In this document: positions 1 to 64,000 of the stretch, piece after piece
Position numbering within the stretch: the first letter of the stretch is position 1
Layout: each line of letters starts with the position of its first letter
Source of the DNA: Ruditapes philippinarum
Lineage: Eukaryota
Length of the DNA stretch: 64,000 bases
NCBI RefSeq assembly: GCF_026571515.1
Contig: NW_026859905.1
Location: 1 to 64,000, forward strand
Direction: 5' to 3'
The notes under the pieces: generated by a model
Database searches by the model: none
Told to the model about the DNA's origin: nothing
What the model saw: the letters and a program-made list of their open reading frames with translations, nothing else
Position numbers and translations under genes: made by a program

Positions 1-366
1 TAAAGAAAATTTAAGCCTGAGCATGTTGTTGCAAGGACAATGGTCCAGTCAACATTTGTGCCAAGTTTGATTAGTGTTGAAGCAAAGTTTTTATAGTATT
101 ATAGCAATTTGAACTTGTAACGGGAGACTTTTCAATGAAAACAGCCATTTTTCACAAAATGCTCATGAAGTAATGGGTTAAATAAACATATGACAGTGAA
201 GTGTCCAAAAACAAAGATTTTTGCCAATAATCCATTACTAAAATGGTGATATAGTGCATTAAAAAGGTGTAATCATTAAACCCAACAATATGCCACATAA
301 ATGATTATAGTTCTGTTAGTTTGAAAAACTTTCAAAAGAGTTTTGCACTATTTATTTTGTACGTAA

Positions 367-1570
367 ACAAGAGCTGTCGGTAGGACAGCAACGCTCGACT
401 ATTCTTAGTGCTTGATAGTAAAAAAAAATGCTTGATAGAGTTACCTCCTCCTGTTTACAGGTTGGGGTCATGATGGTGAACAAGTGTGCAAAGTTTCAAA
501 GCCATATGTCAATGGACTTTGAAAATATTTGAACTATTACAAAAACTTTAACGTAAATTCTAAGTCGAAAAAGGGGCATAATTCTGTCAAAATGCTAGAT
601 AGAGTTACCTCCTCCTGTTTACAGGTTGGGGTCATGATGGTGAACAAGTGTGCAAAGTTTCAAAGCCATATGTCAATGGACTTTGAAAATATTTGAACTA
701 TTACAAAAACTTTAACGTAAATTCTAAGTCGAAAAAGGGGCATAATTCTGTCTAAATGCTTGATAGAGTTACCTCCTCCTGTTTACAGGTTGGGGTCATG
801 ATGGTGAACAAGTGTGTAAAGTTTCAAAGCCATATGTCAATGGACTTTGAAAATATTTGAACTATTACAAAAACTTTAACGTAAATTCTAAGTCGAAAAA
901 GGGGCATAATTCTGTCAAAATGCTTGATAGAGTTACCTCCTCCTGTTTACAGGTTGGGGTCATGATGTTGAACAAGTGTGCAAAGTTTCAAAGCCATATG
1001 TCAATGGACTTTGAAAATATTTGAACTATTACAAAAACTTTAACGTAAATTCTAAGTCGAAAAAGGGGTTAACTAGGTTAACATTTAAGCAAAGTTTGCA
1101 GATAATTTGTTCTTCAAGGAATGTGATTAATATTGTGGACACAAAATTGTCTGACATTTAACCCTTATGGTGACCTTGGGATGCGACAGCAGCACATCTT
1201 GTTGAAGTGACCATTTGAACAAATATTGAAGGGGTGTAGATTGAAGGGGTGTAGAATTTATACATCAGACATGAAATTGCCTAAGATTTTACCATCAAGG
1301 ATGACCTGGACTTTGAGCTGGCATACCAAAAGCATGGGTTCTGCATATCACCATGTCAATGTAAACATTTTGTCTTCAAAGGTTTAGGATAATTAGAGCA
1401 GATACAAAACTGCCTGATTTTTGAACTTCAAGGGTGACTTTGATCTTGTGCAGCATCGATTCTACATATTGCCTTGTTGAAACATTTCACTAAAGTTTGA
1501 ATAAAACTATTTATGGTGGAATTATGGAATTATAGAGCACAGGTGATGGATACACTGACCAGACAATATC
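367..1570. mobile_element. Bivalve-type non-autonomous element (pearl/HINE-like) with an internal 164-bp tandem array
   Basis: Head AACAAGAGCTGTC... at 367, then four near-identical 164-bp units, then degenerate GACCTT-containing units to ~1570. A related head and degenerate unit recur at ~6985-7260. The family assignment is inference. Confidence 0.55.
428..1068. repeat. 164-bp satellite-like tandem repeat, ~4 copies
   Basis: The anchor TTACCTCCTC starts at 441, 605, 769 and 933 (period exactly 164). Copies differ by only a few substitutions. Confidence 0.95.
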
Positions 1571-1656
1571 ATTTCAGTAAAGTCTCCTCTAGTATATTTT
1601 AAAATCACTGGCTCACTACCAAACTATTATCATGTGACTATCATGTGATTACATAC

Positions 1657-4600
1657 ACTGTTTTTCTTTTCCTGTTCTTCTGGTTCCTCTTGGTCACTTT
1701 CACTGTCCTCATCTGTAACAGTGTAACATGATAGTATGTTATTTGCAATCTTTATAAATCATTAAAAATGTTTATTTGGAATCTTATTTCTTCATTTGGT
1801 CAAATTTTCCATTAAAAATAAGTTCAACTAAGTCCAGGTTATTTCATTGATTTTCATATCAACCAAGATCTAGCTTCTCAGAATTGATAAATTTTTTTTC
1901 ATTTAAATGTCAATCTCAAAGTTATAAAGGGCCATAATGTAATTTTCAATGAATTTCATTACAATTTAAGGCAAAATATGGCTGAAAATTTAAATTTTCT
2001 TAAGGAAATGCCTTTATTAAGTAACAAAAGTTCATAACATTAAAACTGTATTTTGATATCACTTAATGAGTCTCAATTCCCATTTATTTTAATGTCAAAT
2101 TCATTGAAATTGGACAAATAAATTATAAAATATATTGCAACATCCTCATTCTAACATCATCAATGGAGGACTATTAAACTATGTTACCAAGTATTGAGGG
2201 CCCTGATAAATCCAGAGACTTGGCCGCATTCAGGTCTCCTTCCAAACTCACTTTCATTCTGCTGTCTGAAAATAATAACAAAAAAATTCATATTCTATCT
2301 TCCATGTGTAACTTACGTTAACAAAATAATTTTTAAAATAACTTTTTTATTATGTATAATTATTATGACTTAGTATGATATTAAGTATATCTAGTTTGGA
2401 GACTTTTAAGTCTATGTGAATCACTAAAACCAGCAGACAAAACTTATGTTTTAAAGAAAGAAACAAACACCCCTCAAGGAAACATTATATAAACAATATG
2501 CCATGAATTCAGTCAAATATCATATCACTCTAACTTAATTGATGTAAAAATTTCAAATTTTAAGTTTTTTGACCTCAGTAGATAAAGTAAATATAATATA
2601 ATATACCACAGGCATCCTTGTAGGCACTACATTGCATATACAGCACATACAGTGGATGGGGTAAGAATTGGGCAGTCATATGCTCTTCTCTAACACTGTC
2701 AAATGGCATATCTAGATACTCTTGTACTGGCTTCGTAGACTGTAAAAATAAATGAACAATTAAATCATCAAAAAGTATGAACTGCAAAATTTAATGTTTT
2801 TCTGTAATTTTATGCCTAGCATGGAATCTAATGTAATATATTAGTAATTCATTCATAAATATAACATTTTAGGATTTCAAGCTCTTCTATAAGAATCAAA
2901 GGCATTAGATTCTATTGTCTCGTTTGCACAAAAGTAATCTAATTGAGTTTAATTTACTTTAAAAAAACATTTTGTACTAAAAAGCCTTTATCTAATTCTC
3001 AACATACCAAAACCACCTTACTAAACAATTGTTAAAGAGATCATTTATTTTGCAGCTTTAACATTGTTGTCAATAAAAAGGACTCATAAAACAGTGAAAT
3101 AGTTAATTCTTTTTTTAATTTATACTGTATATAAGCTGCACTCAGACCTTTTAATTTGTAAAAAATATTTTCATTAGATTGAATTCTGGCAAATACAGTA
3201 ACATATTTCATCCAGTACACATACTGTGATAATCAGGTAACCTAGATAAGCCAATAAGATGTAATCAAATATCAGTGACAAAATATCAGCGATGCAATCA
3301 GATATAAAGCATGCAAGCCTAATTACAAAATATTGTTATTATATATTTCTATAATTTTTAAATTGCATATGCTAAATAAACCTGTAATATGTTGTTGAGT
3401 TTTGGCTGTAGATTCTCTAGATGCTCTTGTTTAGTTTTTTATCTCGTTTTCTATATCCTCCTTAGTTTTTACAGCATCCTTTAACTTTTCTGACAGTCTG
3501 TAAAAAACAATGACATAAATTTGCTCAAGTTTGGAGGCAAAACTGGAAAATCTTCTCTCATACACTTTTATTTTGATGGCATTAAAAAACATAAACACTA
3601 TGCTCATCTATATGTTCATAATTCATAGGCAAAAATTCAATAATCTATTGGTTGATTTTGATTGGATTAAATTATCCTCATTTCAACATTCAAATATATA
3701 CATTCAGACCAAGTTTCATAACACAGATGATAAATTCATTCTAGTTACTTGGACAGACAGAAAGACAAAGGTATTCCAAAATCCCCCTTTCTATTTCATA
3801 TACAGCAAAAAACTACATCTGTATTATATATATATATACAAAAAATGAAAACAAGTGCCGGAAAAAAGTCACATATAAATAAAACAAAAAACACAGTCCA
3901 TGAGTTAACTTATTTAATTATTTGCCAACCGGTTTCTCTTATGATCATCAGGGCAAATATATATATATAGACCAAGTTTAATTACACAGATGATAAATTA
4001 AATCTAGTCACTTTGACTGACATATAGACAAAGGTATTCCAAAATCCCCCTTCCTATTTCATATACAGTGAATAACTACATTTGTATTATAATAGTATAC
4101 ATCTTAATGAAGACACATACTGTTTTCTTTGTTCTAGCTCCCAGTCCAGTCTGGATAATGTTAGTTGATGACTGTCTGTCTTTGTCTTCTCCTGTAACAA
4201 TCATACATATTCTCAATGTACCAATAAAAATGAATTATCAAAGGGGTATTAATAACATCAGAAAACTCGCAAAATCTACTTCAAAAACAGCATATTATGA
4301 CTTCTTTCAATACTTTTGAGCATAAAATTGAAATAATTGATTATCCATGAAAAATGTGTGCCTCTCATTTTGGTTAATTAACATTTAGATTAATGCTGTG
4401 CTTTTTAACCTTGTTTTATAATGATCTAGCTAAATCAATTATAAAAACATCAGAGATGAGTGTATCAAGTATAATTATATTATGATTGCTAAATATTTCA
4501 GTTATTTAACACTTGAAGTGTCCAACAGAATACAGTTAGAAAACAAACTGAAGACTAGTTTCAAAATAAAACTTTGCTTTCAATTATCACAATATCAATT

Positions 4601-7600
4601 ATCATACAATAATGTTCAATTTTAATTTATATAACATTTGTCCAGAATGCTACATTTTAGTAGTTGTTACACAGTCTGAAAGCCAGTGAAATTAGCACCA
4701 AACAAAGACAGAAAATCATTACAAAAGGTAAGGCTCATAAAAATATTGCTCACAAACAGAAAACAAAAAACTGTCTTTAATGTATTTTAACAGAAATATA
4801 ATAGTATTATTTAAAATGGTAGAATACCAGATATTACCCACAGGTTATTTCTTTGCAAAAGATGCTGAAACATGTTTCATTGTAAATATATATGTACATG
4901 TACAGATAACTATATCAAATAACATTTAAATACAAAACGTATAATGATGGCAAACAATGTCTATTTTGAATAAATTAGTACATACTGGCTTGGATATCTC
5001 CTCTGGTGCTTCTTCATAAAATTGATCCACCGGAATAAGATCTATCTCTTCATCTTTTGACCTGATAAACAAATGACTACTTTAAAAATGAATCCCACAG
5101 AATGACTACTTAAACATTAAAAAATACAGGACGACTTTAACAATAAATTTCGACAGAATGATTACAATTATATTAATATTGCTGAGTTACTACCTTAACA
5201 ATAAACCCCACAGAATAACTACCTTAAGAACAAATCCGACAGAATGACTGCCAAAAGTACCTTAATAACATATCCCACAGAATGACTACCTTAAGAACAT
5301 ATCCCACAGAATGACTACCTTAAGAACATATCCCACAGAATGACTACCTTAAGAACATATCCCACAGAATGACTTCCTTAAGAGCAAATCCCACAGAATG
5401 ACTACCTTAAGAACATATCCCACAGAATGACTACCTTAAGAACAAATCCCACAGAATGACTATCAAAAGTACCTTAATAACATATCCCACAGAATGACTA
5501 CCCCACAGAATGACTACCAAAAGTACTTTAATTAATAACATATCCCATAGAATGACTACCTTAAAAACATATCCCACAGAATGACTACCTTAAGAACATA
5601 TCCCACAGAATGACTACCTTAAGAACATATCCCACAGAATGACTATCAAAAGTACCTTAATAATATATCCCACAGAATGACTACCCCACAGAATGACTAC
5701 CAAAAGTACTTTAATTAATAACATATCCCATAGAATGACTACCTTAAGAACATATCCCACAGAATGACTACCTTAAGAACATATCCCAAAGAATGACTAC
5801 CTTAAGAACATATCCCACAGAATGACTTCCTTAAGAACAAATCCCACAGAATGACTACCAAAAGTACTTTAATTAATAACATATCCCATAGAATGACTAC
5901 CTTAAGAACATATCCCACAGAATGACTACCTTAAGAACAAATCCCACAGAGAATGACTATCAAAAGTACCTTAATAATATATCCCACAGAATGACTACCC
6001 CACAGAATGACTACCAAAAGTACTTTAATTAATAACATATCCCATAGAATGACTACCTTAAGAACATATCCCACAGAATGACTACCTTTTAAAAGAACAT
6101 ATCCCACAGAATGACTTCCTTAAGAACAAATCCCACAGAATGACTACCAAAAGTACTTTAATTAATAACATATCCCATAGAATGACTACCTTAAGAACAT
6201 ATCCCACAGAATGACTACCTTAAGAACAAATCCCACAGAATGACTATCAAAAGTACCTTAATAATATATCCCACAGAATGACTACCCCACAGAATGACTA
6301 CCAAAAGTACTTTAATTAATAACATATCCCACAGAATGACTACCTTAAGAACATATCCCACAGAATGACTACCTTTTAAAAGAACATATCCCACAGAATG
6401 ACTACCTTAAGAACAAATCCCACAGAATGATTACCAAGAGTAACATAGCAACAACTTCTGCAGAATGACTACCTAAATAAATCCCGCAGAAAGACTACTT
6501 TAACAACAAATTCTGCAGAATGAATAAAAATAAAGGAACATTCAAACAATCCATGTACTTAGTTCCTGCTGTAATAAATGATACAAGGTTACATAACTAG
6601 TCTTCATCGGTCCTATTCGAGGCCCAAGTCATAGAAATATAACTTTTATCATACATTATTTTCATGTACTTGCTAAAACTAACTTCAATCCAAGAAAATA
6701 TTTTGTGTGCAGCATTTTTTTCTGTAGCTACAAATTAATGCAATCAGATAAATCAAAACATCCAACAGATTTAATCAATAGCCTATATTAAGTTCTTCTT
6801 TTTTTAAATATGACATAAAACAAGCAAATAAAAATAGTGAACTTACTTGAATCCTAAGCATTTGACTATTTCTTTTTCAAGATGCATGATTTCATAGAGA
6901 AGATTCTGTACTTGTAGATGACAGCGGTCTATTCTCATCTTCGCCTACAATAAACAATTCCAAAACATTGTCAATAGTAACTTAAACAAGACCTGTCCAT
7001 GGGCAACATACTCCACTTTTCTCAGTGCTGATAGTAAAAAGAAAGCAAAGAAAGAAAAGGGGGCATAATTCCCTAAACATGCTTTAACAAAGAATTTTCT
7101 ATGTCAGAAAAGGGCCATACTTCAGTCAAAATCCATGCCAGAGTTATAGACCTTGGATAGTGACCTCCAATTCTGATCTAAAAGACATGTGTCATGTTTA
7201 AAGTGAATACCTTCAGTAGTGTTGAAAACTGATGTTGCATGCAACACTTTAACCAAGAATTTATCATTATGCTATTGTTAAACATGCATAACATTATTAA
7301 GCATGGTTTTACTATAGCAGTGTTTATAGTGAAAACATAACATGAATCAATTTACATTGACAAGGACTTGTATAGTTCATGTTATCAAGCAATATACAAA
7401 AAAAAGGCTATAGTCTGTCCCATCAAATTTGAATATTCCATTTTTTATTTAATATAATAGTAAAATCATTTAAATTAATATCATGTTAACCCTGACGTCA
7501 ATATCTCTAGGCATGTTTTTCATTTTTTTCATAAATTCAATAATATAGTCAAAATGATAAATAATAGTTTTTTCCCGTTGACTTACGTTGTAACCTGACG

Positions 7601-10600
7601 TGACGTCCATTTCAAAATGGCGGCGCCCATATAGACGTCATTTAGGGTTCGTCTCACAATTAGCATGAAATATACTCGGTAACTATAAAAATTTGATTAT
7701 TCTTGTTTACTTACTAATCAATAGCTAAATGTTATCATTAAAATGAAAAATGTAACACAGTTGGTGTCAAAAAGGCAATTTTATTAGCAAACCATTATTT
7801 AAAATAATCAAAATCTTTGAAGTTAAAACATCAGTAACCGCTAAATATAAATTCTAACACACAAAGATTTATATAATTACCATAATACACTGCCGTATTT
7901 TATATTCTTTTAAAGAGAAAAAGACCAATGAAGTGCTTTTTCAATCAAGCGCGTATCTTGAATACAGCAACGTGTCGTAGGGAACACTAGCTAGAAGACT
8001 ATAAAAAATGGTTCTTAGCTAATTAATGTTTAATTTACATATAATTCTGTAGTTGTCTGAGTTCTGTCCTTTAGCATGTATCTCGTCTATTCAAAAATAA
8101 TTAAATTGACCAGGTTCGATGGGATACAAAAATATGTTACCCTTCTTATTTCGGGTGCTATATGTTCGAGCGCTTACACTTTCCTTAGGTTTCAACTTTC
8201 ACAAGAAATCGCCAACAAATACTACTTTATCATGCAAATCTGACAAGAAATATATAAACAGGAGAACTGATTCACTATAAAAAAAAACTCGCGTTCGAGG
8301 AAAATGTAAATAATAAGAATATAATGTCATGCTTTCTAGTTTGAGAAATCAAACGTAGACCTATGCACTTTAAGTTCGTAAATACAGATTTAACTTTCCG
8401 TCCCACAATTTAACAAAATGTCCAGAAATATCGATAAGTGTTACATATCATCATTATGTTAATATGAAGGGGAGATCGAGTCAAAGAGAAACACCGAGCG
8501 AAGTCCTCAATAATTTTAGCCTTCCTAAAATTTGAAAATATTCAGTGAAAAAAAAACAAAAAAAAAACGATAGCATATTTTTCGCGGGAGAAAAATACCG
8601 CGTATTGTATATTTTATAGCTAAAAGAGTAGGATTTACTGACGTCCTGAATAACGAGATAATATGTAGGGAAATCATTTCTAAGAAATATATAAAATAGT
8701 TTAAAAGCATATTTAATAAAAACGAAGGTTATATGTGAATTAATGGAAGAAGTATTGTACTGTCATTAAGTCTGTTTAAAATTATTCAAATGTTATCAAA
8801 AGTTTTATTGTTAATAAATGAATTGAAGGTGTAATTTTAACAGTTAAGTTGCAAAATCTGGGTATACAAAAATTATCTTAAATACCATCAAGACAAATTT
8901 ATCTCAAGGCTTAAAATTATATGTATGAGGTAACATATGCCTTACCGCCCTCTGTCAATGCCGCACCCGGAATCATCCATAAAAAGCGCGAGGCATTTTT
9001 GTTACGTCATACATTTCGTAAATTGTTGTTGACGTAATAAAGTTTTTTCGTCAGGAATGTATTTTCAAGAGTTATAAACATTGTGATGTTGACAACTAAA
9101 ATTGATGGGCCGTTTTTGAATTATGGATTTGGAACATACTGAATTATGATATGTTTCATGTACATATTTCATTTGCTAACCCACATATAACTCCACAAAT
9201 TGAACAATGTGTTAGCCTAATATTGAGACGGATTAACAGTTTAAAAAAAATCTGGATCATCATTAGTGTAGGGGTCATGACATTTAGGAGTTTTGAAGAT
9301 CTACGGAACTGGATAGAAACTGGCAATGAAGGAATCTTCAGAATGCGAATTTGTTGTGACGTTTATAAAGATCTATTTCGAATTCCAAGGGATTTTATTC
9401 AGCTTAAAAGTAAGTGCAGTTCATGTGACTCGGTGTTCTTGTTGCTTATTTTTCATTTTTTTAAAAGTTTAACATCATGCATTGCAACTAAACTGTTACA
9501 TCTTGTAGATCCAGCTTTTTAAAATAATTATGAAACGACCCCGAGAACCTCATGTATATTTTGGAAACATGACACGTGCTTTCTCCCGTTCATCTTCAAA
9601 TGAAGAGTACTTCGGCAATGGCTACGGAAAATAAACAACAGAGATTTACCATAGAGAAATCAAAATTTGATTTCACAAGAAAAGTAGACATTTTAGAGTA
9701 AAATCCTGAAAAATCTCGAGGGTGACTTTTTTTTAGTTTACAAAAATAGTTTAATTTTTATTCAATCTCGTTTTGTTAATTCATACCAGGCAAAAGTTCC
9801 TTTCCATTTTCAATGGGACAGACTATAGTTACATTGCAGACCTTTTTTTCATTTTAGGGCTATGGTGGCAAGGACTTTGTGAGGGGAAAATTGAATCATG
9901 GAGAAGAAAATTAGGGCAAATTTAGAAATGGAGAAAATATAACATTTGATGTTTAATCATCACTGTTATCATTTCAAACTACAAAGAAATGTCCCTTTCT
10001 TTTGGTAAAATACGAGGGTTGTCCGGAAAGTTCGTAGACAAGACTATTAAATTACTATAAACAGTCACTATCAAGATGAATATTGAATATTTTGCTAAAG
10101 TATTCATTCGCTACATATGTCTTAATTAAAAAACACCATAACAGTATTATTTGCAAAGCGCCGATCACCATGGCAACATGATCAATGAATCACGGAGCAC
10201 TTTGATTTTATGACGATAGCTACTCGAGTAATAAGTTAATAAATGTTGTAATTTTAACTCTAACTCTCGTTTTAATTTTGTGACATCATGAGATACTATT
10301 ACATGATATTTAGTGAAAATTATGATGTCATACGTAAATAAACAGCTTTTAACGACGATTTAAGGCAATGAATGTGTATAAATTTTGTGTTGCGAAAATG
10401 ACGTCGAATTTACGGACGGAGCAACATAATGATATTTAACTACATAGCAACGCTAATATGGCACCAGCTGAGATTTTAATCTTTACTTTAAAAACAAAAC
10501 CAAACATAAAATTTTAAAGGCAACTTGTGTTTAAATGTCAAACAAGATTCAGAAGCGGCGATGGCAGTATATCGTATAAGAAACGCCCCAGACGCCTAAA

Positions 10601-13600
10601 GGTAGCATGGGGGAGATATCGTATATTTCGTTACAACAACCTTTGAAATAGACAGACATCTCACACACAGTATGGGAACCAGTGACATTTTTGTTTTTAA
10701 ATTATAACTTTAAATATGAAATTCTTATAGTAAAAGCAACACAACATATATTAAGTATACGCCAGACATGTACCATGTCTGTTGAAATCGGAAGAAATTG
10801 AATAGCGGGTAAACATGAAGGTAATTTGACGTCGTTGACGCTGTCAAAGGGCTCCATGATGCTATATATGAACTTTCCGGACATTCCTCATAGATCTCAA
10901 AAAAAAAAGAAAGAAAAGAAGACTTGTGTGTCTCTTCAGTAATATTGGAAAATTACACACTTTTGAAAATGGAAATGCAGTCAAATAATATTTCCCCAGG
11001 TCAGTCTTTTAAAAAGCACTATTGTGATGATTAATTACCTCGTTAGTGCCGTCCCTGACCTTCTTACATCTAATATGAGCAAGTCTATTTAGTTTCTTCA
11101 GCATGACTATCTGTAACATACCTTCCATACGCTTACTCTCAATCTCTGCTGCCTGTTTATATAGAAATATCATATAAGTATAGTATATAAATATCGGATC
11201 GATAATATCATACCATTTGGATAAATACATATACATATAAACAAGTTTTTCAGTAAGTATACAAACTTAAGCCTTATTTTTTGTCAAAAAAGTGTCCAAA
11301 AGTGCTGTGTCAGTCACAAGTCTCCATTTTTGCTTATGACAACTCCTTTACCGACAAAACTACTGATTAAACTTGCAAAGCATGGGCCACTTAAAGATCG
11401 ATTCTATTCAATTGTATAACAGATTTTTTTAGTATAACCTTTTAATTCTTCTTTATACATTACAGACAACCTGCTTAATACTGAATAGTGACAAATTATG
11501 TTACTGCCGCCAGTATACATGTACATAATTATATACAAATATACAAGAAAAAGGAACAAGCATAAATATAAAATACATATATACTCAGTGAAAAGATTGT
11601 TGATTAAATTTCTATACAAGAATCCAAAGAATCCTTTAAGAAGTATTGAGGAGACATCTTAACAACTAAAGACAAGAAAATAATGATATTTACAGCATTT
11701 TTGCCTTTCGACTCTTTCAATGTCTTGATTTCAGCAATTGTTCTCTGAATGTCTCCACAAGCACTCTGAAAAAGCTCCACATCTTTATTAACATCTCTCT
11801 TTTCAACTTCATCTTCTTCAGCATAAAATAATTTACGGCCAATATTAACACTTGGTACTTCCTGCTTTATCTAAAATACATACATATACTGTACCTAAAA
11901 TTTTCCCACAAAATGGAATATTTTAACTTTTGACATATTGATATAGTCTAAAGATTGTTGTTTTTTTTTAACTCAAAAGTGTTCTCCTCAAACACATTAT
12001 ATTACTCCAAGAAAATCAAAACAGGTGATCCTTTTACAATTTATATGGTATGTCACTTTATTTTGAGATGTCCCATCATTGCCATGGTAATAGGGAATTT
12101 AAGATCGAGTATGCTGTTACAAAGGCTATGGTCCAGAAAATATTTGTGCCAAGTTTGATATTTAAACATTTTTTATAGTTTCATTTGAACTTGTAACAGG
12201 AGGCTTTCAATGAAAACTGCCATTTTTCACAAAATGCTCATGTGGTAATGGGTTAATAAGTATTTAAAGGAAAGCACCTGTCGAAAAGTTATACACATGT
12301 CATTTCATTCAATTAATCTTAAAGGCATTATGAAATAAACTTTTTAAATTAACAACTAAATAAGTACTGATTAAATAGCATGCTATAAAGGCGGAGCTTT
12401 TCAACAACTAAAGTCTGTTTCAAGATTTATCAATATAGAACAATATGTTTTGAGTTTTTTGCCGACATAGTTATGTCAATTGTCACAAAACACAACATGA
12501 GAGATCTGCTGCAACACCTTGATTTAATATTGTCATTCTGACAGTGTAAGAAATTCGGATTTGAATCCACTAGGCTGGTCGGACTATCAGATTGGAATAT
12601 TAACTATCCCAAAAGACATTTCACTAGCATGATTCATTTGTTCAAAACAGTTGTTTATATTGCCTCTGAAAATATGGTCGGGCTTGGTACTGTGAAAAGT
12701 TGGTAGCCCGAGGAGAAATTTAGTAGTCAGGGGCTATCAGACTACTGCTAATTTCGAACACTGTTCTGATTGGCTTAAGACTAGTTCTGGCTTCCAAAAC
12801 TTTATAAGCTGCTTTTTAATATTTTTGTTTTTCATCTGATGGGGCATTAAAGTTTTGGATTAGAACTGTTACAAAACATAACCAGAATAACGTAAGTTGA
12901 TTTAACCTTATTTCCATTTGCAAATGCCCTTGTCCCAATCAATTCTTGTGCATTTTATGATAAAACAATTATTTTAATATCTTTCTATACTATTTAATGT
13001 ATCAAAATATTAATACCGTCATTAAAATTGCCTGTTTAAATGTGAAACATTAATAACACGGACTACAGTCGGCCATGACATTTAGGAGCTACGCGAGACC
13101 TCGTATGACGTCATTCGGGGAACCGATTAGAGCAGAGTCGTGTACTTTATTTGGAACATCTTTGTTGACATGATTTTAATATTTATAATTCAAGATAATT
13201 TTTTTAATTTATTTTCTTAAACTTTTAGTACTTAAATATGATTATTTTAAATACAAAAGTCAGTAAATCACTTTTTTTCAATATGATATTAAAGTGCTGA
13301 ACTGTCTAATCCCATGCAAAACCTATGAAAATAAACAATAGTCTTTTTTCATTTTTAAAAAGTACTTAGTATCTATTTCATTTTGAGTTCTCATTTATTT
13401 TTAGATGAAGTCAATTTATAGTGATGTTGTGGGGTTTTTTTTTATCTGTATATCACCAGAATGTCAGGTAGAAGCTGGAAAGATCTTGACTCAGTCCAGT
13501 AAGTGAGAGTGAATAAGTTATAAGAACTGCTATAGGCAAAACAGTGGAAAACAGGACCTCCCAACTTCATTACTAACTTAAAATGATGTTATTGATTACA

Positions 13601-15242
13601 TTTGTGCTGTCATGTGTATTTATTTAAATGGAATTTGAAAACCACATAATAGTAAATACTATGTTTATATTTTAGATAATAAACATGTGCATCTGTAATA
13701 AAATGAAATATAAGTATGTGTTTGTAATCATAATGATATATATACTCAACATCACTAATTCCGCGTCATCACTTATCGTATCGATTTATTCAGGGAATAG
13801 ACATACATGTATACACTTATTTCACAGTAATGGCATATTTTCATGTTACCAGAGTTAAAATTGGTCAGAATTGACATATTTTATTCATATACCTAAACAA
13901 CAAAGTTTTTGTGCAAAATATTTTAAATCTCTAGATTTTTATGTAAAACAGAACAACATTTTACAAATTTCTGCAAAAAGCAACAATAGTCCATTAAATT
14001 TGTGCATATGCCTGAAACAATCATCATTTTCTAAATGTTCTTGTTGTTGAAATAATAAATTTTGAGTTACAAGTAAGAATAATTTTAATATTAAAAATCA
14101 AGCAAAATAACACGTAGAAATTTTAACTGAAACATGAAAAAACTGAAATGTTACACCATTACCGCATTTTAAATGATGACATACTTCTTTCAAAATGGCC
14201 GACATATGGTCTATGTTTAGTCCATTAAAATTGACTTTGAATATAATGTTGTTTCCTTGTGCAATACAGCAGAAAATACCTATATGTTATAGCTTATGAC
14301 AATTTTTGTACCATAGGTTTCATTTGTTGTTTTATGTCTGGTTTCAAAGCATTAAGTAACGTGAACTAAGAGGAGCACAGTATAACTGCTAGCATATCTT
14401 AACAAAGATCTAGACATGTCTCCCTTGCAGAATTATTGGCTCCAACTTTGGAGCCATTGGCCTCAACTTTTTCTGATTGGCGAATTAGGTGGCGCAAACT
14501 AATTTTGACCCAGAGGGAACACTGAATATCTTTAAAAAAAGTAATTTATAAAAAAAGTTGGGAGTACATGGTTTCTGTTTTCTTAACCGTCCGCGCAAAT
14601 TAACGCATAAAGGTCAATCTCGTTATCACGTGGTCAAACATTTTGGCAATATGGCGGCCAAGTGCTGAATTTTTTACCTGTTTCCACAATTGGGTAGTTT
14701 ATGTTCGTAATAAGATTTTTATATGTCCATCCGTTTATGCATCACTTTACTTCATGGCATGTTCGATGAATGAATAAGAGCATGTCAGATTCCTGGCACG
14801 ATTATTGGTGGACTTTCCCTACGGGTCTGTCTTCAGCATTCATGTCATAGTATATAAATGGGTAAGCTGAAGATCTTAAGCTAGCTTAATACCTATGCAA
14901 TTTTACATTGTTTTAGTTAGCACTCATCGAAAATTAAAAATCATATCAATCACCCAAAAAGCGAATAAAATTTAATCAATCTAATGAGTAGTGATCCTTG
15001 GTGGTTTTTAGGACCTGAAAATAATCCGTTACGAATATATTTGGTAACGAATCAACCAAAACCGGCAGGATTTGTCTAACACTTGTCAGTAACCAATAGT
15101 AAAATCAATATAGAAAGTGTCATACCTTTACAGAATCAGGTTTTATTCTTTTTGCCTCTATTTTCCCATCACCTGACGCAGATGAACCGTCAAGTTTTAT
15201 TGTTCTTTTTCTTTTCTTTTCCTTTTCGTCTTTTACGTCCAT
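1657..15242 (-). CDS. THOC5: THO complex subunit 5 (THOC5/FMIP), 5' ten coding exons; gene continues beyond the left edge
   Basis: GT-AG exons with consistent phases: 15126-15242 ([13 protein letters not shown]...), 11694-11870, 11039-11152 (...[21 protein letters not shown]), 6847-6944 ([33 protein letters not shown]), 4986-5061 ([25 protein letters not shown]), 4121-4191 ([16 protein letters not shown]), 3382-3497 ([10 protein letters not shown]; 1 extra base), 2607-2739 ([11 protein letters not shown]...[11 protein letters not shown]), 2188-2265, 1657-1712 ([10 protein letters not shown]). These match vertebrate THOC5 motifs as I recall them ([55 protein letters not shown]). Confidence 0.95.
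3706..4090. repeat. Local ~120-bp diverged direct duplication in a THOC5 intron
   Basis: AGACCAAGTTT...ACACAGATGATAAATT...GACAAAGGTATTCCAAAATCCCCCTT...ACTACAT.TGTATTAT occurs at ~3706-3826 and ~3969-4090. Confidence 0.85.
5090..6525. repeat. Minisatellite with a 29-bp core (CCCACAGAATGACTACCTTAAGAACATAT) and 16/38/42-bp variants
   Basis: Dozens of CCCACAGAATGACTAC-anchored units are directly visible, degenerating at both ends. Confidence 0.95.
7411..9825. mobile_element. ~2.4-kb non-autonomous DNA transposon with short TIRs, flanked by TA
   Basis: CTATAGTCTGTCCCAT (7408-7423) is the exact reverse complement of ATGGGACAGACTATAG (9813-9828). No recognisable transposase inside. Confidence 0.65.
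10013..10890 (+). mobile_element. Degenerate, internally deleted mariner (Tc1/mariner) element
   Basis: TA|CGAGGGTTGTCCGGAAAGTTC at the left end and GAACTTTCCGGACATTCCTCA|TA at the right (imperfect TIR, TA TSD). An internal relic at ~10525-10600 reads [24 protein letters not shown], resembling the mariner W..RF..G..S..D..R.GRP motif. Confidence 0.8.
12110..12257. repeat. Dispersed repeat end (…GTAATGGGTTAA), also present at ~30-181
   Basis: ATTTGTGCCAAGTTTGA...ATTTGAACTTGTAAC...GCCATTTTTCACAAAATGCTCATG..GTAATGGGTTAA is shared by both loci. The GGG-TTAA end resembles piggyBac-type termini (inference). Confidence 0.6.
12542..12763. mobile_element. 222-bp MITE with CAGTG...CACTG ends and a 6-bp direct flank (TTCTGA)
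   Basis: CAGTGTAAGAAATT vs AATTTCGAACACTG (14 bp, 2 mismatches). TTCTGA occurs at 12536-12541 and 12764-12769. Confidence 0.55.
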
Positions 15243-16099
15243 TTTGTTGTTGTTGTTGTTGTTGTTGTCGTCAAAATAAATTGCGAATGTGATACGTATT
15301 ATTGTCATCTCACTGTTACGTTGCAACGTGCTTATTATCAGATTTGTTTTAACTTTTTTTGTTTGTTACTGAAAAAGCCATGATAGGCCTAATGTTTTTT
15401 ATGCACGACAGGCATTTTATTCATACATCTTGTATCTGAGTTTAGTATGCATGCACGGCTCCTGAAAAGTTTGTATGTGTTTGGGGGGGGGGGGGCATGA
15501 TCTCCTTTGGGGATTTGAGGGGGGGGGCATGATCTCCTTTGGGATTTGGTTAGTATATCAGATTAGAACTTGTAAACGAATCATTTTGTAAAAAATCACA
15601 TAAAACACAAAAAACTTTTTAAAAGTGAAAATCACACACAAATTTTACTTGAGACCCCCTATTTAAAACTAGTGAAATAGAATACTATGCATTACCACTT
15701 GTCCAAAATTCGCGACTCACTCTCTTTCACACAGACCCCTTCACCCAGTGTTACCAACCGGCGGACTGACCTCTATTAACCTGCCCGCCCGTCTGTATGT
15801 GTATATGTATATATAAGAGAACTATAAGTTAGTGGTACAAAGATCAATTTTGATTATGTAAATACTTAAGAAAATTTCGGCTGGTATTTACTTTATTGAT
15901 CTTCTCCAAACTTTTTTCATGATTGTTTATATTATGTTTATATGTTTATGTCATACACTGTTCGTTATTGTGCATTATTTATGTCCTCGTGGGCTTTAAA
16001 GCCTATTGGAATAAAATAAAATGACTGCCTGTCTGCCGAAATTATATATTGGGTAGTTAGCGTAAAATAAAATAATTAAACAGCTGGTTATCAATCAAC

Positions 16100-17620
16100 T
16101 ACGGTGGCATAAAAGTGACATTTGCAAATTTTTTATTTTTTGTTTTGTTTTCGTATTTTTGTGTGTGTTTTTTTTTGTTTTGCATACATATTTTCTTTTA
16201 GTTTTGCATACATATTTTATTTTAGTTTTGAATACATATTTTTTGTTTTGTTTTGCATACATATTTTTTGTTTGTTTTGCATGCATATTTTTTTTAGTTT
16301 TGCATACATATTTTATTTTAGTTTTGAATATATATTTTTGTTTTGTTTTGCATACATATTTTTTTTAAGTTTTGCATACATATTTTATTTTAGTTGTGCG
16401 TACATTTTTTACATGACGCCATTTGCAAAGTAGTTAGGCCATTTGTGAAACACCATTTTCAAACACTTCGCCACTGTAAATTACAGTACACCATTTGCAA
16501 ACGCCATTTGCATATACCAAATTTTTCATTTTTGGAGGCATCAAAAAGAAATCACAAACAGTTTTTAGTTTATATATACATAAATATATAGTCCACGGTG
16601 ACGCAAAGAAGGTTCTGCATATGGTCTCGATGTAGTTAACGTTTGACTTAAGGTGCATGAAAATCCTTCATGGGGCTTAGGAGATAAGGAGCGGGCATGA
16701 AACCCAAGTCACAATTCTTTGTGTGAGCCCGACCTTGAGCCGGCACACTTGGCATATAAGTTCTGCACATTATCTGGATGTGCTAGACAATTGATCCAAG
16801 TTTCATAAAAATCCTTCAAAGCTTTAAGCATTTTTTTTCTAAACCAGTGGGATTATAAGGACCTATTTAGATTTTTATTGTGCATTATTGTAATACACCA
16901 GTCATTTTTAACCACATCCCTTGCGCTGTGTCGGGGCATAAGGCAGGGATGTTATTATCTGAGTATCCCCGGCAGGGTGAATATTGTACCAGAGGTCGGC
17001 TTGGTTTAAAGTCAATGCCCCCCACCCCCCGCTATTCTCAGGGTGTGGGGTTGAGTGGTGCATATACATGGAATAATAACTGATCACCAATCAACAGCCC
17101 TTTCCAAAAAGACACTAATATAATAGTATATAATAATAAAAAAAAACAATAATTATGTAAAATACATAATTATAATTTAAAAAGTGGGCCGAAAAGGGTC
17201 GGCCTTTCGGCCGAAACCAGACTTGCCCGGCCGATAACGACTAGGCCGATTCCAAAAATGGGCCGAAATGTGACCAAACCACTGTGCTACTATTGTAACT
17301 ATGGGCTGCTTTGAGATGTGAGGACTGTTTTGATTGGCTAAAATATGTACGAAAAACAAAAATAAAATATGTATGAAAAACAAAAATAAAATATGTATGC
17401 AAAATTAAAAAAAAATATGTATGTAAAACAAAACAAAATATGTTATCAAAGCTAAATAAAATATGTATGCAAAACTAAAAAAAATATGTAATCAAAACTA
17501 AAATAAAATATGTATGCAAAACTAAAAAAAAAATATGAACGAAAAACAAAAAAATAAAAATAAGTATCAAAAACTAAAAAAAAAAAAAAAATTGCAAATG
17601 TCACTTTTAATGCCACCGTA
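16100..17620. mobile_element. 1.5-kb foldback-like non-autonomous DNA transposon with TAC...GTA termini and 6-bp TSD (IS3EU-like)
   Basis: TACGGTGGCATAAAAGTGACATTTGCAA at the left, TTGCAAATGTCACTTTTAATGCCACCGTA at the right. ATCAAC occurs at 16094-16099 and 17621-17626. Inverted subterminal arrays of ~23-bp TTTTGCATACATATTTT units lie at ~16135-16412 and ~17340-17580. Confidence 0.85.
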
Positions 17621-18750
17621 ATCAACCACTTGGTTTTTGCTTTCTGCTTGGAAGACGCATAATCCGTTTTCCCATGTTATCTGTTATCTTAGATATTATT
17701 AAATAATCTAATTCCATCGGTAGGCTGACAGTCTGATATCTACCATCTGTCCGAGTCTATGTGTTCTCACGGAACACGTGTACTTATATTGTCGTCTGAC
17801 CACTTGTAGCTACAGACGATAAATCATAACCAACTTTGGTCGTACAGAAAAATGACTTTAATATATTTCACTCCTGTTATAGCGTTTTTGTTGTACCGGA
17901 CAACTAATAATTGGAAAGCTTCGGTTGCGTGCTTTTTATATCTGGTTCGTTATAATTTTTATATCAATTCTTTTATATAATTATCGTCTCATTTCTATAA
18001 ATATAAAAAATATGGTTTTCAAATTTCATATTATCGATATGTATATTATCTGAATTTTCCACATTAAACTATCTTCAGTCATAATTTAGACTAGTATTCA
18101 ACAGTTAGAATGTATAATTTAAAATCTTCATGACACTAGTACTCAATTTGAACAGCAAGAAAACCTATTCTTGAATAAAGAATATGCACGCGGCTATAGA
18201 AACATGCATTGATGGATAAAATCACGCAAGCATGCGCCGCAGTTATACATATTTAAATATCCACACTGCCATGTAAAAAAAGATGAATGCAATGACTACC
18301 CTGGTTATTTCACAATATTATAAAATAAGCCCGAAACGATTACACACCGTGTAAATAGCGTTAATAAATTAATGCACCTTTCTCGTGCATGAAAATCTAC
18401 AGAAGCCCTCGTATTTTCAAAAATTACTCGATTTACGGGCTCTGACTTTAAAAGCGCCCTCGTGCTTCTGCAGGCTTTTAAGAACGAAAGAAAATGCATT
18501 TACTCTCTATTTACCAAAAAAACAAACTTATAGAATTGTTGTAACTAGCATCAGGTGAAATTCTTATCAGATTTTAAATTCTATATAATTATAAATGTTT
18601 TATATTATCAAGACCTACCCCCATATTATAGCAGTAATTAAAGTACTAAACGTATTGGATTTTTTTAATTAAGAAAAGATAAAAGTACAGATGCAGTACA
18701 GATCCTCACGGTGAGTCACATGATAATCAAAATGTTGGTTTTATTTTCAG

Positions 18751-21700
18751 GCTACATTAACATGGCTTGGTGTATTTCAAACACTGCTGTCAGTGTCATT
18801 GACTGTTGTTTTCATGTTTATGTTGTTCCAATACATGCACACAGAGATTCCTGAAGGGGTTAAAGAAGTATGGGGTGCTCGTATCTTAGATACAGCTCTC
18901 CGTACAAACGGAAAGTTTGTAAGTAAATTCTAATTTTATATTTGTTGGTTCATAAAAAATAGGTAATGACAAACATGTATACGGACAGTCCCATCTATAT
19001 TGATTTAAACACTTTTACAATAGTCTGAGGTAAAGTAAAACTCCAATCTTCCCTATTCTGTGATCACCCTTCATATATATAATTTCACTTAGTGTGGTTT
19101 ACCACCATGATCACAACATGCTGGTATAAAGGTACTTTGAAGCTTTTTAATCTATGGATTTTGATAAAAATCGTACCAAACTTTTTATATTGAAAGAAGT
19201 ATGTAATTTTACAACACAGCGGGCGATGCATGTGCAAATACATTGTTTTATTTTCCTCTTCTGTATATTATTCACGTCGATAAGCTAAAACTCCATGGCG
19301 GTATAAGGATGTGAAAATATTTGGAGTGTTTAGTTTTTTTAATGTTTATGGCATACACTTTTTATCAAATTTTCCCCAAAATTCATAAATAATAATTTCT
19401 AATTTCTCCATAGCAACATTTTTCAGTATCTTTGCTTCAGCTAGTTTATAAGCATTCCGCAACTGTTTTAATGTCTCTGAATCTATTTATATCTTGACTA
19501 GATGTGTTGCTGAGTATGTAAGAACAAGGCAGTCGCAGATCAAATATATTAAGATGAAGTAAAATATAGTTGTGGGATTTTGAAATAGGCAAGTGGCCTC
19601 AAGCTGCAGTGCGCATATGTCACAGTCCAAACGCTTGCGCGATCGTTTTATCGCTTTAAGCTGAAAATAAGGTTCTATCTAAAACGTTTACTGCAGTGCC
19701 AAGGTTGCGTTACGAAATAAATAAAAAATCTTGCATTTTTTTTGAAAAAATAGAATAATCAACGGTAACATGTAACTTTTTCAGATACTTTCCTTGCATA
19801 ATTTTGGTATAACCGGAGGATGTTGTCGACCTACAAGAAAGCTCGTGAACGTTGTGCTGACAACATTAATCACTGGTAGACCGTTCGGGCTGGGTCCAGA
19901 TCCAGAACTAGAGGTAAACATCGTTTATGAGAAATTTGTGTAACAACTGTTCATTAGGTTTAACTTGTTGAAAATACGCGGTCCGAATCTTATTCCTTTC
20001 ATTTTCTCAATATCTGGAAAAAGTGATCTATCGGAAGCATCAAAATCAGCATAATTACATGAAAATTGCAGACTCGATTTGATTGAGTCTGTGCAACATT
20101 CCTCACGACCTCTACCACTGGCTTGAGCAGTACTTAATTTTCAACACTTATAAGTGCTGGAAGGACCAGAAAAATATAATAGCACTGAAGTGAAGCATAG
20201 GACACCTTTTTAAGGCTGCCACACGGCACATGACATCTGATGTTACGTATATCTGGATAAGTTAGAAAAAGTATGAATCTATAATCATAACTTAATGGCT
20301 GAACATGAACAGAGTACTGTGACTATATTCTCTATCTATCAATCGAACCTAAAATAATTATACATTTAAGCAGCATCTTGGAATGGTGAAAAGTTTCAAA
20401 GCAAAGATCGCTTACAAAATATTGAAATTCGGACGTGTACGACGTTTTGAAAACTTCACAAGCTTGTCTTGTGTATTCAATACTTCAGCCAATATTGTTT
20501 TTATTTTCAAATGTTATTATAGATATACGATATGGAAGTTGATGGTGTAAGTGTACGAGTATATGACCCTGTAAACACCAGTGGTTCTAAACGCCCAGTT
20601 CTCGTGTATTATCATGGTGGCGGATGGTCATGGCTTAATGTCGGTATGTCAATTAAATAGATTATAAGTATTATTTAATGTTTAATTAAAACAATAGTCA
20701 ATGTAGATGTTAAAATCTGTGAAACAGCGCAACTAAATATATATTTTAGAATAGTAATACATTCAGAGAAAAAGAGCTATTATAACACAAGTCTACTTAA
20801 GTAAAATGAAGCCAATAAAAACCGTAAATTAAAAGAACCTTACAACAGATTGCTTGGTCACACCATTTAGAGTCTTATATAATAATGAGATTAAAAGGAA
20901 CTCCACTGAGGTACAAAAGCCTAAAACATAAAGTTTGAAATTCTTGCCAAGATCAACGGATTCAATTAAATGGAAACATTATGCAAGTGCGTGTAGAGAA
21001 AATGAGAGAAATCCCCAGAATTAATTAAAAATCTATTTCTATACGCTTCTTAGCCAGATCTGAGCTAAAAGTGGCACAATGTTTTTCATTTTTGGGTCAC
21101 TTAATTCGCGCTATATGAAAATATCAATCTCCTACGCAGTGATCTCCCCTTACAGCAGGATTAGATGTGATTACAATTCTGCCAAGGGAGGTAATCAGTG
21201 TGAGGAGTTTGTGAAAATATTATCCAGGTAAAACGTAGTAAGCAAATGATGAAATTGTGCACATAAGCGACTGATCTAGATCTTTATCGAATGGTACAGG
21301 AAAATCTAAAAAAAAAAAGAGTTTTCCAGTCCCTTCATGTAAAAAACAATTACAAAAAAAACAACAACAACAACAACAGTGGAGTCCTTTTAAAACACAT
21401 CCCCGAATTAATGTCACACAGTTAATGGTTTAATTTTAGATGTTTACGATCCAGCGACAAGAGAACTTGCCAAGAAAGTGGGAATGGTTGTTGTTTCAGT
21501 CAAGTGAGTGATTCTATATCCTTATTTTTTAAATCTGCAGTTTGAGAAAATATTTGAATGTTTAATAGTGATCCCGTCTCAATTTATTTTACAACTTTTT
21601 ATATGTGTCATGAAGGGGTTCTGCTGGAATTTGAATACTATGGTAAAGCTTAACAAGAAATCATTCCTAATCTACACATCTATTGTTATATAGAGGATAT

Positions 21701-22899
21701 TGAATGAGTGTAAGTTCAATACTGAATTTATTGCACGAGTTGAATAAAATTATATTATGCGAGCCTCTGGCGAGCATAATATTATTTTATTCAACGAGTG
21801 CAATAAATTCAGTAATGAACTTACACGAATTTAATATTCTATTTATCATATACCCAAAATAAATACCGTTTAAAGTGAAATAAGAGTCATTTTTCATTGA
21901 CGCGACTATAGTATAACGCTAACATTTAGCGCGTCTTTACACTATGTTTGTATAACGCTAATGACGTCACGTCAAAATATATGAACGGCCGTGCAATACC
22001 ATTTTTACGGAGTCGCAAAATCGGCACGGGTGTGTGATAAAAACGAAATAAGGGATGATATATAATATGCACTATTATTTAAGAGACAATGTTGTTAACA
22101 TATCTGCATTTTTTTCAGTTACCGACAGTCTCCAGAGCATCCACATCCAATCCCATTTAACGATTGTTTAAAAGCAACTGAATGGGTTCTAAAGAACCCA
22201 ACAAAGCTAAAAATAGACTCTACACGCGTAGCAATATCAGGAGACAGCGCTGGTGGACATCTAACCGCGGCAGTTTCGTTACGCCTTAAAAAGAAGATCA
22301 AAATCCAAATTCCTATCTATCCATGTCTGCAACTTTTTGATTTGCAAACACCTTCTTACATTGAAAATAAAGATTTTATCCCTGGAATGTTATGTGATGT
22401 TTCCATGCTTTCGTACTGGTTAAATTACGGTAACATTAGTTACGAGTACATGGACATGATACTCGACAACCAACACACATCACCAGCGTTAAAGAAGTCA
22501 AAATATGCAGACAACGTTTCTCCACGTTGGTACATGAAAGAATACATTCGGTCAGAAAAGTTACGGGAAATGGAGAAGGCAACAGACTCCGGCAATGAAG
22601 CACTGTCTAAAACAGTGGAGAAAACAATACTGGATCCATACTTCGCTCCTTTAATGGCTGACGAGGAGGACTTCAAAGATCTTCCTCATACTTACGTTTT
22701 GACAGCAGGATATGATGTTTTACGAGATGATGGTTTGATGTATTATCAGCGCTGCAAGGCGGCTGGAGTTCGAGTACATCTTGCTCATTATGAAGACGGG
22801 TTTCATGGGATGATATTTTTCTTTGCGGGACCGATGCCTTTTAAAGTCGGTATCCGGGCGATGAACGATCTTGTTAAATTTCTGAAAGAAAATTTGTAG
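18751..22899 (+). CDS. Arylacetamide deacetylase / neutral cholesterol ester hydrolase 1-like (HSL/GDXG alpha/beta hydrolase); start exon not resolved
   Basis: Exons 18751-18918 (hydrophobic anchor ...LLSVSLTVVFMFMLFQYMHTEIPEGV), 19785-19913, 20523-20643 (VRVYDP...VYYHGGGW), 21440-21503 (VVVSVN), 22119-22899 (YRQSPEHPHP, nucleophile GDSAGG, DVLRDDG, catalytic-His motif FHG). Phases are consistent. Confidence 0.9.
21691..22045. mobile_element. Intronic repeat with a ~150-bp 5' hairpin and an asymmetric internal/terminal inverted repeat
   Basis: 21694-21840 folds back on itself (…GTAAGTTCAATACTGAATTTATTGCACGAGTTGAATAAAAT… / …ATTTTATTCAACGAGTGCAATAAATTCAGTAATGAACTTAC…). TTTATCATATACCC (~21842) pairs with GGGTGTGTGATAAA (~22028). 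Confidence 0.6.
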
Positions 22900-23319
22900 T
22901 TATTAAGTTTTCCATTTTCTTTGCTAATTAGTTGTTCATCAGTCTCGGTGTTGACATTTTATGCGTAATATTGTGTTAAAGAACTCTTGCTTTTGATTAA
23001 ATAACACGAATTACATTTGATTTTTCCAGTTGTGTATATAATATCTAAAAGTTAAAATGTTTTTCTTACTTGTTGGTTTATTTCCTGATAAAACTATAGA
23101 CGCAAAGTCTTGTTTATTTTAATTTTTTTGTTAGACTACAACATTATTTATCAAGTTCGCAAAAGTTGTAGAGTGGAATGGGCATCGTGTCCGTTAGAAT
23201 TTTATATAGCAGCTTTAGAAAGCCATCCCAGACTCGCGATAATCTCTTACATTAAAGTATAAGGCCCCTAATTGGCAATTTTTATTAACATTTCTACAAA
23301 GACAAAAAGGAAGTTATAA

Positions 23320-24027
23320 CCTATTACAAACTAGAGCAGAGAAAATTTAAAAAAACAACTTTGCATGATTTATGGAATCACGATTGGAATAAATTAAAAA
23401 AAAAACAAAAAAAAAACGGGGGGGGGGGGGTCGCCATCCTACTTATTAATTTATCTGCCTCTGTGTGAGCCCTCGGAAGCATTAATCACAATAGTTACAC
23501 ACGTGAAAATTATAGGTTCGGTTTGACTGAGTATATACATGTGGAATAATAAAAAAGTGCAACATCCCTCACGCCCCCTAGCACCGGCTGGAGCGGTAGA
23601 CAATTTTCAATGATCCCAAAGGACCAAAAAGTATAACAACACTAAAAATGAAGTACAGCCAAGCAACACTTCGTTTGATTTTACCGATTTTATTCTATTG
23701 TTGCTTATGCAAGTTATGCCCATTTTGTAAAAGAAAAATGCAATAACATTGATGCATAGCAGAATATGTTTCAGATAGAATTGTTTGAAATTTTGCACAA
23801 TGACTGAAAAAGAAGTGACAAATATAATCTGAATTAGAATTAAGTATCGGTATTCTTGAATTTCTGCTCCTGAAAGTGACCATAAAGTGTTCAGAGACAT
23901 ATCACTGAACAAAATGTGGGACGGCGACCCACTTTTTTTTATCAGTTAGTTTTAATCACGATTTTCTTTAATCCTGCAAAGTTTAAGAAAATTCCTAATT
24001 TTTAAATTTTTGCTTTGTAAAAAAGGA
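23320..24027. mobile_element. Old MITE-like element with diverged long inverted repeats
   Basis: GGGTCGCCATCCTACTT (~23428) vs AATGTGGGACGGCGACCC (~23913), and ACTTTGCATGATTTA vs TAATCCTGCAAAGT, in inverted orientation. Confidence 0.45.
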
Positions 24028-25722
24028 CCTAAAATTTTTAATTAAAGTATTTTCCTTTATAAGACGTTATTATCAGGCTGATGTTGTCTGGGGAAAACGC
24101 CCACATGTGACTGCCGATCCATGACTACCCTAATTGTGACTAAGTTAATTCCTTGTACGGTGTAATTTGTCTTGATTTTACATAGCAATAGTCGGAACGC
24201 CTCTAAAAATACCATTTGGACAGATTCCATGATAATACAGTAACCCGATTAGCGCATAATATTGTGTATATGTTACTACATGTATCTTTATATTTAAAGT
24301 TTGCAGCATATTTTTCTATCACAGTTTACACGTTCGTTTTACGACAGTTGCATTTAGTCGTGTGCAAAATAATCTAACACAGTTTAAAAGAAAAAAAAAC
24401 TTGGAAAAGGTTTGATCTATCGGAAGCAATAAAACAACAATATTATATTAAAATTGCAGACCCGGTATGATTGAGTCTGTTAACGAGAGATAATGAAAAA
24501 TGCAATATCATGATCCCGAAAAATATAACACTGATGTGAATTAAGAGGCAACTTTTTGCTGTTAACATTCATCTAGAATTGATAAAATTAGCTAAATTTT
24601 ACACTACAAACTGCACCTTGCCCCGGACAGCAAGTTGACTAACGGAATTTAAATTACGCTTTTTTCCTTTATTTCGTGACTCTGACGGAGTACATATGTA
24701 CTATATACGCTCCAACATACTATTTCCTTTTGGACTGAATAAATAAATTATGATATGTAGGTTCACAGTAGAGAGAGGCATTTTGAACCCTGTATTTCCT
24801 ATTCCGCATTATTTCCTTGTCACTGTTTGTGTTCGATTTTTAACCAATCAAAGATAATAGGTCGATCTTGCCCGATCTTATTACGACTCACATTAACATG
24901 TACGTACACAATTTAACATGTAATACCTATTAGTAATTATCACGAATACACGTACGAGAAAATAGGAAAAAATGTTCTATCGTAGATATAAATTAATCAT
25001 TACAAAAATATTTATGTCAACTGCAGTAAAATGTTATTTCATCTAAATAACACAAATGAATGTCATTATAGTTATGAGCATACACAACAAGTAGTATAGC
25101 AGAATTGTTTATTTCCTTATATATTTTTACAAAACAAAAACACATCTATGCCTTTAAATAATTGCAAACATAATTATAAATGGGTTTTCCAAAATCGAAC
25201 AGTTGAAGTTGTCATACATTGTTGAGTGCAATTCTATTGCACGAGTACACAACTGTAACACCTATATGGACGATGTTCTAAATCTACGTTTATACAAAAG
25301 AAAGGATCATTATTTGTTAGATATTTCAGTAACAATCATTTTAAAGGAGGATGAATTAATACTATCCAACTGCATTGTGTAAAACATTTCCTCCAACCTA
25401 TGCCTGTGATGAACCATATTTTATGACCAATAACAAAACAATAAAACAACATTGGTGTAAATGAGGCGCCTTGTTTTACACATTGACAAAGCGGCAAAGT
25501 CTTTCAATAGACAGGTCAAGTGAAATGTCACTTCCTCGTAGTGTTTAGCTAGCCCCGTTTCGTGCTAATTAGTACTAAAATATTAATACTTTAGTTTTTT
25601 TATAGTTACCTTTTTATTGTTTATTAGTTGTAAGCATATTTGTTAATGGTAACATCAAATCATATTTTACACATGTTTACATACTTTAAACATCCTTCAC
25701 TAGCTATAGCACATATTCACCG

Positions 25723-25733
25723 TTATAAATAAA
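25723..25733 (+). promoter_or_regulatory. TATA-box candidate for the Asn-rich protein gene
   Basis: TTATAAATAAA lies about 30 nt upstream of a short putative non-coding exon ending at the GTAAGT donor near 25807. Confidence 0.45.
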
Positions 25734-26215
25734 GAGCAAACCCCAGTTATCGGTGCAGCTGATTCAAACTTTGCATCTGAATTTAACTTTACGGCTCGGC
25801 ACTTTGGTAAGTTATCATATTTTTTCCCTAAGAATATTCTTCTTTAGGTTTATGAAGATTTGTTAAATTTGCATGTTTATTTTTTTTATATATTCTTATA
25901 TTTATCTTTCATAACAGTTACAAAATAAAATGCATATATAGAAGACGTACAATGTGCATTTACATATATCAATCTTAACTTAAGTTATATCTGTAAAATT
26001 TATCTGAAACATTCTTCGAGTAACTTGACTTTTGATGAAAGCGACAATCGCTTGAATATCATGGACATTTATAACTTAATGATTTTTTGAATATTTAATA
26101 TAACATAATGTTTAGAATTTCTATTTACATTTATAGTTTAAATCTAGTTCTGATTGTAAGTGTACATGAATCAATATTCTGCAAATTGGGCACATTTAAT
26201 TTTACAGAATTCAGA

Positions 26216-29120
26216 ATGAAGGTTACCGGCGTTGCTGTCAGTTTGTGCATGATGATCTGTGTTGCTGTGTGTCAGAACAACGACTTCAATATGTTTAACA
26301 TGAATCGTAACTGGGGTGCGTAAATCATTCAATATTTCGATTGTCATAATAATGCATACATTTAAAAATATCAAGTACATTCTTCGTATTTTTCCAAACA
26401 CTTCATTTAATTTCAGTTGATTTCTCAAATGAGTTCGTAACTTAATGGTAGAAATGTCGAGGAAAAATATGAATGCAATGTCCAAAACCTATGTTTTAAT
26501 TAAAGCCTCATTTCATGAATTAAATATCCAAATAAATGTGTAAATATCGTTGTCAATGTTTTCATAAATGAATCTCTTAAATTGATAAGAGTACTAATAA
26601 ATTAGTATTATTATGTATTTCATGAACTTTTTCCTATAAACATGTATACCATGTTTAATCCAGTGAATATTGAATTGGATTTATCTTGAGATGATACAAA
26701 TACATATAAGTAGACGTAATATGAAGAAATGATATACTTAGCAAACATATGTGTTTATAACATTCAGATCTGAACAACAATAACAACTGGAATGGTTTTA
26801 ACAACAACGACTGGAATGGATTGAATTTCAATAGGAACAACTGGAATGGTTTCAATTCTAACAGGAACAACTGGAATGGATTGTTTAACAACATGAACAA
26901 TGGGTTGAACCGTATGATGAATAACATGAATATATTGAATACCAACATGAGAAATATTAACGGAGGCAGAGGTAAGGATATGTAAATTTCTTTTAATTAA
27001 AACATACTTGATCTTGGCATAGCATTCTCTACTTGTTGAAATCGCTTATGATAAACAACTAGTGGCAATACACATTTAGGGTAACAACCTATATTTATTT
27101 AATTGGACCCCATTATGAATGATTACACAAACACATAATCTGACCAATGTGATCATTGCAAATTTACCTCTTTTGAGGAGGCCCTACCCTTTTACAAATG
27201 ACAAATTGAACAAAGGTTCGCTCTCCGTTAATAATAACCGGTAAGACATTGATTCCTCTAATTACTCTAGAAGCATTCCCATACAGTGGTGAAATAAAAA
27301 TGTATTTTCATAAAACTAAACAATAGTGGTCATTCTTTTTCGGCTTTAGGTATCTATTAACACAATGACTTTCAGCGGTTTGAATAATAAAGTCCGCCCG
27401 CTTAGCTAAATAGGGAGAGTATGTCACAGGTTCGATTCTTCGGCGAGGTGTAATTTCTCCGTTACAAATGACACTGTAATTAAAGAAGACTGGACATTGC
27501 TTCCATTGAGTTATTTACAACAAATTCATAATAGATAAATTACATACATGTGTTTAAAAGATGGAGAAATAAATATCCAAATATATATGTGCCGGGTTCA
27601 AAAAACATCAGCCCTAATTTCCGGAAAGAGTGTAAAATAATATCCGATTTAGTTTGTATTATCACGTTGTTCCAATAGTTAATTTCGGCCGAGTATATTT
27701 AAAAAAAAGTTATTTCCTTTATAACGTTTTTTCTTGCAAATTTTACTTCAGGCTTAAGGTGAATCCTTTAGCAATTTCATTGAAAGTATTTTGTATATAC
27801 ATTCGTATGTTCATTTTAGACTTAGTGAGATTCATTTTGATAACACAATTCTATATAAAACTTAAATAAATTCTGTCCATATTGCTTCATCAATGAGTAG
27901 GCCTGTGCCAGTTTCTCATTATAAACAAACACTTAGTAAATATTATTATAATTTAGGCGGTTATAGAATTATAATGTTTTTGCCCATGAGAATAGTGTAT
28001 TAAAATATGACGCCATATTGTTAACACAACGTGTTAAATAAATCAGACGACCCGGCAAGAATGTCAGAAGGCATATTCGATGATGCAAGGGCCGCCTCTG
28101 CTAAACATTTTTACATGACCGAGCCAGTACATCCAGTGACTGTCATTTCAAATGTGGATGGGTCACCTGCACATGACCTTATGATGTCATCGAGTGAAAA
28201 TGTAATGATTGTCACGTCAGGGGTAGATGATCCAACAGAAGGTCACGTTATAGTTGCGGGTGGTGACAACATTGGAATGATGCACAAAAAAGATGTTTGA
28301 TCATCTTATTATCTGCTCTTATGTGGTACATCAATAACCCATTTATAACCGGAAATAGATGTAGATTTGGCTTTTATAGTTACTAGACAGACGGCATAGT
28401 GGGGATATATTATTCTACAATCCTTTGAATCCATGTTATTATCTCGCAATAACCCTATTCATATTTTGTCTTTAGACTTCAACTGACACGAACGTTGCTT
28501 TTTACTGAAGTTAATTTGTAGAAAATCAGGGATGAGAAAGGATATTAAGCTGAAAATCGTTAAATTATTAGCAAATGCAAACATCTGAGATAGTAATAGA
28601 GAAATGAATATTTTATTTCATTTTTAAGTCTATTTACTGACATTTTTACTTATTTGTACCGTTACAAATAGCTCATTACCTATTTGTTCAATTTATAAAC
28701 ATTATGTTCAAAGTCTTTTTTTTTATTTACTGGTACAAGAAGTTCTGCTATTATTCTAACACTTTCTCTCAACAGCAAAGCAATGTTTATATATATGCTT
28801 TATAGTATATGTATTTAATTTAGATAAATGATAGATGGTAGGTATATATTTACCACGCAAACATCTTTTGTTATCAATTAATGATATATCATACCATGCG
28901 GTATATTAGAAAGACTATTAGTGAAGTTAGCTTGTATTTGTGAAATAAATTGGGATTTGACGTGTAGTTCTATAAATTATTTATAATTAGCCAAACTTTA
29001 TACACATAGTGATTTTAGGCACCATATAAGTGCTAAGACTTTAAACATTGTGTTATTGTTTTGTTTAAATGTATCATTTTGACTGTTTCAGGCGGCTTCG
29101 GAATGAAGTACGGAAGATAA
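26216..29120 (+). CDS. Small secreted Asn-rich low-complexity protein (110 aa), unknown family
   Basis: Exons 26216-26315 (MKVTGVAVSLCMMICVAVC-QNNDFNMFNMNRNW), 26768-26971 (DLNNNNNWNGFNNNDWNGLNFNRNNWNGFNSNRNNWNGLFNNMNNGLNRMMNNMNILNTNMRNINGGR) and 29092-29120 (GGFGMKYGR*). Both introns are phase 1 GT-AG. AATAAA at ~29193. Confidence 0.8.
27391..27450 (+). mobile_element. Degenerate tRNA-derived SINE head
   Basis: A-box-like GCTTAGCTAAATAGG followed by B-box-like GGTTCGATTC. Too truncated to be a tRNA. Confidence 0.35.
28047..28300 (+). CDS. Candidate alternative terminal exon of the Asn-rich protein gene (84-aa acidic tail)
   Basis: The CAG acceptor at 28044-28046 joins the phase-1 donor at 26971 in frame (G|AC = Asp), giving DDPARMSEGIFDD...GMMHKKDV*. 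Composition looks coding against an AT-rich background, but the polypyrimidine tract is weak. Confidence 0.5.
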
Positions 29121-29961
29121 CTCCGTCCTGACTACACCGGTTGCCTTTTGAGATTTCACACTGCATTCATCCTTGCTGTCATTTGTATCATCAATAAAAT
29201 CTGTGAAATTGGTCTATTCATTACCTTTTTTCTCCAGCAATTGCTATCATTACTGTAAAGCAATTAATTTGTCACATTTTCTACAACACTATCCTTTCGC
29301 GTTTATCAACAGTATGTATATTATATATACAGTTGAAATTTGCAATACATTTTAACTGCAAATGATTTCAACGTTATGAATAGCCGCCATTATGCTTTAT
29401 CTGTTTTGAGACATTATATAAAAAGAAGCAACAATGTAAGAAATGCAAATTAAATGTTTATTTAAGAAGAAACCTGCTCCTCTGTTGGTACAATTGTAAA
29501 ACAAATGTTATACATACAGATGATACAATGTAACGCAATAAAACACTTTATAAGAGATAAAAGATATAAATACATAATAACTACATATAAATCAAACATC
29601 TCACTGCCAACTATATGAAATACATTTTTACATCAGGGATCAAAATAGTCATGCAAACAAAGAGTACACACCTATTCTATGATTTCTTTTTAGGAATTTA
29701 TTGCTAGAGTTACTGGTATTCTACATACTGTTTCTAAAATAAATAGTATCCCTGTAGCTTTTAGTTTAATGTATATAAAGTTAATTCTGTGAATACACCA
29801 AAATAACGTCAGTGTCTTTTCCTTTTGAATTACCAGTCTGTTAATAGTGTTGATTTTACAGGTCACTGTAGAACAAACATTAAAAATAATTTGCTAGTCT
29901 TATAGATATGTTTGGATACGTCAAACATAAACATGTAGTCAGAATTGCACAGCGTTTCATT

Positions 29962-30849
29962 TCATCTACCGTCCAGGTTATCACTTATTGAGTTATCTTC
30001 ATCACCTGCCTGATATTGAGCATCTTTATTATCCTTGAACTCGTGGTTTCTTCCTGACTTGGTGTCATAGTTTTTGTCGACTTTGTCGTCTGGATTTTTA
30101 CCGTCGTAATCCAGATTTCTTTGTGAATGAATAAATACTGGTATCACAGCTTGCGGTCTAAGTTGAAAATTTAATGCATTTGAAAATCCATGACGGAATT
30201 GAGCATTATTGTTTTGTAGAAATGGAGGGTTTCTGAATTGAGCATTATCTGAAAATGGAGGCACTCTATACTGATGTACACTGTCAGGGTATTTGTTATT
30301 TTGAACTTGATTTTGATTAAGGTGCCTCTCAATATTACCTATTGTTGTGTGTGATGATGGAGGCTTTACACTAGATTTTCTATCCCATTTACTATTATCA
30401 AACAGTGTTTTAGTTTGATCAAAAATAGCATTTATATTTCCCGTTTGTAAATGTCTCGAGTCACCATTTACTATTGGTCCATGGCCCGCATTACGTTTGT
30501 CAGTTGGAATAGTGGCATCGTATACACAGGTGTATCCTACAACAACCTTTTCATTTGTACATGGGACACCAATTTTCATCTGGCGACATTGGCCTCTTGG
30601 ATTGATGATAAGATGTGAAGCGTTGCTTTGATTTAAGTCGATGCAACAGTTCTTGCACCAATGTCTTTCTTTTTCAGGAATGTGCAATAACTGCGGGGTA
30701 CCTCTGACAATAGTCCACGGACAGCTTGACTTCAAGTTGATGTCGTTGCTGACTGTATTCATATTTCTCCACACTCTTGCCCATGACATTATACCACTGT
30801 TACTGTATACAAAACATTCGCTTCTTGACAAAATTGTGAGAATAAATAT
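29962..30849 (-). CDS. Secreted protein with a divergent IL-17-like cystine-knot domain and a ~185-aa N/Q- then D/K/N-rich tail (main exon; first exon uncertain)
   Basis: 888-nt exon after a TTTTCAG acceptor. Hydrophobic IFILTILSRSEC start, then KSSCPW...WCKNCC...GQC...VVVGYTCV, resembling the IL-17 RSxCPW and VxVGCTCV motifs. Candidate upstream donors lie near 31810 (TATA-like element at ~31914) or near 31078. Confidence 0.65.
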   Translation of the reverse strand: MFILTILSRSECFVYSNSGIMSWARVWRNMNTVSNDINLKSSCPWTIVRGTPQLLHIPEKERHWCKNCCIDLNQSNASHLIINPRGQCRQMKIGVPCTNEKVVVGYTCVYDATIPTDKRNAGHGPIVNGDSRHLQTGNINAIFDQTKTLFDNSKWDRKSSVKPPSSHTTIGNIERHLNQNQVQNNKYPDSVHQYRVPPFSDNAQFRNPPFLQNNNAQFRHGFSNALNFQLRPQAVIPVFIHSQRNLDYDGKNPDDKVDKNYDTKSGRNHEFKDNKDAQYQAGDEDNSISDNLDGR

Positions 30850-32565
30850 CTGAAAATACATATAATATGATATTTAAACATATGATTTTACAATACAGCA
30901 AAATAGGTTCATTATGAATAAAACAGTAAAATCAAATCATCACCAACATAATTATCATCAGCATCATCATTATTACCATCATTATTATCTTTATCATATG
31001 ACAACCATTATTCTCAGCTCCATCATTACATAATATCATTATCACTTTATAGTTTATTTCCATGCACTATAAATTTACCATTTCAAATTAAACAATTATG
31101 TTTCAAAACGTAATATGCACTTTTAGAAATGGTTCACCCATCCACCACATTGTCACATTGTATGTAGTAGTATATTCTCTCAACTGATCACTTTTTCTGT
31201 CTGTGTATTTATTTTATTAACTCAAATTTTAGTTTACCCAAATGTAAAGGGTTACACCTAAACTATCCCTCCAATAGCAGTAGGTAAGGAAAAATGAAAT
31301 ATTTAATATTAATTACTAGTTGAAAGATTATCAGTAGTTAAATTGAAATTGATGATGGAGTTGCCTCGCAGAATAAATACTGGAAGATATTATTATAGGC
31401 GCTCGTGGTCAGGGTGTGAAATAAATCACATTTATCATTACAACCACCTATCAACAATGTAATGAATAGTACAAACATAATCACATAACTACTACACTTA
31501 TTTTAAAGCAATTTAACTAAATTTTGTCAAATCACGCTTGACATTGCTATTGGTGCAAAAAAAAAAAAAAACTTTCGCCAGTGATGACAGGTTAATCAAC
31601 AGTTAATATATCGATCGGGTACCAGTGATGTAACTGTTTGATTAACCATTTTGTTTAGTACTTCCAACAATAACTTTCAAACGAGTTTAAAGTTCATTGT
31701 AGGACTTAGACAGACCAAATGTTTCTTAAATATCGAATGATGTTTATCAACAAAGAATGTCTTGATAAACTTGAGAAGAATATTACAGTTATAAAATAGT
31801 GTCTGGATACTTGAAGTAAACCAAGATGTACGTCATATGGCTGTTCCTTGAGTGTCTCTTCAAGATCCCGTAAATCCGTGTAAATCATAGGTCCTTACAG
31901 AATATCATTTTCTTATATAAGCTGATTACTACAGTGTCATATTTATACAAACTTGCGGATAATTTCATCAGGATACGTGCGCACAAACTGTACAAGTTGC
32001 GAACATACAAAATTGTCATTTCAAGTTTGTTTCTTTAACTTTTTGGAACGGAATGTTTTTTATGTTTTTTTTTCATTTTGATGTAAAGAAAACTTTCATA
32101 TATATTTAAGCTTCTAAATCAGCAGAACTTCGGAGCTTCGAGTAAATATCAATAAAGTTATCTATGTAATAAGTATCTCAGCAAGTATGTTTTCTACATT
32201 TTGTAGAGCTATTTCGATGTTTCTTTAACAAGTTCTTTCCAAATTGGAAAGTATACATTTATTCATTTTCAATCAATAATACTGTTGATTTTATAAAGAA
32301 AATAAAATATTTTGTAATGATAAAACTTCTCGCAAAAGAGAGTTAAACGTTAAATAAGAATAACATTAAGTATATAACATAATATAATAATATTAACGTT
32401 ATTATGGTATCACTTTAACTGAATATAACATAAAATTACCTTTGTATAACATTTAGTTTAAGTATAATATATAAAATATGTATTTCAAGTATAACATATA
32501 TATTAAAAACTAGCCTCATGAAACAGATTCTACCCATGTAACCAGTGCAGATCAAAATCAACTGG

Positions 32566-32590
32566 CATTATTTTATTATTATTATTATTA

Positions 32591-32631
<41 letters not shown>
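32566..32631. repeat. (ATT)n microsatellite
   Basis: Directly visible run of ATT units with two interruptions. Confidence 0.9.
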
Positions 32632-32634
<3 letters not shown>

Positions 32635-35422
32635 CTCTTGCACATAGTTTAAAAATGCAAACGTTTTATCGTTTGCTACGAACAACAATAAGATCAGACG
32701 ATTCCTTAAGGGGGCAGTTTACAGTTTCTTTCGAACCGATGATAGTGCAATTTATAAATGAAATTCAAATGGATTTTACAGCTTCTAACTCTTTATAGTT
32801 GCTAAATTTCAAATTTTAATTCACGTAATTGTGCTTCAATAATTGAGTAAACTTGTAACGAATATAATGTTAGAGGGCACTTATGGAGGACATTGCTATC
32901 TATGTATTGTTAGTCTATGTATTGTAAGAGTATACGTTTATTATCAGTGAGAAACACAATTATAACGAAATTTAATGCTTTTCAGACAGCTGACAAACAA
33001 TTGCTTGTGGCGCGGTTAGTTGTTTGCCAAGAGACCTTTAAACAAATATACTTGTACTGCTTCCAACAGTTACACCAAAGAGTTTAAACTTAGAAAGTAA
33101 CCTTTCGGCTGCAAAAATAGTTTCTAATTACTTCAAACAATGGCATAACCACTACAAGTGAAAACTATTTAAGTTCAGCTAGAAAAAAGAAATAAATGAA
33201 GATGAAATAACTCAAATACCAAGCAAGCCAAGCAAAATTTGCAAAAAAAGCATAACTAGTAAATTATTAACTGGGAGTAGAGAAGTGTGTCCATGATGTG
33301 TTAAAACAATGCGATCTTTTTTTCAGAGATAACCATTGAAATTGTTAATGTAATAGCACATGTCTAAGCAAATTTAGCAGGTTGATTGTCAATATTTAAA
33401 ATAAAATTCCTTTTGATAATGAATAATGATAGTGTTATAAGTTACATATAACATGTCAAATGAAGTTGTTTCCATATACGAATACTACTATTAAATGCAA
33501 ATGGGAGATTTATTAAAGCTAACACAGTTTTAAATTGTTACATATCAAACGATATTTTTCCGTAAAATAACAATCAATATTATGTATAGATAGATAAGAA
33601 AAACGAATTCAAACAAAATAGTACATACCTTTAACCAAAGCAGAATTGTTGACATATTTGTTATTTCGAGATGGAAATATCTTTTCTTTTCGTTCTTAGA
33701 CAATGCATACTGTTTCGTTGGTTCTATTCTTTTAAATACTTTTTCGTATACGGGAGCCCCGATTTTCTGGATTTTTTCAAATTTCCAAAAAAGGATTGAT
33801 GTAGAAATTTAATTTAAGAGAATGCTATCATGAAATACCAATGGCAACCGTGTATTTCGACATCACAGAAGGGAGTCTGATAAACCCAAGAAAATTTTCC
33901 GTCCTCTCCTGATTCCTCTCCCTCGACATTAATTACTTCCTATAATATTGTAAAAATATCTTGAAAATTAAAATCAATTTTTGTTATCATTTTTGACTAA
34001 CGTCAATGAAGGACTGTTTGAAATAAACAAAATATTTAATTTGATCATAAGTAGCACTTCATGATGCCATATTTAACTTTCTGTCGTGTATCAAATATAA
34101 TCCGAAACATTCCGTTATAAGAGTGTATAATTGGGACCTAAAGCCGTTGTTTGGTTACTGCAGACGTTCACGGTGACTTGGGAGGAGCGGGTTTAATTAG
34201 ACATCATATTATACTCTACTATCATCGTCTATTTGTAAGTACAAGACGATATTGGAATGTAATTTTGAATTTGATTGCTGACGTCATCAGCGGATAAAAA
34301 TATCATAATTTGTTTCAATAGCGAAATAGCGAATTTAATTATAGTCTCTTTCTATTTTTGACTTCTATGATATAGATTTTTATCCTTTATTTGTATTAAA
34401 AACTCTTGAAATAGCATATCAAATACAAAAATGTATTACTTCCGGTACCATATTTAAACAGGGAACGTTCAGATGTTTGTTTTTTTCAGGTAGCTCTAAT
34501 GAAAAATTAATAATAATGAAAAATTGTATTTTTTTTTGTTTAACATAAACAATCCTATGAATGGGTTCATTCAGAATTTTCATTCATGAATTTATGAAAT
34601 GTTAAGATTGCATTTCCTTCCAAACAATTTGTCTAATTTTTAGTAGGTATGAATATAAATATTTGAAGCAATAGCGTTTCTGTTTAATTTATGTAGGTAG
34701 CATGCAGTCAATACGGTAAATGTTTATCGATTGTGTAATTTATTTTTAAATAGATTCTAACACTGTTTTAAGCTTGTAAGACTGGAAATGGTTTTACAGC
34801 CTGTCGCCCAGCTTTAAGATGTTTAAGTGTGTCCTTTGATTGCTGATGCGCACTATTACAGAATAGACCAATGGAACGGATTTATGACTTAAAGTAGCCA
34901 CTGTTAAAACCCTGACACCTTCGGCTATAAAGTGATAAGATTTTGATGCCTACAGCATACTACAGAGTAGATACTGTCAACTATATAATGGATATATTAT
35001 TAATCAAGCAATCACTTGTTTACATTTATTAAATGTTCATTGACAAACAATATTGTGAGAGAATGCCCTTTCAAATGTCACATTAACATCAATTAGACCA
35101 GAAAACTTACACCTACGACTTTGATAAACGAAATGCCGTGGAACAATTGTAGGTAAATAAACATACGTAGCTGTGTCTACATTCCACATTATAATTAACG
35201 TCAGCATGACAGTGAAAATAGTTTTATACTTAATCGGAAAACTTTGCGTGAGTAAAAAAACCACAATTCATTCATATAAAAATATATACAAAAGTTTATT
35301 AAACACAACAGTCCCTTCTAAAACAATGTGAAAACTTTATAAACGTTAGAAAATAAAAAGTGTGCAGTTTATTACATATTTTATAGAAACAGTTAAAACA
35401 TATTGATATGATGGTAGGACCG

Positions 35423-35575
35423 NNNNNNNNNNNNNNNNNNNNNNNNNNNNNNNNNNNNNNNNNNNNNNNNNNNNNNNNNNNNNNNNNNNNNNNNNNNNNN
35501 NNNNNNNNNNNNNNNNNNNNNNNNNNNNNNNNNNNNNNNNNNNNNNNNNNNNNNNNNNNNNNNNNNNNNNNNNNN
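35423..35575. other. Assembly gap (153 N)
   Basis: Run of N. Confidence 1.
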
Positions 35576-35802
35576 AATATATGCCATCGCTAAGACAAAT
35601 AACATATCTTAAAATTAAATGTGGCGTTCAGAACAATATCTTAAAAAACATAGAAACATCAAACAACAACAATTATTGCAAATAAGATTTGATCCTAAAA
35701 CAAACATAATTTGATTGTTTTGACAAACACTCATAATTTTAAATGTTAACTATTATTCATACACTTTACATTTGCAAATCATTAGACATATACGAGGTTG
35801 AC

Positions 35803-36072
35803 CACAGGCACGAGTATCGGACCTGGGAAGAAAATATAATCACATTGATAAAAAAACCTCTGTGTTCATCTTAAATGTGTTAAAAAACAACAACAAAAAA
35901 TTGAAATATGGGCCCCCTTAAAAATATACTATAGTTAATCTTAACTTATAGTATATTTTAAGGGGGCTCATGTTTCACCTGTTTTTTGGTTTTTGACACA
36001 TTTAAGAGGAACACAGAGATTTTTTTATCAATGTAGTCATATTTTTTCCCAGGTCCGATACTCGTGCCTGTG
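35803..36072. mobile_element. 270-bp nearly fully palindromic MITE with 8-bp TSD (hAT-like)
   Basis: CACAGGCACGAGTATCGGACCTGGGAA... / ...TTCCCAGGTCCGATACTCGTGCCTGTG. AGGTTGAC occurs at 35795-35802 and 36073-36080. Confidence 0.9.
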
Positions 36073-36607
36073 AGGTTGACCTCATCTTTGTTGGTATGTA
36101 TTGTAAAATAGAATGATTGGCTATTTTTTTTCTAAAATTTCATCTAATTGAAGTACGCATAATTTCATATTACCTTAAATTAAGCTATTTTGGCAAGCCT
36201 TTCGCAAGCACATATTTCTGAATGAATAAACAATATAATGTTTTGAAAAAAAAAGTTTACAGCACTTTGCGCCTTCCATTTATGGATTTCAATGACAGGT
36301 AATAGCAGTATTTTTTATAAAGCCGAAGAAGATTTGAATTTTTTATTTTGTAACTTTTTTTTCTTGGATTTTTTTTTATCAAATAAAATGAAACATTTTT
36401 TTACATTTATCAATACATTGTTTGTATTAGAAAATATAATAACACAAAATTGATGTTTGTTCTTTAATGGTATTTTTTAAAGTTTATCTTATTGTCTTTA
36501 TTTATCTTTATTGTTTTTAATATTTACCTCTTTCAAATGGAAAGAGACTTAATCTATGTTTAATTTAAAACTGATATTCAGCATTTCTTTCCCTTTGTAG
36601 ATAAAAT

Positions 36608-36842
36608 GAGCCGCGCCATGACAAAACCAACATAGTGCGTTTGCGACCAGCATGGATCCAGACCAGCCTGCGCATCCGCGCAGTCTGATCAGGAACCATG
36701 CTGTTCGCTATCAGTTTATCTACTTGTAATAGGGTTGGTAAGCGAACAGCATGGATCCTGGACAGACTGCGCGGATGCGCAGGCTGGTCTGGATCCATGC
36801 TGGTCGCAAACGCACTATGTTGGTTTTGTCATGACACGGCTC
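36608..36842. mobile_element. 235-bp palindromic MITE with GAG...CTC ends and 4-bp TSD AAAT (Sola2-like)
   Basis: ~100-bp arms GAGCCGCGCCATGACAAAACCAACATAGTGCGTTTGCGACCAGCATGGATCCAGACCAGCCTGCGCATCCGCGCAGTCTG... are reverse-complemented at the right end. AAAT flanks both sides. Confidence 0.9.
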
Positions 36843-39563
36843 AAATATCAACTTTGTGTGTTCGCTTTTAGAGATATGTCAACGGTTCAATGTCTTTTAA
36901 ACATTTATCACATCTAGCACCATTTTTCTTTTTTTATTATTTTTGGTTTGTTAATTAGTTTGTTTATTTTTATTAATATTTTGTGGACGAAATGTTTTTA
37001 TGTGCTTCATGTGTAAGTACGCAAAATATCTGGCAGAATAAAGACGTTGCAAACGTAAGTTTGTACGAGCGTATAATGGTTTTAGAACATGTTAGATGTA
37101 TACCACCAGAAAATAGTTGCATTTAAGGTGAAACTCTTAAGGTGAAGTTCTAATGACTTTAGGCTTTAAATAAGATTCAATAACTTCAATTTGATTCTCA
37201 AAAAATGCCATCGGTAATCTTTCTAAACACATGACATCTCCATTTTAGTTATAAAGATTTTTGACAGATAATATGGCCGTATATAAACGGTTGTTTGTAT
37301 AAATAAATAACCCGAGCGGCCATACAGTAGTAGACTGAAAATTATATCACAAAATTCGCTTAAAACTTTGCATAATTGACAGAAACATTTTTAGCAAGTC
37401 ACCGAATACAAAATTTCATTTTTCTTTAGAAAATGGCATATGTAATGAAGATTTTTTTTAAATGCGTGCTTTTATTACCAATTCTTCAAATTACCCAAAA
37501 TAAAGTCAGCGACATGAAAAAATGTTATATGCTTTTGATATAGGCACAATTTCCAAATTCAAGGGCAGATAACTAAAAAAACTATGCCAGTGACCCCTAA
37601 TTTTTGTTTTGCTTTAAATGTTTCAAGATCATGCAAAATTTAAATAAAATCTGTTAAGTAATTTTCAATCTGCTATATGTGTGACCTTCAGACTTATATG
37701 GGTTTTAGGTTTACAAGTATTCGATTATCATGATATGGAATGTGTAATATATTTTATTGCCACCATTTATTCCATTACCTATATATAACATTATTAACGT
37801 CTTCAATAGGCTATGATAGGTGAATGATTTGTCGCTATGATAGGTGAATTATTGGATAACTAATATTGATAAACACGGAAGTAAGTGATGTTATTGGACG
37901 GCGTTATCAGCTTTTAAACAATTTCGCACATTTTAGTCCGATTAGGTTATTTTGAAAACAAATAAAGAGGACGAATGCTTTGTTAAGACTATGTGTATGA
38001 GCTCAAGGGTCGTAAATTTGTATAAAAACTGTCATAAAGTTCTACTTTTAAATGAAATGAAGCATTTCGACTTTCTAGATGATAATTGTGTATGTTTTGG
38101 ACATCTGTTCAAATATTTACTCAAATATGAATGAGATTTATTCCGCCAATAAACTAGTTAACTTAGCATTTTTGTATGTTTTGTGTGTCTTAGCTAGAGG
38201 TGCAACTTGTTCTTATAACTCTCTTGTATACCATTTATGTATGATCATCAATGAACATCATGTATGAATAGTAGATGTTAGCAATCTAGCTAATATATTA
38301 CTCGCAGATGAAAATACTTTCGTTCCAGTCTTTCAAAATCAAACTAAATGTATATCCTATTTCATTAAAATTAGATCCAAATGATAAGAAAATGATAAGA
38401 AAAATGTTTCTGCAAACAGAATAATTACAATATCAACAATATGCTGGTAAACCATTCAAATAGAATTATTTTTCCTACAATATGCAAAAGTTCTATATGT
38501 TGCAGAAATAAACAATTTCGCTGCATTATTTTGACGAGGAATACCAATGATGGTAACGATTTAATTCAAAATGAGAGCTATATTTTATTTATAATACTCA
38601 TTCTTCTTTCCTAACAATTTCCTTACTATGCTCAATATGTTGTTATATGTCAGGTTGTTTTGATTGATTTGATAACCAGGTTGATCGAAGGAAAATACAT
38701 GTTTGTGAATGTCGGCGGGCGGGTGTAAGTGCAAATCTTTCTATTTACCAAACTTTCTCCTGTCATATATAGTATGGTTTATGCGATTCGATTTATTTAG
38801 AAATCATTGTGTTGATTGTTTTGTTTCGAATTGTAAGTAAAAGTATAACATTTCTGAAGGGATTTAGATCAAGCTGGAAAAACCTGGTTTTGTGCCAATA
38901 ACTCTTTTTTTGTTACCAATACAAGACATATTTTATTACGTAAAAAATAATATGTGACTAACCTTAGAAGGCTTTACTGCTACAATTAATTAAACATCTG
39001 TGTTAATGTCAGTTATCCAATAAACACATTGCTCTTTGTTAATCTAGGTCAGCCTGACATAAACTCTAATTATTACGACCATTCCATAAGACTAACCTTT
39101 GGTAAGCTGCGTATATTACCTAAAAGAATGTCGTACACGTGTGACATGACCTCTCTACGCATTTGTGGATTTTTTTTCCTGCTGAGTAAAAAGGATAATC
39201 TTGCATTACCACGTCATAAATATACTGCAATATAACGTTTTGATACCTTATTCAAGCGTAACAATCTCATAAACGACCACGTGACCTTGGGTTCCACTCA
39301 ATTTATAATTCATGTGATATGCCATACGCTTCTTATGTCATTTAATTTTAGCATATCTGCAATTTTCGTATCAAACCCACTGTTTCATTTCAACAAAAAA
39401 ATCTTTGATTTCAATTGCATGTAGTCTAATACTACTGTAATAACACGCAGACTTTTTTTATAAAGTGGAAAATTATATAACTTTAGGCAAAAAAAAACCC
39501 AAATTATTTATTTAAAATAAAATTAATGTAATCATATTCACGGTGATAAAGCTGAAAGGAACA

Positions 39564-42047
39564 ATGAACAATACATGTCAAGGTTGGTTGTTACATAACG
39601 TGTTATCATATAGAGTGACAGAGTCTGTAGTGAGAAAACGTTTAAGGATTTTTTTGCTGATTCTGGTAGCAGCGTTTCTGATACAATTCTCTCTTGTGAA
39701 TAAATATTACAATGACAGAGGTATGTTCTGCTTGCATAGTACATGTATTCTTATGTTTTTAATTAATTATATAGATATAGATATTTAATATATGTTTTTA
39801 TTGGTATTGCATTGCGTTGTGCTGTATTTGCAATTTACTGCTCTGCATTGCATTTGCATTATACGATTTATATTGTATTGTATTTTATTGTATTGTATTG
39901 TATTGTTACAATGTAATATAACGATTACTTACTGTCTCCGCAATGTGTATTTGGATGATTATAGTGTCGATATCAATTTTAATATTAAGACTCGCGGCAA
40001 AGTTGTCCTATAATGATCGAGCTTTCAAATTAGATAAGGTTAATGCTATGTAATTTCAAAAATTGGATTATTTAAGTATATACGTTCGGGCTTTCAATGT
40101 TATTATTAAAATATTTGCTGCCATAAAATGCCTAATGTACCGTTTCGTAATAATGTGATATACACTTATTTAAGTCACTTTTTGTATTGATTTGAAGTGT
40201 TATATGAGTAAATGTTCACTTTGAAACTTTTATTTACCAGGGTTTCTGGAAGAAAATACTGATAATGTCGGGCGGGCGTTCAAAATTTTTGTGCGTTGAA
40301 CTCCTGAATTTCTCGACAAATTTAAACTAAACCTTTACAGTTGTCCCAAAGTGCATTGCCACATTGTAATTTAACTATTTAACCTATTTATGTTCCTTTG
40401 TTGTTGTTGTTTTTTTTAAAGATGTGAATATAGAAAAATATCCTTCAATGCGCAACTCAAAGCTTTCACATAATCAATATTGTCACAAGAGTCGGGATTT
40501 TGTGAATTGGTCATTTGTGTTAGTATTATGACCTTGATATTTAACTAAATTATTTTGTCATGCATAAAAGAATACAGTTTTCATATTTACTAGATCTGAG
40601 ATTCAAATCCCAAGCGCAGCAAGTTTTTTTTTTCTTGTATATATTATGATTATGCAACCGTTCCTACATTTTCTGGGATTTCTACCAAATTGTTACAGAA
40701 CTATTGTCATTAAGTGCCCTGGTGCATAATTCTTTGGTATTTATTTTGTCATTTTCAGGGAAATTATTTGTTGTTGCTTGCTTGCTTTTCGTAAGATGTA
40801 AGACATGGAAGTAAAAGAGGAAGTGCTCTGATTTTTCTGAATGGTTTAACTTTCAATGGTTTTATTCAGTGTTACTTTTAATGGTTTTGAGACAACTGTT
40901 TTGTTTTAATTATTTTTTTACGTTTTCTTCAGAATTGACGATAATTGGTGAAAGAACGAACGAGATCAGAACAGCAAACGGTTATGATGTATACCACCAT
41001 TCAAATGACTTACATTTAAAATATGAAAACCGTATAGAGCATGTCAAAAACATCTGTGAAACGGATGGATTAACAAAACCAAATAACTTCACATTTCTTC
41101 ATCACAATTATTGTGACATTGAGGGTTATAATATTTCACTTTGTAAGGTTCCGAAATGTGGATCTACATATTGGATGCAGGTAATAAATGTCTTGAAATC
41201 TGGAATTTCAGACATAGATTCTATTGTAAAAAAAGACAGACGAGAACTTCACATAGTTAAAGAGACATGTAATAACAAATTAGTAAGATTATCCAGACAA
41301 GCAATGAAAATCGTTCTGATCGGTCGCGACCCTTACGCACGGATATATTCTGCTTATGTTGATAAGTCATACCTCGGCTTTAAAACAAATAATAGTACAT
41401 TGAAACGAACAAACAATTGTTCCTTTGTTGAACAACCGTTTATAGAATCCTTTCAGGAGTTTCTACAAAACGTGTTTGATGATTTGAATGAACGTAAAAG
41501 CAATTCCCACTGGACACCGGTCTTTATCCTCTGTAATCCATGCCAGTCAAATATATTTTTACAAATAAAACTTGAAGAGCTCTCCAAAGATATGAATTAT
41601 ATATATTCACGGATAGGATTTAGCGAAGACCTACAGACACAAATTAAGAAACTGTCGACATGTAGAATAGATACTTTGACAGGAATAGCGTCTACAATAT
41701 TTCAAAAACACATGGACACAAAATGTAAGAATAGCTTTCTAATAGCAAAACGGCTGTGGGTGTCGTTTCAGTTACAAGGATATATTAATGAAAAGTCTAA
41801 ATTTCCAGGACAATTAGCTGATTTCAAATACACCAATTCAAGCGAGGTAGCGACAAAATTGTTTATGAAACTGATATCGAATGAAATGTCAGCAAACCCA
41901 TTATCAAAATCTGAAGCTAATACACAGAGGTACACAAACCTTGTCCGTGCATACAGGAATGTTCATTCTGATAGTATCTTGAAAATACAACATTACTTTA
42001 AAATGGATTTTCTATTATTCAATTACAGTATGTTTCCACCACAATAG
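39564..42047 (+). CDS. Carbohydrate sulfotransferase (Sulfotransfer_2 family, CHST11-like), type II membrane protein, ~423 aa
   Basis: Exon 39564-39720 (RKRLR followed by TM segment IFLLILVAAFLIQFSLV), phase-1 intron, exon 40933-42047. Contains 5'-PSB CKVPKCGSTYW, 3'-PB RDPYARIYSAY, HWTP..ILCNPC and C-terminal DFLLFNY. Confidence 0.9.
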
Positions 42048-45000
42048 CCTTAATACGTGTTCACTTGGTGTAATTTTAGAGAGAGAAAAAATCTTCCTTT
42101 TTCGAAATTCATACTTTCATACCTATTCTAGCCTACAAAAAAGGAAATTGGTGGGTATGCAGTCATTTAAGAATACGTTTCATTTCCACGCAGTGATCTT
42201 CTTCATCTCCGATGCCAACAACATGAGTAGCAATTTCTGATTTTCATGTATTTAATAAAATCTTTAAAAAAAACACTGTTCTTATGTTTCAGTTTAGTTA
42301 TTTCAGAATATGAAACGATTAATTAGTGATTGTTATAAATAATTCGATCCATTAATGGTATAAAAACCGAAACAGGTAGTGAAAGAAAAGAGGTTCTACT
42401 TAAATGATCTTATGTTAAAAGTATGATCTTTTTTGTTCATTGTAGAGCGACCATCTGTCGGTGAATCAATCGTTTATCCATTTCCTTTTAGCGTCTTCAG
42501 GTGTATTCTTCAATACGCCGATTCCTTGCGAAAGGATTAAATGTGTATTATGCGCTTGCTTACAGGACTGTTCCAACTGAACAATTGTTACTGTAAAGAA
42601 ACATATTGAGAGCTGCTAAAAAAAAGAGGGCTGGTGCATTTCACATTGTTTTAGATTGAATTTAGATAGTGTTGACGTTTAAAGTAACAGAGAGTAGGCT
42701 TCTCCTCGTGATTGTGAAATTCACAATTTAACCCAACTTGTGACTGATTTATTACTGTTTATGTTGGGTGAAAAAAAAACACTGTTGTACGCGAAAAATA
42801 CTCCACCCTGGCTGTCTATAGTTGCAGAACAAAATATCAACTGGTCATAATAATGAAATAAAAACTTACGAAACTGATCTGTAGAAGTAATGCAGCAACG
42901 TCCAAATTTCCGAGCTATATTCGTTTACTAATTAATGAAAATTACACACATATAGAAAAAGTTTTGGCGTGAAGAGAGCAGAGATAAGAAACTTCGATTT
43001 GAAGTGAGAAATAAATTTGTATCGGCCAATTTTATTTTTTATCTTCCGTAATGATTTTTTATTTTTACTGTGAATGTCATTAATATATTGAAGTGTCTAA
43101 TCGAAAACCATAAGATATAAAACATCGAGGTATATAGAAAATATAGATAGATATCTAAACCGCCTATTAAGATACCTTACCAAAGCATTGCTTCGCACAG
43201 GTCATGTTCTATTCAGATAAAGCACTATTGTACATTATTCCGGATGTTTTGTAAATCTTTTTTTTTCACAATTATACTTATCGTATGCACTATTCATGAG
43301 AGAGGGGCCAGGTATCAAATTAAAAAAAAATGCTTTCACTGATGCCTACCTGGTAAGGAAAGTAATTCCATTGAACAAAAACAAGACTTACAAGACTTGT
43401 AAATGTAATGTGACATGACAGTAGTGCAACATTGTTCTGTTTGTGTCACTACTGTAGTCAGTAATATAAGTTGATAAAAAATATCAAAACATGTACATTT
43501 GTTTTTCACCTATAATGCTACTCATTTTCTACAAATATGAACAACTAATCAGGGTATAAAATCGATATGTAAATAAGCCAAAACAAAAACTTTCATGGAC
43601 TTTACTTTTCAAAATGTTCTTTGCATGTTCGCGGCAAATGGTATATCATGATATTACAAGAAAAAAAATTGATGCAAAGCATCAAAGGGCGTCCAAGCAA
43701 CAAATGCAGGCAGCAAATGACGATGAACTAGTTGACATGATGACTAGATATACTTATAAAGTTTTCAATGGTCAATTGGATTTTACCAGCATTGTATATC
43801 ATAGATAAACGGCTGAATGGGAGGACAAAAGACATTGCTCATCATGAACTTTGGTAGGTTTATATTAAATGTATTTTCTTTGGAACACACAAAACAGTAG
43901 TCAAAATGAACAAAGTTCGTTTTTTATTATTATAATTGTAACAAATATAAAAATAGTAACAAAAAGGTCTAATATACATGCATTTTTATGTCATTTTTTA
44001 TGTCAAATTAAAAAATGGTTTATATTAATACCTGGGATTTAAGATACAGTAGATATATTTCAAGTTCCAGATAAATACTGAAAGAATAACACACACTGGA
44101 ATGAAAAAAATGGGATGAATTTCAAAAAGACCGAATTCAGGAATTTTTGTGTTATACATGTTATATGGTGAAACATTATTGATCAATAAAATGGAAAACT
44201 ATTACCTGAATTTAAGACTAGTATGAGGAAATTCACTAACTGATATCATGTTCGTGGGAGTCAAATACATAAAAGCTGCTTGGCATTGGTGTTAAATAAA
44301 GAGTTATTGTGAATTGATTTATTGGGAGAGCAATCTACTATTTTGTTGAATTGCTTACATTCCTATACACCCATAGCACCTCATGTTCAAACTGCAGACG
44401 AAAGTTACTGTTGTTAAAATGTCACAGTATTCGGCAAATCAACATTCTACTCAAACCACCATAAAACCAATTGCCTTCAAACAAAATAGAAAAAATATTC
44501 GAGAAATCATGATCGATTTAAATATTCAAGATAAAAAATGTCATAAGTGTAATCAGGGCCGTAAAAAAATAGGAGCAACATACCGGAAAGAACATACGGA
44601 AAAGACAATTTCAAAATGATAATACTATGATATAACAATTCGTGAAAAATGGCCTGATAAATTTATAAAGAGTGCAATTTATTGTGGAATATGTTTGCAT
44701 TTCATTTCCTGCAAAATTCTCCACACGAATGGCCTTTTCGTTTAGACTAAAGCTACTTCTATAAACACATTTTCGGACTTACACAATGTTAATTAAGGTC
44801 ATCTAGCTATTAATAGCTTTCGAATTCATGTATAGCACTAAAATACTGACATAACCCACTGTGACCTACAAAATAATAAGTAATTTCCTGTAGAAGATAC
44901 ACATGTAAGAAATAAAGCTCCGAATTTAAGTTTATTTTTTGTTTTGTCTTTTAACTGCTTTCCAAGCGGTTGAGGCGTGAAATTTGTCCCCGTTGTCATT

Positions 45001-45234
45001 CATTAATATGACATGCTGCGAATTACCGAAGGGGGGGACAAATATATGACTTTAAATAATAGAATTCGGAAGGAGTTCTTGATTCCGAATTTATTTTTTG
45101 CTGTAAATCGAAGGGATTAATTGATAAAAATCGGGTCCATGGACAAAAAAATAGTCAACACAAATAGCTCCGCGCCTGTGGACGCGGAGCAATAATAAGA
45201 ATAAAAACGGGCCAAGAATAGAAACGGAAAAAGA

Positions 45235-46030
45235 TAAAGTTTAAACATATAAAATTGTATAGTCAACAAGATCAAAAGGTTTTCTTTGATTTAAAAAACA
45301 GTTCAAGCATATCAGAATCTATAGATGTGAACCATGCTTGTAAATAGCGAAATAATACTGTATAAATGAATAATACTGTCTAAACCCTGATTTTTTTATT
45401 TTTTTAAAGAAGAATAGTGTTTTATGAGAAATATTTTTGATATTGTAGACAGAATAGATATAGGTCTGTAGTTGCTCGGATATTATTATCGTCACCTCTA
45501 AATATAGGGAGAATGAAAGCTCATTTGACAGAGTCAGGGAATAAGCCAGTATTATTAAAATAAACGCAATGAATGAAGTGATGTGGTTACCACAGTAACG
45601 TAAAATATTTGGATCAATGCCGTCCAAAACCGTTGATTTATGCAGATCTAATTTATCAATGTACTTTTCAACTTTCGATAGAACTTTATCCGTTTGTTTA
45701 ATATAAATGTGGGTATACGTTGGTTCACTATTTAAGCGAAGCTGACCTTAAGTGTCATGAAGTATTTTATAGCATATTTTTCAAAACCCAGTGTCCCGCT
45801 ATTTATCAGACAAGCCAATAAATGCAAAGTTTTAAAAGATTTACGTTTTTTTTTAAACCCAAGAAATATCAAAATACACGAACATTTGTAAAAGGGTTTG
45901 CCACTGTCAGGTTGCTGCATGGCAGTGCGTCCCTGGTGCTATTTCTTTTTATCTACCAGACTGTGTTTATTGACAGTGATTTTCTTTGCATTTATCTGCC
46001 GTTACAATTTCTTCATTAAAACTGTTCTTA
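45235..46030 (-). mobile_element. Decayed LINE (CR1/L2-type) reverse-transcriptase fragment
   Basis: Interrupted translation gives LDGIDPNILR...GLFPDSVK*AFILPIFRG...SNYRPISILSTISKIF...SGFRQ...FDLVDYTIL, with stops and frameshifts. Confidence 0.8.
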
Positions 46031-46548
46031 GAAGAAGAAAAAATGTATACATTATTACCTTCCGGGTATGACGATTTTCATAAAACAAAAACAGTCGTTT
46101 AGGGTGTTCTGGATCGCTAACAACAATTATATTTGTCACTTATCTGAAAGTAGCATTGTTGGAATTTTATTTGTTTCAAGAGAAAGATAAATTCTTCCTC
46201 TCTTTAACCAACATAAGTTTTTGCAAAAAGCTGTTAGCTTTCATTCTGATTGTACCTTCGAGCAGCATTGACCTTTTGGTTATTTCCGGTTCAGTTTAGG
46301 CAGTTTCGGACCATATTGGGGATCTTCTCAAAACATTTTCAAAAACCTTCCCAATAGGTTACTTATCAGTAATTGTGATGTGTTTCAGAAATATTCTTTG
46401 TTTGTAAAAGCCATTGGCATTAATTATCAGAAGAACAGACAAAAAGGCCATTTTACACATGGGTCAATTTAAGAGAATAATGATTAAACTATTATTATTC
46501 AGAATTATTTATTAAACAAGATCGTAACAATTGACACAGTAGCTAACA

Positions 46549-46770
46549 AGATTATAAAGCATGTAAACACTGATTGAGATCATAATCTTAAATAATTGGT
46601 TTAACAGGGTTATCACAGTTAATCAAAGAATAATCAAATAGACAACATACAAAATGACTAGATTATAAAGCATGTAAACACTGATTGAGATCATGATCTT
46701 AAATAATTGGTTGAACAGGGCAATCACAGTTAATCAAAGAATAATCAAATAGACAACATACAAAAGGACT
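46549..46770. repeat. 111-bp tandem duplication within the transposon 3' region
   Basis: AGATTATAAAGCATGTAAACACTGATTGAGATCAT... occurs at 46549 and 46660. Confidence 0.9.
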
Positions 46771-46855
46771 AGAAAAGTACACATTATATAATTATAATGT
46801 TCAGATCAATGTCACAGAGTGTGCTCAAAACTGATATATCTACATGTACAAATAA

Positions 46856-47413
46856 CTACATACATGACACTTTCATAACTGAACCTTCTGCCATTTTTTC
46901 CAAAGTAGAGCTCAACAAGGAAAGGTTATATTCGAATTTGCTTGGTGTACTTGTAATATAATAGGAGCAAGGGATAACTGCTCCACCACCTTTTGTCCCC
47001 AGGTGCTGGCCAGGGAGGAAAGCTCTGACAGGGTTCACCAGTAGCAACAGCATACACACTGCCATCTTCGTCTAGCACAGTCCTGAAAAACCCTGCTAAC
47101 ACTCTGGGTGCATGTCCAACAGGCAAACCAGCAATATCTGATAATTTTAAGTGCCTCTGATGGTCTGTAATCACGTCATGCAGTTTTTTCATCGAACTCC
47201 TCAAGTTCTTGGCAACCATACTAGACAGGCATCTCGATCAACAATGTTAGTGTACTCTCTGTCCACCCTAAGTTTAGTTGGTGGATCTGTAATTGGTGGT
47301 TTGATTTGGTATGCGTGGTATCCCTTAACAACACTATTTTCCAGCACAATAGTTTTTAACAAAGCAGGATCACTTGCTTCTGAAGGGCCTTGAACTGGTT
47401 CATTGGTTTTTGC
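46856..47413 (-). pseudogene. HIRAN-like domain exon inside the transposon (frameshifted)
   Basis: After a TATTTTCAG acceptor: ...ENSVVKGYHAYQIKPP...LRVDREYTNIVDRDACLVW...LPVGHAPRVLA...VYAVATGEP...GGGAVIPCSYYI...*. This matches the HIRAN pattern (V.G.H.Y / RE..N..D..A / VGH.P / ..IPC). Confidence 0.65.
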
Positions 47414-47690
47414 CTGAAAATAGACAATACAGTATACAGAATAATGGAATTGCTAGGAAAGCTGTTTTTCTACCTAAAATAATAAGGTTGGTTTCATTTG
47501 TATGCCGTTTTCAACAGTGTTTCAGCAGTCATACATAATAATATAACCATGACTCAATAATACAGTGCAAACAGTGCAGTGTGGCCTTTGATGTTGGTTA
47601 TTAAAACATATTATATTGGGATGGGTTAACATAATACATGAATGTTTATATAACAGTAAGGTGTAGTTTTGTGCAATGCTAAATATGTGA

Positions 47691-49947
47691 TTAGAACTCA
47701 CATTTATAGCAGTAGAAGTCATCGTCCCTAACTACAGGGTCTTCACTACATTCTGTGTGCAACCACTGATCACAGAGGTCACATTGTACCCATAGATGTT
47801 CCACCCCCAGTTCGCGCTCCTCAAGAAAACGTATTTGACAACGCATACATGTCACATTATCCTCTTCTTGACTTGAAGACTCTTTTGCTTTTGATTGTTT
47901 AACATTCTTTCTAGTTGTTCTTTTCCCAGCTGACCTCAAATTACTAGAACTGCTGCCTTCAGATGTGTTAGTATTTCTCTTACTTTTTGCTTTTGTTTTA
48001 CTGTTCTGCTTCAGCAACTGAGACATATACTTTCTTTTTGCCTTCAGCTCTCTTTCCTTAAATGCTCTTATTTACTTAAGCTTTTCAGAGACATGCTACG
48101 TAGAGATTCTGATGATGTGAGGTTGTCCGGTAAGTTTTCAAGTTGTGACTTTCGTTTTGGTTTTGTTTTCTGCTCTGCTGATGGGAATGTAAGCGACACT
48201 TTCAATATTGGTGATAACACTGGTGATCTGATTTCTGTCTGAACTGAGTCTTGGCTTTGTAAAGATGCAGCTGATGCAAGCAAATCAAGTCCAGAGACAG
48301 GCTCTTTTTCAACATTTTGTTCATTCTGTACAAATATATTGTCATGATCACTTTCCAATATGACCTCAGCAGGCTGAGACTTTGTTACCACAGCTGTGTC
48401 CTTAGAAGTTTTTTCTGTCAGAGAGTCTGTAGCATTTTCTGAAGTTTTAGGCTCTTTGGTTACAGTTTCACATCTCGATTCAGACAACAGCTTCTTATAT
48501 ACATGGAAGCATGGAGATTGACCTTGAATATCATATCCCTCTTCCAGACGTTTAGCGTATTTTGCCTTTGTAGGTGTTGTTAGTGCACTTTCTAATGCTT
48601 GAAAAGCCAGTGATGGTCCATGCGGTGGTTCCACAATTGCGACTGTTGTTGATTTACTTGAGGAACACTCGGTATTGGACTCTATCTCCAGAGATGCTGA
48701 CTCTGTGCTACTGAATGTTGATACCTGGTTTCACGTGCTCCTTAGTGATCACAGTGCTGTCAACAGGATAAATTCCAGAGGACCGAAATGCATTGATAAT
48801 TGTCATTGGCTTGTAAAACAACAGAAATGCCTCTTTCAGTTTTTTCTGCAAAGTTCTCTTTGCTGATCGGTGTTCCGGGGCTATTTCGTGTGTGGGTTCT
48901 GACAACCTGGTGCCAACGCTGTTTCAGGGGTCCAAACACCCCAACATCAAGTGGCTGCATTAGATGTGTAGCATTCACCACTATTCGGTAAAGTTCAATA
49001 CCCCTTTTACTAGCTAACTCAAATGCTGCACTAGAAATATGACTGCTGACACTGTCGATTAACAAAAGCACTGGGCGTTCCTCACCAGCATATTTATGGA
49101 AGTGGTCTAGGAATTTCTCAAATGTAGGAGCATCCATCCAGCCTTTCTTTGTGTACGCTATGTCAGATCCATAAAGAGCACAGTCATCGGATTGTATCCT
49201 CTGGGTTTAGGTCAGGATAAACAAAGAAGGGGGGCATCATTGTTCCATCTGCTGACCCACAGAACATTAGAGTAAGACGCTGTTTACTGTGACCACCAGA
49301 CAAATGAGGCACTTGAGTTGGTGTTCTGCTCTTGTTGGGCCAATGACTTTGCCGAATGTACTTCCCATACTGAACCCTGTTTCATCAGCATTCCATATGC
49401 GGGTTGGCTTATCAATCAATCCTTTCAATGACTAAAAACTCTCTAAATGAACTGTACCATTTGTCTGTCTTCTCTTATGTAAGTTTAGCTCTACAAGTTT
49501 CCAGTGGGGTTTCAGTTCTCATTTCAACGATGTGACTATTACGCCTCATGGATGCATAGTACCAGTCATATCCAGGCCTATTATTAGCAAATGGTGTTTG
49601 TTTTTTTTCATTGGTGGCTAATTTCTGAACTAAGTCCAAAAAATCTCCCATGCCTCGACTGGCCATTTCTTTCAGCCAATGTGCCATCGCCTCTTCTTCA
49701 GTTAAAGTGAAAATCGGCTGTGGACCATTTCGACTATCTAATTCAACCTCTCCAAAAAGACACCTATGTAAATAACCATAAGATAAGCCATACAGTTCTG
49801 ATGCTTTCCTGACAGTTACCTCTTTTTTTCTATGGCCAGAATTGCTCTCTTGCACCGGAGTGATTTCCCAGGTGAGCCCCTGTTGTACTTCTTTTTAACT
49901 GCGTTTGCTTTTTTGACAGCTGGACTCTGATGTTTTGGTTTCCCCAT
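47691..49947 (-). pseudogene. pogo-type transposase: psq-type HTH, CENP-B HTH, DDE_1 and C-terminal PHD finger; frameshifts and at least one stop
   Basis: VTVRKASELYGLSYGYL; FTLTEEEAMAHWLKEMASRG; IWNADETG; GWMD; LLIDSVSSH...HLMQPLDVGVFGPLK (35 residues between the last two Asp); CMRC...WVQCDLCDQWLHTEC...FYCYKC. Confidence 0.9.
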
Positions 49948-51368
49948 TTCTGAAAATAAATTACATATTTAAGTGCAACTGATGTTATTTGAAATTGTTT
50001 TTAATTTCACCATACAACAGGAAATAAAAAATGAAACACATAAATATATTTTGCATGAATAACTCTGTCAGTCTGTTAAATAAAGTTGTAATTTAAATAC
50101 ATTCAGATAACATTCTAACATAAAATCACATTTCAAACAAATAAATCCTCAATAAATCAGCTATAATTCAGGAAAAATATCCCAATTATCAAAACAGTAA
50201 CACATTTTAATTTACAACATTATTAAACATCAATTGTGACTTGAAATCAGCTGTTTTGACAGTCCAAAGTGCTTTTGAGAACACCCCCAGTATGGAAGGT
50301 CACGTGATCCGAAACTAGCCGAACGACTGCTTTCATTTTATGGCATGTGACTATTGTCAAGAACAGGTGATGGTATTTTCGCTTATTTTGATTGACAGAG
50401 GACATGTTTGTGAACATTTTGGTATATAAACATGATGTATTGGTTCAATATTTACCGATTCACGAGGCCCTGTTCACAGAATCGCCATTTTTTCCCGTAC
50501 TTTTTCTGGAGTAAATGTGAAGGTCACTTGTCATCAGTAAAAAAATCATGTCATGAAAATCGCTTTTGGTAAATAAATAACCGACAATTTCTCCAGAAAA
50601 GACCATTCTTTCAAAATCAAACAACCATTTCAAGAAATATTTACCACATGTTTCACAATTTTATTAGTTTACTGACAGTGGTCCGGAACTAACTAAGATC
50701 CGGAACACCCTAAACGACTGTATTTAAAAATAATTTAAAACACTAAGCCGGTTCAAATTTATTTGTACATATTTACAAAATTAAATTTAATTTTGTAAAT
50801 ACGTACTAATAAAATTTTAACCTATACTTAATCAACATAATTTATAAACAAAACAGCTTAAATTCCTTCCGGGTATGACGATTTTCTTAAAACAAAAAAA
50901 AGTTATCCATTTTCAATCGGGCATAAGTTTGTATATTGTAGAATTTTCTATATTTAATCAACATAATTTATAAACAAATCAGCTAAAATTCCGTGTTTTT
51001 GTGGAAAAAAATATAATCTACAACTGACCACAACGTATTTATTTATTTTTTGTATCGTTATTTAAGTGTATATCGATTATTATAATAAAGTATTTACACT
51101 TTTGTTCTGTAACTCAAATATTGCACAGCCAATCACGCGCCAAATTTGATACCCGTTTTCGGAAAATAAATAAATGAATACATTTAAAATCGTCCAATCA
51201 TAGAGCATTGTTTCCTTCCGGGTATGATACTCGTAATTTACTCAGTTTGGATTTCCTAAAACTACATGAGATAACAGCGTTTATTTACAAACTTGACAAG
51301 ACTGTATGATTCTGATTTCAATGTTAACTTTGATCTTTAATATCAGATGAGTTTTGTGATTGATAATA

Positions 51369-54300
51369 ATGATGACGGTAAGTTAATACTTTATATCTAT
51401 TTTAGTTTTTTTGTATAATTATCGCATATGATTTAAAATGATTTATCAGACAGATTTTTTATAACTTCATTTATCAGCAGGTTTGACGATAATTTGTTGA
51501 TTCTATAACAAATATTTCAGATAAATTACTATAATTTTTAATTATTTAATTCATTTGATTTATATTATTGCTTAATGGAGAATTAATTTCTTCATTTGAA
51601 GTCAACTTTCTAATTTAATAAACTTTTGAAATACATATTTTCATAATTTTATTGTTTTCTTTTAGAATATGATTTTTTACTTCCATAATTCGGCGCTTTT
51701 TATACATGAACATTCATGACGGGCGTTATATTAAAGCTTATCAAAAATACTGATTTACAAAGTATCAAAAGAAAGTGTAACATAAGTTGAACTTTGTTTT
51801 GTACAATTTTATGACACACATAATTTTGATACCTTGTGTAAGACTTTGTATTATATATTGTCCAACTTTTATGTCTCACTTTTATTAAAACTTCTTAAAT
51901 CAGTAAGGTTTCAGACATATTCTATCTAAATAATATGCTGAATTCATTGATATAAATAAACTGCATCTCAAGGGAAGAGTAAATATAAAAGAACATTTTT
52001 TTAGAACTTTAATTTCTCAAGTTTTGTTTGAAACTATGAATGTAATACACATTCCAAACATCACCTTACAATTACATTTCATGTATAATTAAAAATGTAT
52101 ACAATGACAAGAAACAATACTATAAGATACATACATGTATATAAGAAAATTAATAAATATTAACAAACTTGGCTCACTACTTGTTACAAAGACCGTAGAT
52201 GGAGTTTTCGTTGCAAATATTTACATATAAACTTAATCTAAGGCGTCCAGAAAATGTTTTGACTAGATTCCATTCTTTTTTAAAATCTAAAAATATGTTT
52301 CTTTTGAAAGCTATACTTCTGTTTAAATTGTAATGAAATTGAAGAAAAAAAATGAATTTAGGTAAAATCACAGTAACATCTAAAAATAACACATTTTTTA
52401 TTAATAGCACTGCATTATATAATGGTATATTTTTTTGTACCTAGGATAGTTTTCCATTCATTTATTTATAATTGTACATAATTATTATTTTCTTTCTCAT
52501 ACTTTTTTTTACTTCATTCATAACCTTAATAGATGGGTTAACACATGACCAAAAGAGTTGTTCAATGCTTTTATTTTCTAAATTACAATATAAACAGAGT
52601 CTCTCAATTTTAGTTTGTAAGGTAATTTAGTGGTAATATTCTATGTAATATTCTAAAGTACTAGTATTTTTAGTGTTGTTAAAGGGCAAACTATAATAAG
52701 ATTTCCATTTGGTTTGTGCAACTGAAAATTTATGATGACTTGTTGGTTTTTTTTCAGTGTTATGTTTAAGTATTTTGTATATGGCACCGGTTCCTTGTTT
52801 GGTCTTATTTAATGACAGATAAATAAGAAGTTAGTTAAGAGGGGTTGTTTTTGCTTTCTATAAGATTTACAATAATTTTGAGTTTTTTTTATGTAATTTA
52901 TTGATTCTATATTTGATTGCTATATATTGTAGAATATTTATGCTCAAACCAAACAGACTTTGTAATTTATCTTAAGTCAAGATTATATAGATTATATTAT
53001 CTTTATCAAACAATGTCATTAATACATGTAACACTTTTTAAGTATCAAGATTTGTAATAAGAAAACATTCACACACACACTTTTATCACCAAATACTATA
53101 TTCTGGTTATAAAAAAATGGTTCATTTAGCCAATTTTCAAAAGCCATGTTCATCACCAATATAAAATATGAAACTTTTTTCAAGAATTGGTTGTTACAGG
53201 CTTTTGCCATTTTTTCAGCATAGTGTTCTTCACGAGTGAACAATTTAAATGATGATGATAAAGTAAATGTATTATAGTATGTATTTATGAATGAGCTAGA
53301 GTGTTCATTTCTGTTTTATCAATGAAAGATTAAAAGAAAAAAGTAATAACAAGAAACGACATAAAGATCAACTCTTATAAGAACATGTTGTAAATATTTT
53401 TGTAAATATACTCAAAATAATTAATCTAAAATTGCAATATTTCAAATCATTTTAATTCCATTATGACATTTAGCATAAACATCATTTTATGTATCTTTGA
53501 AAACAAGAAAAAATAGTTGAAGGAGACAAAATTTTGAATGTTCATTAACTCAAATTTATCTTCATGTGATCTGTCCACTTTATCACTATTTTTATCCAAT
53601 AGTTTTGCCGCAATTTTGCAAATTATCAATACCATTGCGATTGAATATCAAGAAAAAATATTCAGAAAAACCTGATGGATCTGTATTTTAATTAATAATT
53701 ATTATGAAAAAAAAATATTTTTTTCCTTACATTTTCACTGTAAATTATCCCTATATTGTGAATTATATAATGTGTTGTATAACAGATTTTAGGCTTCTTG
53801 AAAGCTAGTTGTCTTCTTCGTTCTAAGGTACTAAAGGGACAATAACACATTGTTTATTTGCTGACACAACTAGTGATTTTTATATAAAATAGCAAACTAT
53901 ATCTAAATTTGAAAATTAATAATAGAAATAATAAATAGATAGATTTAACCTAAAATATTGAGATCGCTAATTATCACAATTGATATATCAATTCATTTCA
54001 TTCTGGACTTAATCCATTTATTGATTTTACGCCGATTATCTTTTATTCCCCTTGTTTTATTTGCATTGTATCATGTTTTCTTTATTTATTCTAAATCATC
54101 ATACAGTATAATAGTTAATAAGGATTTCATGGTATTTTATTTTAAAAACTAGAAAGATTTTTTTACTAAAATTTAAGGTATTGTTTTATGTAATCTTGGG
54201 ATACGCCTTCAAATTTGAACTGTGGAAATATTTTCGATATTCTATAATTTTCTATAAAGAAGAAAACAACAACAACAATAATAATAACAACAATAATAAT

Positions 54301-56923
54301 AAGAACGACAATAATAATGATAATGTTATTATTATCAGTATCATTTTTATTTGAGATTTGTGGTTGGGTCTTGAGATACTTGTTACACATTATGTTAGTA
54401 TTTAAAGCGCTTAAGAATAAGCACAAAGTATATGTTATACATTCCAAACATTTACCATATGATATGAGAGAGCTTTTCATTGTTCGGTGTTCATAATGCC
54501 TGTATAAATGTTACTGTTCCCTTAATTAAAATATACTGAAGCTGCATTTGTCGCGCATTGACATACAGTAGTCCGATAGATAAATCTGTTTTAGATTAGG
54601 TCATTGCTCCTCTTAGTATGAATATAATTATGCAATATGGACCTTTGTTTTTAAAACATGCAAACATGTAATTTGAATATTATATTGCAGGCGGTGCCAG
54701 GCTGTTGGTATTCTAAGATAAATACATTCTTCCTGCTTACCTTGTTCTATGTCATGCAGAACCCCACTCGTGCCATATCAGTGTCGAGATATTACCTGTT
54801 GTCACGTGACAGGGCTATATTACAACACAATCAACAAATTGTGTCAAGAAAGTAAGAAAAGCTTTTGTTTAAGTATATTTTTTATACTTGATTTTGGAGC
54901 TATGTTCCTGTTTGCTTCCTATGCAAACATGTAATAGTGTCAGGTGATGAAATAAAAATGAGCAGATTTTAGACGTAGATTGCATAAAACAATTGCTTTA
55001 TTTATCTCAAAATGTGACAACTGAAACAAATTTATTCTCAGTGCAAGCTTGCAGTTAGAAAAAAACATCCCAGTAATCATGCTACATATATGTACATGTA
55101 TATTCTATACATATGCATAATAATTCCAGAGGACATATACATTATCATAGAAATATAGGGAAAAGAACGCAGAAACATTTAAAATGTTGGTTATAGAGGA
55201 TGTTATATTATTTAATTAAAGGAGTTCCTGCAACACCAAACTGGTAGATAACGATACTGGCAACGTTTCTTAAATATCTCAATAAAAAATATGAAATTAA
55301 TGATAAAAATAATTGTACATGCATCTTATCTTGACTTGTTTAAGTATAACATTTTCTAAATATCATACACTTGTCGTATATTGTTTCAGAGCACGAATGA
55401 TCGGCGATATCTCATATGAAAACAGTGAACTGTTAATGCCATTCTCGGAAATAGACAAACATTTTGTTGAACAAGATTTTATAATGTCGCACAGACATAG
55501 CTGCCCATCTCTTTCTGATTTTAACACAACAACAATTAAAGTGTGTCCCTCATATAGGGTTCTAGATGTTGATGTTAATAGAGAACCAGTCGCTCTTTAT
55601 CAGGTAATTTGGCTATTTTGTTACCTAGCATATACAATATTCTTCTTAGTCATATTTGGCATATTGACAGTGCAGGTAGACCCGTATAACAAGAAGAATT
55701 TCTCCGCAAAGATCAGAAATGAAAATATGGTCCGCTCAAATATAATATCGTAAGACATGTAATATTATATAGGTCATGAGTATACATACATTATATCCCC
55801 ACGTTTCGCTGGCAAACCAATATATTTTTCTTTCTTTAGAAAGAACAAACATGAGTTCGTTAACATTTATGTAATGGTTTTATAGTATGTCAGAAGGATA
55901 TCACCTAATGAAGAAGCACTGATGGGAAATTATTTGTCATAAAAGCAGCAGAATGTAAACAAAGTAGTATTTTGACTTTCATATAAAATAAAAACTCACT
56001 ATAACTTAACTCGTTGCCAAAAAAAGCAACAGAAGCAAACTATATGGTTCAGGCAATTAGCCAAAGAATAATTCTTTGGCAACTATAACAGGATACCAGA
56101 AAAACACTATTGATAAGTAAAAATAAAAGCATTCTGGGACATGATGTGCCTTAAATCAAATAAATGTATAACTGATGCAAGAACTCGATAATTATGTCGG
56201 CTTTACAGATTAGTCCTGGCAAAACAGTACATCAATAATAAAAAAATAGCTGAGTAATGAAAAACGTATAGAGCTATTACGAGTATTATTATCAGCATTA
56301 AATAACAATGATATGTTTCGACATTAAGGTTCTGTGTAGATGTTTACATTGCCTAGCACCATGGGTTCACTACCATACACCTAGACGATGCACACCTTTG
56401 TTCTATTTTCTTCAAGTACGGCGTGTCATTGGAAGGACAAGCTCTGGGAACATTTTATATGCACAGGTACTTGCTTCTCACATTAGAACCATATGTCAAC
56501 TGTTTATAGTGTAAACATCTGTGTTTTACAAGGTTATAAAAAAGTTGTGCCTGATGTATAATACAAAACATTTAAAACTGAGCGTAGGATTTAATCAGTT
56601 CAGATGTCCTGTAAATAACACGTGTGAGTAGGAGGCGTTAACCTTTCACAGATTTATCATTACATTACATTACAAATGATTATTATTTTGAAATTAAATA
56701 GTCCAGGGGAAATTGGTTTTAAGATAGATGCAGTAAAACTATCATATTATGAGCAATATCAACTCATATAGTTCCTTTATCTATAAGTGATCTTTGAATT
56801 GATCAGTCTTTCAAATTTTCACAATATTTGTAATTTTATTTGCAGGTATGGGAACCGGTTTCTTACGCATGCGCATGTACCAGTAGAATACATGGACGAA
56901 CACGTTATGTTTCTCCACCTTAA
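51369..56923 (+). CDS. IL17: Interleukin-17-like cytokine (~199 aa)
   Basis: Exons 51369-51377 (MMT; best candidate start), 54691-54851 (signal-like FFLLTLFYVM), 55390-55603 (CPS...KVCPSYRVLDVDVNREPVALYQ), 56329-56466 (VLCRCLHCL...RRCTPLFYFLQVRR), 56846-56923 (VWEPVSYACACTSR...*). Phases are consistent, and the CP/CxCxxC/C/CxC pattern is that of invertebrate IL-17. Confidence 0.88.
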
Positions 56924-57259
56924 TATTTTCTGTTTAATTATGTTACTCGTTATGTTTCTCCACCTTAATATTTTCTGTTTAATTATGTTACTCGTTATGT
57001 TTCTCCACCTTAATATTTTTTCTTTCATTATGGTACTCCTTATGGTTCTCCACCTTAATATTTTCTGTTTAATTATGTTACTCGTTATGTTTCTCCACCT
57101 TAATATTTTCTCTTTAATTATGTTACTCGTTATAATTCTCCACCTTAATATTTTCTATTTCATTATGTTACTCGTTATGTTTCTCCACCTTAATATTTTC
57201 TGTTTCATTATGTTACTCGTTATGTTTCTCCACCTTAATATTTTCTCTTTAATTATGTT
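56903..57259. repeat. 45-bp tandem repeat, ~8 copies, starting inside the IL-17 CDS
   Basis: Unit CGTTATGTTTCTCCACCTTAATATTTTCTGTTTAATTATGTTACT starts at 56903, 56948, 56993 ... 57218. Confidence 0.95.
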
Positions 57260-57304
57260 TGCTTTCCCAGTGTGATTTTAATGAAGTAATGTAAAAATGT
57301 AACC

Positions 57305-57316
57305 TTATTTATTTAT
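57305..57316 (+). promoter_or_regulatory. AU-rich element candidate in the IL-17 3' UTR
   Basis: TTATTTATTTAT contains the UUAUUUAUU nonamer typical of cytokine mRNAs. The AT-rich background lowers its significance. Confidence 0.35.
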
Positions 57317-60300
57317 GCAAGGATCAATTGTTATATCTCAAATGTACAATTCTTGAACTTTGCTCTTGGTTAAACTAATGTCTTTTGAACAATACATATG
57401 TACATGCATAAAAGTGGAGAGGTGTGTCAACAGAACAAAACAAAAAATATGCTTCATTCATTTAGGAATTTAGCCAAAATGACCAAAATTCTTTACCCAC
57501 ATATCAACATTGTGTATATAAGGTAAAAAATACAATGTTCAGATAGTTATAACAATAAAATTATTTATTTTATGCTTACCAATGAGACACCGGGTTTTAT
57601 CCTTATGAAGAAATCCATATCACCCGCGGTAAAACACCCAAATATTATTAGATTATTACACATTTTTGAGTACCATAATGAATTACAAATTTAGATTTTC
57701 AGTCCAGTGAAATCAGTATGATAACCAACAATATATTATGAACAATTCACGCCACCAATTCTTAAACAGAAAACACTCTGAATTAAAAAAAAATCTCAGA
57801 CAAGATTGTCTTTGTATTAGAATTAGAGTACGAATATCTGCACTCTAGAAATTATTGGCAAAATAAAATAAAACATTTTTGTTTATCCTCAAGCCTAAAG
57901 TTACTAAGAGTTTTTTTATACTTGACTTAAATATTATCCGCATGCGGTTAGTAATGACTAAAGTTTTAACGCTTTTCACTATACATATTAATATTTATAA
58001 ATGTTCTTATTTTCTAAAAATATACGTTCCTGTGATAGTTTTGTTTTGTATCCACATATACCCAGTACATGTAGAATTCAATATTATTCTGATATTCCAT
58101 TTGTATTTAGAAGACCTTCATTTTGTCCATAAACTGCTTTTTATTAATTAATATATACTTCGGATTGCTGCATTGACGTGCCAATTAATAAGTTATTTCA
58201 CATTATTTTATTGAATTGTTATATAGATGTGCCCAGAAATTGTTTATTTATGTTTTATCATTATATCTTTATCAGTCAACATTTACAAGCTATTTATCAC
58301 ATTGTTACAGATATAAAAATCTATTTATTTATTGTTTACAAAAAAATGTTAAATGTTAACATGTTTATCATATATAGTTAGCGAAAATAAATTTGTTAAT
58401 TTATTTCCATGTAGTTTATCCTTTTCATCGCATTTAAACGCAAAACCGCCGATGTGGTTAATATTCCCGCTAAAAATTATATCACACGAAGAAATTATAT
58501 AAATAGTTCACTAACAATATAGAACATCTAGTTCTACTGGAGGCTTACTGCTTAGTCTTTCTTCGCAACAGTACCAGTATGCTTCACAAAGGAGATTAAT
58601 TTATTAACTTGCTGTTTAGGTCAAACAATTTTAGATAGTACCCCACACTCAATTGAAAGTTCCTGCCGTCAATATCTAGAAGCCATTAATCACACACTTC
58701 ACAAACCTGGAAAAAGAAAACATATTTTGTTGAGAACATGTCATAACATTGCAATCTATAATGAAATTATCCCATTTTCATTACTCAGGCAGTTAAAAAA
58801 ATTCGATTCATTCCGTAGAAAACCAGAATTGTATGCCCCCTCCCCCAACTCTCCCTTGAATGTAAAAAATGGCTTCATGCACATTTACAAAATTTACAAT
58901 AAACAGCATGTGATTTCTGACCATGTTTTTTAATCTTTTATAGTTCATATGCACAAAAAGCCACAAAAACAACTTTAATCCTGAAAATGATGTAGAAGTA
59001 CTTTAAAGAATAGACACCATACCGAGAACTCTTCCCTGCCATTCTAAACTGTGGCTTGCATTCATTGATCGCCGCCCTTCCTTGATGATCTCGTTTTCAT
59101 ATTTTATGCTCACAACCGTGTTGTTTGTGCCGTGAGGCGGTTGTAAAAAGTATCCCCGTACATGCAATCAATGTTGTTATATTTTCATCCTCAAAGGATT
59201 GTTCGGCGTTAACGGCCGGTGTCACCTCACTCATCCGTGCCCAGTCTGCATAGTCCTGCTGGGCTCCTTGCCGGTTGTCCTGTTTGCTGATTTTTTTGTT
59301 GTTGTTGTTGTTTTTTTTTTGTTTTTTTGGAGGGGGGGGGGGTGCGTTCATTGAACGCCGCCCTTCCTTGAAAATTTTGTTGTCATATTTTAGTAAGTGT
59401 CGTGTGCTACCAAAACGTTCACGGAGTATTTCATTCATCCTAAAGCAAGTTCATCCCAGTCCATGTAGTGGCAAGTTAGACAAACCGACATCTCTTAAAA
59501 AATCGAAAGAAAATATGTAAGTAAATGCCGCCACCCCCCTCTATTAATAAAAAAAATGAAATGCTGAAAATTGCTTACTTTTAAATTCACCGGTGTTTCA
59601 TTAACTGTTCTTTTTAAAATGCAATTGAAGTTATTTTGTAGCAACAATGTCATCTTCCTTCGTGTTTGCAAATGTTAAAGACGTGACATATGGTAAGCAA
59701 AGTACTTACTCTGCATTCATTAATAATACTCATGTCCTCAGTAACAATCACTCTAACAGTACTTTCAGTGCTTTGATTAAAAACACATTATGCCTAAGAA
59801 ATTTATATTTCCTAAGATTTATCTTTAGAAATGTCAAACATAAGTTTGAAAATGTTTAAATGATAAATTTAGAGCATGTGAGATGTTTAACAATTGAAAA
59901 TGTAGCGCTAACATACAGTAATGTGTCGTAAAGGTAGCAAAACGTAAACAAAGATACATTTGACTTCCATTCAAAATACCAATTCACTATAACAACAGAG
60001 CAAACATAGCAAAAGATGGTTCATGTACATGGAAAATGTGTAAGTTTTGGAAAACTATAACAAGATATCAAAAGAAAAATTTGAGAAATAGTATTGGCCT
60101 TTTATATATGTGAAGCGTCTATCAAGGGTCCTATATCAGTGATACCATAGTATTTTTCCTCGAAGATGAGTGGTATTAATACAATTTGTTGTAAAAATTT
60201 AATTTAATTAAGTCAATGTTAAGAAACATTAGTTACTTCGAAAATTGTTGTACATAGTCATAGAAATTCATACATTAATTTGTTTATGAAAACCTTTCGT

Positions 60301-60955
60301 GCGTGAGACGTGACATATACCAATATTTGTATATTGAAGAAAAACATATGAGTACATCCAATGAAGATTCATTGGAGACTTGCATCAAACACTGGAACAT
60401 ATCTGAGTGATTCAATTGGTAAAATAAAGCTATTTGCATAAATTATCTGTTCAAGTTTACTGTAAAGATGTAAACATTTGCGGTGTTTTTATCACTTTTC
60501 CCTCTCCATGTATTTAAAACCACACCAGGGGATCCGTAGATTGCATTTTAAACAAATATATAGAATTACACTTAATAATTTTAATTGGTTTAGATTATCA
60601 ATTATGCATACATCCTAATTATAGATCCATCAGCTTAGCTTCCGAAGAAAAGCATATAAAACATGTAACAAATGGTCAACAGATTTGTATTTCAATATCT
60701 TCTGTAAGAGATGTTTGCCTAGTTTAGAAAACAAAATTCGTGGTGAAGATAATCATAAGCCTGAAATCAAATTTAGTAAAAGAAAGATCTAGAGACTTCT
60801 AGAGAACGAAAACGGTTATTTAAAGGTTTGTTCTCTTCAATACATTTATCTCGCTAGATTTATGTTTTGATTTATTAAAAGTAAAGGTAAATGTTTAACT
60901 ATAGATGTGCTTTAGGTCTTAATAATTTACGTTTTTCTCCTTTACTTTTTCAGAG

Positions 60956-61597
60956 ATGAAGATGTTTGTCAGCAGAATAGTTGTGTCTGTCTTATCATGG
61001 ACTTTAATACTCGCGATCACACATAAATCTAAAAGTTTACGTGACCAGAAATCGTCGCCACAAGTCCAGGTTGAAAAATCGAATCACACAAGAATAAACA
61101 CAATCCTTGCATTGATCAAGTCTAAATTTAATCCTTCTTTAAACAGAACACAATTTCAAAAGTCACAAGATGACATGGCTATTTTAGGTGAAACAAATAC
61201 TCCATCTAAATTATTAAAAACAGACAAACAACATGCTTCTACCTACCATTGGAATCAAAATAAAACATCACCAGAAACAGCCACTAATGTTTCAACTGTT
61301 GGTGGTATTATCGATACACACATGGAAGAAATGAATATTTCGGACGTTTTGAAGAATATTTCAAAGAGATCAACCGTGCAGACGATATGTTTTTTGAGTG
61401 AACGCTCCACGTGTCCTTGGTATTATGACGATAACGGTGACGCACATTGTAACCACACTATTCCTATTGGTTGTGACCCAAATCACTGTCTATTAAGATG
61501 TCATCTCCTGTATGATAGTAACCGTTCGATCGCCTGTATTTCTACAGCGCCATGCATTATACAAGCAGTAGGACAAGCGACGGCACCATGCCGTTGA
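60956..61597 (+). CDS. Secreted 213-aa protein: signal peptide, long pro-like region, KR site and a compact 9-Cys domain with an IL-17-like RSTCPWYY motif
   Basis: Single coding exon just after a TTTTCAG acceptor. MKMFVSRIVVSVLSWTLILA...NISKR|STVQTICFLSERSTCPWYYDDNGDAHC...C...C...C...SIACISTAPC...C. TATA-like element at ~60654 and AATAAA at ~61770. Confidence 0.7.
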   Translation: MKMFVSRIVVSVLSWTLILAITHKSKSLRDQKSSPQVQVEKSNHTRINTILALIKSKFNPSLNRTQFQKSQDDMAILGETNTPSKLLKTDKQHASTYHWNQNKTSPETATNVSTVGGIIDTHMEEMNISDVLKNISKRSTVQTICFLSERSTCPWYYDDNGDAHCNHTIPIGCDPNHCLLRCHLLYDSNRSIACISTAPCIIQAVGQATAPCR

Positions 61598-63275
61598 GAA
61601 TATTCAGTTAAACTTAAACAGTGTGATCAATTTCACCGGATAGGCCTAATCATTCCATGACTTGTTCGTGTCAATTTGATGTCTACTGTAAAACAAAAAT
61701 TGTATGTTGACTAAAGGAATCGTTGTTCATATCGTCCTCAATTGTTTAAATGTTGAAAAGGAAATACTCAATAAAATAAATATATTTGATAGATGCTAGT
61801 ATTTTCATTTCTTATTAATATCCTTACTTTTTCTATCCGTACTTTTAATTCTACAATTAACGTGAACTATTTCAGTTCTACAGTAGTCCTACATGAACTA
61901 AAATTTGCTATAATATATGATTAAACATATGTATTTTTAAATAGAAAAATAGTTGCTGGTTATAATATAATTATTATTATAACATAATTCAAAAGATGAA
62001 GTATCACTTTGAAAAGTCAAGTAGTTTGGGTGATCGTGTTTGTATATTAGAATTTGACAGCGGGAAACACAATAAATCTTCTGTCGGTATTATTGAGTCT
62101 TATTTGAATTTTATTTTCTGAATTTTTAATTTGATAAATTAGGTTGATTCATTATTGTCTAAAACAAAAATAATTTCTAGACATGATACACTACTAGTAT
62201 TCTTTATTTTTATGGAATTTTTTTTTATCCGAGTGAGTTTGTAATTTTCATATGCAGCAGTGTTATTCATTTTCTCAGGAATATTTCCATTTTTTTCCGA
62301 ATAATGAAATCAATATACAAATATGTTCGTACAGCTAACTAGAATATATTTAAATACTTGTTTTTGAAGTAACCAAAGTAATCCTAATTTTGATATCCGA
62401 ATATGCATAATGTTTTTATTTGTTGAGGTTTATATGGAGAGTTAATTGGTACTCTTATGCTAGGAAGCATTTTCAAACTTATCAATATAATTATTACTGC
62501 CATTGTTTTGTTATATACAACAAAAAAGAAAAGAAATAATACACTGGGAAAAGAAAGAAAACCTTTTTACTTGACCTTTGTCGTGACCTTTTAATAATAT
62601 TTAATAATCCAAGACATTGGAAAGAAAACACATAAACACATATATCTCTTTAGATATTAATTCATTTCAATCTATTTTTACTTAACATGATTACTATTAA
62701 TCAATCACAAATATAATCCAACTATTTAATTTAACAAACATTAATATTCATCTATCAATCTTTGATTGTTTACAAATCAGTCTTAACTTATTCCTTTTAT
62801 TCACGTCCTTACAACATATAAAATTTCCCAATCTGTAGCAAGAATTTCCCGCCTTAACAATTAAGCATGAAAAGAAAAGTATGTAAAACATGAATAAATA
62901 CCCCGTGCACAATAATTCACCGTCGGGGAACTAATACAATAAATTTATATCAATGCACGTGAATGGCATAGTAGTTGCTGATAAAACTAGTGGAAAATGT
63001 TACTACGACATCACCGTCGGATAACTTTAAATAAAACTTTAAAGGCCCAATTTAATATCATATAACTTATTATGGAAATGATCTTTTATAATTAATAAAA
63101 TGATGTAAATATATATTTATTTCGCAATGTCTGCGACGAGTGTATAAGTCATATGAACATATAAACAGAATAAAAGCAGAAATAAATAAGATAAAGCAAC
63201 TACACTTTTATTATCTGGTATTGTCAGTAGTGTCCCAGTCTGAGCACTAATTTAATTAAAAGGAAAGTATCTGAC

Positions 63276-63881
63276 TTACTCCGAACAGTCAGCACCAAGT
63301 AAATCACGTGCTATCAATTTCTTCTTGTCTAGAAGAACTCTTCTATGGTCGTACCTATCGTAGCTGAAAAAAAATGCGTTTATCATTCATTGATAAAGTC
63401 ATTGATTTTAATTAAGTGTTCACATTTCAATGTCTTTTTGCGGTACAATACCCTAAGATGTCGTTTCGCTGTCAAATCCAGCAAAATACACATATACTTG
63501 TATATATAACTGCAGTATCTACACGAGCATTTTTATGGAAAGGTTCGCGTGCTCTTCCTCAATATAAGAATAAATTGAAACAAGACAAAATATACAGGGG
63601 ACATGCGCAACTAGATAAATTTAAAATACGCCAAACATTGAACCATCAACAGGATATAAAACTGCCAATACATTGTATCTCGAATTACGCATAAAACGAA
63701 ATGAAATATGAACATATTTATTGTGTTCTCACTACTTTCCCTTGAATATGTAGATTGATCCTTCCCTCGTTTGCAACATTGCGTCAGGTTTGGATGGAAC
63801 ATGAGGCCAATATATCTTTGTCTTCATAACTCCATTGGTTATCCCGTCACTATATAGGTTCATCTCCCAGAAATACTTTCC
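63276..63881 (-). CDS. 3' exons of a hemopexin-repeat protein, most likely a matrix metalloproteinase; the rest lies beyond the right edge
   Basis: Exon 63733-63881 (GKYFWEMNLYSDGITNGVMKTKIYWPHVPSKPDAMLQTREGSIYIFKGK) splices in phase 2 to 63276-63363 (YYDRYDHRRVLLDKKKLIARDLLGADCSE*). The W..P..DA...YxFKG repeats and the terminal I.RD.LG.C are hallmarks of MMP hemopexin domains. Not in the supplied ORF track. Confidence 0.75.
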
Positions 63882-63973
63882 CTTTCAAAGAAAATATAAC
63901 ATAACCGAATTAGCTGTTTATTGAATTGTTATCAATATTTCATATTTTCACAATATTTTTTTTATATTTGCAG

Positions 63974-64000
63974 GTATGGGAACCGGTTTCGTACGCATGC
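63974..64000 (+). other. Duplicate of the IL-17 last exon (VWEPVSYAC...), truncated by the window edge
   Basis: GTATGGGAACCGGTTTCGTACGCATGC vs 56846 GTATGGGAACCGGTTTCTTACGCATGC (one synonymous change). About 50 nt of upstream intron is also similar. Confidence 0.75.

What the first reader, a model, noticed from the sequence alone, without database searches (positions are those of the whole stretch)
26216..29120. Secreted ~40% Asn protein with NNWNG-type repeats and a possible amidated end
Seen: a ~19-aa signal peptide, then a ~91-aa mature region with 38 Asn by hand count. It has four WNG(F/L) repeats, a Met/Asn-rich segment, no Cys, and ends ...GMKYGR*. Established: C-terminal X-G-R is a canonical amidation signal, and N-rich aromatic-spaced sequences are prone to amyloid-like self-assembly. 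Inference: a lineage-specific self-assembling extracellular material protein (shell matrix, periostracum, adhesive or egg coat) or a defence peptide. The ORF track misses most of it because it is split across exons.
Basis: partly seen in the sequence, partly recalled or inferred. Interest (0 to 1): 0.7.

Follow-up and report, generated by a model that had tools for sequence, protein, structure and literature searches.

The report
Clam asparagine protein with switchable tail
A spliced Manila clam gene encodes a small, predicted secreted protein that is 42% asparagine and ends either in a short basic tip or in an 84-residue acidic tail also encoded in a second animal, and it likely self-assembles into an organic shell-associated material such as the hinge ligament, because that relative's repeats resemble the scallop rubber protein abductin.

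Summary
Its two introns are bridged in 6 of 6 and 5 of 6 RNA-type contig sets. RefSeq holds this long form as Ruditapes philippinarum XP_060605803.1, misnamed 'xylanase XylA-like'. An unnamed second animal has an orthologue with the same exon plan. It keeps the cassette (first 16 codons pN 0.05 vs pS 0.82), the Y-G-[K/R]-stop end and an aromatic-Asn-Gly-hydrophobic motif, but its spacers are Gly. Its GGFNGMNGG repeat is the abductin consensus with two Gly-to-Asn changes. Best reading: a lineage-restricted, self-assembling low-complexity matrix protein of shell-associated organic material (0.55; hinge ligament the leading site). A Gly-rich amidated antimicrobial peptide is the main rival (0.2). 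Tissue, secretion, amidation and fibre formation are untested. Verdict: new variant of a known kind.

The parts
25724..25729 (+). TATAAA box, candidate promoter
   Evidence: Sequence; a similar TATA sits before the 5'UTR exon of the orthologue. One contig (X12) reaches upstream of it to 25713 or beyond, so the start site is not fixed.
25713..25806 (+). 5' untranslated exon (start uncertain), donor TTG|GTAAGT
   Evidence: Joint 25806^26208 in X5, X10, X12
26208..26315 (+). Exon with ATG 26216, predicted 19-aa signal peptide and first 14 mature residues; phase-1 donor
   Evidence: bridged in 6 of 6 contig runs; residues 1-33 of XP_060605803.1
26768..26971 (+). Repeat exon: four [N/R]N[N/D]WNG[FL] units (30-nt period) then a Met/Asn segment, ending NGGR
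   Evidence: contigs cover it end to end
28047..28325 (+). Cassette exon, 279 nt: 84-aa acidic His/Met/Val tail with conserved DDPA[RK]MSEGIFDDARA and VDDP.EGHV.V blocks; stop at 28298-28300, 25 nt before its donor
   Evidence: Joint 26971^28047 in X5 and X6, joint 28325^29092 in X6; RefSeq isoform X1; orthologue 45-48% identical; purifying selection
29092..29120 (+). Last coding exon of the short isoform, (G)GFGMKYGR-stop; candidate Tyr-amide signal
   Evidence: Joint 26971^29092 in 5 of 6 contig runs; orthologue (G)GFGKGYGK-stop
29121..29212 (+). 3' UTR with AATAAA at 29193
   Evidence: contigs end at 29180-29212

Best explanation
This spliced, single-copy clam gene likely encodes a secreted structural protein that self-assembles into an organic shell-associated matrix, most likely the hinge ligament or periostracum, and its cassette exon switches the encoded end between a short basic tip that is predicted to be amidated and an acidic tail that would bind mineral or metal. 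Shown: exon plan, two splice forms, composition, the charge switch (+5/-6 here, +6/-1 in the orthologue's predicted forms), and conservation of the cassette and of the Y-G-basic-stop end. Inferred: (1) the leader exports the chain. (2) The repeated aromatic-Asn-Gly-hydrophobic units act as sticky turns that drive condensation, separated by Gly spacers in the orthologue (rubber-like) and Asn spacers here (more hydrogen-bonded, possibly cross-beta). (3) In the short form a carboxypeptidase and the amidating enzyme PAM would expose a terminal Tyr-amide next to a Lys, usable for cross-linking as proposed for abductin. (4) The long, minor form would tether the same sticky core to aragonite or ions, or release the acidic peptide MSEGIFDDAR, which lies between basic residues in both species.
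For: Splicing; the RefSeq long isoform is identical to my model. The orthologue L012 has the same predicted five-exon plan with phase-1 coding introns, and its cassette hits only this locus in the genome (E 2e-13). Cassette: alignment score z 26 against shuffles, stop at the same aligned column, pN 0.054 vs pS 0.82 over the first 16 codons and 0.36 vs 0.74 over 74 codons. The repeat is under constraint between the two orthologue contigs (pN 0.009 vs pS 0.165). The shared [FW]NG[FLM] unit occurs 4, 10 and 9 times against shuffle means of 0.09-0.31, with 0 of 5000 shuffles reaching it (pattern chosen after seeing the sequences). Orthologue mature chain: 111 aa, 47% Gly, 9% Met, 12% Phe, 1 Pro, 3 Lys, Tyr at positions 6 and 109. 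Abductin: 116 aa, 58% Gly, 1% Pro, 3 Lys, 14 Met, terminal Tyr, repeat GGFGGMGGGX (PMC9999432 section 3.2.5). Six windows of the orthologue match that motif when Asn may replace Gly (shuffle mean 0.1). Fast-evolving low-complexity repeats, Met-rich regions and GN repeats are typical of mollusc shell and ligament matrices (passages of PMC4897951, PMC7591529, PMC3896809). Both AlphaFold models have low confidence (mean pLDDT 45 and 41), compatible with disorder but made from 1 and 4 sequences.
Against: No tissue, proteome or activity data were found: library descriptions were not on record, and 0 papers held the peptides or accessions searched. The window protein itself fails the abductin pattern (12% Gly; best window 4 of 9 identical; 341 of 2000 shuffles do as well allowing Gly-to-Asn), so the ligament link rests on the orthologue. 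That match is modest: 4 of 72 placements of Phe and Met score as well, all sharing one Phe-to-Met spacing of roughly 7 possible, and strict identity is not above shuffles (184 of 2000). Cassette joints were seen in only 2 of 6 contig runs, both from one study code, with 28-30 letters on the short side (10 further joints were not shown). The orthologue's splicing is predicted from DNA only, no synteny was found, and its species is unknown. Gly-rich amidated antimicrobial peptides have the same outline as the short form.
Confidence: 0.55

Rival explanations
1. It is a Gly/Asn-rich, C-terminally amidated antimicrobial peptide of the acanthoscurrin/ctenidin/armadillidin type; the long isoform is a neutralised precursor or storage form with an anionic C-terminal piece.
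For: The short forms are about 10 kDa, Cys-free and cationic (net +5 and +6, pI 11.6 and 11.1), and end Y-G-[R/K]-stop in both species. Acanthoscurrins (about 10 kDa) and ctenidins are Gly-rich, cationic and amidated (PMC6784228 passages). Armadillidins carry GGGF repeats, several as GGGFNR (PMC7017220 Table 2), like the orthologue's GGGFNG. A variable core beside a conserved acidic piece is a common defence-peptide layout (recalled).
Against: The orthologue's repeat carries no charged residue over about 90 aa, whereas Arg exceeds 10% in 14 of 17 armadillidins. The gene is single-copy, and the repeat is conserved between the two orthologue contigs rather than diversifying. An anionic piece present only in a minor splice form fits a pro-domain poorly.
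Confidence: 0.2
2. It is a peptide-hormone or neuropeptide-like precursor: the low-complexity core is a granule-condensing spacer, and splicing chooses between an amidated GGFGMKY peptide and the acidic peptide MSEGIFDDA(R).
For: The two best-conserved pieces are short and bounded by basic residues in both species; the amidation-type end is conserved; Asn-rich segments can drive granule aggregation (recalled).
Against: The sites are monobasic, and in the orthologue the dibasic RR is followed by Pro, which usually blocks cleavage (recalled). There is no Pfam match. Two of the seven residues of the putative amidated peptide differ between species, and the bulk of the protein is a constrained repeat.
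Confidence: 0.1
3. It is a structural protein of another secretion: juvenile byssus, mucus or sand-binding adhesive, or egg/sperm coat.
For: It has the same sequence logic as the best reading; silk-like low-complexity proteins occur in byssus, cements and egg envelopes (PMC4944945 passage).
Against: It has only 1-2 Tyr and 1-3 Lys, unlike DOPA/Lys-rich adhesives (recalled). The Phe/Met/Gly pattern of the orthologue is closer to ligament proteins.
Confidence: 0.12
4. The cassette is a poison exon or splicing noise, and only the short form matters.
For: It has an in-exon stop upstream of a final junction and weak splice sites (acceptor pyrimidine fraction 0.41, donor GTACAT), and it was seen in 2 of 6 contig runs.
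Against: The protein sequence is conserved while synonymous sites are saturated, the stop lies at the same column with a different codon (TGA vs TAA), and it is only 25 nt (43 nt predicted in the orthologue) from the junction, inside the roughly 50-nt window that escapes nonsense-mediated decay (rule recalled).
Confidence: 0.03

Closest known systems
Abductin, scallop hinge-ligament elastomer (PMC9999432 section 3.2.5 read whole; PMC13052691 passages)
   Same: A leader of about 19 aa and a short mature chain (116 aa vs 111 in the orthologue, 91 here), almost no Pro, high Met, Phe-x-x-Met spacing, terminal Tyr and 3 Lys in the orthologue; the orthologue repeat equals the consensus with two Gly-to-Asn changes.
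   Different: The window protein has 12% Gly, 42% Asn and Trp-containing units and does not match the consensus. No acidic alternative tail or amidation signal is described for abductin in the passages read. Homology was not tested by alignment.
Molluscan repetitive low-complexity-domain (RLCD) shell proteins: shematrins/KRMPs, GN-repeat nacrein/N16/N66, Met-rich LMP and NU-5 (passages of PMC4897951, PMC3896809, PMC7591529)
   Same: Secreted-type, lineage-restricted, slippage-prone repeats, Asn-Gly dipeptides, a Met-rich segment, an acidic plus Met-rich region (as in NU-5), and a basic/Tyr C-terminus.
   Different: No GnY repeats, no RKKKY-type end, no carbonic anhydrase or Cys domain; the acidic part is switched on by a stop-carrying cassette exon.
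Glycine-rich antimicrobial peptides: acanthoscurrin, ctenidin, serrulin, armadillidin (passages of PMC6784228, PMC7017220)
   Same: Cys-free, cationic and about 10 kDa with C-terminal amidation in the arachnid peptides; GGGF-type repeats as in the orthologue.
   Different: Arthropod haemocyte peptides; armadillidin repeats are Arg/His-rich. The clam core is Asn/Trp-rich or uncharged, and no activity was tested.
RefSeq label 'bifunctional endo-1,4-beta-xylanase XylA-like isoform X1' (XP_060605803.1)
   Same: The same 185-aa sequence as the long isoform.
   Different: No glycoside hydrolase domain. The name probably comes from the Asn/Gln/Trp-rich linker of Ruminococcus XylA (recalled).

Membership tests
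Abductin | Gly near 58% with Gly-rich random coil | tested here: not met
   Window 12% Gly; orthologue 47% Gly, or 68% Gly+Asn
Abductin | Repeat GGFGGMGGGX | tested here: not met
   Window best 4 of 9. Orthologue at most 7 of 9 identical (not above shuffles); 6 full matches only if Asn stands for Gly
Abductin | High Met, about 1% Pro, short secreted chain | tested here: met
   Met 9% in both, Pro 0-1%, 91 and 111 aa after a predicted leader
Abductin | Tyr at both ends of the mature chain | tested here: inconclusive
   Orthologue Tyr 6 and 109; window short form only Tyr 89
Abductin | Sequence homology to scallop abductin | not tested
   No full abductin sequence came from any call
Abductin | Major protein of the hinge ligament, elastic when cross-linked | not testable with these tools
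   Needs ligament proteomics and mechanics
Shematrin/KRMP | GnY repeats and RKKKY-type C-terminal signature (PMC3896809) | tested here: not met
   One Tyr in the window short form, end MKYGR; orthologue end KGYGK
Nacrein / N16 GN-repeat proteins | GN repeat joined to a carbonic anhydrase or other folded domain | tested here: not met
   No Pfam domain in either isoform or the orthologue
Gly-rich amidated antimicrobial peptides | Cationic, Cys-free, with C-terminal amidation signal | tested here: met
   Net +5/+6, no Cys, Y-G-[R/K]-stop in the short forms; amidation itself not shown
Gly-rich amidated antimicrobial peptides | High Gly content | tested here: inconclusive
   Met by the orthologue (47%), not by the window protein (12%)
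Gly-rich amidated antimicrobial peptides | Haemocyte origin and antimicrobial activity | not testable with these tools
   Run libraries not on record; needs assay
Q/N-rich prion-like domains | At least 30 Q/N in 80 residues (criterion recalled) | tested here: met
   39 of 80 in the window protein; only 22 of 80 in the orthologue
Functional amyloids | Cross-beta fibres in vitro or in vivo | not testable with these tools
   Models uninformative, pLDDT 41-45
GH10/GH11 xylanases (RefSeq label) | Catalytic glycoside hydrolase domain | tested here: not met
   No Pfam family at E up to 1

The most novel reading that the evidence does not exclude
This is the missing clam counterpart of abductin. An ancestral Gly-rich ligament rubber protein kept its aromatic-Asn-Gly-hydrophobic stickers while its Gly spacers were rewritten to Asn in the Manila clam, turning an entropic elastomer into a prion-like fibre former. 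A conserved stop-carrying cassette exon lets one gene make both the cross-linked, amidated matrix chain and an acidic chain or released decapeptide that couples the matrix to the aragonite fibres of the calcified ligament.
Probability: 0.12. Interest if true: 0.8.

Novelty: new variant of a known kind. Interest (0 to 1): 0.47.

Why it matters
Secreted low-complexity proteins are common in molluscs, so the class is not new. What is unusual is a natural pair of orthologues with the same stickers, ends and exon plan but Gly versus Asn spacers, plus a conserved splice switch that flips the terminus and net charge. If the protein is in the ligament, it would give a second sequence type for the compressive bio-rubber known from scallop abductin, whose cross-links are still unknown (PMC9999432), and a direct test of how spacer chemistry sets rubber versus fibre behaviour. 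It also supplies a conserved tryptic marker (MSEGIFDDAR) for existing clam proteomes and corrects a misleading xylanase annotation.

Tried and rejected
Homologue searches: the repeat exon found 0 proteins of 36-118 aa and the cassette 0 of 147-2000 aa, although the RefSeq long form was later found in the collection, so these word-based blanks are weak. The HMMER scan gave 8 hits. Two are real (P0003, this species; P0006, orthologue); I set aside the other 6 as long repetitive or unrelated bacterial and fish proteins. No relatives in viral contigs; PDB sequences E 0.74 only; Atlas gave one 0.75 feature hit and TM-scores of 0.36 or less for the long form, nothing for the orthologue tail. Paralogues: NNWNG[FL] pattern, 7 matches, 3 in this exon and 4 isolated single units, 4 control matches; GFNGMNG pattern, 3 matches in what looks like a dispersed repeat; abductin-motif pattern, 3 matches, one real Gly-rich gene; the orthologue repeat as query gave one tandem-repeat hit. 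No similar gene in 200 kb of the 334 kb downstream of the window or in 8-93 kb of C4640 besides that one gene. No run was listed as RNA on record among the holders. Raw runs X21 and X23 gave no spliced joint; X23 is no test. Contig depths (105 and 44 in one study code, 3-6 in four others) cannot rank expression. 3'UTR similarity to the orthologue is marginal (39 of 1000 shuffles) and promoter similarity nil (234 of 1000). Signal exons do not align above chance (84 of 1000). No synteny with the neighbour gene. Alternative donor 26309 gives an open 108-aa frame, but contigs use 26315. Stop read-through or selenocysteine in the cassette was considered because the frame stays open into the last exon in both species, and rejected as unlikely because the stops are TGA and TAA. 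Fold searches were not run on the low-confidence models. No complex prediction was run. Passages of PMC8217771, PMC9100110 and PMC5854119 gave no matching protein; their supplements were not read and may bear on shell localisation.

Full report
Observation. The model is exact. ATG lies at 26216, and exons 26216-26315, 26768-26971 and 29092-29120 give a 110-aa chain. After a hydrophobic 19-aa leader come 91 residues with 38 Asn, 11 Gly, 8 Met, 7 Phe, 7 Arg, 5 Trp, no Cys, and the end GGFGMKYGR-stop. The repeat has a 30-nt period. Among 690 open frames of at least 60 aa in the window and 200 kb of flank, only this exon and an (AAT)n microsatellite reach 18 Asn in 60. I could not run SignalP; the leader is judged from hydropathy and an A-x-C cleavage pattern.

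Transcription. I laid 8 of 24 listed runs. In the 6 contig runs, which the tool only guesses to be RNA, 26315^26768 is bridged in 6 (5 study codes), 26971^29092 in 5 (4 study codes) and an upstream untranslated exon 25806^26208 in 3, all with GT..AG ends. The 2 raw-read runs showed no joint (0 and 42 reads laid). No tissue labels were given.

Runs X5 and X6 (one study code) join 26971^28047, and X6 also joins 28325^29092. So 28047-28325 is a 279-nt cassette exon with a stop at 28298-28300. Inclusion replaces the 9-residue basic end by an 84-aa tail with 14 acidic residues, 5 His, 7 Met and 15 Val/Ile, and net charge goes from +5 to -6. These joints have only 28-30 letters on their short side. 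However, the 185-aa long form equals RefSeq XP_060605803.1 of Ruditapes philippinarum letter for letter, which names the species; that model may rest on overlapping reads. Its label 'xylanase XylA-like' is wrong: no Pfam family is found. The stop is 25 nt from the last junction, within the distance that usually escapes nonsense-mediated decay (recalled).

Relatives. Every part of the gene is single-copy in the genome. A HMMER scan with the tail found one true relative at 48% identity, and a metagenome scan returned 2 contigs, L011 and L012, holding its gene. They differ by about 7% in introns, so they are alleles or close species, and count as one lineage. L012 shows the same predicted plan: TATA, untranslated exon, signal exon, repeat exon, cassette, last exon, with phase-1 coding introns. 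Its tail hits only this locus in the clam genome. Synonymous sites are saturated, yet 15 of the first 16 compared cassette codons nearly keep their residues (pN 0.054, pS 0.82); over 74 codons pN is 0.36 and pS 0.74; the stop falls in the same column. The tail is therefore selected as protein. The last exon reads GFGKGYGK-stop against GFGMKYGR-stop, so Tyr-Gly-basic-stop survives with a Lys/Arg exchange, as expected of an amidation signal, though only two lineages are compared. No synteny was found.

The repeat is not conserved as NNWNG. The orthologue is 47% Gly, 21% Asn, 12% Phe and 9% Met, built of GGFNGMNG-type units. What both share is aromatic-Asn-Gly-hydrophobic, 4 times here and 9-10 times there, unmatched in 5000 shuffles (pattern chosen afterwards). 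Aromatic content is the same, about 14%. The spacers changed from Gly to Asn. The window protein meets the recalled Q/N-rich criterion (39 of 80), the orthologue does not (22).

Comparison. The orthologue resembles abductin as described in PMC9999432 section 3.2.5 (read whole): length 111 vs 116, 3 Lys, terminal Tyr, about 1% Pro, high Met, and the consensus GGFGGMGGGX with two Gly-to-Asn changes (6 windows vs 0.1 in shuffles). The control is sobering: 4 of 72 Phe/Met placements do as well, strict identity is not above shuffles, and the window protein does not match at all. I therefore do not file the gene as an abductin; it may work like one. Shematrin and nacrein signatures are absent. Gly-rich amidated antimicrobial peptides of arthropods share the outline of the short form and remain the main rival. 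A second clam gene on contig C4640 has the same 5' plan and GGFNG repeats but no cassette match and no shared motif, which suggests the Gly-rich state is older; its kinship is not shown.

Mechanism, committed. The chain is likely exported. Aromatic-Asn-Gly-hydrophobic units likely act as sticky turns (Asn-Gly favours tight beta-turns, recalled) that condense the chains into a matrix, rubbery with Gly spacers and more ordered with Asn spacers. The abundant short form would be trimmed to a Tyr-amide beside a Lys and cross-linked. The rarer long form would anchor the core to aragonite or ions through its acidic His/Met tail, or release the conserved MSEGIFDDAR peptide bounded by basic residues in both species, as a possible parallel to the ligament peptide LICP (listed in PMC7591529; its nature as a short acidic peptide is recalled). 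I give this 0.55, about half of it to the hinge ligament. Shown: gene, splicing, composition, conservation. Inferred: secretion, amidation, assembly, site and role of the tail. Structure predictions were uninformative.

Literature. A full-text search for three peptides, a repeat word, the accession and a guessed locus id found 0 papers; searches found no description of this gene in their listings. Seen as passages only: PMC13052691, PMC12571646, PMC3291537, PMC9508354, PMC8217771, PMC4944945, PMC5854119, PMC4897951, PMC3896809, PMC6784228, PMC7017220; for PMC7591529 the abstract, part 1 of the Discussion and passages; PMC9100110 had no occurrence of the terms. No supplements were read. The 2011 Manila clam shell proteome paper was seen only as a reference, and older ligament chemistry papers were not held, so a prior peptide match cannot be excluded.

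Verdict. A real, uncharacterised, mislabelled gene of a familiar class, with an undescribed conserved splice switch and an instructive Gly-to-Asn spacer swap. New variant of a known kind; interest 0.47.

Noticed in passing
G000:C4640 48686-47845 (-), locus L036: Secreted-type Gly-rich gene with TATA, untranslated exon, signal exon and phase-1 repeat exons; GGFNG repeats, one exact GGFGGMGG abductin-like unit, GCGRYGCG and a basic YRPRYPKYGRK region; 3' end unresolved. It is a second candidate ligament or periostracum protein.
   Followed up: partly
window 29962-30873 (-): Convergent neighbour = XP_060605805.1, uncharacterised, predicted secreted, Cys-containing N-terminal half and Asn/Gln/Asp-rich tail; no Pfam; one 61% identical homologue; covered by contigs in X14.
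   Followed up: partly
window 28301-28325; L012 5810-5852: After the cassette's stop the exon stays in frame and open into the last exon in both species (exon lengths 279, 279, 285; orthologue donor predicted); unexplained, possibly a relic of a symmetric exon.
   Followed up: partly
window 25315 and 25702-25713: One contig (X12) reaches upstream of the TATA box and links to 25315, hinting at a second start site or exon.
   Followed up: no
window 21686-22041 and about 23486-23607: High-copy repeat elements covered by hundreds of divergent contigs in RNA-type runs.
   Followed up: no
window 22099-22899 (+) and 40815-42047 (+): Abhydrolase_3 (AADAC-like) exon and a Sulfotransfer_2 gene.
   Followed up: no
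window 47691-49894 (-): Fragmented DDE_1 transposase with a PHD-finger frame, likely a decayed pogo-like transposon.
   Followed up: no
window 60926-61597 (+): 223-aa frame with a signal-like start, Thr/Ser/Asn-rich linker and Cys-rich end; no Pfam hit.
   Followed up: no
window 11009-11870 (-): Two exon-like frames that recall THO complex subunit 5 (recalled; no Pfam hit for the fragments).
   Followed up: no

What the first reader, a model, noticed from the sequence alone, without database searches (positions are those of the whole stretch)
46092..50720. pogo transposon with a PHD finger plus a spliced-on HIRAN-like domain
Seen: inside one TIR pair, a DD35D pogo transposase ending in a PHD finger is followed on the same strand by an acceptor-led exon (47413-46856) with HIRAN-like motifs. 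A strong GTGAGT donor at 47701 splits the last PHD Cys codon (T|GT). Unspliced, the protein ends CEF*. Spliced to 47413, the codon becomes TGC (still Cys) and could continue into HIRAN, but only if the A5 run at 47407-47411 was A4; this copy has several similar 1-bp indels. A phase-0 donor elsewhere is the alternative. Established: PHD fingers commonly read histone H3 tails, and HIRAN (HLTF/Rad5) binds free 3'-OH ssDNA ends at stalled forks. Inference: a splice-switchable transposase that may couple chromatin reading with 3'-end or replication-fork recognition. I do not know of this architecture being described for pogo elements.
Basis: partly seen in the sequence, partly recalled or inferred. 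Interest (0 to 1): 0.8.

Follow-up and report, generated by a model that had tools for sequence, protein, structure and literature searches.

The report
Pogo transposon with spliced HIRAN helper
This is a decayed copy of a clam cut-and-paste (pogo) transposon whose family makes, besides its transposase, a small second protein by alternative splicing that carries a HIRAN fold, a domain known to grip free DNA 3' ends.

Summary
Window 46092-50720 (- strand) is a TIR-bounded pogo element with DDE_1 (DD35D), a C-terminal PHD-type finger and a downstream acceptor-led exon. The window copy is broken by 12 single-base indels. An intact sister copy (L002) has a 756-codon transposase and a 184-codon open second exon.

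The exon encodes a divergent HIRAN fold. Pfam misses it, but the AlphaFold model (pLDDT 93) has HLTF HIRAN as its ten best Foldseek hits, and profile searches agree.

The proposed PHD-to-HIRAN fusion is not supported. The T|GTGAGT donor is used (one contig), but it is phase 1 against a phase-0 exon, so the product ends after three codons. The A5 run is A5 in 7 of 8 copies, never A4.

A phase-0 donor after codon 43 (GAG|GTAACT) joins the same acceptor, predicting a 227-aa protein: a basic N-terminus plus HIRAN. One contig joint and one database ORF (P0230) carry this junction.

The pairing defines a pogo subclade. 24 of 35 related DDE cores have a HIRAN-like frame about 1-2 kb downstream on the same strand, against 0 of 97 distant ones. 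The frame is under purifying selection, and the pairing recurs in other bivalves and a hemichordate.

This scan already noted the HIRAN-pogo pairing on other DNA of this genome (s1-794651). The splice architecture is what this report adds.

The parts
50697..50720 (-). 5' terminal inverted repeat (starts CAGTCG), preceded by TA at 50721-50722
   Evidence: the repeat finder I3; sequence; same ends in about 12 genomic copies
46092..46115 (-). 3' terminal inverted repeat; flank reads TT here, TA in sister copy L002
50456..50720 (-). 5' non-coding exon 1 (start of transcript unknown); donor cg|gtaaat, last exon base 50456
   Evidence: GT..AG joint 1770(+1)->2277(+1) on L002 in one contig of run X3; mapped to the window
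49950..50455 (-). intron 1 (5' UTR intron); exon 2 starts at 49949, two bases before the ATG
49820..49947 (-). shared N-terminal coding segment (43 codons in L002, basic; the window copy lacks one A of the A-run at about 49830); ends at phase-0 donor GAG|GTAACT
   Evidence: joint 2406(+2)->4826(+2) in one contig of X3; database ORF P0230 maps in two blocks across this junction
47691..49947 (-). transposase reading frame (756 codons in L002), broken in the window by nine 1-bp indels and one 12-bp deletion; HTH_psq + HTH_Tnp_Tc5 + DDE_1 (DD35D) + long linker + PHD-type finger
48760..49428 (-). DDE_1 catalytic core pieces
   Evidence: Pfam DDE_1
47700..47849 (-). PHD-type C4HC3 zinc finger at the transposase C-terminus
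   Evidence: Pfam PHD 24.9 bits; spacing read; the relative's finger scores 28.5 bits
47414..47701 (-). intron 3: phase-1 donor T|GTGAGT (last exon base 47702) to the shared acceptor; when removed the transposase ends ..C-KNQ*
   Evidence: joint 4539->4828, GT..AG, one contig of X4
46856..47413 (-). HIRAN-fold exon (184 codons + stop in L002); phase-0 acceptor; the window copy has three private 1-bp insertions (about 47210, 47189, 46994)
46546..46773 (-). two units of a 111-bp tandem repeat in the 3' non-coding part (four units in L002)

Best explanation
The window holds a dead copy of a young pogo-family DNA transposon. The family's intact form is one transcription unit giving two proteins.

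(1) If the long internal region is kept, the mRNA encodes a 756-aa transposase: CENP-B-like HTH, DD35D DDE_1 core, linker and a PHD-type finger. An optional 288-nt intron starting in its last Cys codon only swaps the last two residues and turns the downstream exon into 3' UTR.

(2) If the phase-0 donor after codon 43 is joined to that same acceptor, nearly the whole transposase is spliced out. The mRNA then encodes a 227-aa protein: the basic 43-residue N-terminus shared with the transposase (inferred to be a nuclear-import signal) plus a 184-residue divergent HIRAN fold.

Shown: the exon structure, the reading phases, the fold, the linkage to one pogo subclade and purifying selection.

Inferred: the small protein binds free DNA 3'-OH ends, as HLTF HIRAN does. 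It would therefore act on the ends that a DDE transposase makes, either the excised element ends or the donor break, as a cofactor or regulator of transposition or of excision-site repair.
For: Intact sister copy: 756-codon and 184-codon open frames.

Three GT..AG joints sit at exactly the predicted sites on L002. These are 1771|2278 and 2408|4828 in run X3, and 4539|4828 in run X4. None of the genomic copies found has a deletion with those ends.

The 2408|4828 joint is phase 0 to phase 0.

Database ORF P0230 (Logan contig, 96% identical) reads straight through codon 43 into the exon. It also departs from the genome exactly at the first acceptor.

Two diverged relatives (C8185, C6098) have the HIRAN frame starting right behind an acceptor-like ..tag in phase 0. 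C6098 has AAG|GTACCT at the homologous donor site.

The Dreissena protein P0076 follows the C6098 transposase N-terminus (E 8e-10) up to that site, then continues into HIRAN (E 9e-24). Mya, Mercenaria and Ruditapes models likewise have a short basic N-terminus followed by HIRAN-like sequence.

HIRAN fold:
- The profile of 30 homologues has the five HLTF HIRAN sequences as its best PDB matches, E 0.016-0.022.
- The AlphaFold model has pLDDT 93.1.
- Foldseek ranks 1-10 are all HLTF HIRAN, E 1.9e-4 to 4.5e-4, TM 0.57-0.63 on the target; the next unrelated hit is at E 0.17.
- 25 of 30 Atlas hits fall in HIRAN sets.
- hhalign against two Pfam-positive HIRAN ORFs of this genome gives E 2.6e-4 and 4.5e-5.
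- The nearly invariant Asp59 aligns with the Asp of HLTF's NPYD motif. That residue, D94, recognises the 3'-OH (PMC5773155 passage).

Linkage: a HIRAN-like frame lies downstream on the same strand for 4 of 4 DDE cores at 95-100% identity, 21 of 30 at 50-94%, 3 of 5 at 41-49% and 0 of 97 at 40% or less.

Selection: between families pN is 0.33 against a saturated pS of 0.78. In the 5 usable pairs dN/dS is 0.15-0.31.
Against: The RNA evidence is thin. Each GT..AG joint rests on one contig, with only 27-30 letters on the shorter side, in runs whose RNA nature is only guessed.

The one run labelled RNA (X24; about 4 in 100 read) shows none of the three joints at the 3-read threshold. Its reads break at GATC sites and look like a proximity-ligation DNA library.

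P0230's source run is unknown and may be the same as X3. Its frame is cut short by a frameshift in an A-run.

Pfam's HIRAN model does not hit the protein, and none of its 61 matches in this genome falls on this family.

In the hhalign alignments the position I take to correspond to HLTF Tyr72 (HLTF sequence recalled) is Ala34, and the Tyr93 position is variable. 3'-end binding is therefore not assured.

Relative C8185 has no GT at the homologous donor.

There is no protein-level or functional evidence. The joined 227-aa product was not searched or folded.
Confidence: 0.75

Rival explanations
1. One reading: the transposase itself is extended by splicing from the last PHD Cys codon into the HIRAN exon, giving a PHD-HIRAN fusion transposase. 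The frame mismatch would be a 1-bp error of this copy.
For: The donor-acceptor pair is used (joint 4539->4828). A pogo transposase directly fused to this domain exists as a gene model in Ptychodera flava (P0029).
Against: The A-run is A5 in 7 of 8 copies and A6 in one, never A4, so the splice gives C-KNQ-stop in all of them. An in-frame alternative acceptor (ccag|tt, 17 nt downstream) would replace the last zinc-binding Cys, and no such joint was listed. In relative C6098 the same kind of splice would create an immediate stop.
Confidence: 0.04
2. The small HIRAN protein is a brake, not a helper. Like the truncated repressors of the P element (recalled), it would cap 3'-OH ends or compete with the transposase and so limit transposition.
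For: It shares only 43 N-terminal residues with the transposase and lacks the DNA-binding HTH and catalytic parts. Splicing that makes it destroys the transposase message, so the two products are traded against each other. Deletion copies keep the exon: C12168 has an open frame, C204 and C6182 have one stop each.
Against: Nothing distinguishes brake from helper in these data. Purifying selection across autonomous lineages fits both.
Confidence: 0.25
3. The GT..AG joints are DNA deletion copies rather than RNA splicing. The exon would then be an independent cargo gene with its own unseen start.
For: The family does make many internal-deletion copies. Non-GT/AG joints (1968->4827, 2154->4941, 2550->4767, 3034->5130) appear in the same runs, and one genomic deletion copy (C6182) ends 1 nt from the acceptor. 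The runs' RNA status is a guess.
Against: All three joints have canonical GT..AG ends at the sites predicted from sequence, while the deletion joints do not. No genomic copy found has these ends. The exon has no in-frame Met before its last 12 codons. P0230 carries two such junctions in one contig. Bivalve gene models show the same join.
Confidence: 0.07
4. The exon is a passively carried, decaying fragment of a captured host gene with no role for the element.
For: The window copy's exon is broken. Pfam sees no domain.
Against: 20 of 30 fetched loci keep a long uninterrupted frame, and pN is far below pS between families. The position 1-2 kb behind the DDE core is conserved in one subclade. 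There are 220 homologues across bivalves, echinoderm, hemichordate, cephalochordate and cnidarian.
Confidence: 0.03

Closest known systems
pogo / Tigger elements (pogo family of the IS630-Tc1-mariner group)
   Same: TA target duplication, short TIRs starting CAG, CENP-B-like HTH domains, DDE_1 core with DD35D spacing. DD35D groups are described in PMC7325037 (passages).
   Different: It carries a C-terminal PHD-type finger and a second, alternatively spliced product with a HIRAN fold.
HIRAN domain of HLTF / Rad5 (PF08797)
   Same: Same fold by Foldseek. The conserved N-x-x-D-x-x-A motif aligns with HLTF's NPYDKNA. The G-x-H/Y-x-Y strand motif aligns with Pfam-positive HIRAN ORFs.
   Different: About 15% identity and below Pfam's cut-off. 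It is about 60 residues longer, with its own invariant S..P and G.G motifs. It is not attached to a SWI/SNF-RING protein. The equivalents of the stacking tyrosines are not evident.
En/Spm (CACTA) TnpA/TnpD and P-element isoforms (recalled, no call)
   Same: One transposon transcript is alternatively spliced into the transposase and a second protein that shares its first exon.
   Different: A different superfamily. The second protein here has a DNA-end-binding fold, not a TIR-binding or truncated-transposase protein.
Tn7 TnsE (recalled, no call)
   Same: A transposon-encoded accessory protein that recognises 3' recessed DNA ends; a functional analogy for what a HIRAN helper could do.
   Different: Bacterial, with an unrelated fold and a separate gene. 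No evidence here for target selection.
Ptychodera flava XP_070574968 (P0029) and bivalve 'uncharacterized' models (P0076, P0195, P0200, P0212)
   Same: The same HIRAN-like family. P0029 is 32% identical to this transposase over 434 residues and ends in the domain. The bivalve models are a basic N-terminus plus the domain.
   Different: P0029 is a direct fusion without PHD. Two of its three catalytic Asp positions read Gly and Asn, so it looks like a domesticated gene rather than an active element.

Membership tests
pogo family DNA transposon | Terminal inverted repeats bounding the unit | tested here: met
   29-nt arms, 93% complementary; the same ends on 12 contigs
pogo family DNA transposon | TA target-site duplication | tested here: met
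   TA on both sides in L002; TA and TT in the window copy
pogo family DNA transposon | DDE_1 catalytic domain with DD35D spacing | tested here: met
   PF03184 62.8 bits against cut-off 22; 35 residues between the 2nd and 3rd Asp, counted on the translation
pogo family DNA transposon | CENP-B-like N-terminal HTH domains (HTH_psq, HTH_Tnp_Tc5) | tested here: inconclusive
   19.3 bits (cut-off 20.4) and 18.1 bits (cut-off 22.2), both just under threshold; above threshold in homologue P0029
HIRAN domain (PF08797) | Match to the Pfam model above the gathering score | tested here: not met
   No hit for the 184-aa exon protein. Homologues P0041 (18.4 bits) and P0212 (15.4 bits) fall below 24.7. None of the 61 PF08797 matches in the genome lies on this family.
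HIRAN domain (PF08797) | HIRAN fold (beta-barrel flanked by helices) | tested here: met
   pLDDT 93.1 model. Foldseek ranks 1-10 are HLTF HIRAN, prob 1.00, E about 2e-4, then 3k2y, then a gap to E 0.17. The VIA-align libraries were not available.
HIRAN domain (PF08797) | Conserved Asp that reads the 3'-OH (HLTF D94) in the NPYD-type motif | tested here: met
   Asp59 is present in at least 90% of 30 homologues and aligns with the D of NPYDKNA. Its role is given in a PMC5773155 passage.
HIRAN domain (PF08797) | Stacking tyrosines (HLTF Y72, Y93) and actual binding of 3' DNA ends | tested here: inconclusive
   The Y93 position is variable (alignment). In the hhalign alignment the position I take to correspond to Y72 (HLTF sequence recalled) is Ala34. 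Binding itself cannot be tested with these tools.
PHD finger (PF00628) | C4HC3 zinc-ligand pattern and Pfam match | tested here: met
   24.9 bits against 24 on the window piece; 20.6 bits in the whole L002 protein; 28.5 bits in relative C6098; pattern read
PHD finger (PF00628) | Histone-tail reading | not testable with these tools
   Not assessed

The most novel reading that the evidence does not exclude
A whole subclade of pogo transposons, widespread in bivalves and with relatives in deuterostome invertebrates, depends on its own DNA-3'-end-binding cofactor. The spliced HIRAN protein would grip the 3'-OH ends made by the transposase, or nascent 3' ends at replication forks. It would thereby steer repair of the excision site (for instance, copying the element back) or the choice of target. 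This would be the first dedicated end-binding accessory protein in the otherwise 'one-gene' Tc1/mariner/pogo group. Hosts have since domesticated the pair: the Ptychodera fusion has a disabled catalytic triad.
Probability: 0.3. Interest if true: 0.85.

Novelty: new variant of a known kind. Interest (0 to 1): 0.62.

Why it matters
Tc1/mariner/pogo elements are the textbook minimal transposons: one gene and no dedicated cofactors. Here a lineage carries a conserved, selected second product with a fold whose one well-studied activity is recognising free DNA 3' ends, the chemical group at the heart of DDE transposition and of break repair. That gives a direct, testable handle on how a eukaryotic cut-and-paste element deals with its own DNA ends or with replication. 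It also offers a new, compact, naturally diversified set of HIRAN domains. In addition, it explains many 'uncharacterized' bivalve gene models as transposon isoforms.

Tried and rejected
Direct Pfam scans of the three window exon pieces and of the intact exon protein gave nothing. A single-sequence search of PDB sequences also gave nothing. The domain was identified only with a profile, a model and fold search.

An in-frame alternative acceptor 17 nt downstream was considered and dropped. It has a purine-rich context, would lose the last Cys, and no joint was listed.

Run X24, labelled RNA, was set aside as evidence on splicing. Six loose-end rows begin or end at GATC, 489 of 736 laid reads fit only partly, and both strands are covered equally.

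The literature search was polluted by author names such as Hirano (seen), and ranked papers without 'HIRAN'. Searches (22 papers, 18 listed; 12 papers, 11 listed) were the useful ones. By title and abstract, none describes HIRAN in a eukaryotic transposon. Subscription journals, Repbase Reports and all supplements were not visible.

The dN/dS estimate is crude. Only 20 of 30 loci had a long stop-free match. Of 190 pairs, 152 were saturated, 33 had dS of 0.1 or less and were not used, and 5 were usable.

The rows dropped were second pieces of places already listed.

I could not tell whether the window copy's 1-bp indels, about 9 of 13 of which lie in or beside homopolymer runs, are mutations or assembly errors.

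I did not determine the species.

Full report
WHAT IS THERE. The stretch 46092-50720, read on the minus strand, is bounded by inverted repeats. The repeat finder reports arms 46087-46115 and 50697-50725, 29 nt, 93% complementary. The repeat proper starts CAGTCG at 50720, behind a TA.

A search of the window's own genome (1.41 Gb) with the element found pieces at 92-100% identity on 12 contigs. Mapping them gives this census:
- two uninterrupted full-length copies: the window's and C11446 (= L002);
- three full-length copies split by insertions: C9463, C10197, C8576;
- six internal-deletion copies: C12168, C216, C2202, C204, C568, C6182;
- one fragment: C3861.

In L002 the element is flanked by TA on both sides. 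The repeat family is therefore real and young.

THE WINDOW COPY IS DEAD; A SISTER COPY IS INTACT. The window copy's coding region falls into about ten short frames. Aligned to L002 it differs at 110 of 4705 aligned bases. Between the ATG and the end of the second exon it has twelve 1-bp indels and one 12-bp deletion. About 9 of the 13 single-base indels in the element lie in or beside homopolymer runs. I cannot tell mutation from assembly error.

L002 has one uninterrupted 756-codon frame and, downstream, a 184-codon frame that starts directly behind ttttcag. Pfam on the 756-aa protein gives the following:
- DDE_1: 62.8 bits (cut-off 22);
- PHD: 20.6 bits (cut-off 24);
- HTH_psq: 19.3 bits (cut-off 20.4);
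- HTH_Tnp_Tc5: 18.1 bits (cut-off 22.2).

On the window's own C-terminal piece PHD reaches 24.9 bits. In a diverged relative it reaches 28.5 bits. The C4HC3 spacing and the 35 residues between the second and third catalytic Asp can be read from the translation.

THE SECOND EXON BELONGS TO THE ELEMENT. Eight copies cover the start of the exon. The three 1-bp insertions that break it in the window are private to the window copy; all 7 to 9 other rows lack them. In L002, C8576 and C12168 the frame is open over all 184 codons.

HOW IT IS SPLICED. I laid four runs on L002:1401-6474. Three joints have GT..AG ends:

(i) 1771|2278 (X3, one contig). This is an intron in the 5' untranslated part whose acceptor lies two bases before the ATG.

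(ii) 2408|4828 (X3, one contig, depth 7.8, 27 letters on the shorter side). The donor is GAG|GTAACT, directly after codon 43, in phase 0. The acceptor is the one in front of the second exon, whose open frame is also in phase 0. The predicted product is 43 + 184 = 227 residues.

(iii) 4539|4828 (X4, one contig, depth 3.6). It is phase 1, so the reading continues T+GC (Cys), AAA, AAC, CAA, TGA. The transposase then ends ..C-KNQ instead of ..C-EF, and the exon is untranslated.

The other joints listed lack GT..AG. One matches a deletion copy: 1968->4827 corresponds to C6182, whose deletion ends 1 nt from the acceptor. No genomic copy found has a deletion with the ends of (i)-(iii). I did not search the genome for the joined strings, because joined sequence may not be typed.

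Independent of read laying, the protein collection holds P0230 (133 aa; called on Logan contigs; 96% identical to the exon). It maps on L002 in two blocks. Residues 10-52 cover 2277-2408 and residues 53-129 cover 4828-5055. Its first nine residues match nothing upstream of the first acceptor. That contig therefore carries junctions (i)-type and (ii). Its frame stops early after an expanded A-run, and I do not know whether it comes from the same run as X3.

WEAKNESS OF THE RNA EVIDENCE. The holders of the sequence are only guessed to be RNA. Each canonical joint rests on one contig.

The one run on record as RNA (X24, raw reads, about 4 in 100 read) shows none of the three joints at the 3-read threshold. 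However, 489 of its 736 laid reads fit only partly. Six loose-end rows begin or end with GATC, and both strands are equally covered. It behaves like a proximity-ligation DNA library, and I did not use it either way.

COMPARATIVE SUPPORT FOR THE SPLICE PLAN. I read two diverged relatives in this genome whose catalytic cores are 60-63% identical (C8185, C6098).

In both relatives the transposase frame and the HIRAN-like frame each start immediately behind an acceptor-like ..tag, both in phase 0. Both transposases end in a PHD-like finger. C6098 has AAG|GTACCT at the position homologous to the codon-43 donor; C8185 has no GT there.

The Dreissena polymorpha protein P0076 (XP_052252176, 'uncharacterized') matches the first 51 residues of the C6098 transposase frame (E 8e-10). 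It leaves that frame within two residues of the donor position although 120 residues were offered. It then continues into the HIRAN-like domain (E 9e-24 to the L002 exon). Against the L002 N-terminus itself the match is weak (E 6.6 and 16).

Gene models from Mya arenaria, Mercenaria mercenaria and Ruditapes philippinarum have the same shape: a short basic N-terminus followed by the domain. I could not check their exon structures.

WHAT THE EXON ENCODES. Sequence alone says little. There is no Pfam family and no PDB sequence match. An exhaustive search of 1.84 billion representatives found 220 homologues at E up to 0.001, of which 102 are at 1e-10 or better.

Several lines point to HIRAN:
- A profile of 30 homologues has the five distinct HLTF HIRAN sequences as its best PDB matches (E 0.016-0.022). 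It aligns the family's N-x-x-D-x-x-A motif to HLTF's NPYDKNA and the G-H-x-P..L motif to GHLKKEL.
- With that alignment AlphaFold gives a confident model: mean pLDDT 93.1, pTM 0.86.
- Foldseek against the PDB returns HLTF HIRAN chains at ranks 1-10 (E 1.9e-4 to 4.5e-4, probability 1.00, TM 0.57-0.63 normalised on the target). Next comes 3k2y (E 3.9e-3), and then nothing better than E 0.17.
- 25 of the 30 hits by Atlas features fall in sets with PF08797.
- Two homologues touch the Pfam HIRAN model below threshold (P0041, 18.4 bits; P0212, 15.4 bits).
- UniRef names one amphioxus member 'HIRAN domain-containing protein'.
- hhalign of the profile against two Pfam-positive HIRAN ORFs from this same genome gives E 2.6e-4 (42% probability) and 4.5e-5 (69%) over the first two motifs.

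I conclude that it is a divergent HIRAN fold, about 60 residues longer than the HLTF domain, with extra invariant positions (S130, P133, G141, G143).

In HLTF, D94 recognises the 3'-OH of the primer strand (PMC5773155, passage), and Y72 and Y93 stack on the last bases (PMC4666394, passage). The Asp is nearly invariant here (Asp59). The Y93 position is variable. In the hhalign alignments the position I take to correspond to Y72 (HLTF sequence recalled) is Ala34. End binding is therefore likely but not assured.

THE PAIRING DEFINES A SUBCLADE AND IS SELECTED. The exon protein has at least 119 matches in this genome. The catalytic core has 145 (144 of 821 candidates were scored). Cross-matching the places (91 and 136 places after dropping second pieces) gave the following.

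| DDE core identity to this family | Cores | HIRAN-like frame within 8 kb downstream, same strand | Opposite strand | None |
|---|---|---|---|---|
| 95-100% | 4 | 4 | 0 | 0 |
| 50-94% | 30 | 21 | 2 | 7 |
| 41-49% | 5 | 3 | 1 | 1 |
| 40% or less | 97 | 0 | 0 | 97 |

The median gap between the core and the frame is about 1.3 kb. Conversely, only 28 of 91 HIRAN-like places have a listed core upstream. Many are probably deletion copies that kept the exon, as three are in this family.

Between families, synonymous sites are saturated (median pS 0.78) while pN is 0.33. In the five pairs with usable dS, dN/dS is 0.15-0.31.

Outside the genome the domain occurs in bivalves (Dreissena, Tegillarca, Mya, Mercenaria, Ruditapes), a sea cucumber, amphioxus, a hydroid and the acorn worm Ptychodera flava.

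In Ptychodera, P0029 is a pogo-type protein ending directly in this domain. It has HTH_psq at 30 bits and DDE_1 at 61.8 bits, and is 32% identical to the L002 transposase over 434 residues. Two of its three catalytic Asp positions read Gly and Asn. P0059 and P0132 are an HTH part followed by the domain.

MECHANISM. Shown: one transcription unit, a shared acceptor used by two donors in different phases, and a second product that skips the HTH, DDE and PHD parts.

Inferred: the shared 43 residues, 13 of which are Lys or Arg, supply nuclear import. The HIRAN fold binds free 3'-OH ends. Because DDE transposases of this group make such ends at excision (established knowledge, recalled), the small protein would act on the element's ends or on the donor break, as helper or as brake. 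Because splicing to make it removes the transposase message, the ratio of the two products is set by splice choice.

Analogies, all recalled: En/Spm TnpA/TnpD and P-element isoforms for the splicing logic; Tn7 TnsE for an accessory protein that reads 3' recessed ends.

NOVELTY. In the held open-access library no paper with 'HIRAN domain' and 'transposon' (22 papers) or with 'HIRAN' and 'transposase' (12 papers) describes this, judged by title and abstract. The passages I read of the broad pogo survey PMC7325037 mention no second product or HIRAN. Its Additional files and all other supplements were closed, and Repbase and subscription journals are not covered.

This scan had already noted the pairing on other pieces of this genome (s1-794651, with a follow-up; also s1-793126, s1-804293, s1-804271, s1-804476). 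My calls agree with that. They add the splice architecture, the refutation of the PHD-HIRAN fusion, the subclade statistics and the Ptychodera fusion.

VERDICT. This is a new variant of a known kind: a pogo transposon lineage with an alternatively spliced HIRAN-fold accessory protein. The joined 227-aa model was deliberately not searched or folded, and the exons were treated apart.

Noticed in passing
own genome, e.g. G000:C5979:20457-20618, C3506:57091-57252, C2343:30658-30816 and about 40 more places: Pfam's canonical HIRAN model has 61 matches in this genome, 45 over the cut-off. Many are in identical-scoring 130-aa or 88-aa open frames on different contigs. A second, Pfam-visible HIRAN ORF therefore also seems to be repeated (perhaps transposon-borne). 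Only one place (C3893:105261-105533) is hit both by it and by the pogo-linked family.
   Followed up: partly
P0029 (Ptychodera flava XP_070574968): A hemichordate gene model fuses a pogo-type HTH+DDE_1 protein directly to this HIRAN-like domain. Aligned to the clam transposase, the first two catalytic Asp positions read Gly and Asn, which suggests a domesticated, inactive transposase.
   Followed up: partly
P0012 / P0152 (Logan contigs): One homologue carries the HIRAN-like domain followed by an OTU cysteine-protease domain (52 bits).
   Followed up: no
run X24 on L002:1401-6474: A run on record as paired-end RNA-Seq gives reads that break at GATC sites and run on into unrelated A/T-rich sequence (489 of 736 fit only partly). 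It looks like a proximity-ligation (Hi-C-type) DNA library filed as RNA.
   Followed up: no
window 46994-50494: The window copy has 13 single-base indels against its sister copy, about 9 of them in or beside homopolymer runs, for only 2.3% substitutions. Either slippage mutations or assembly errors on this contig.
   Followed up: partly
G000:C6182:3402-5412 (L014/L024): A deletion copy joins element position 472 to 3312, one base before the HIRAN exon's acceptor, with a few bases of overlap between the two aligned pieces (microhomology). The same joint is seen in reads of X24 and a contig of X4. The nearness to the splice site is probably chance.
   Followed up: partly
G000:C14717:22255-24831, C3952:66208-68701, C13667:11687-14019: In three related elements the HIRAN-like frame lies at the usual distance behind the DDE core but on the opposite strand.
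   Followed up: no
window 46546-46773; L002:5465-5914: A 111-bp tandem repeat in the 3' non-coding part varies in number between copies: two units in the window, four in L002.
   Followed up: no
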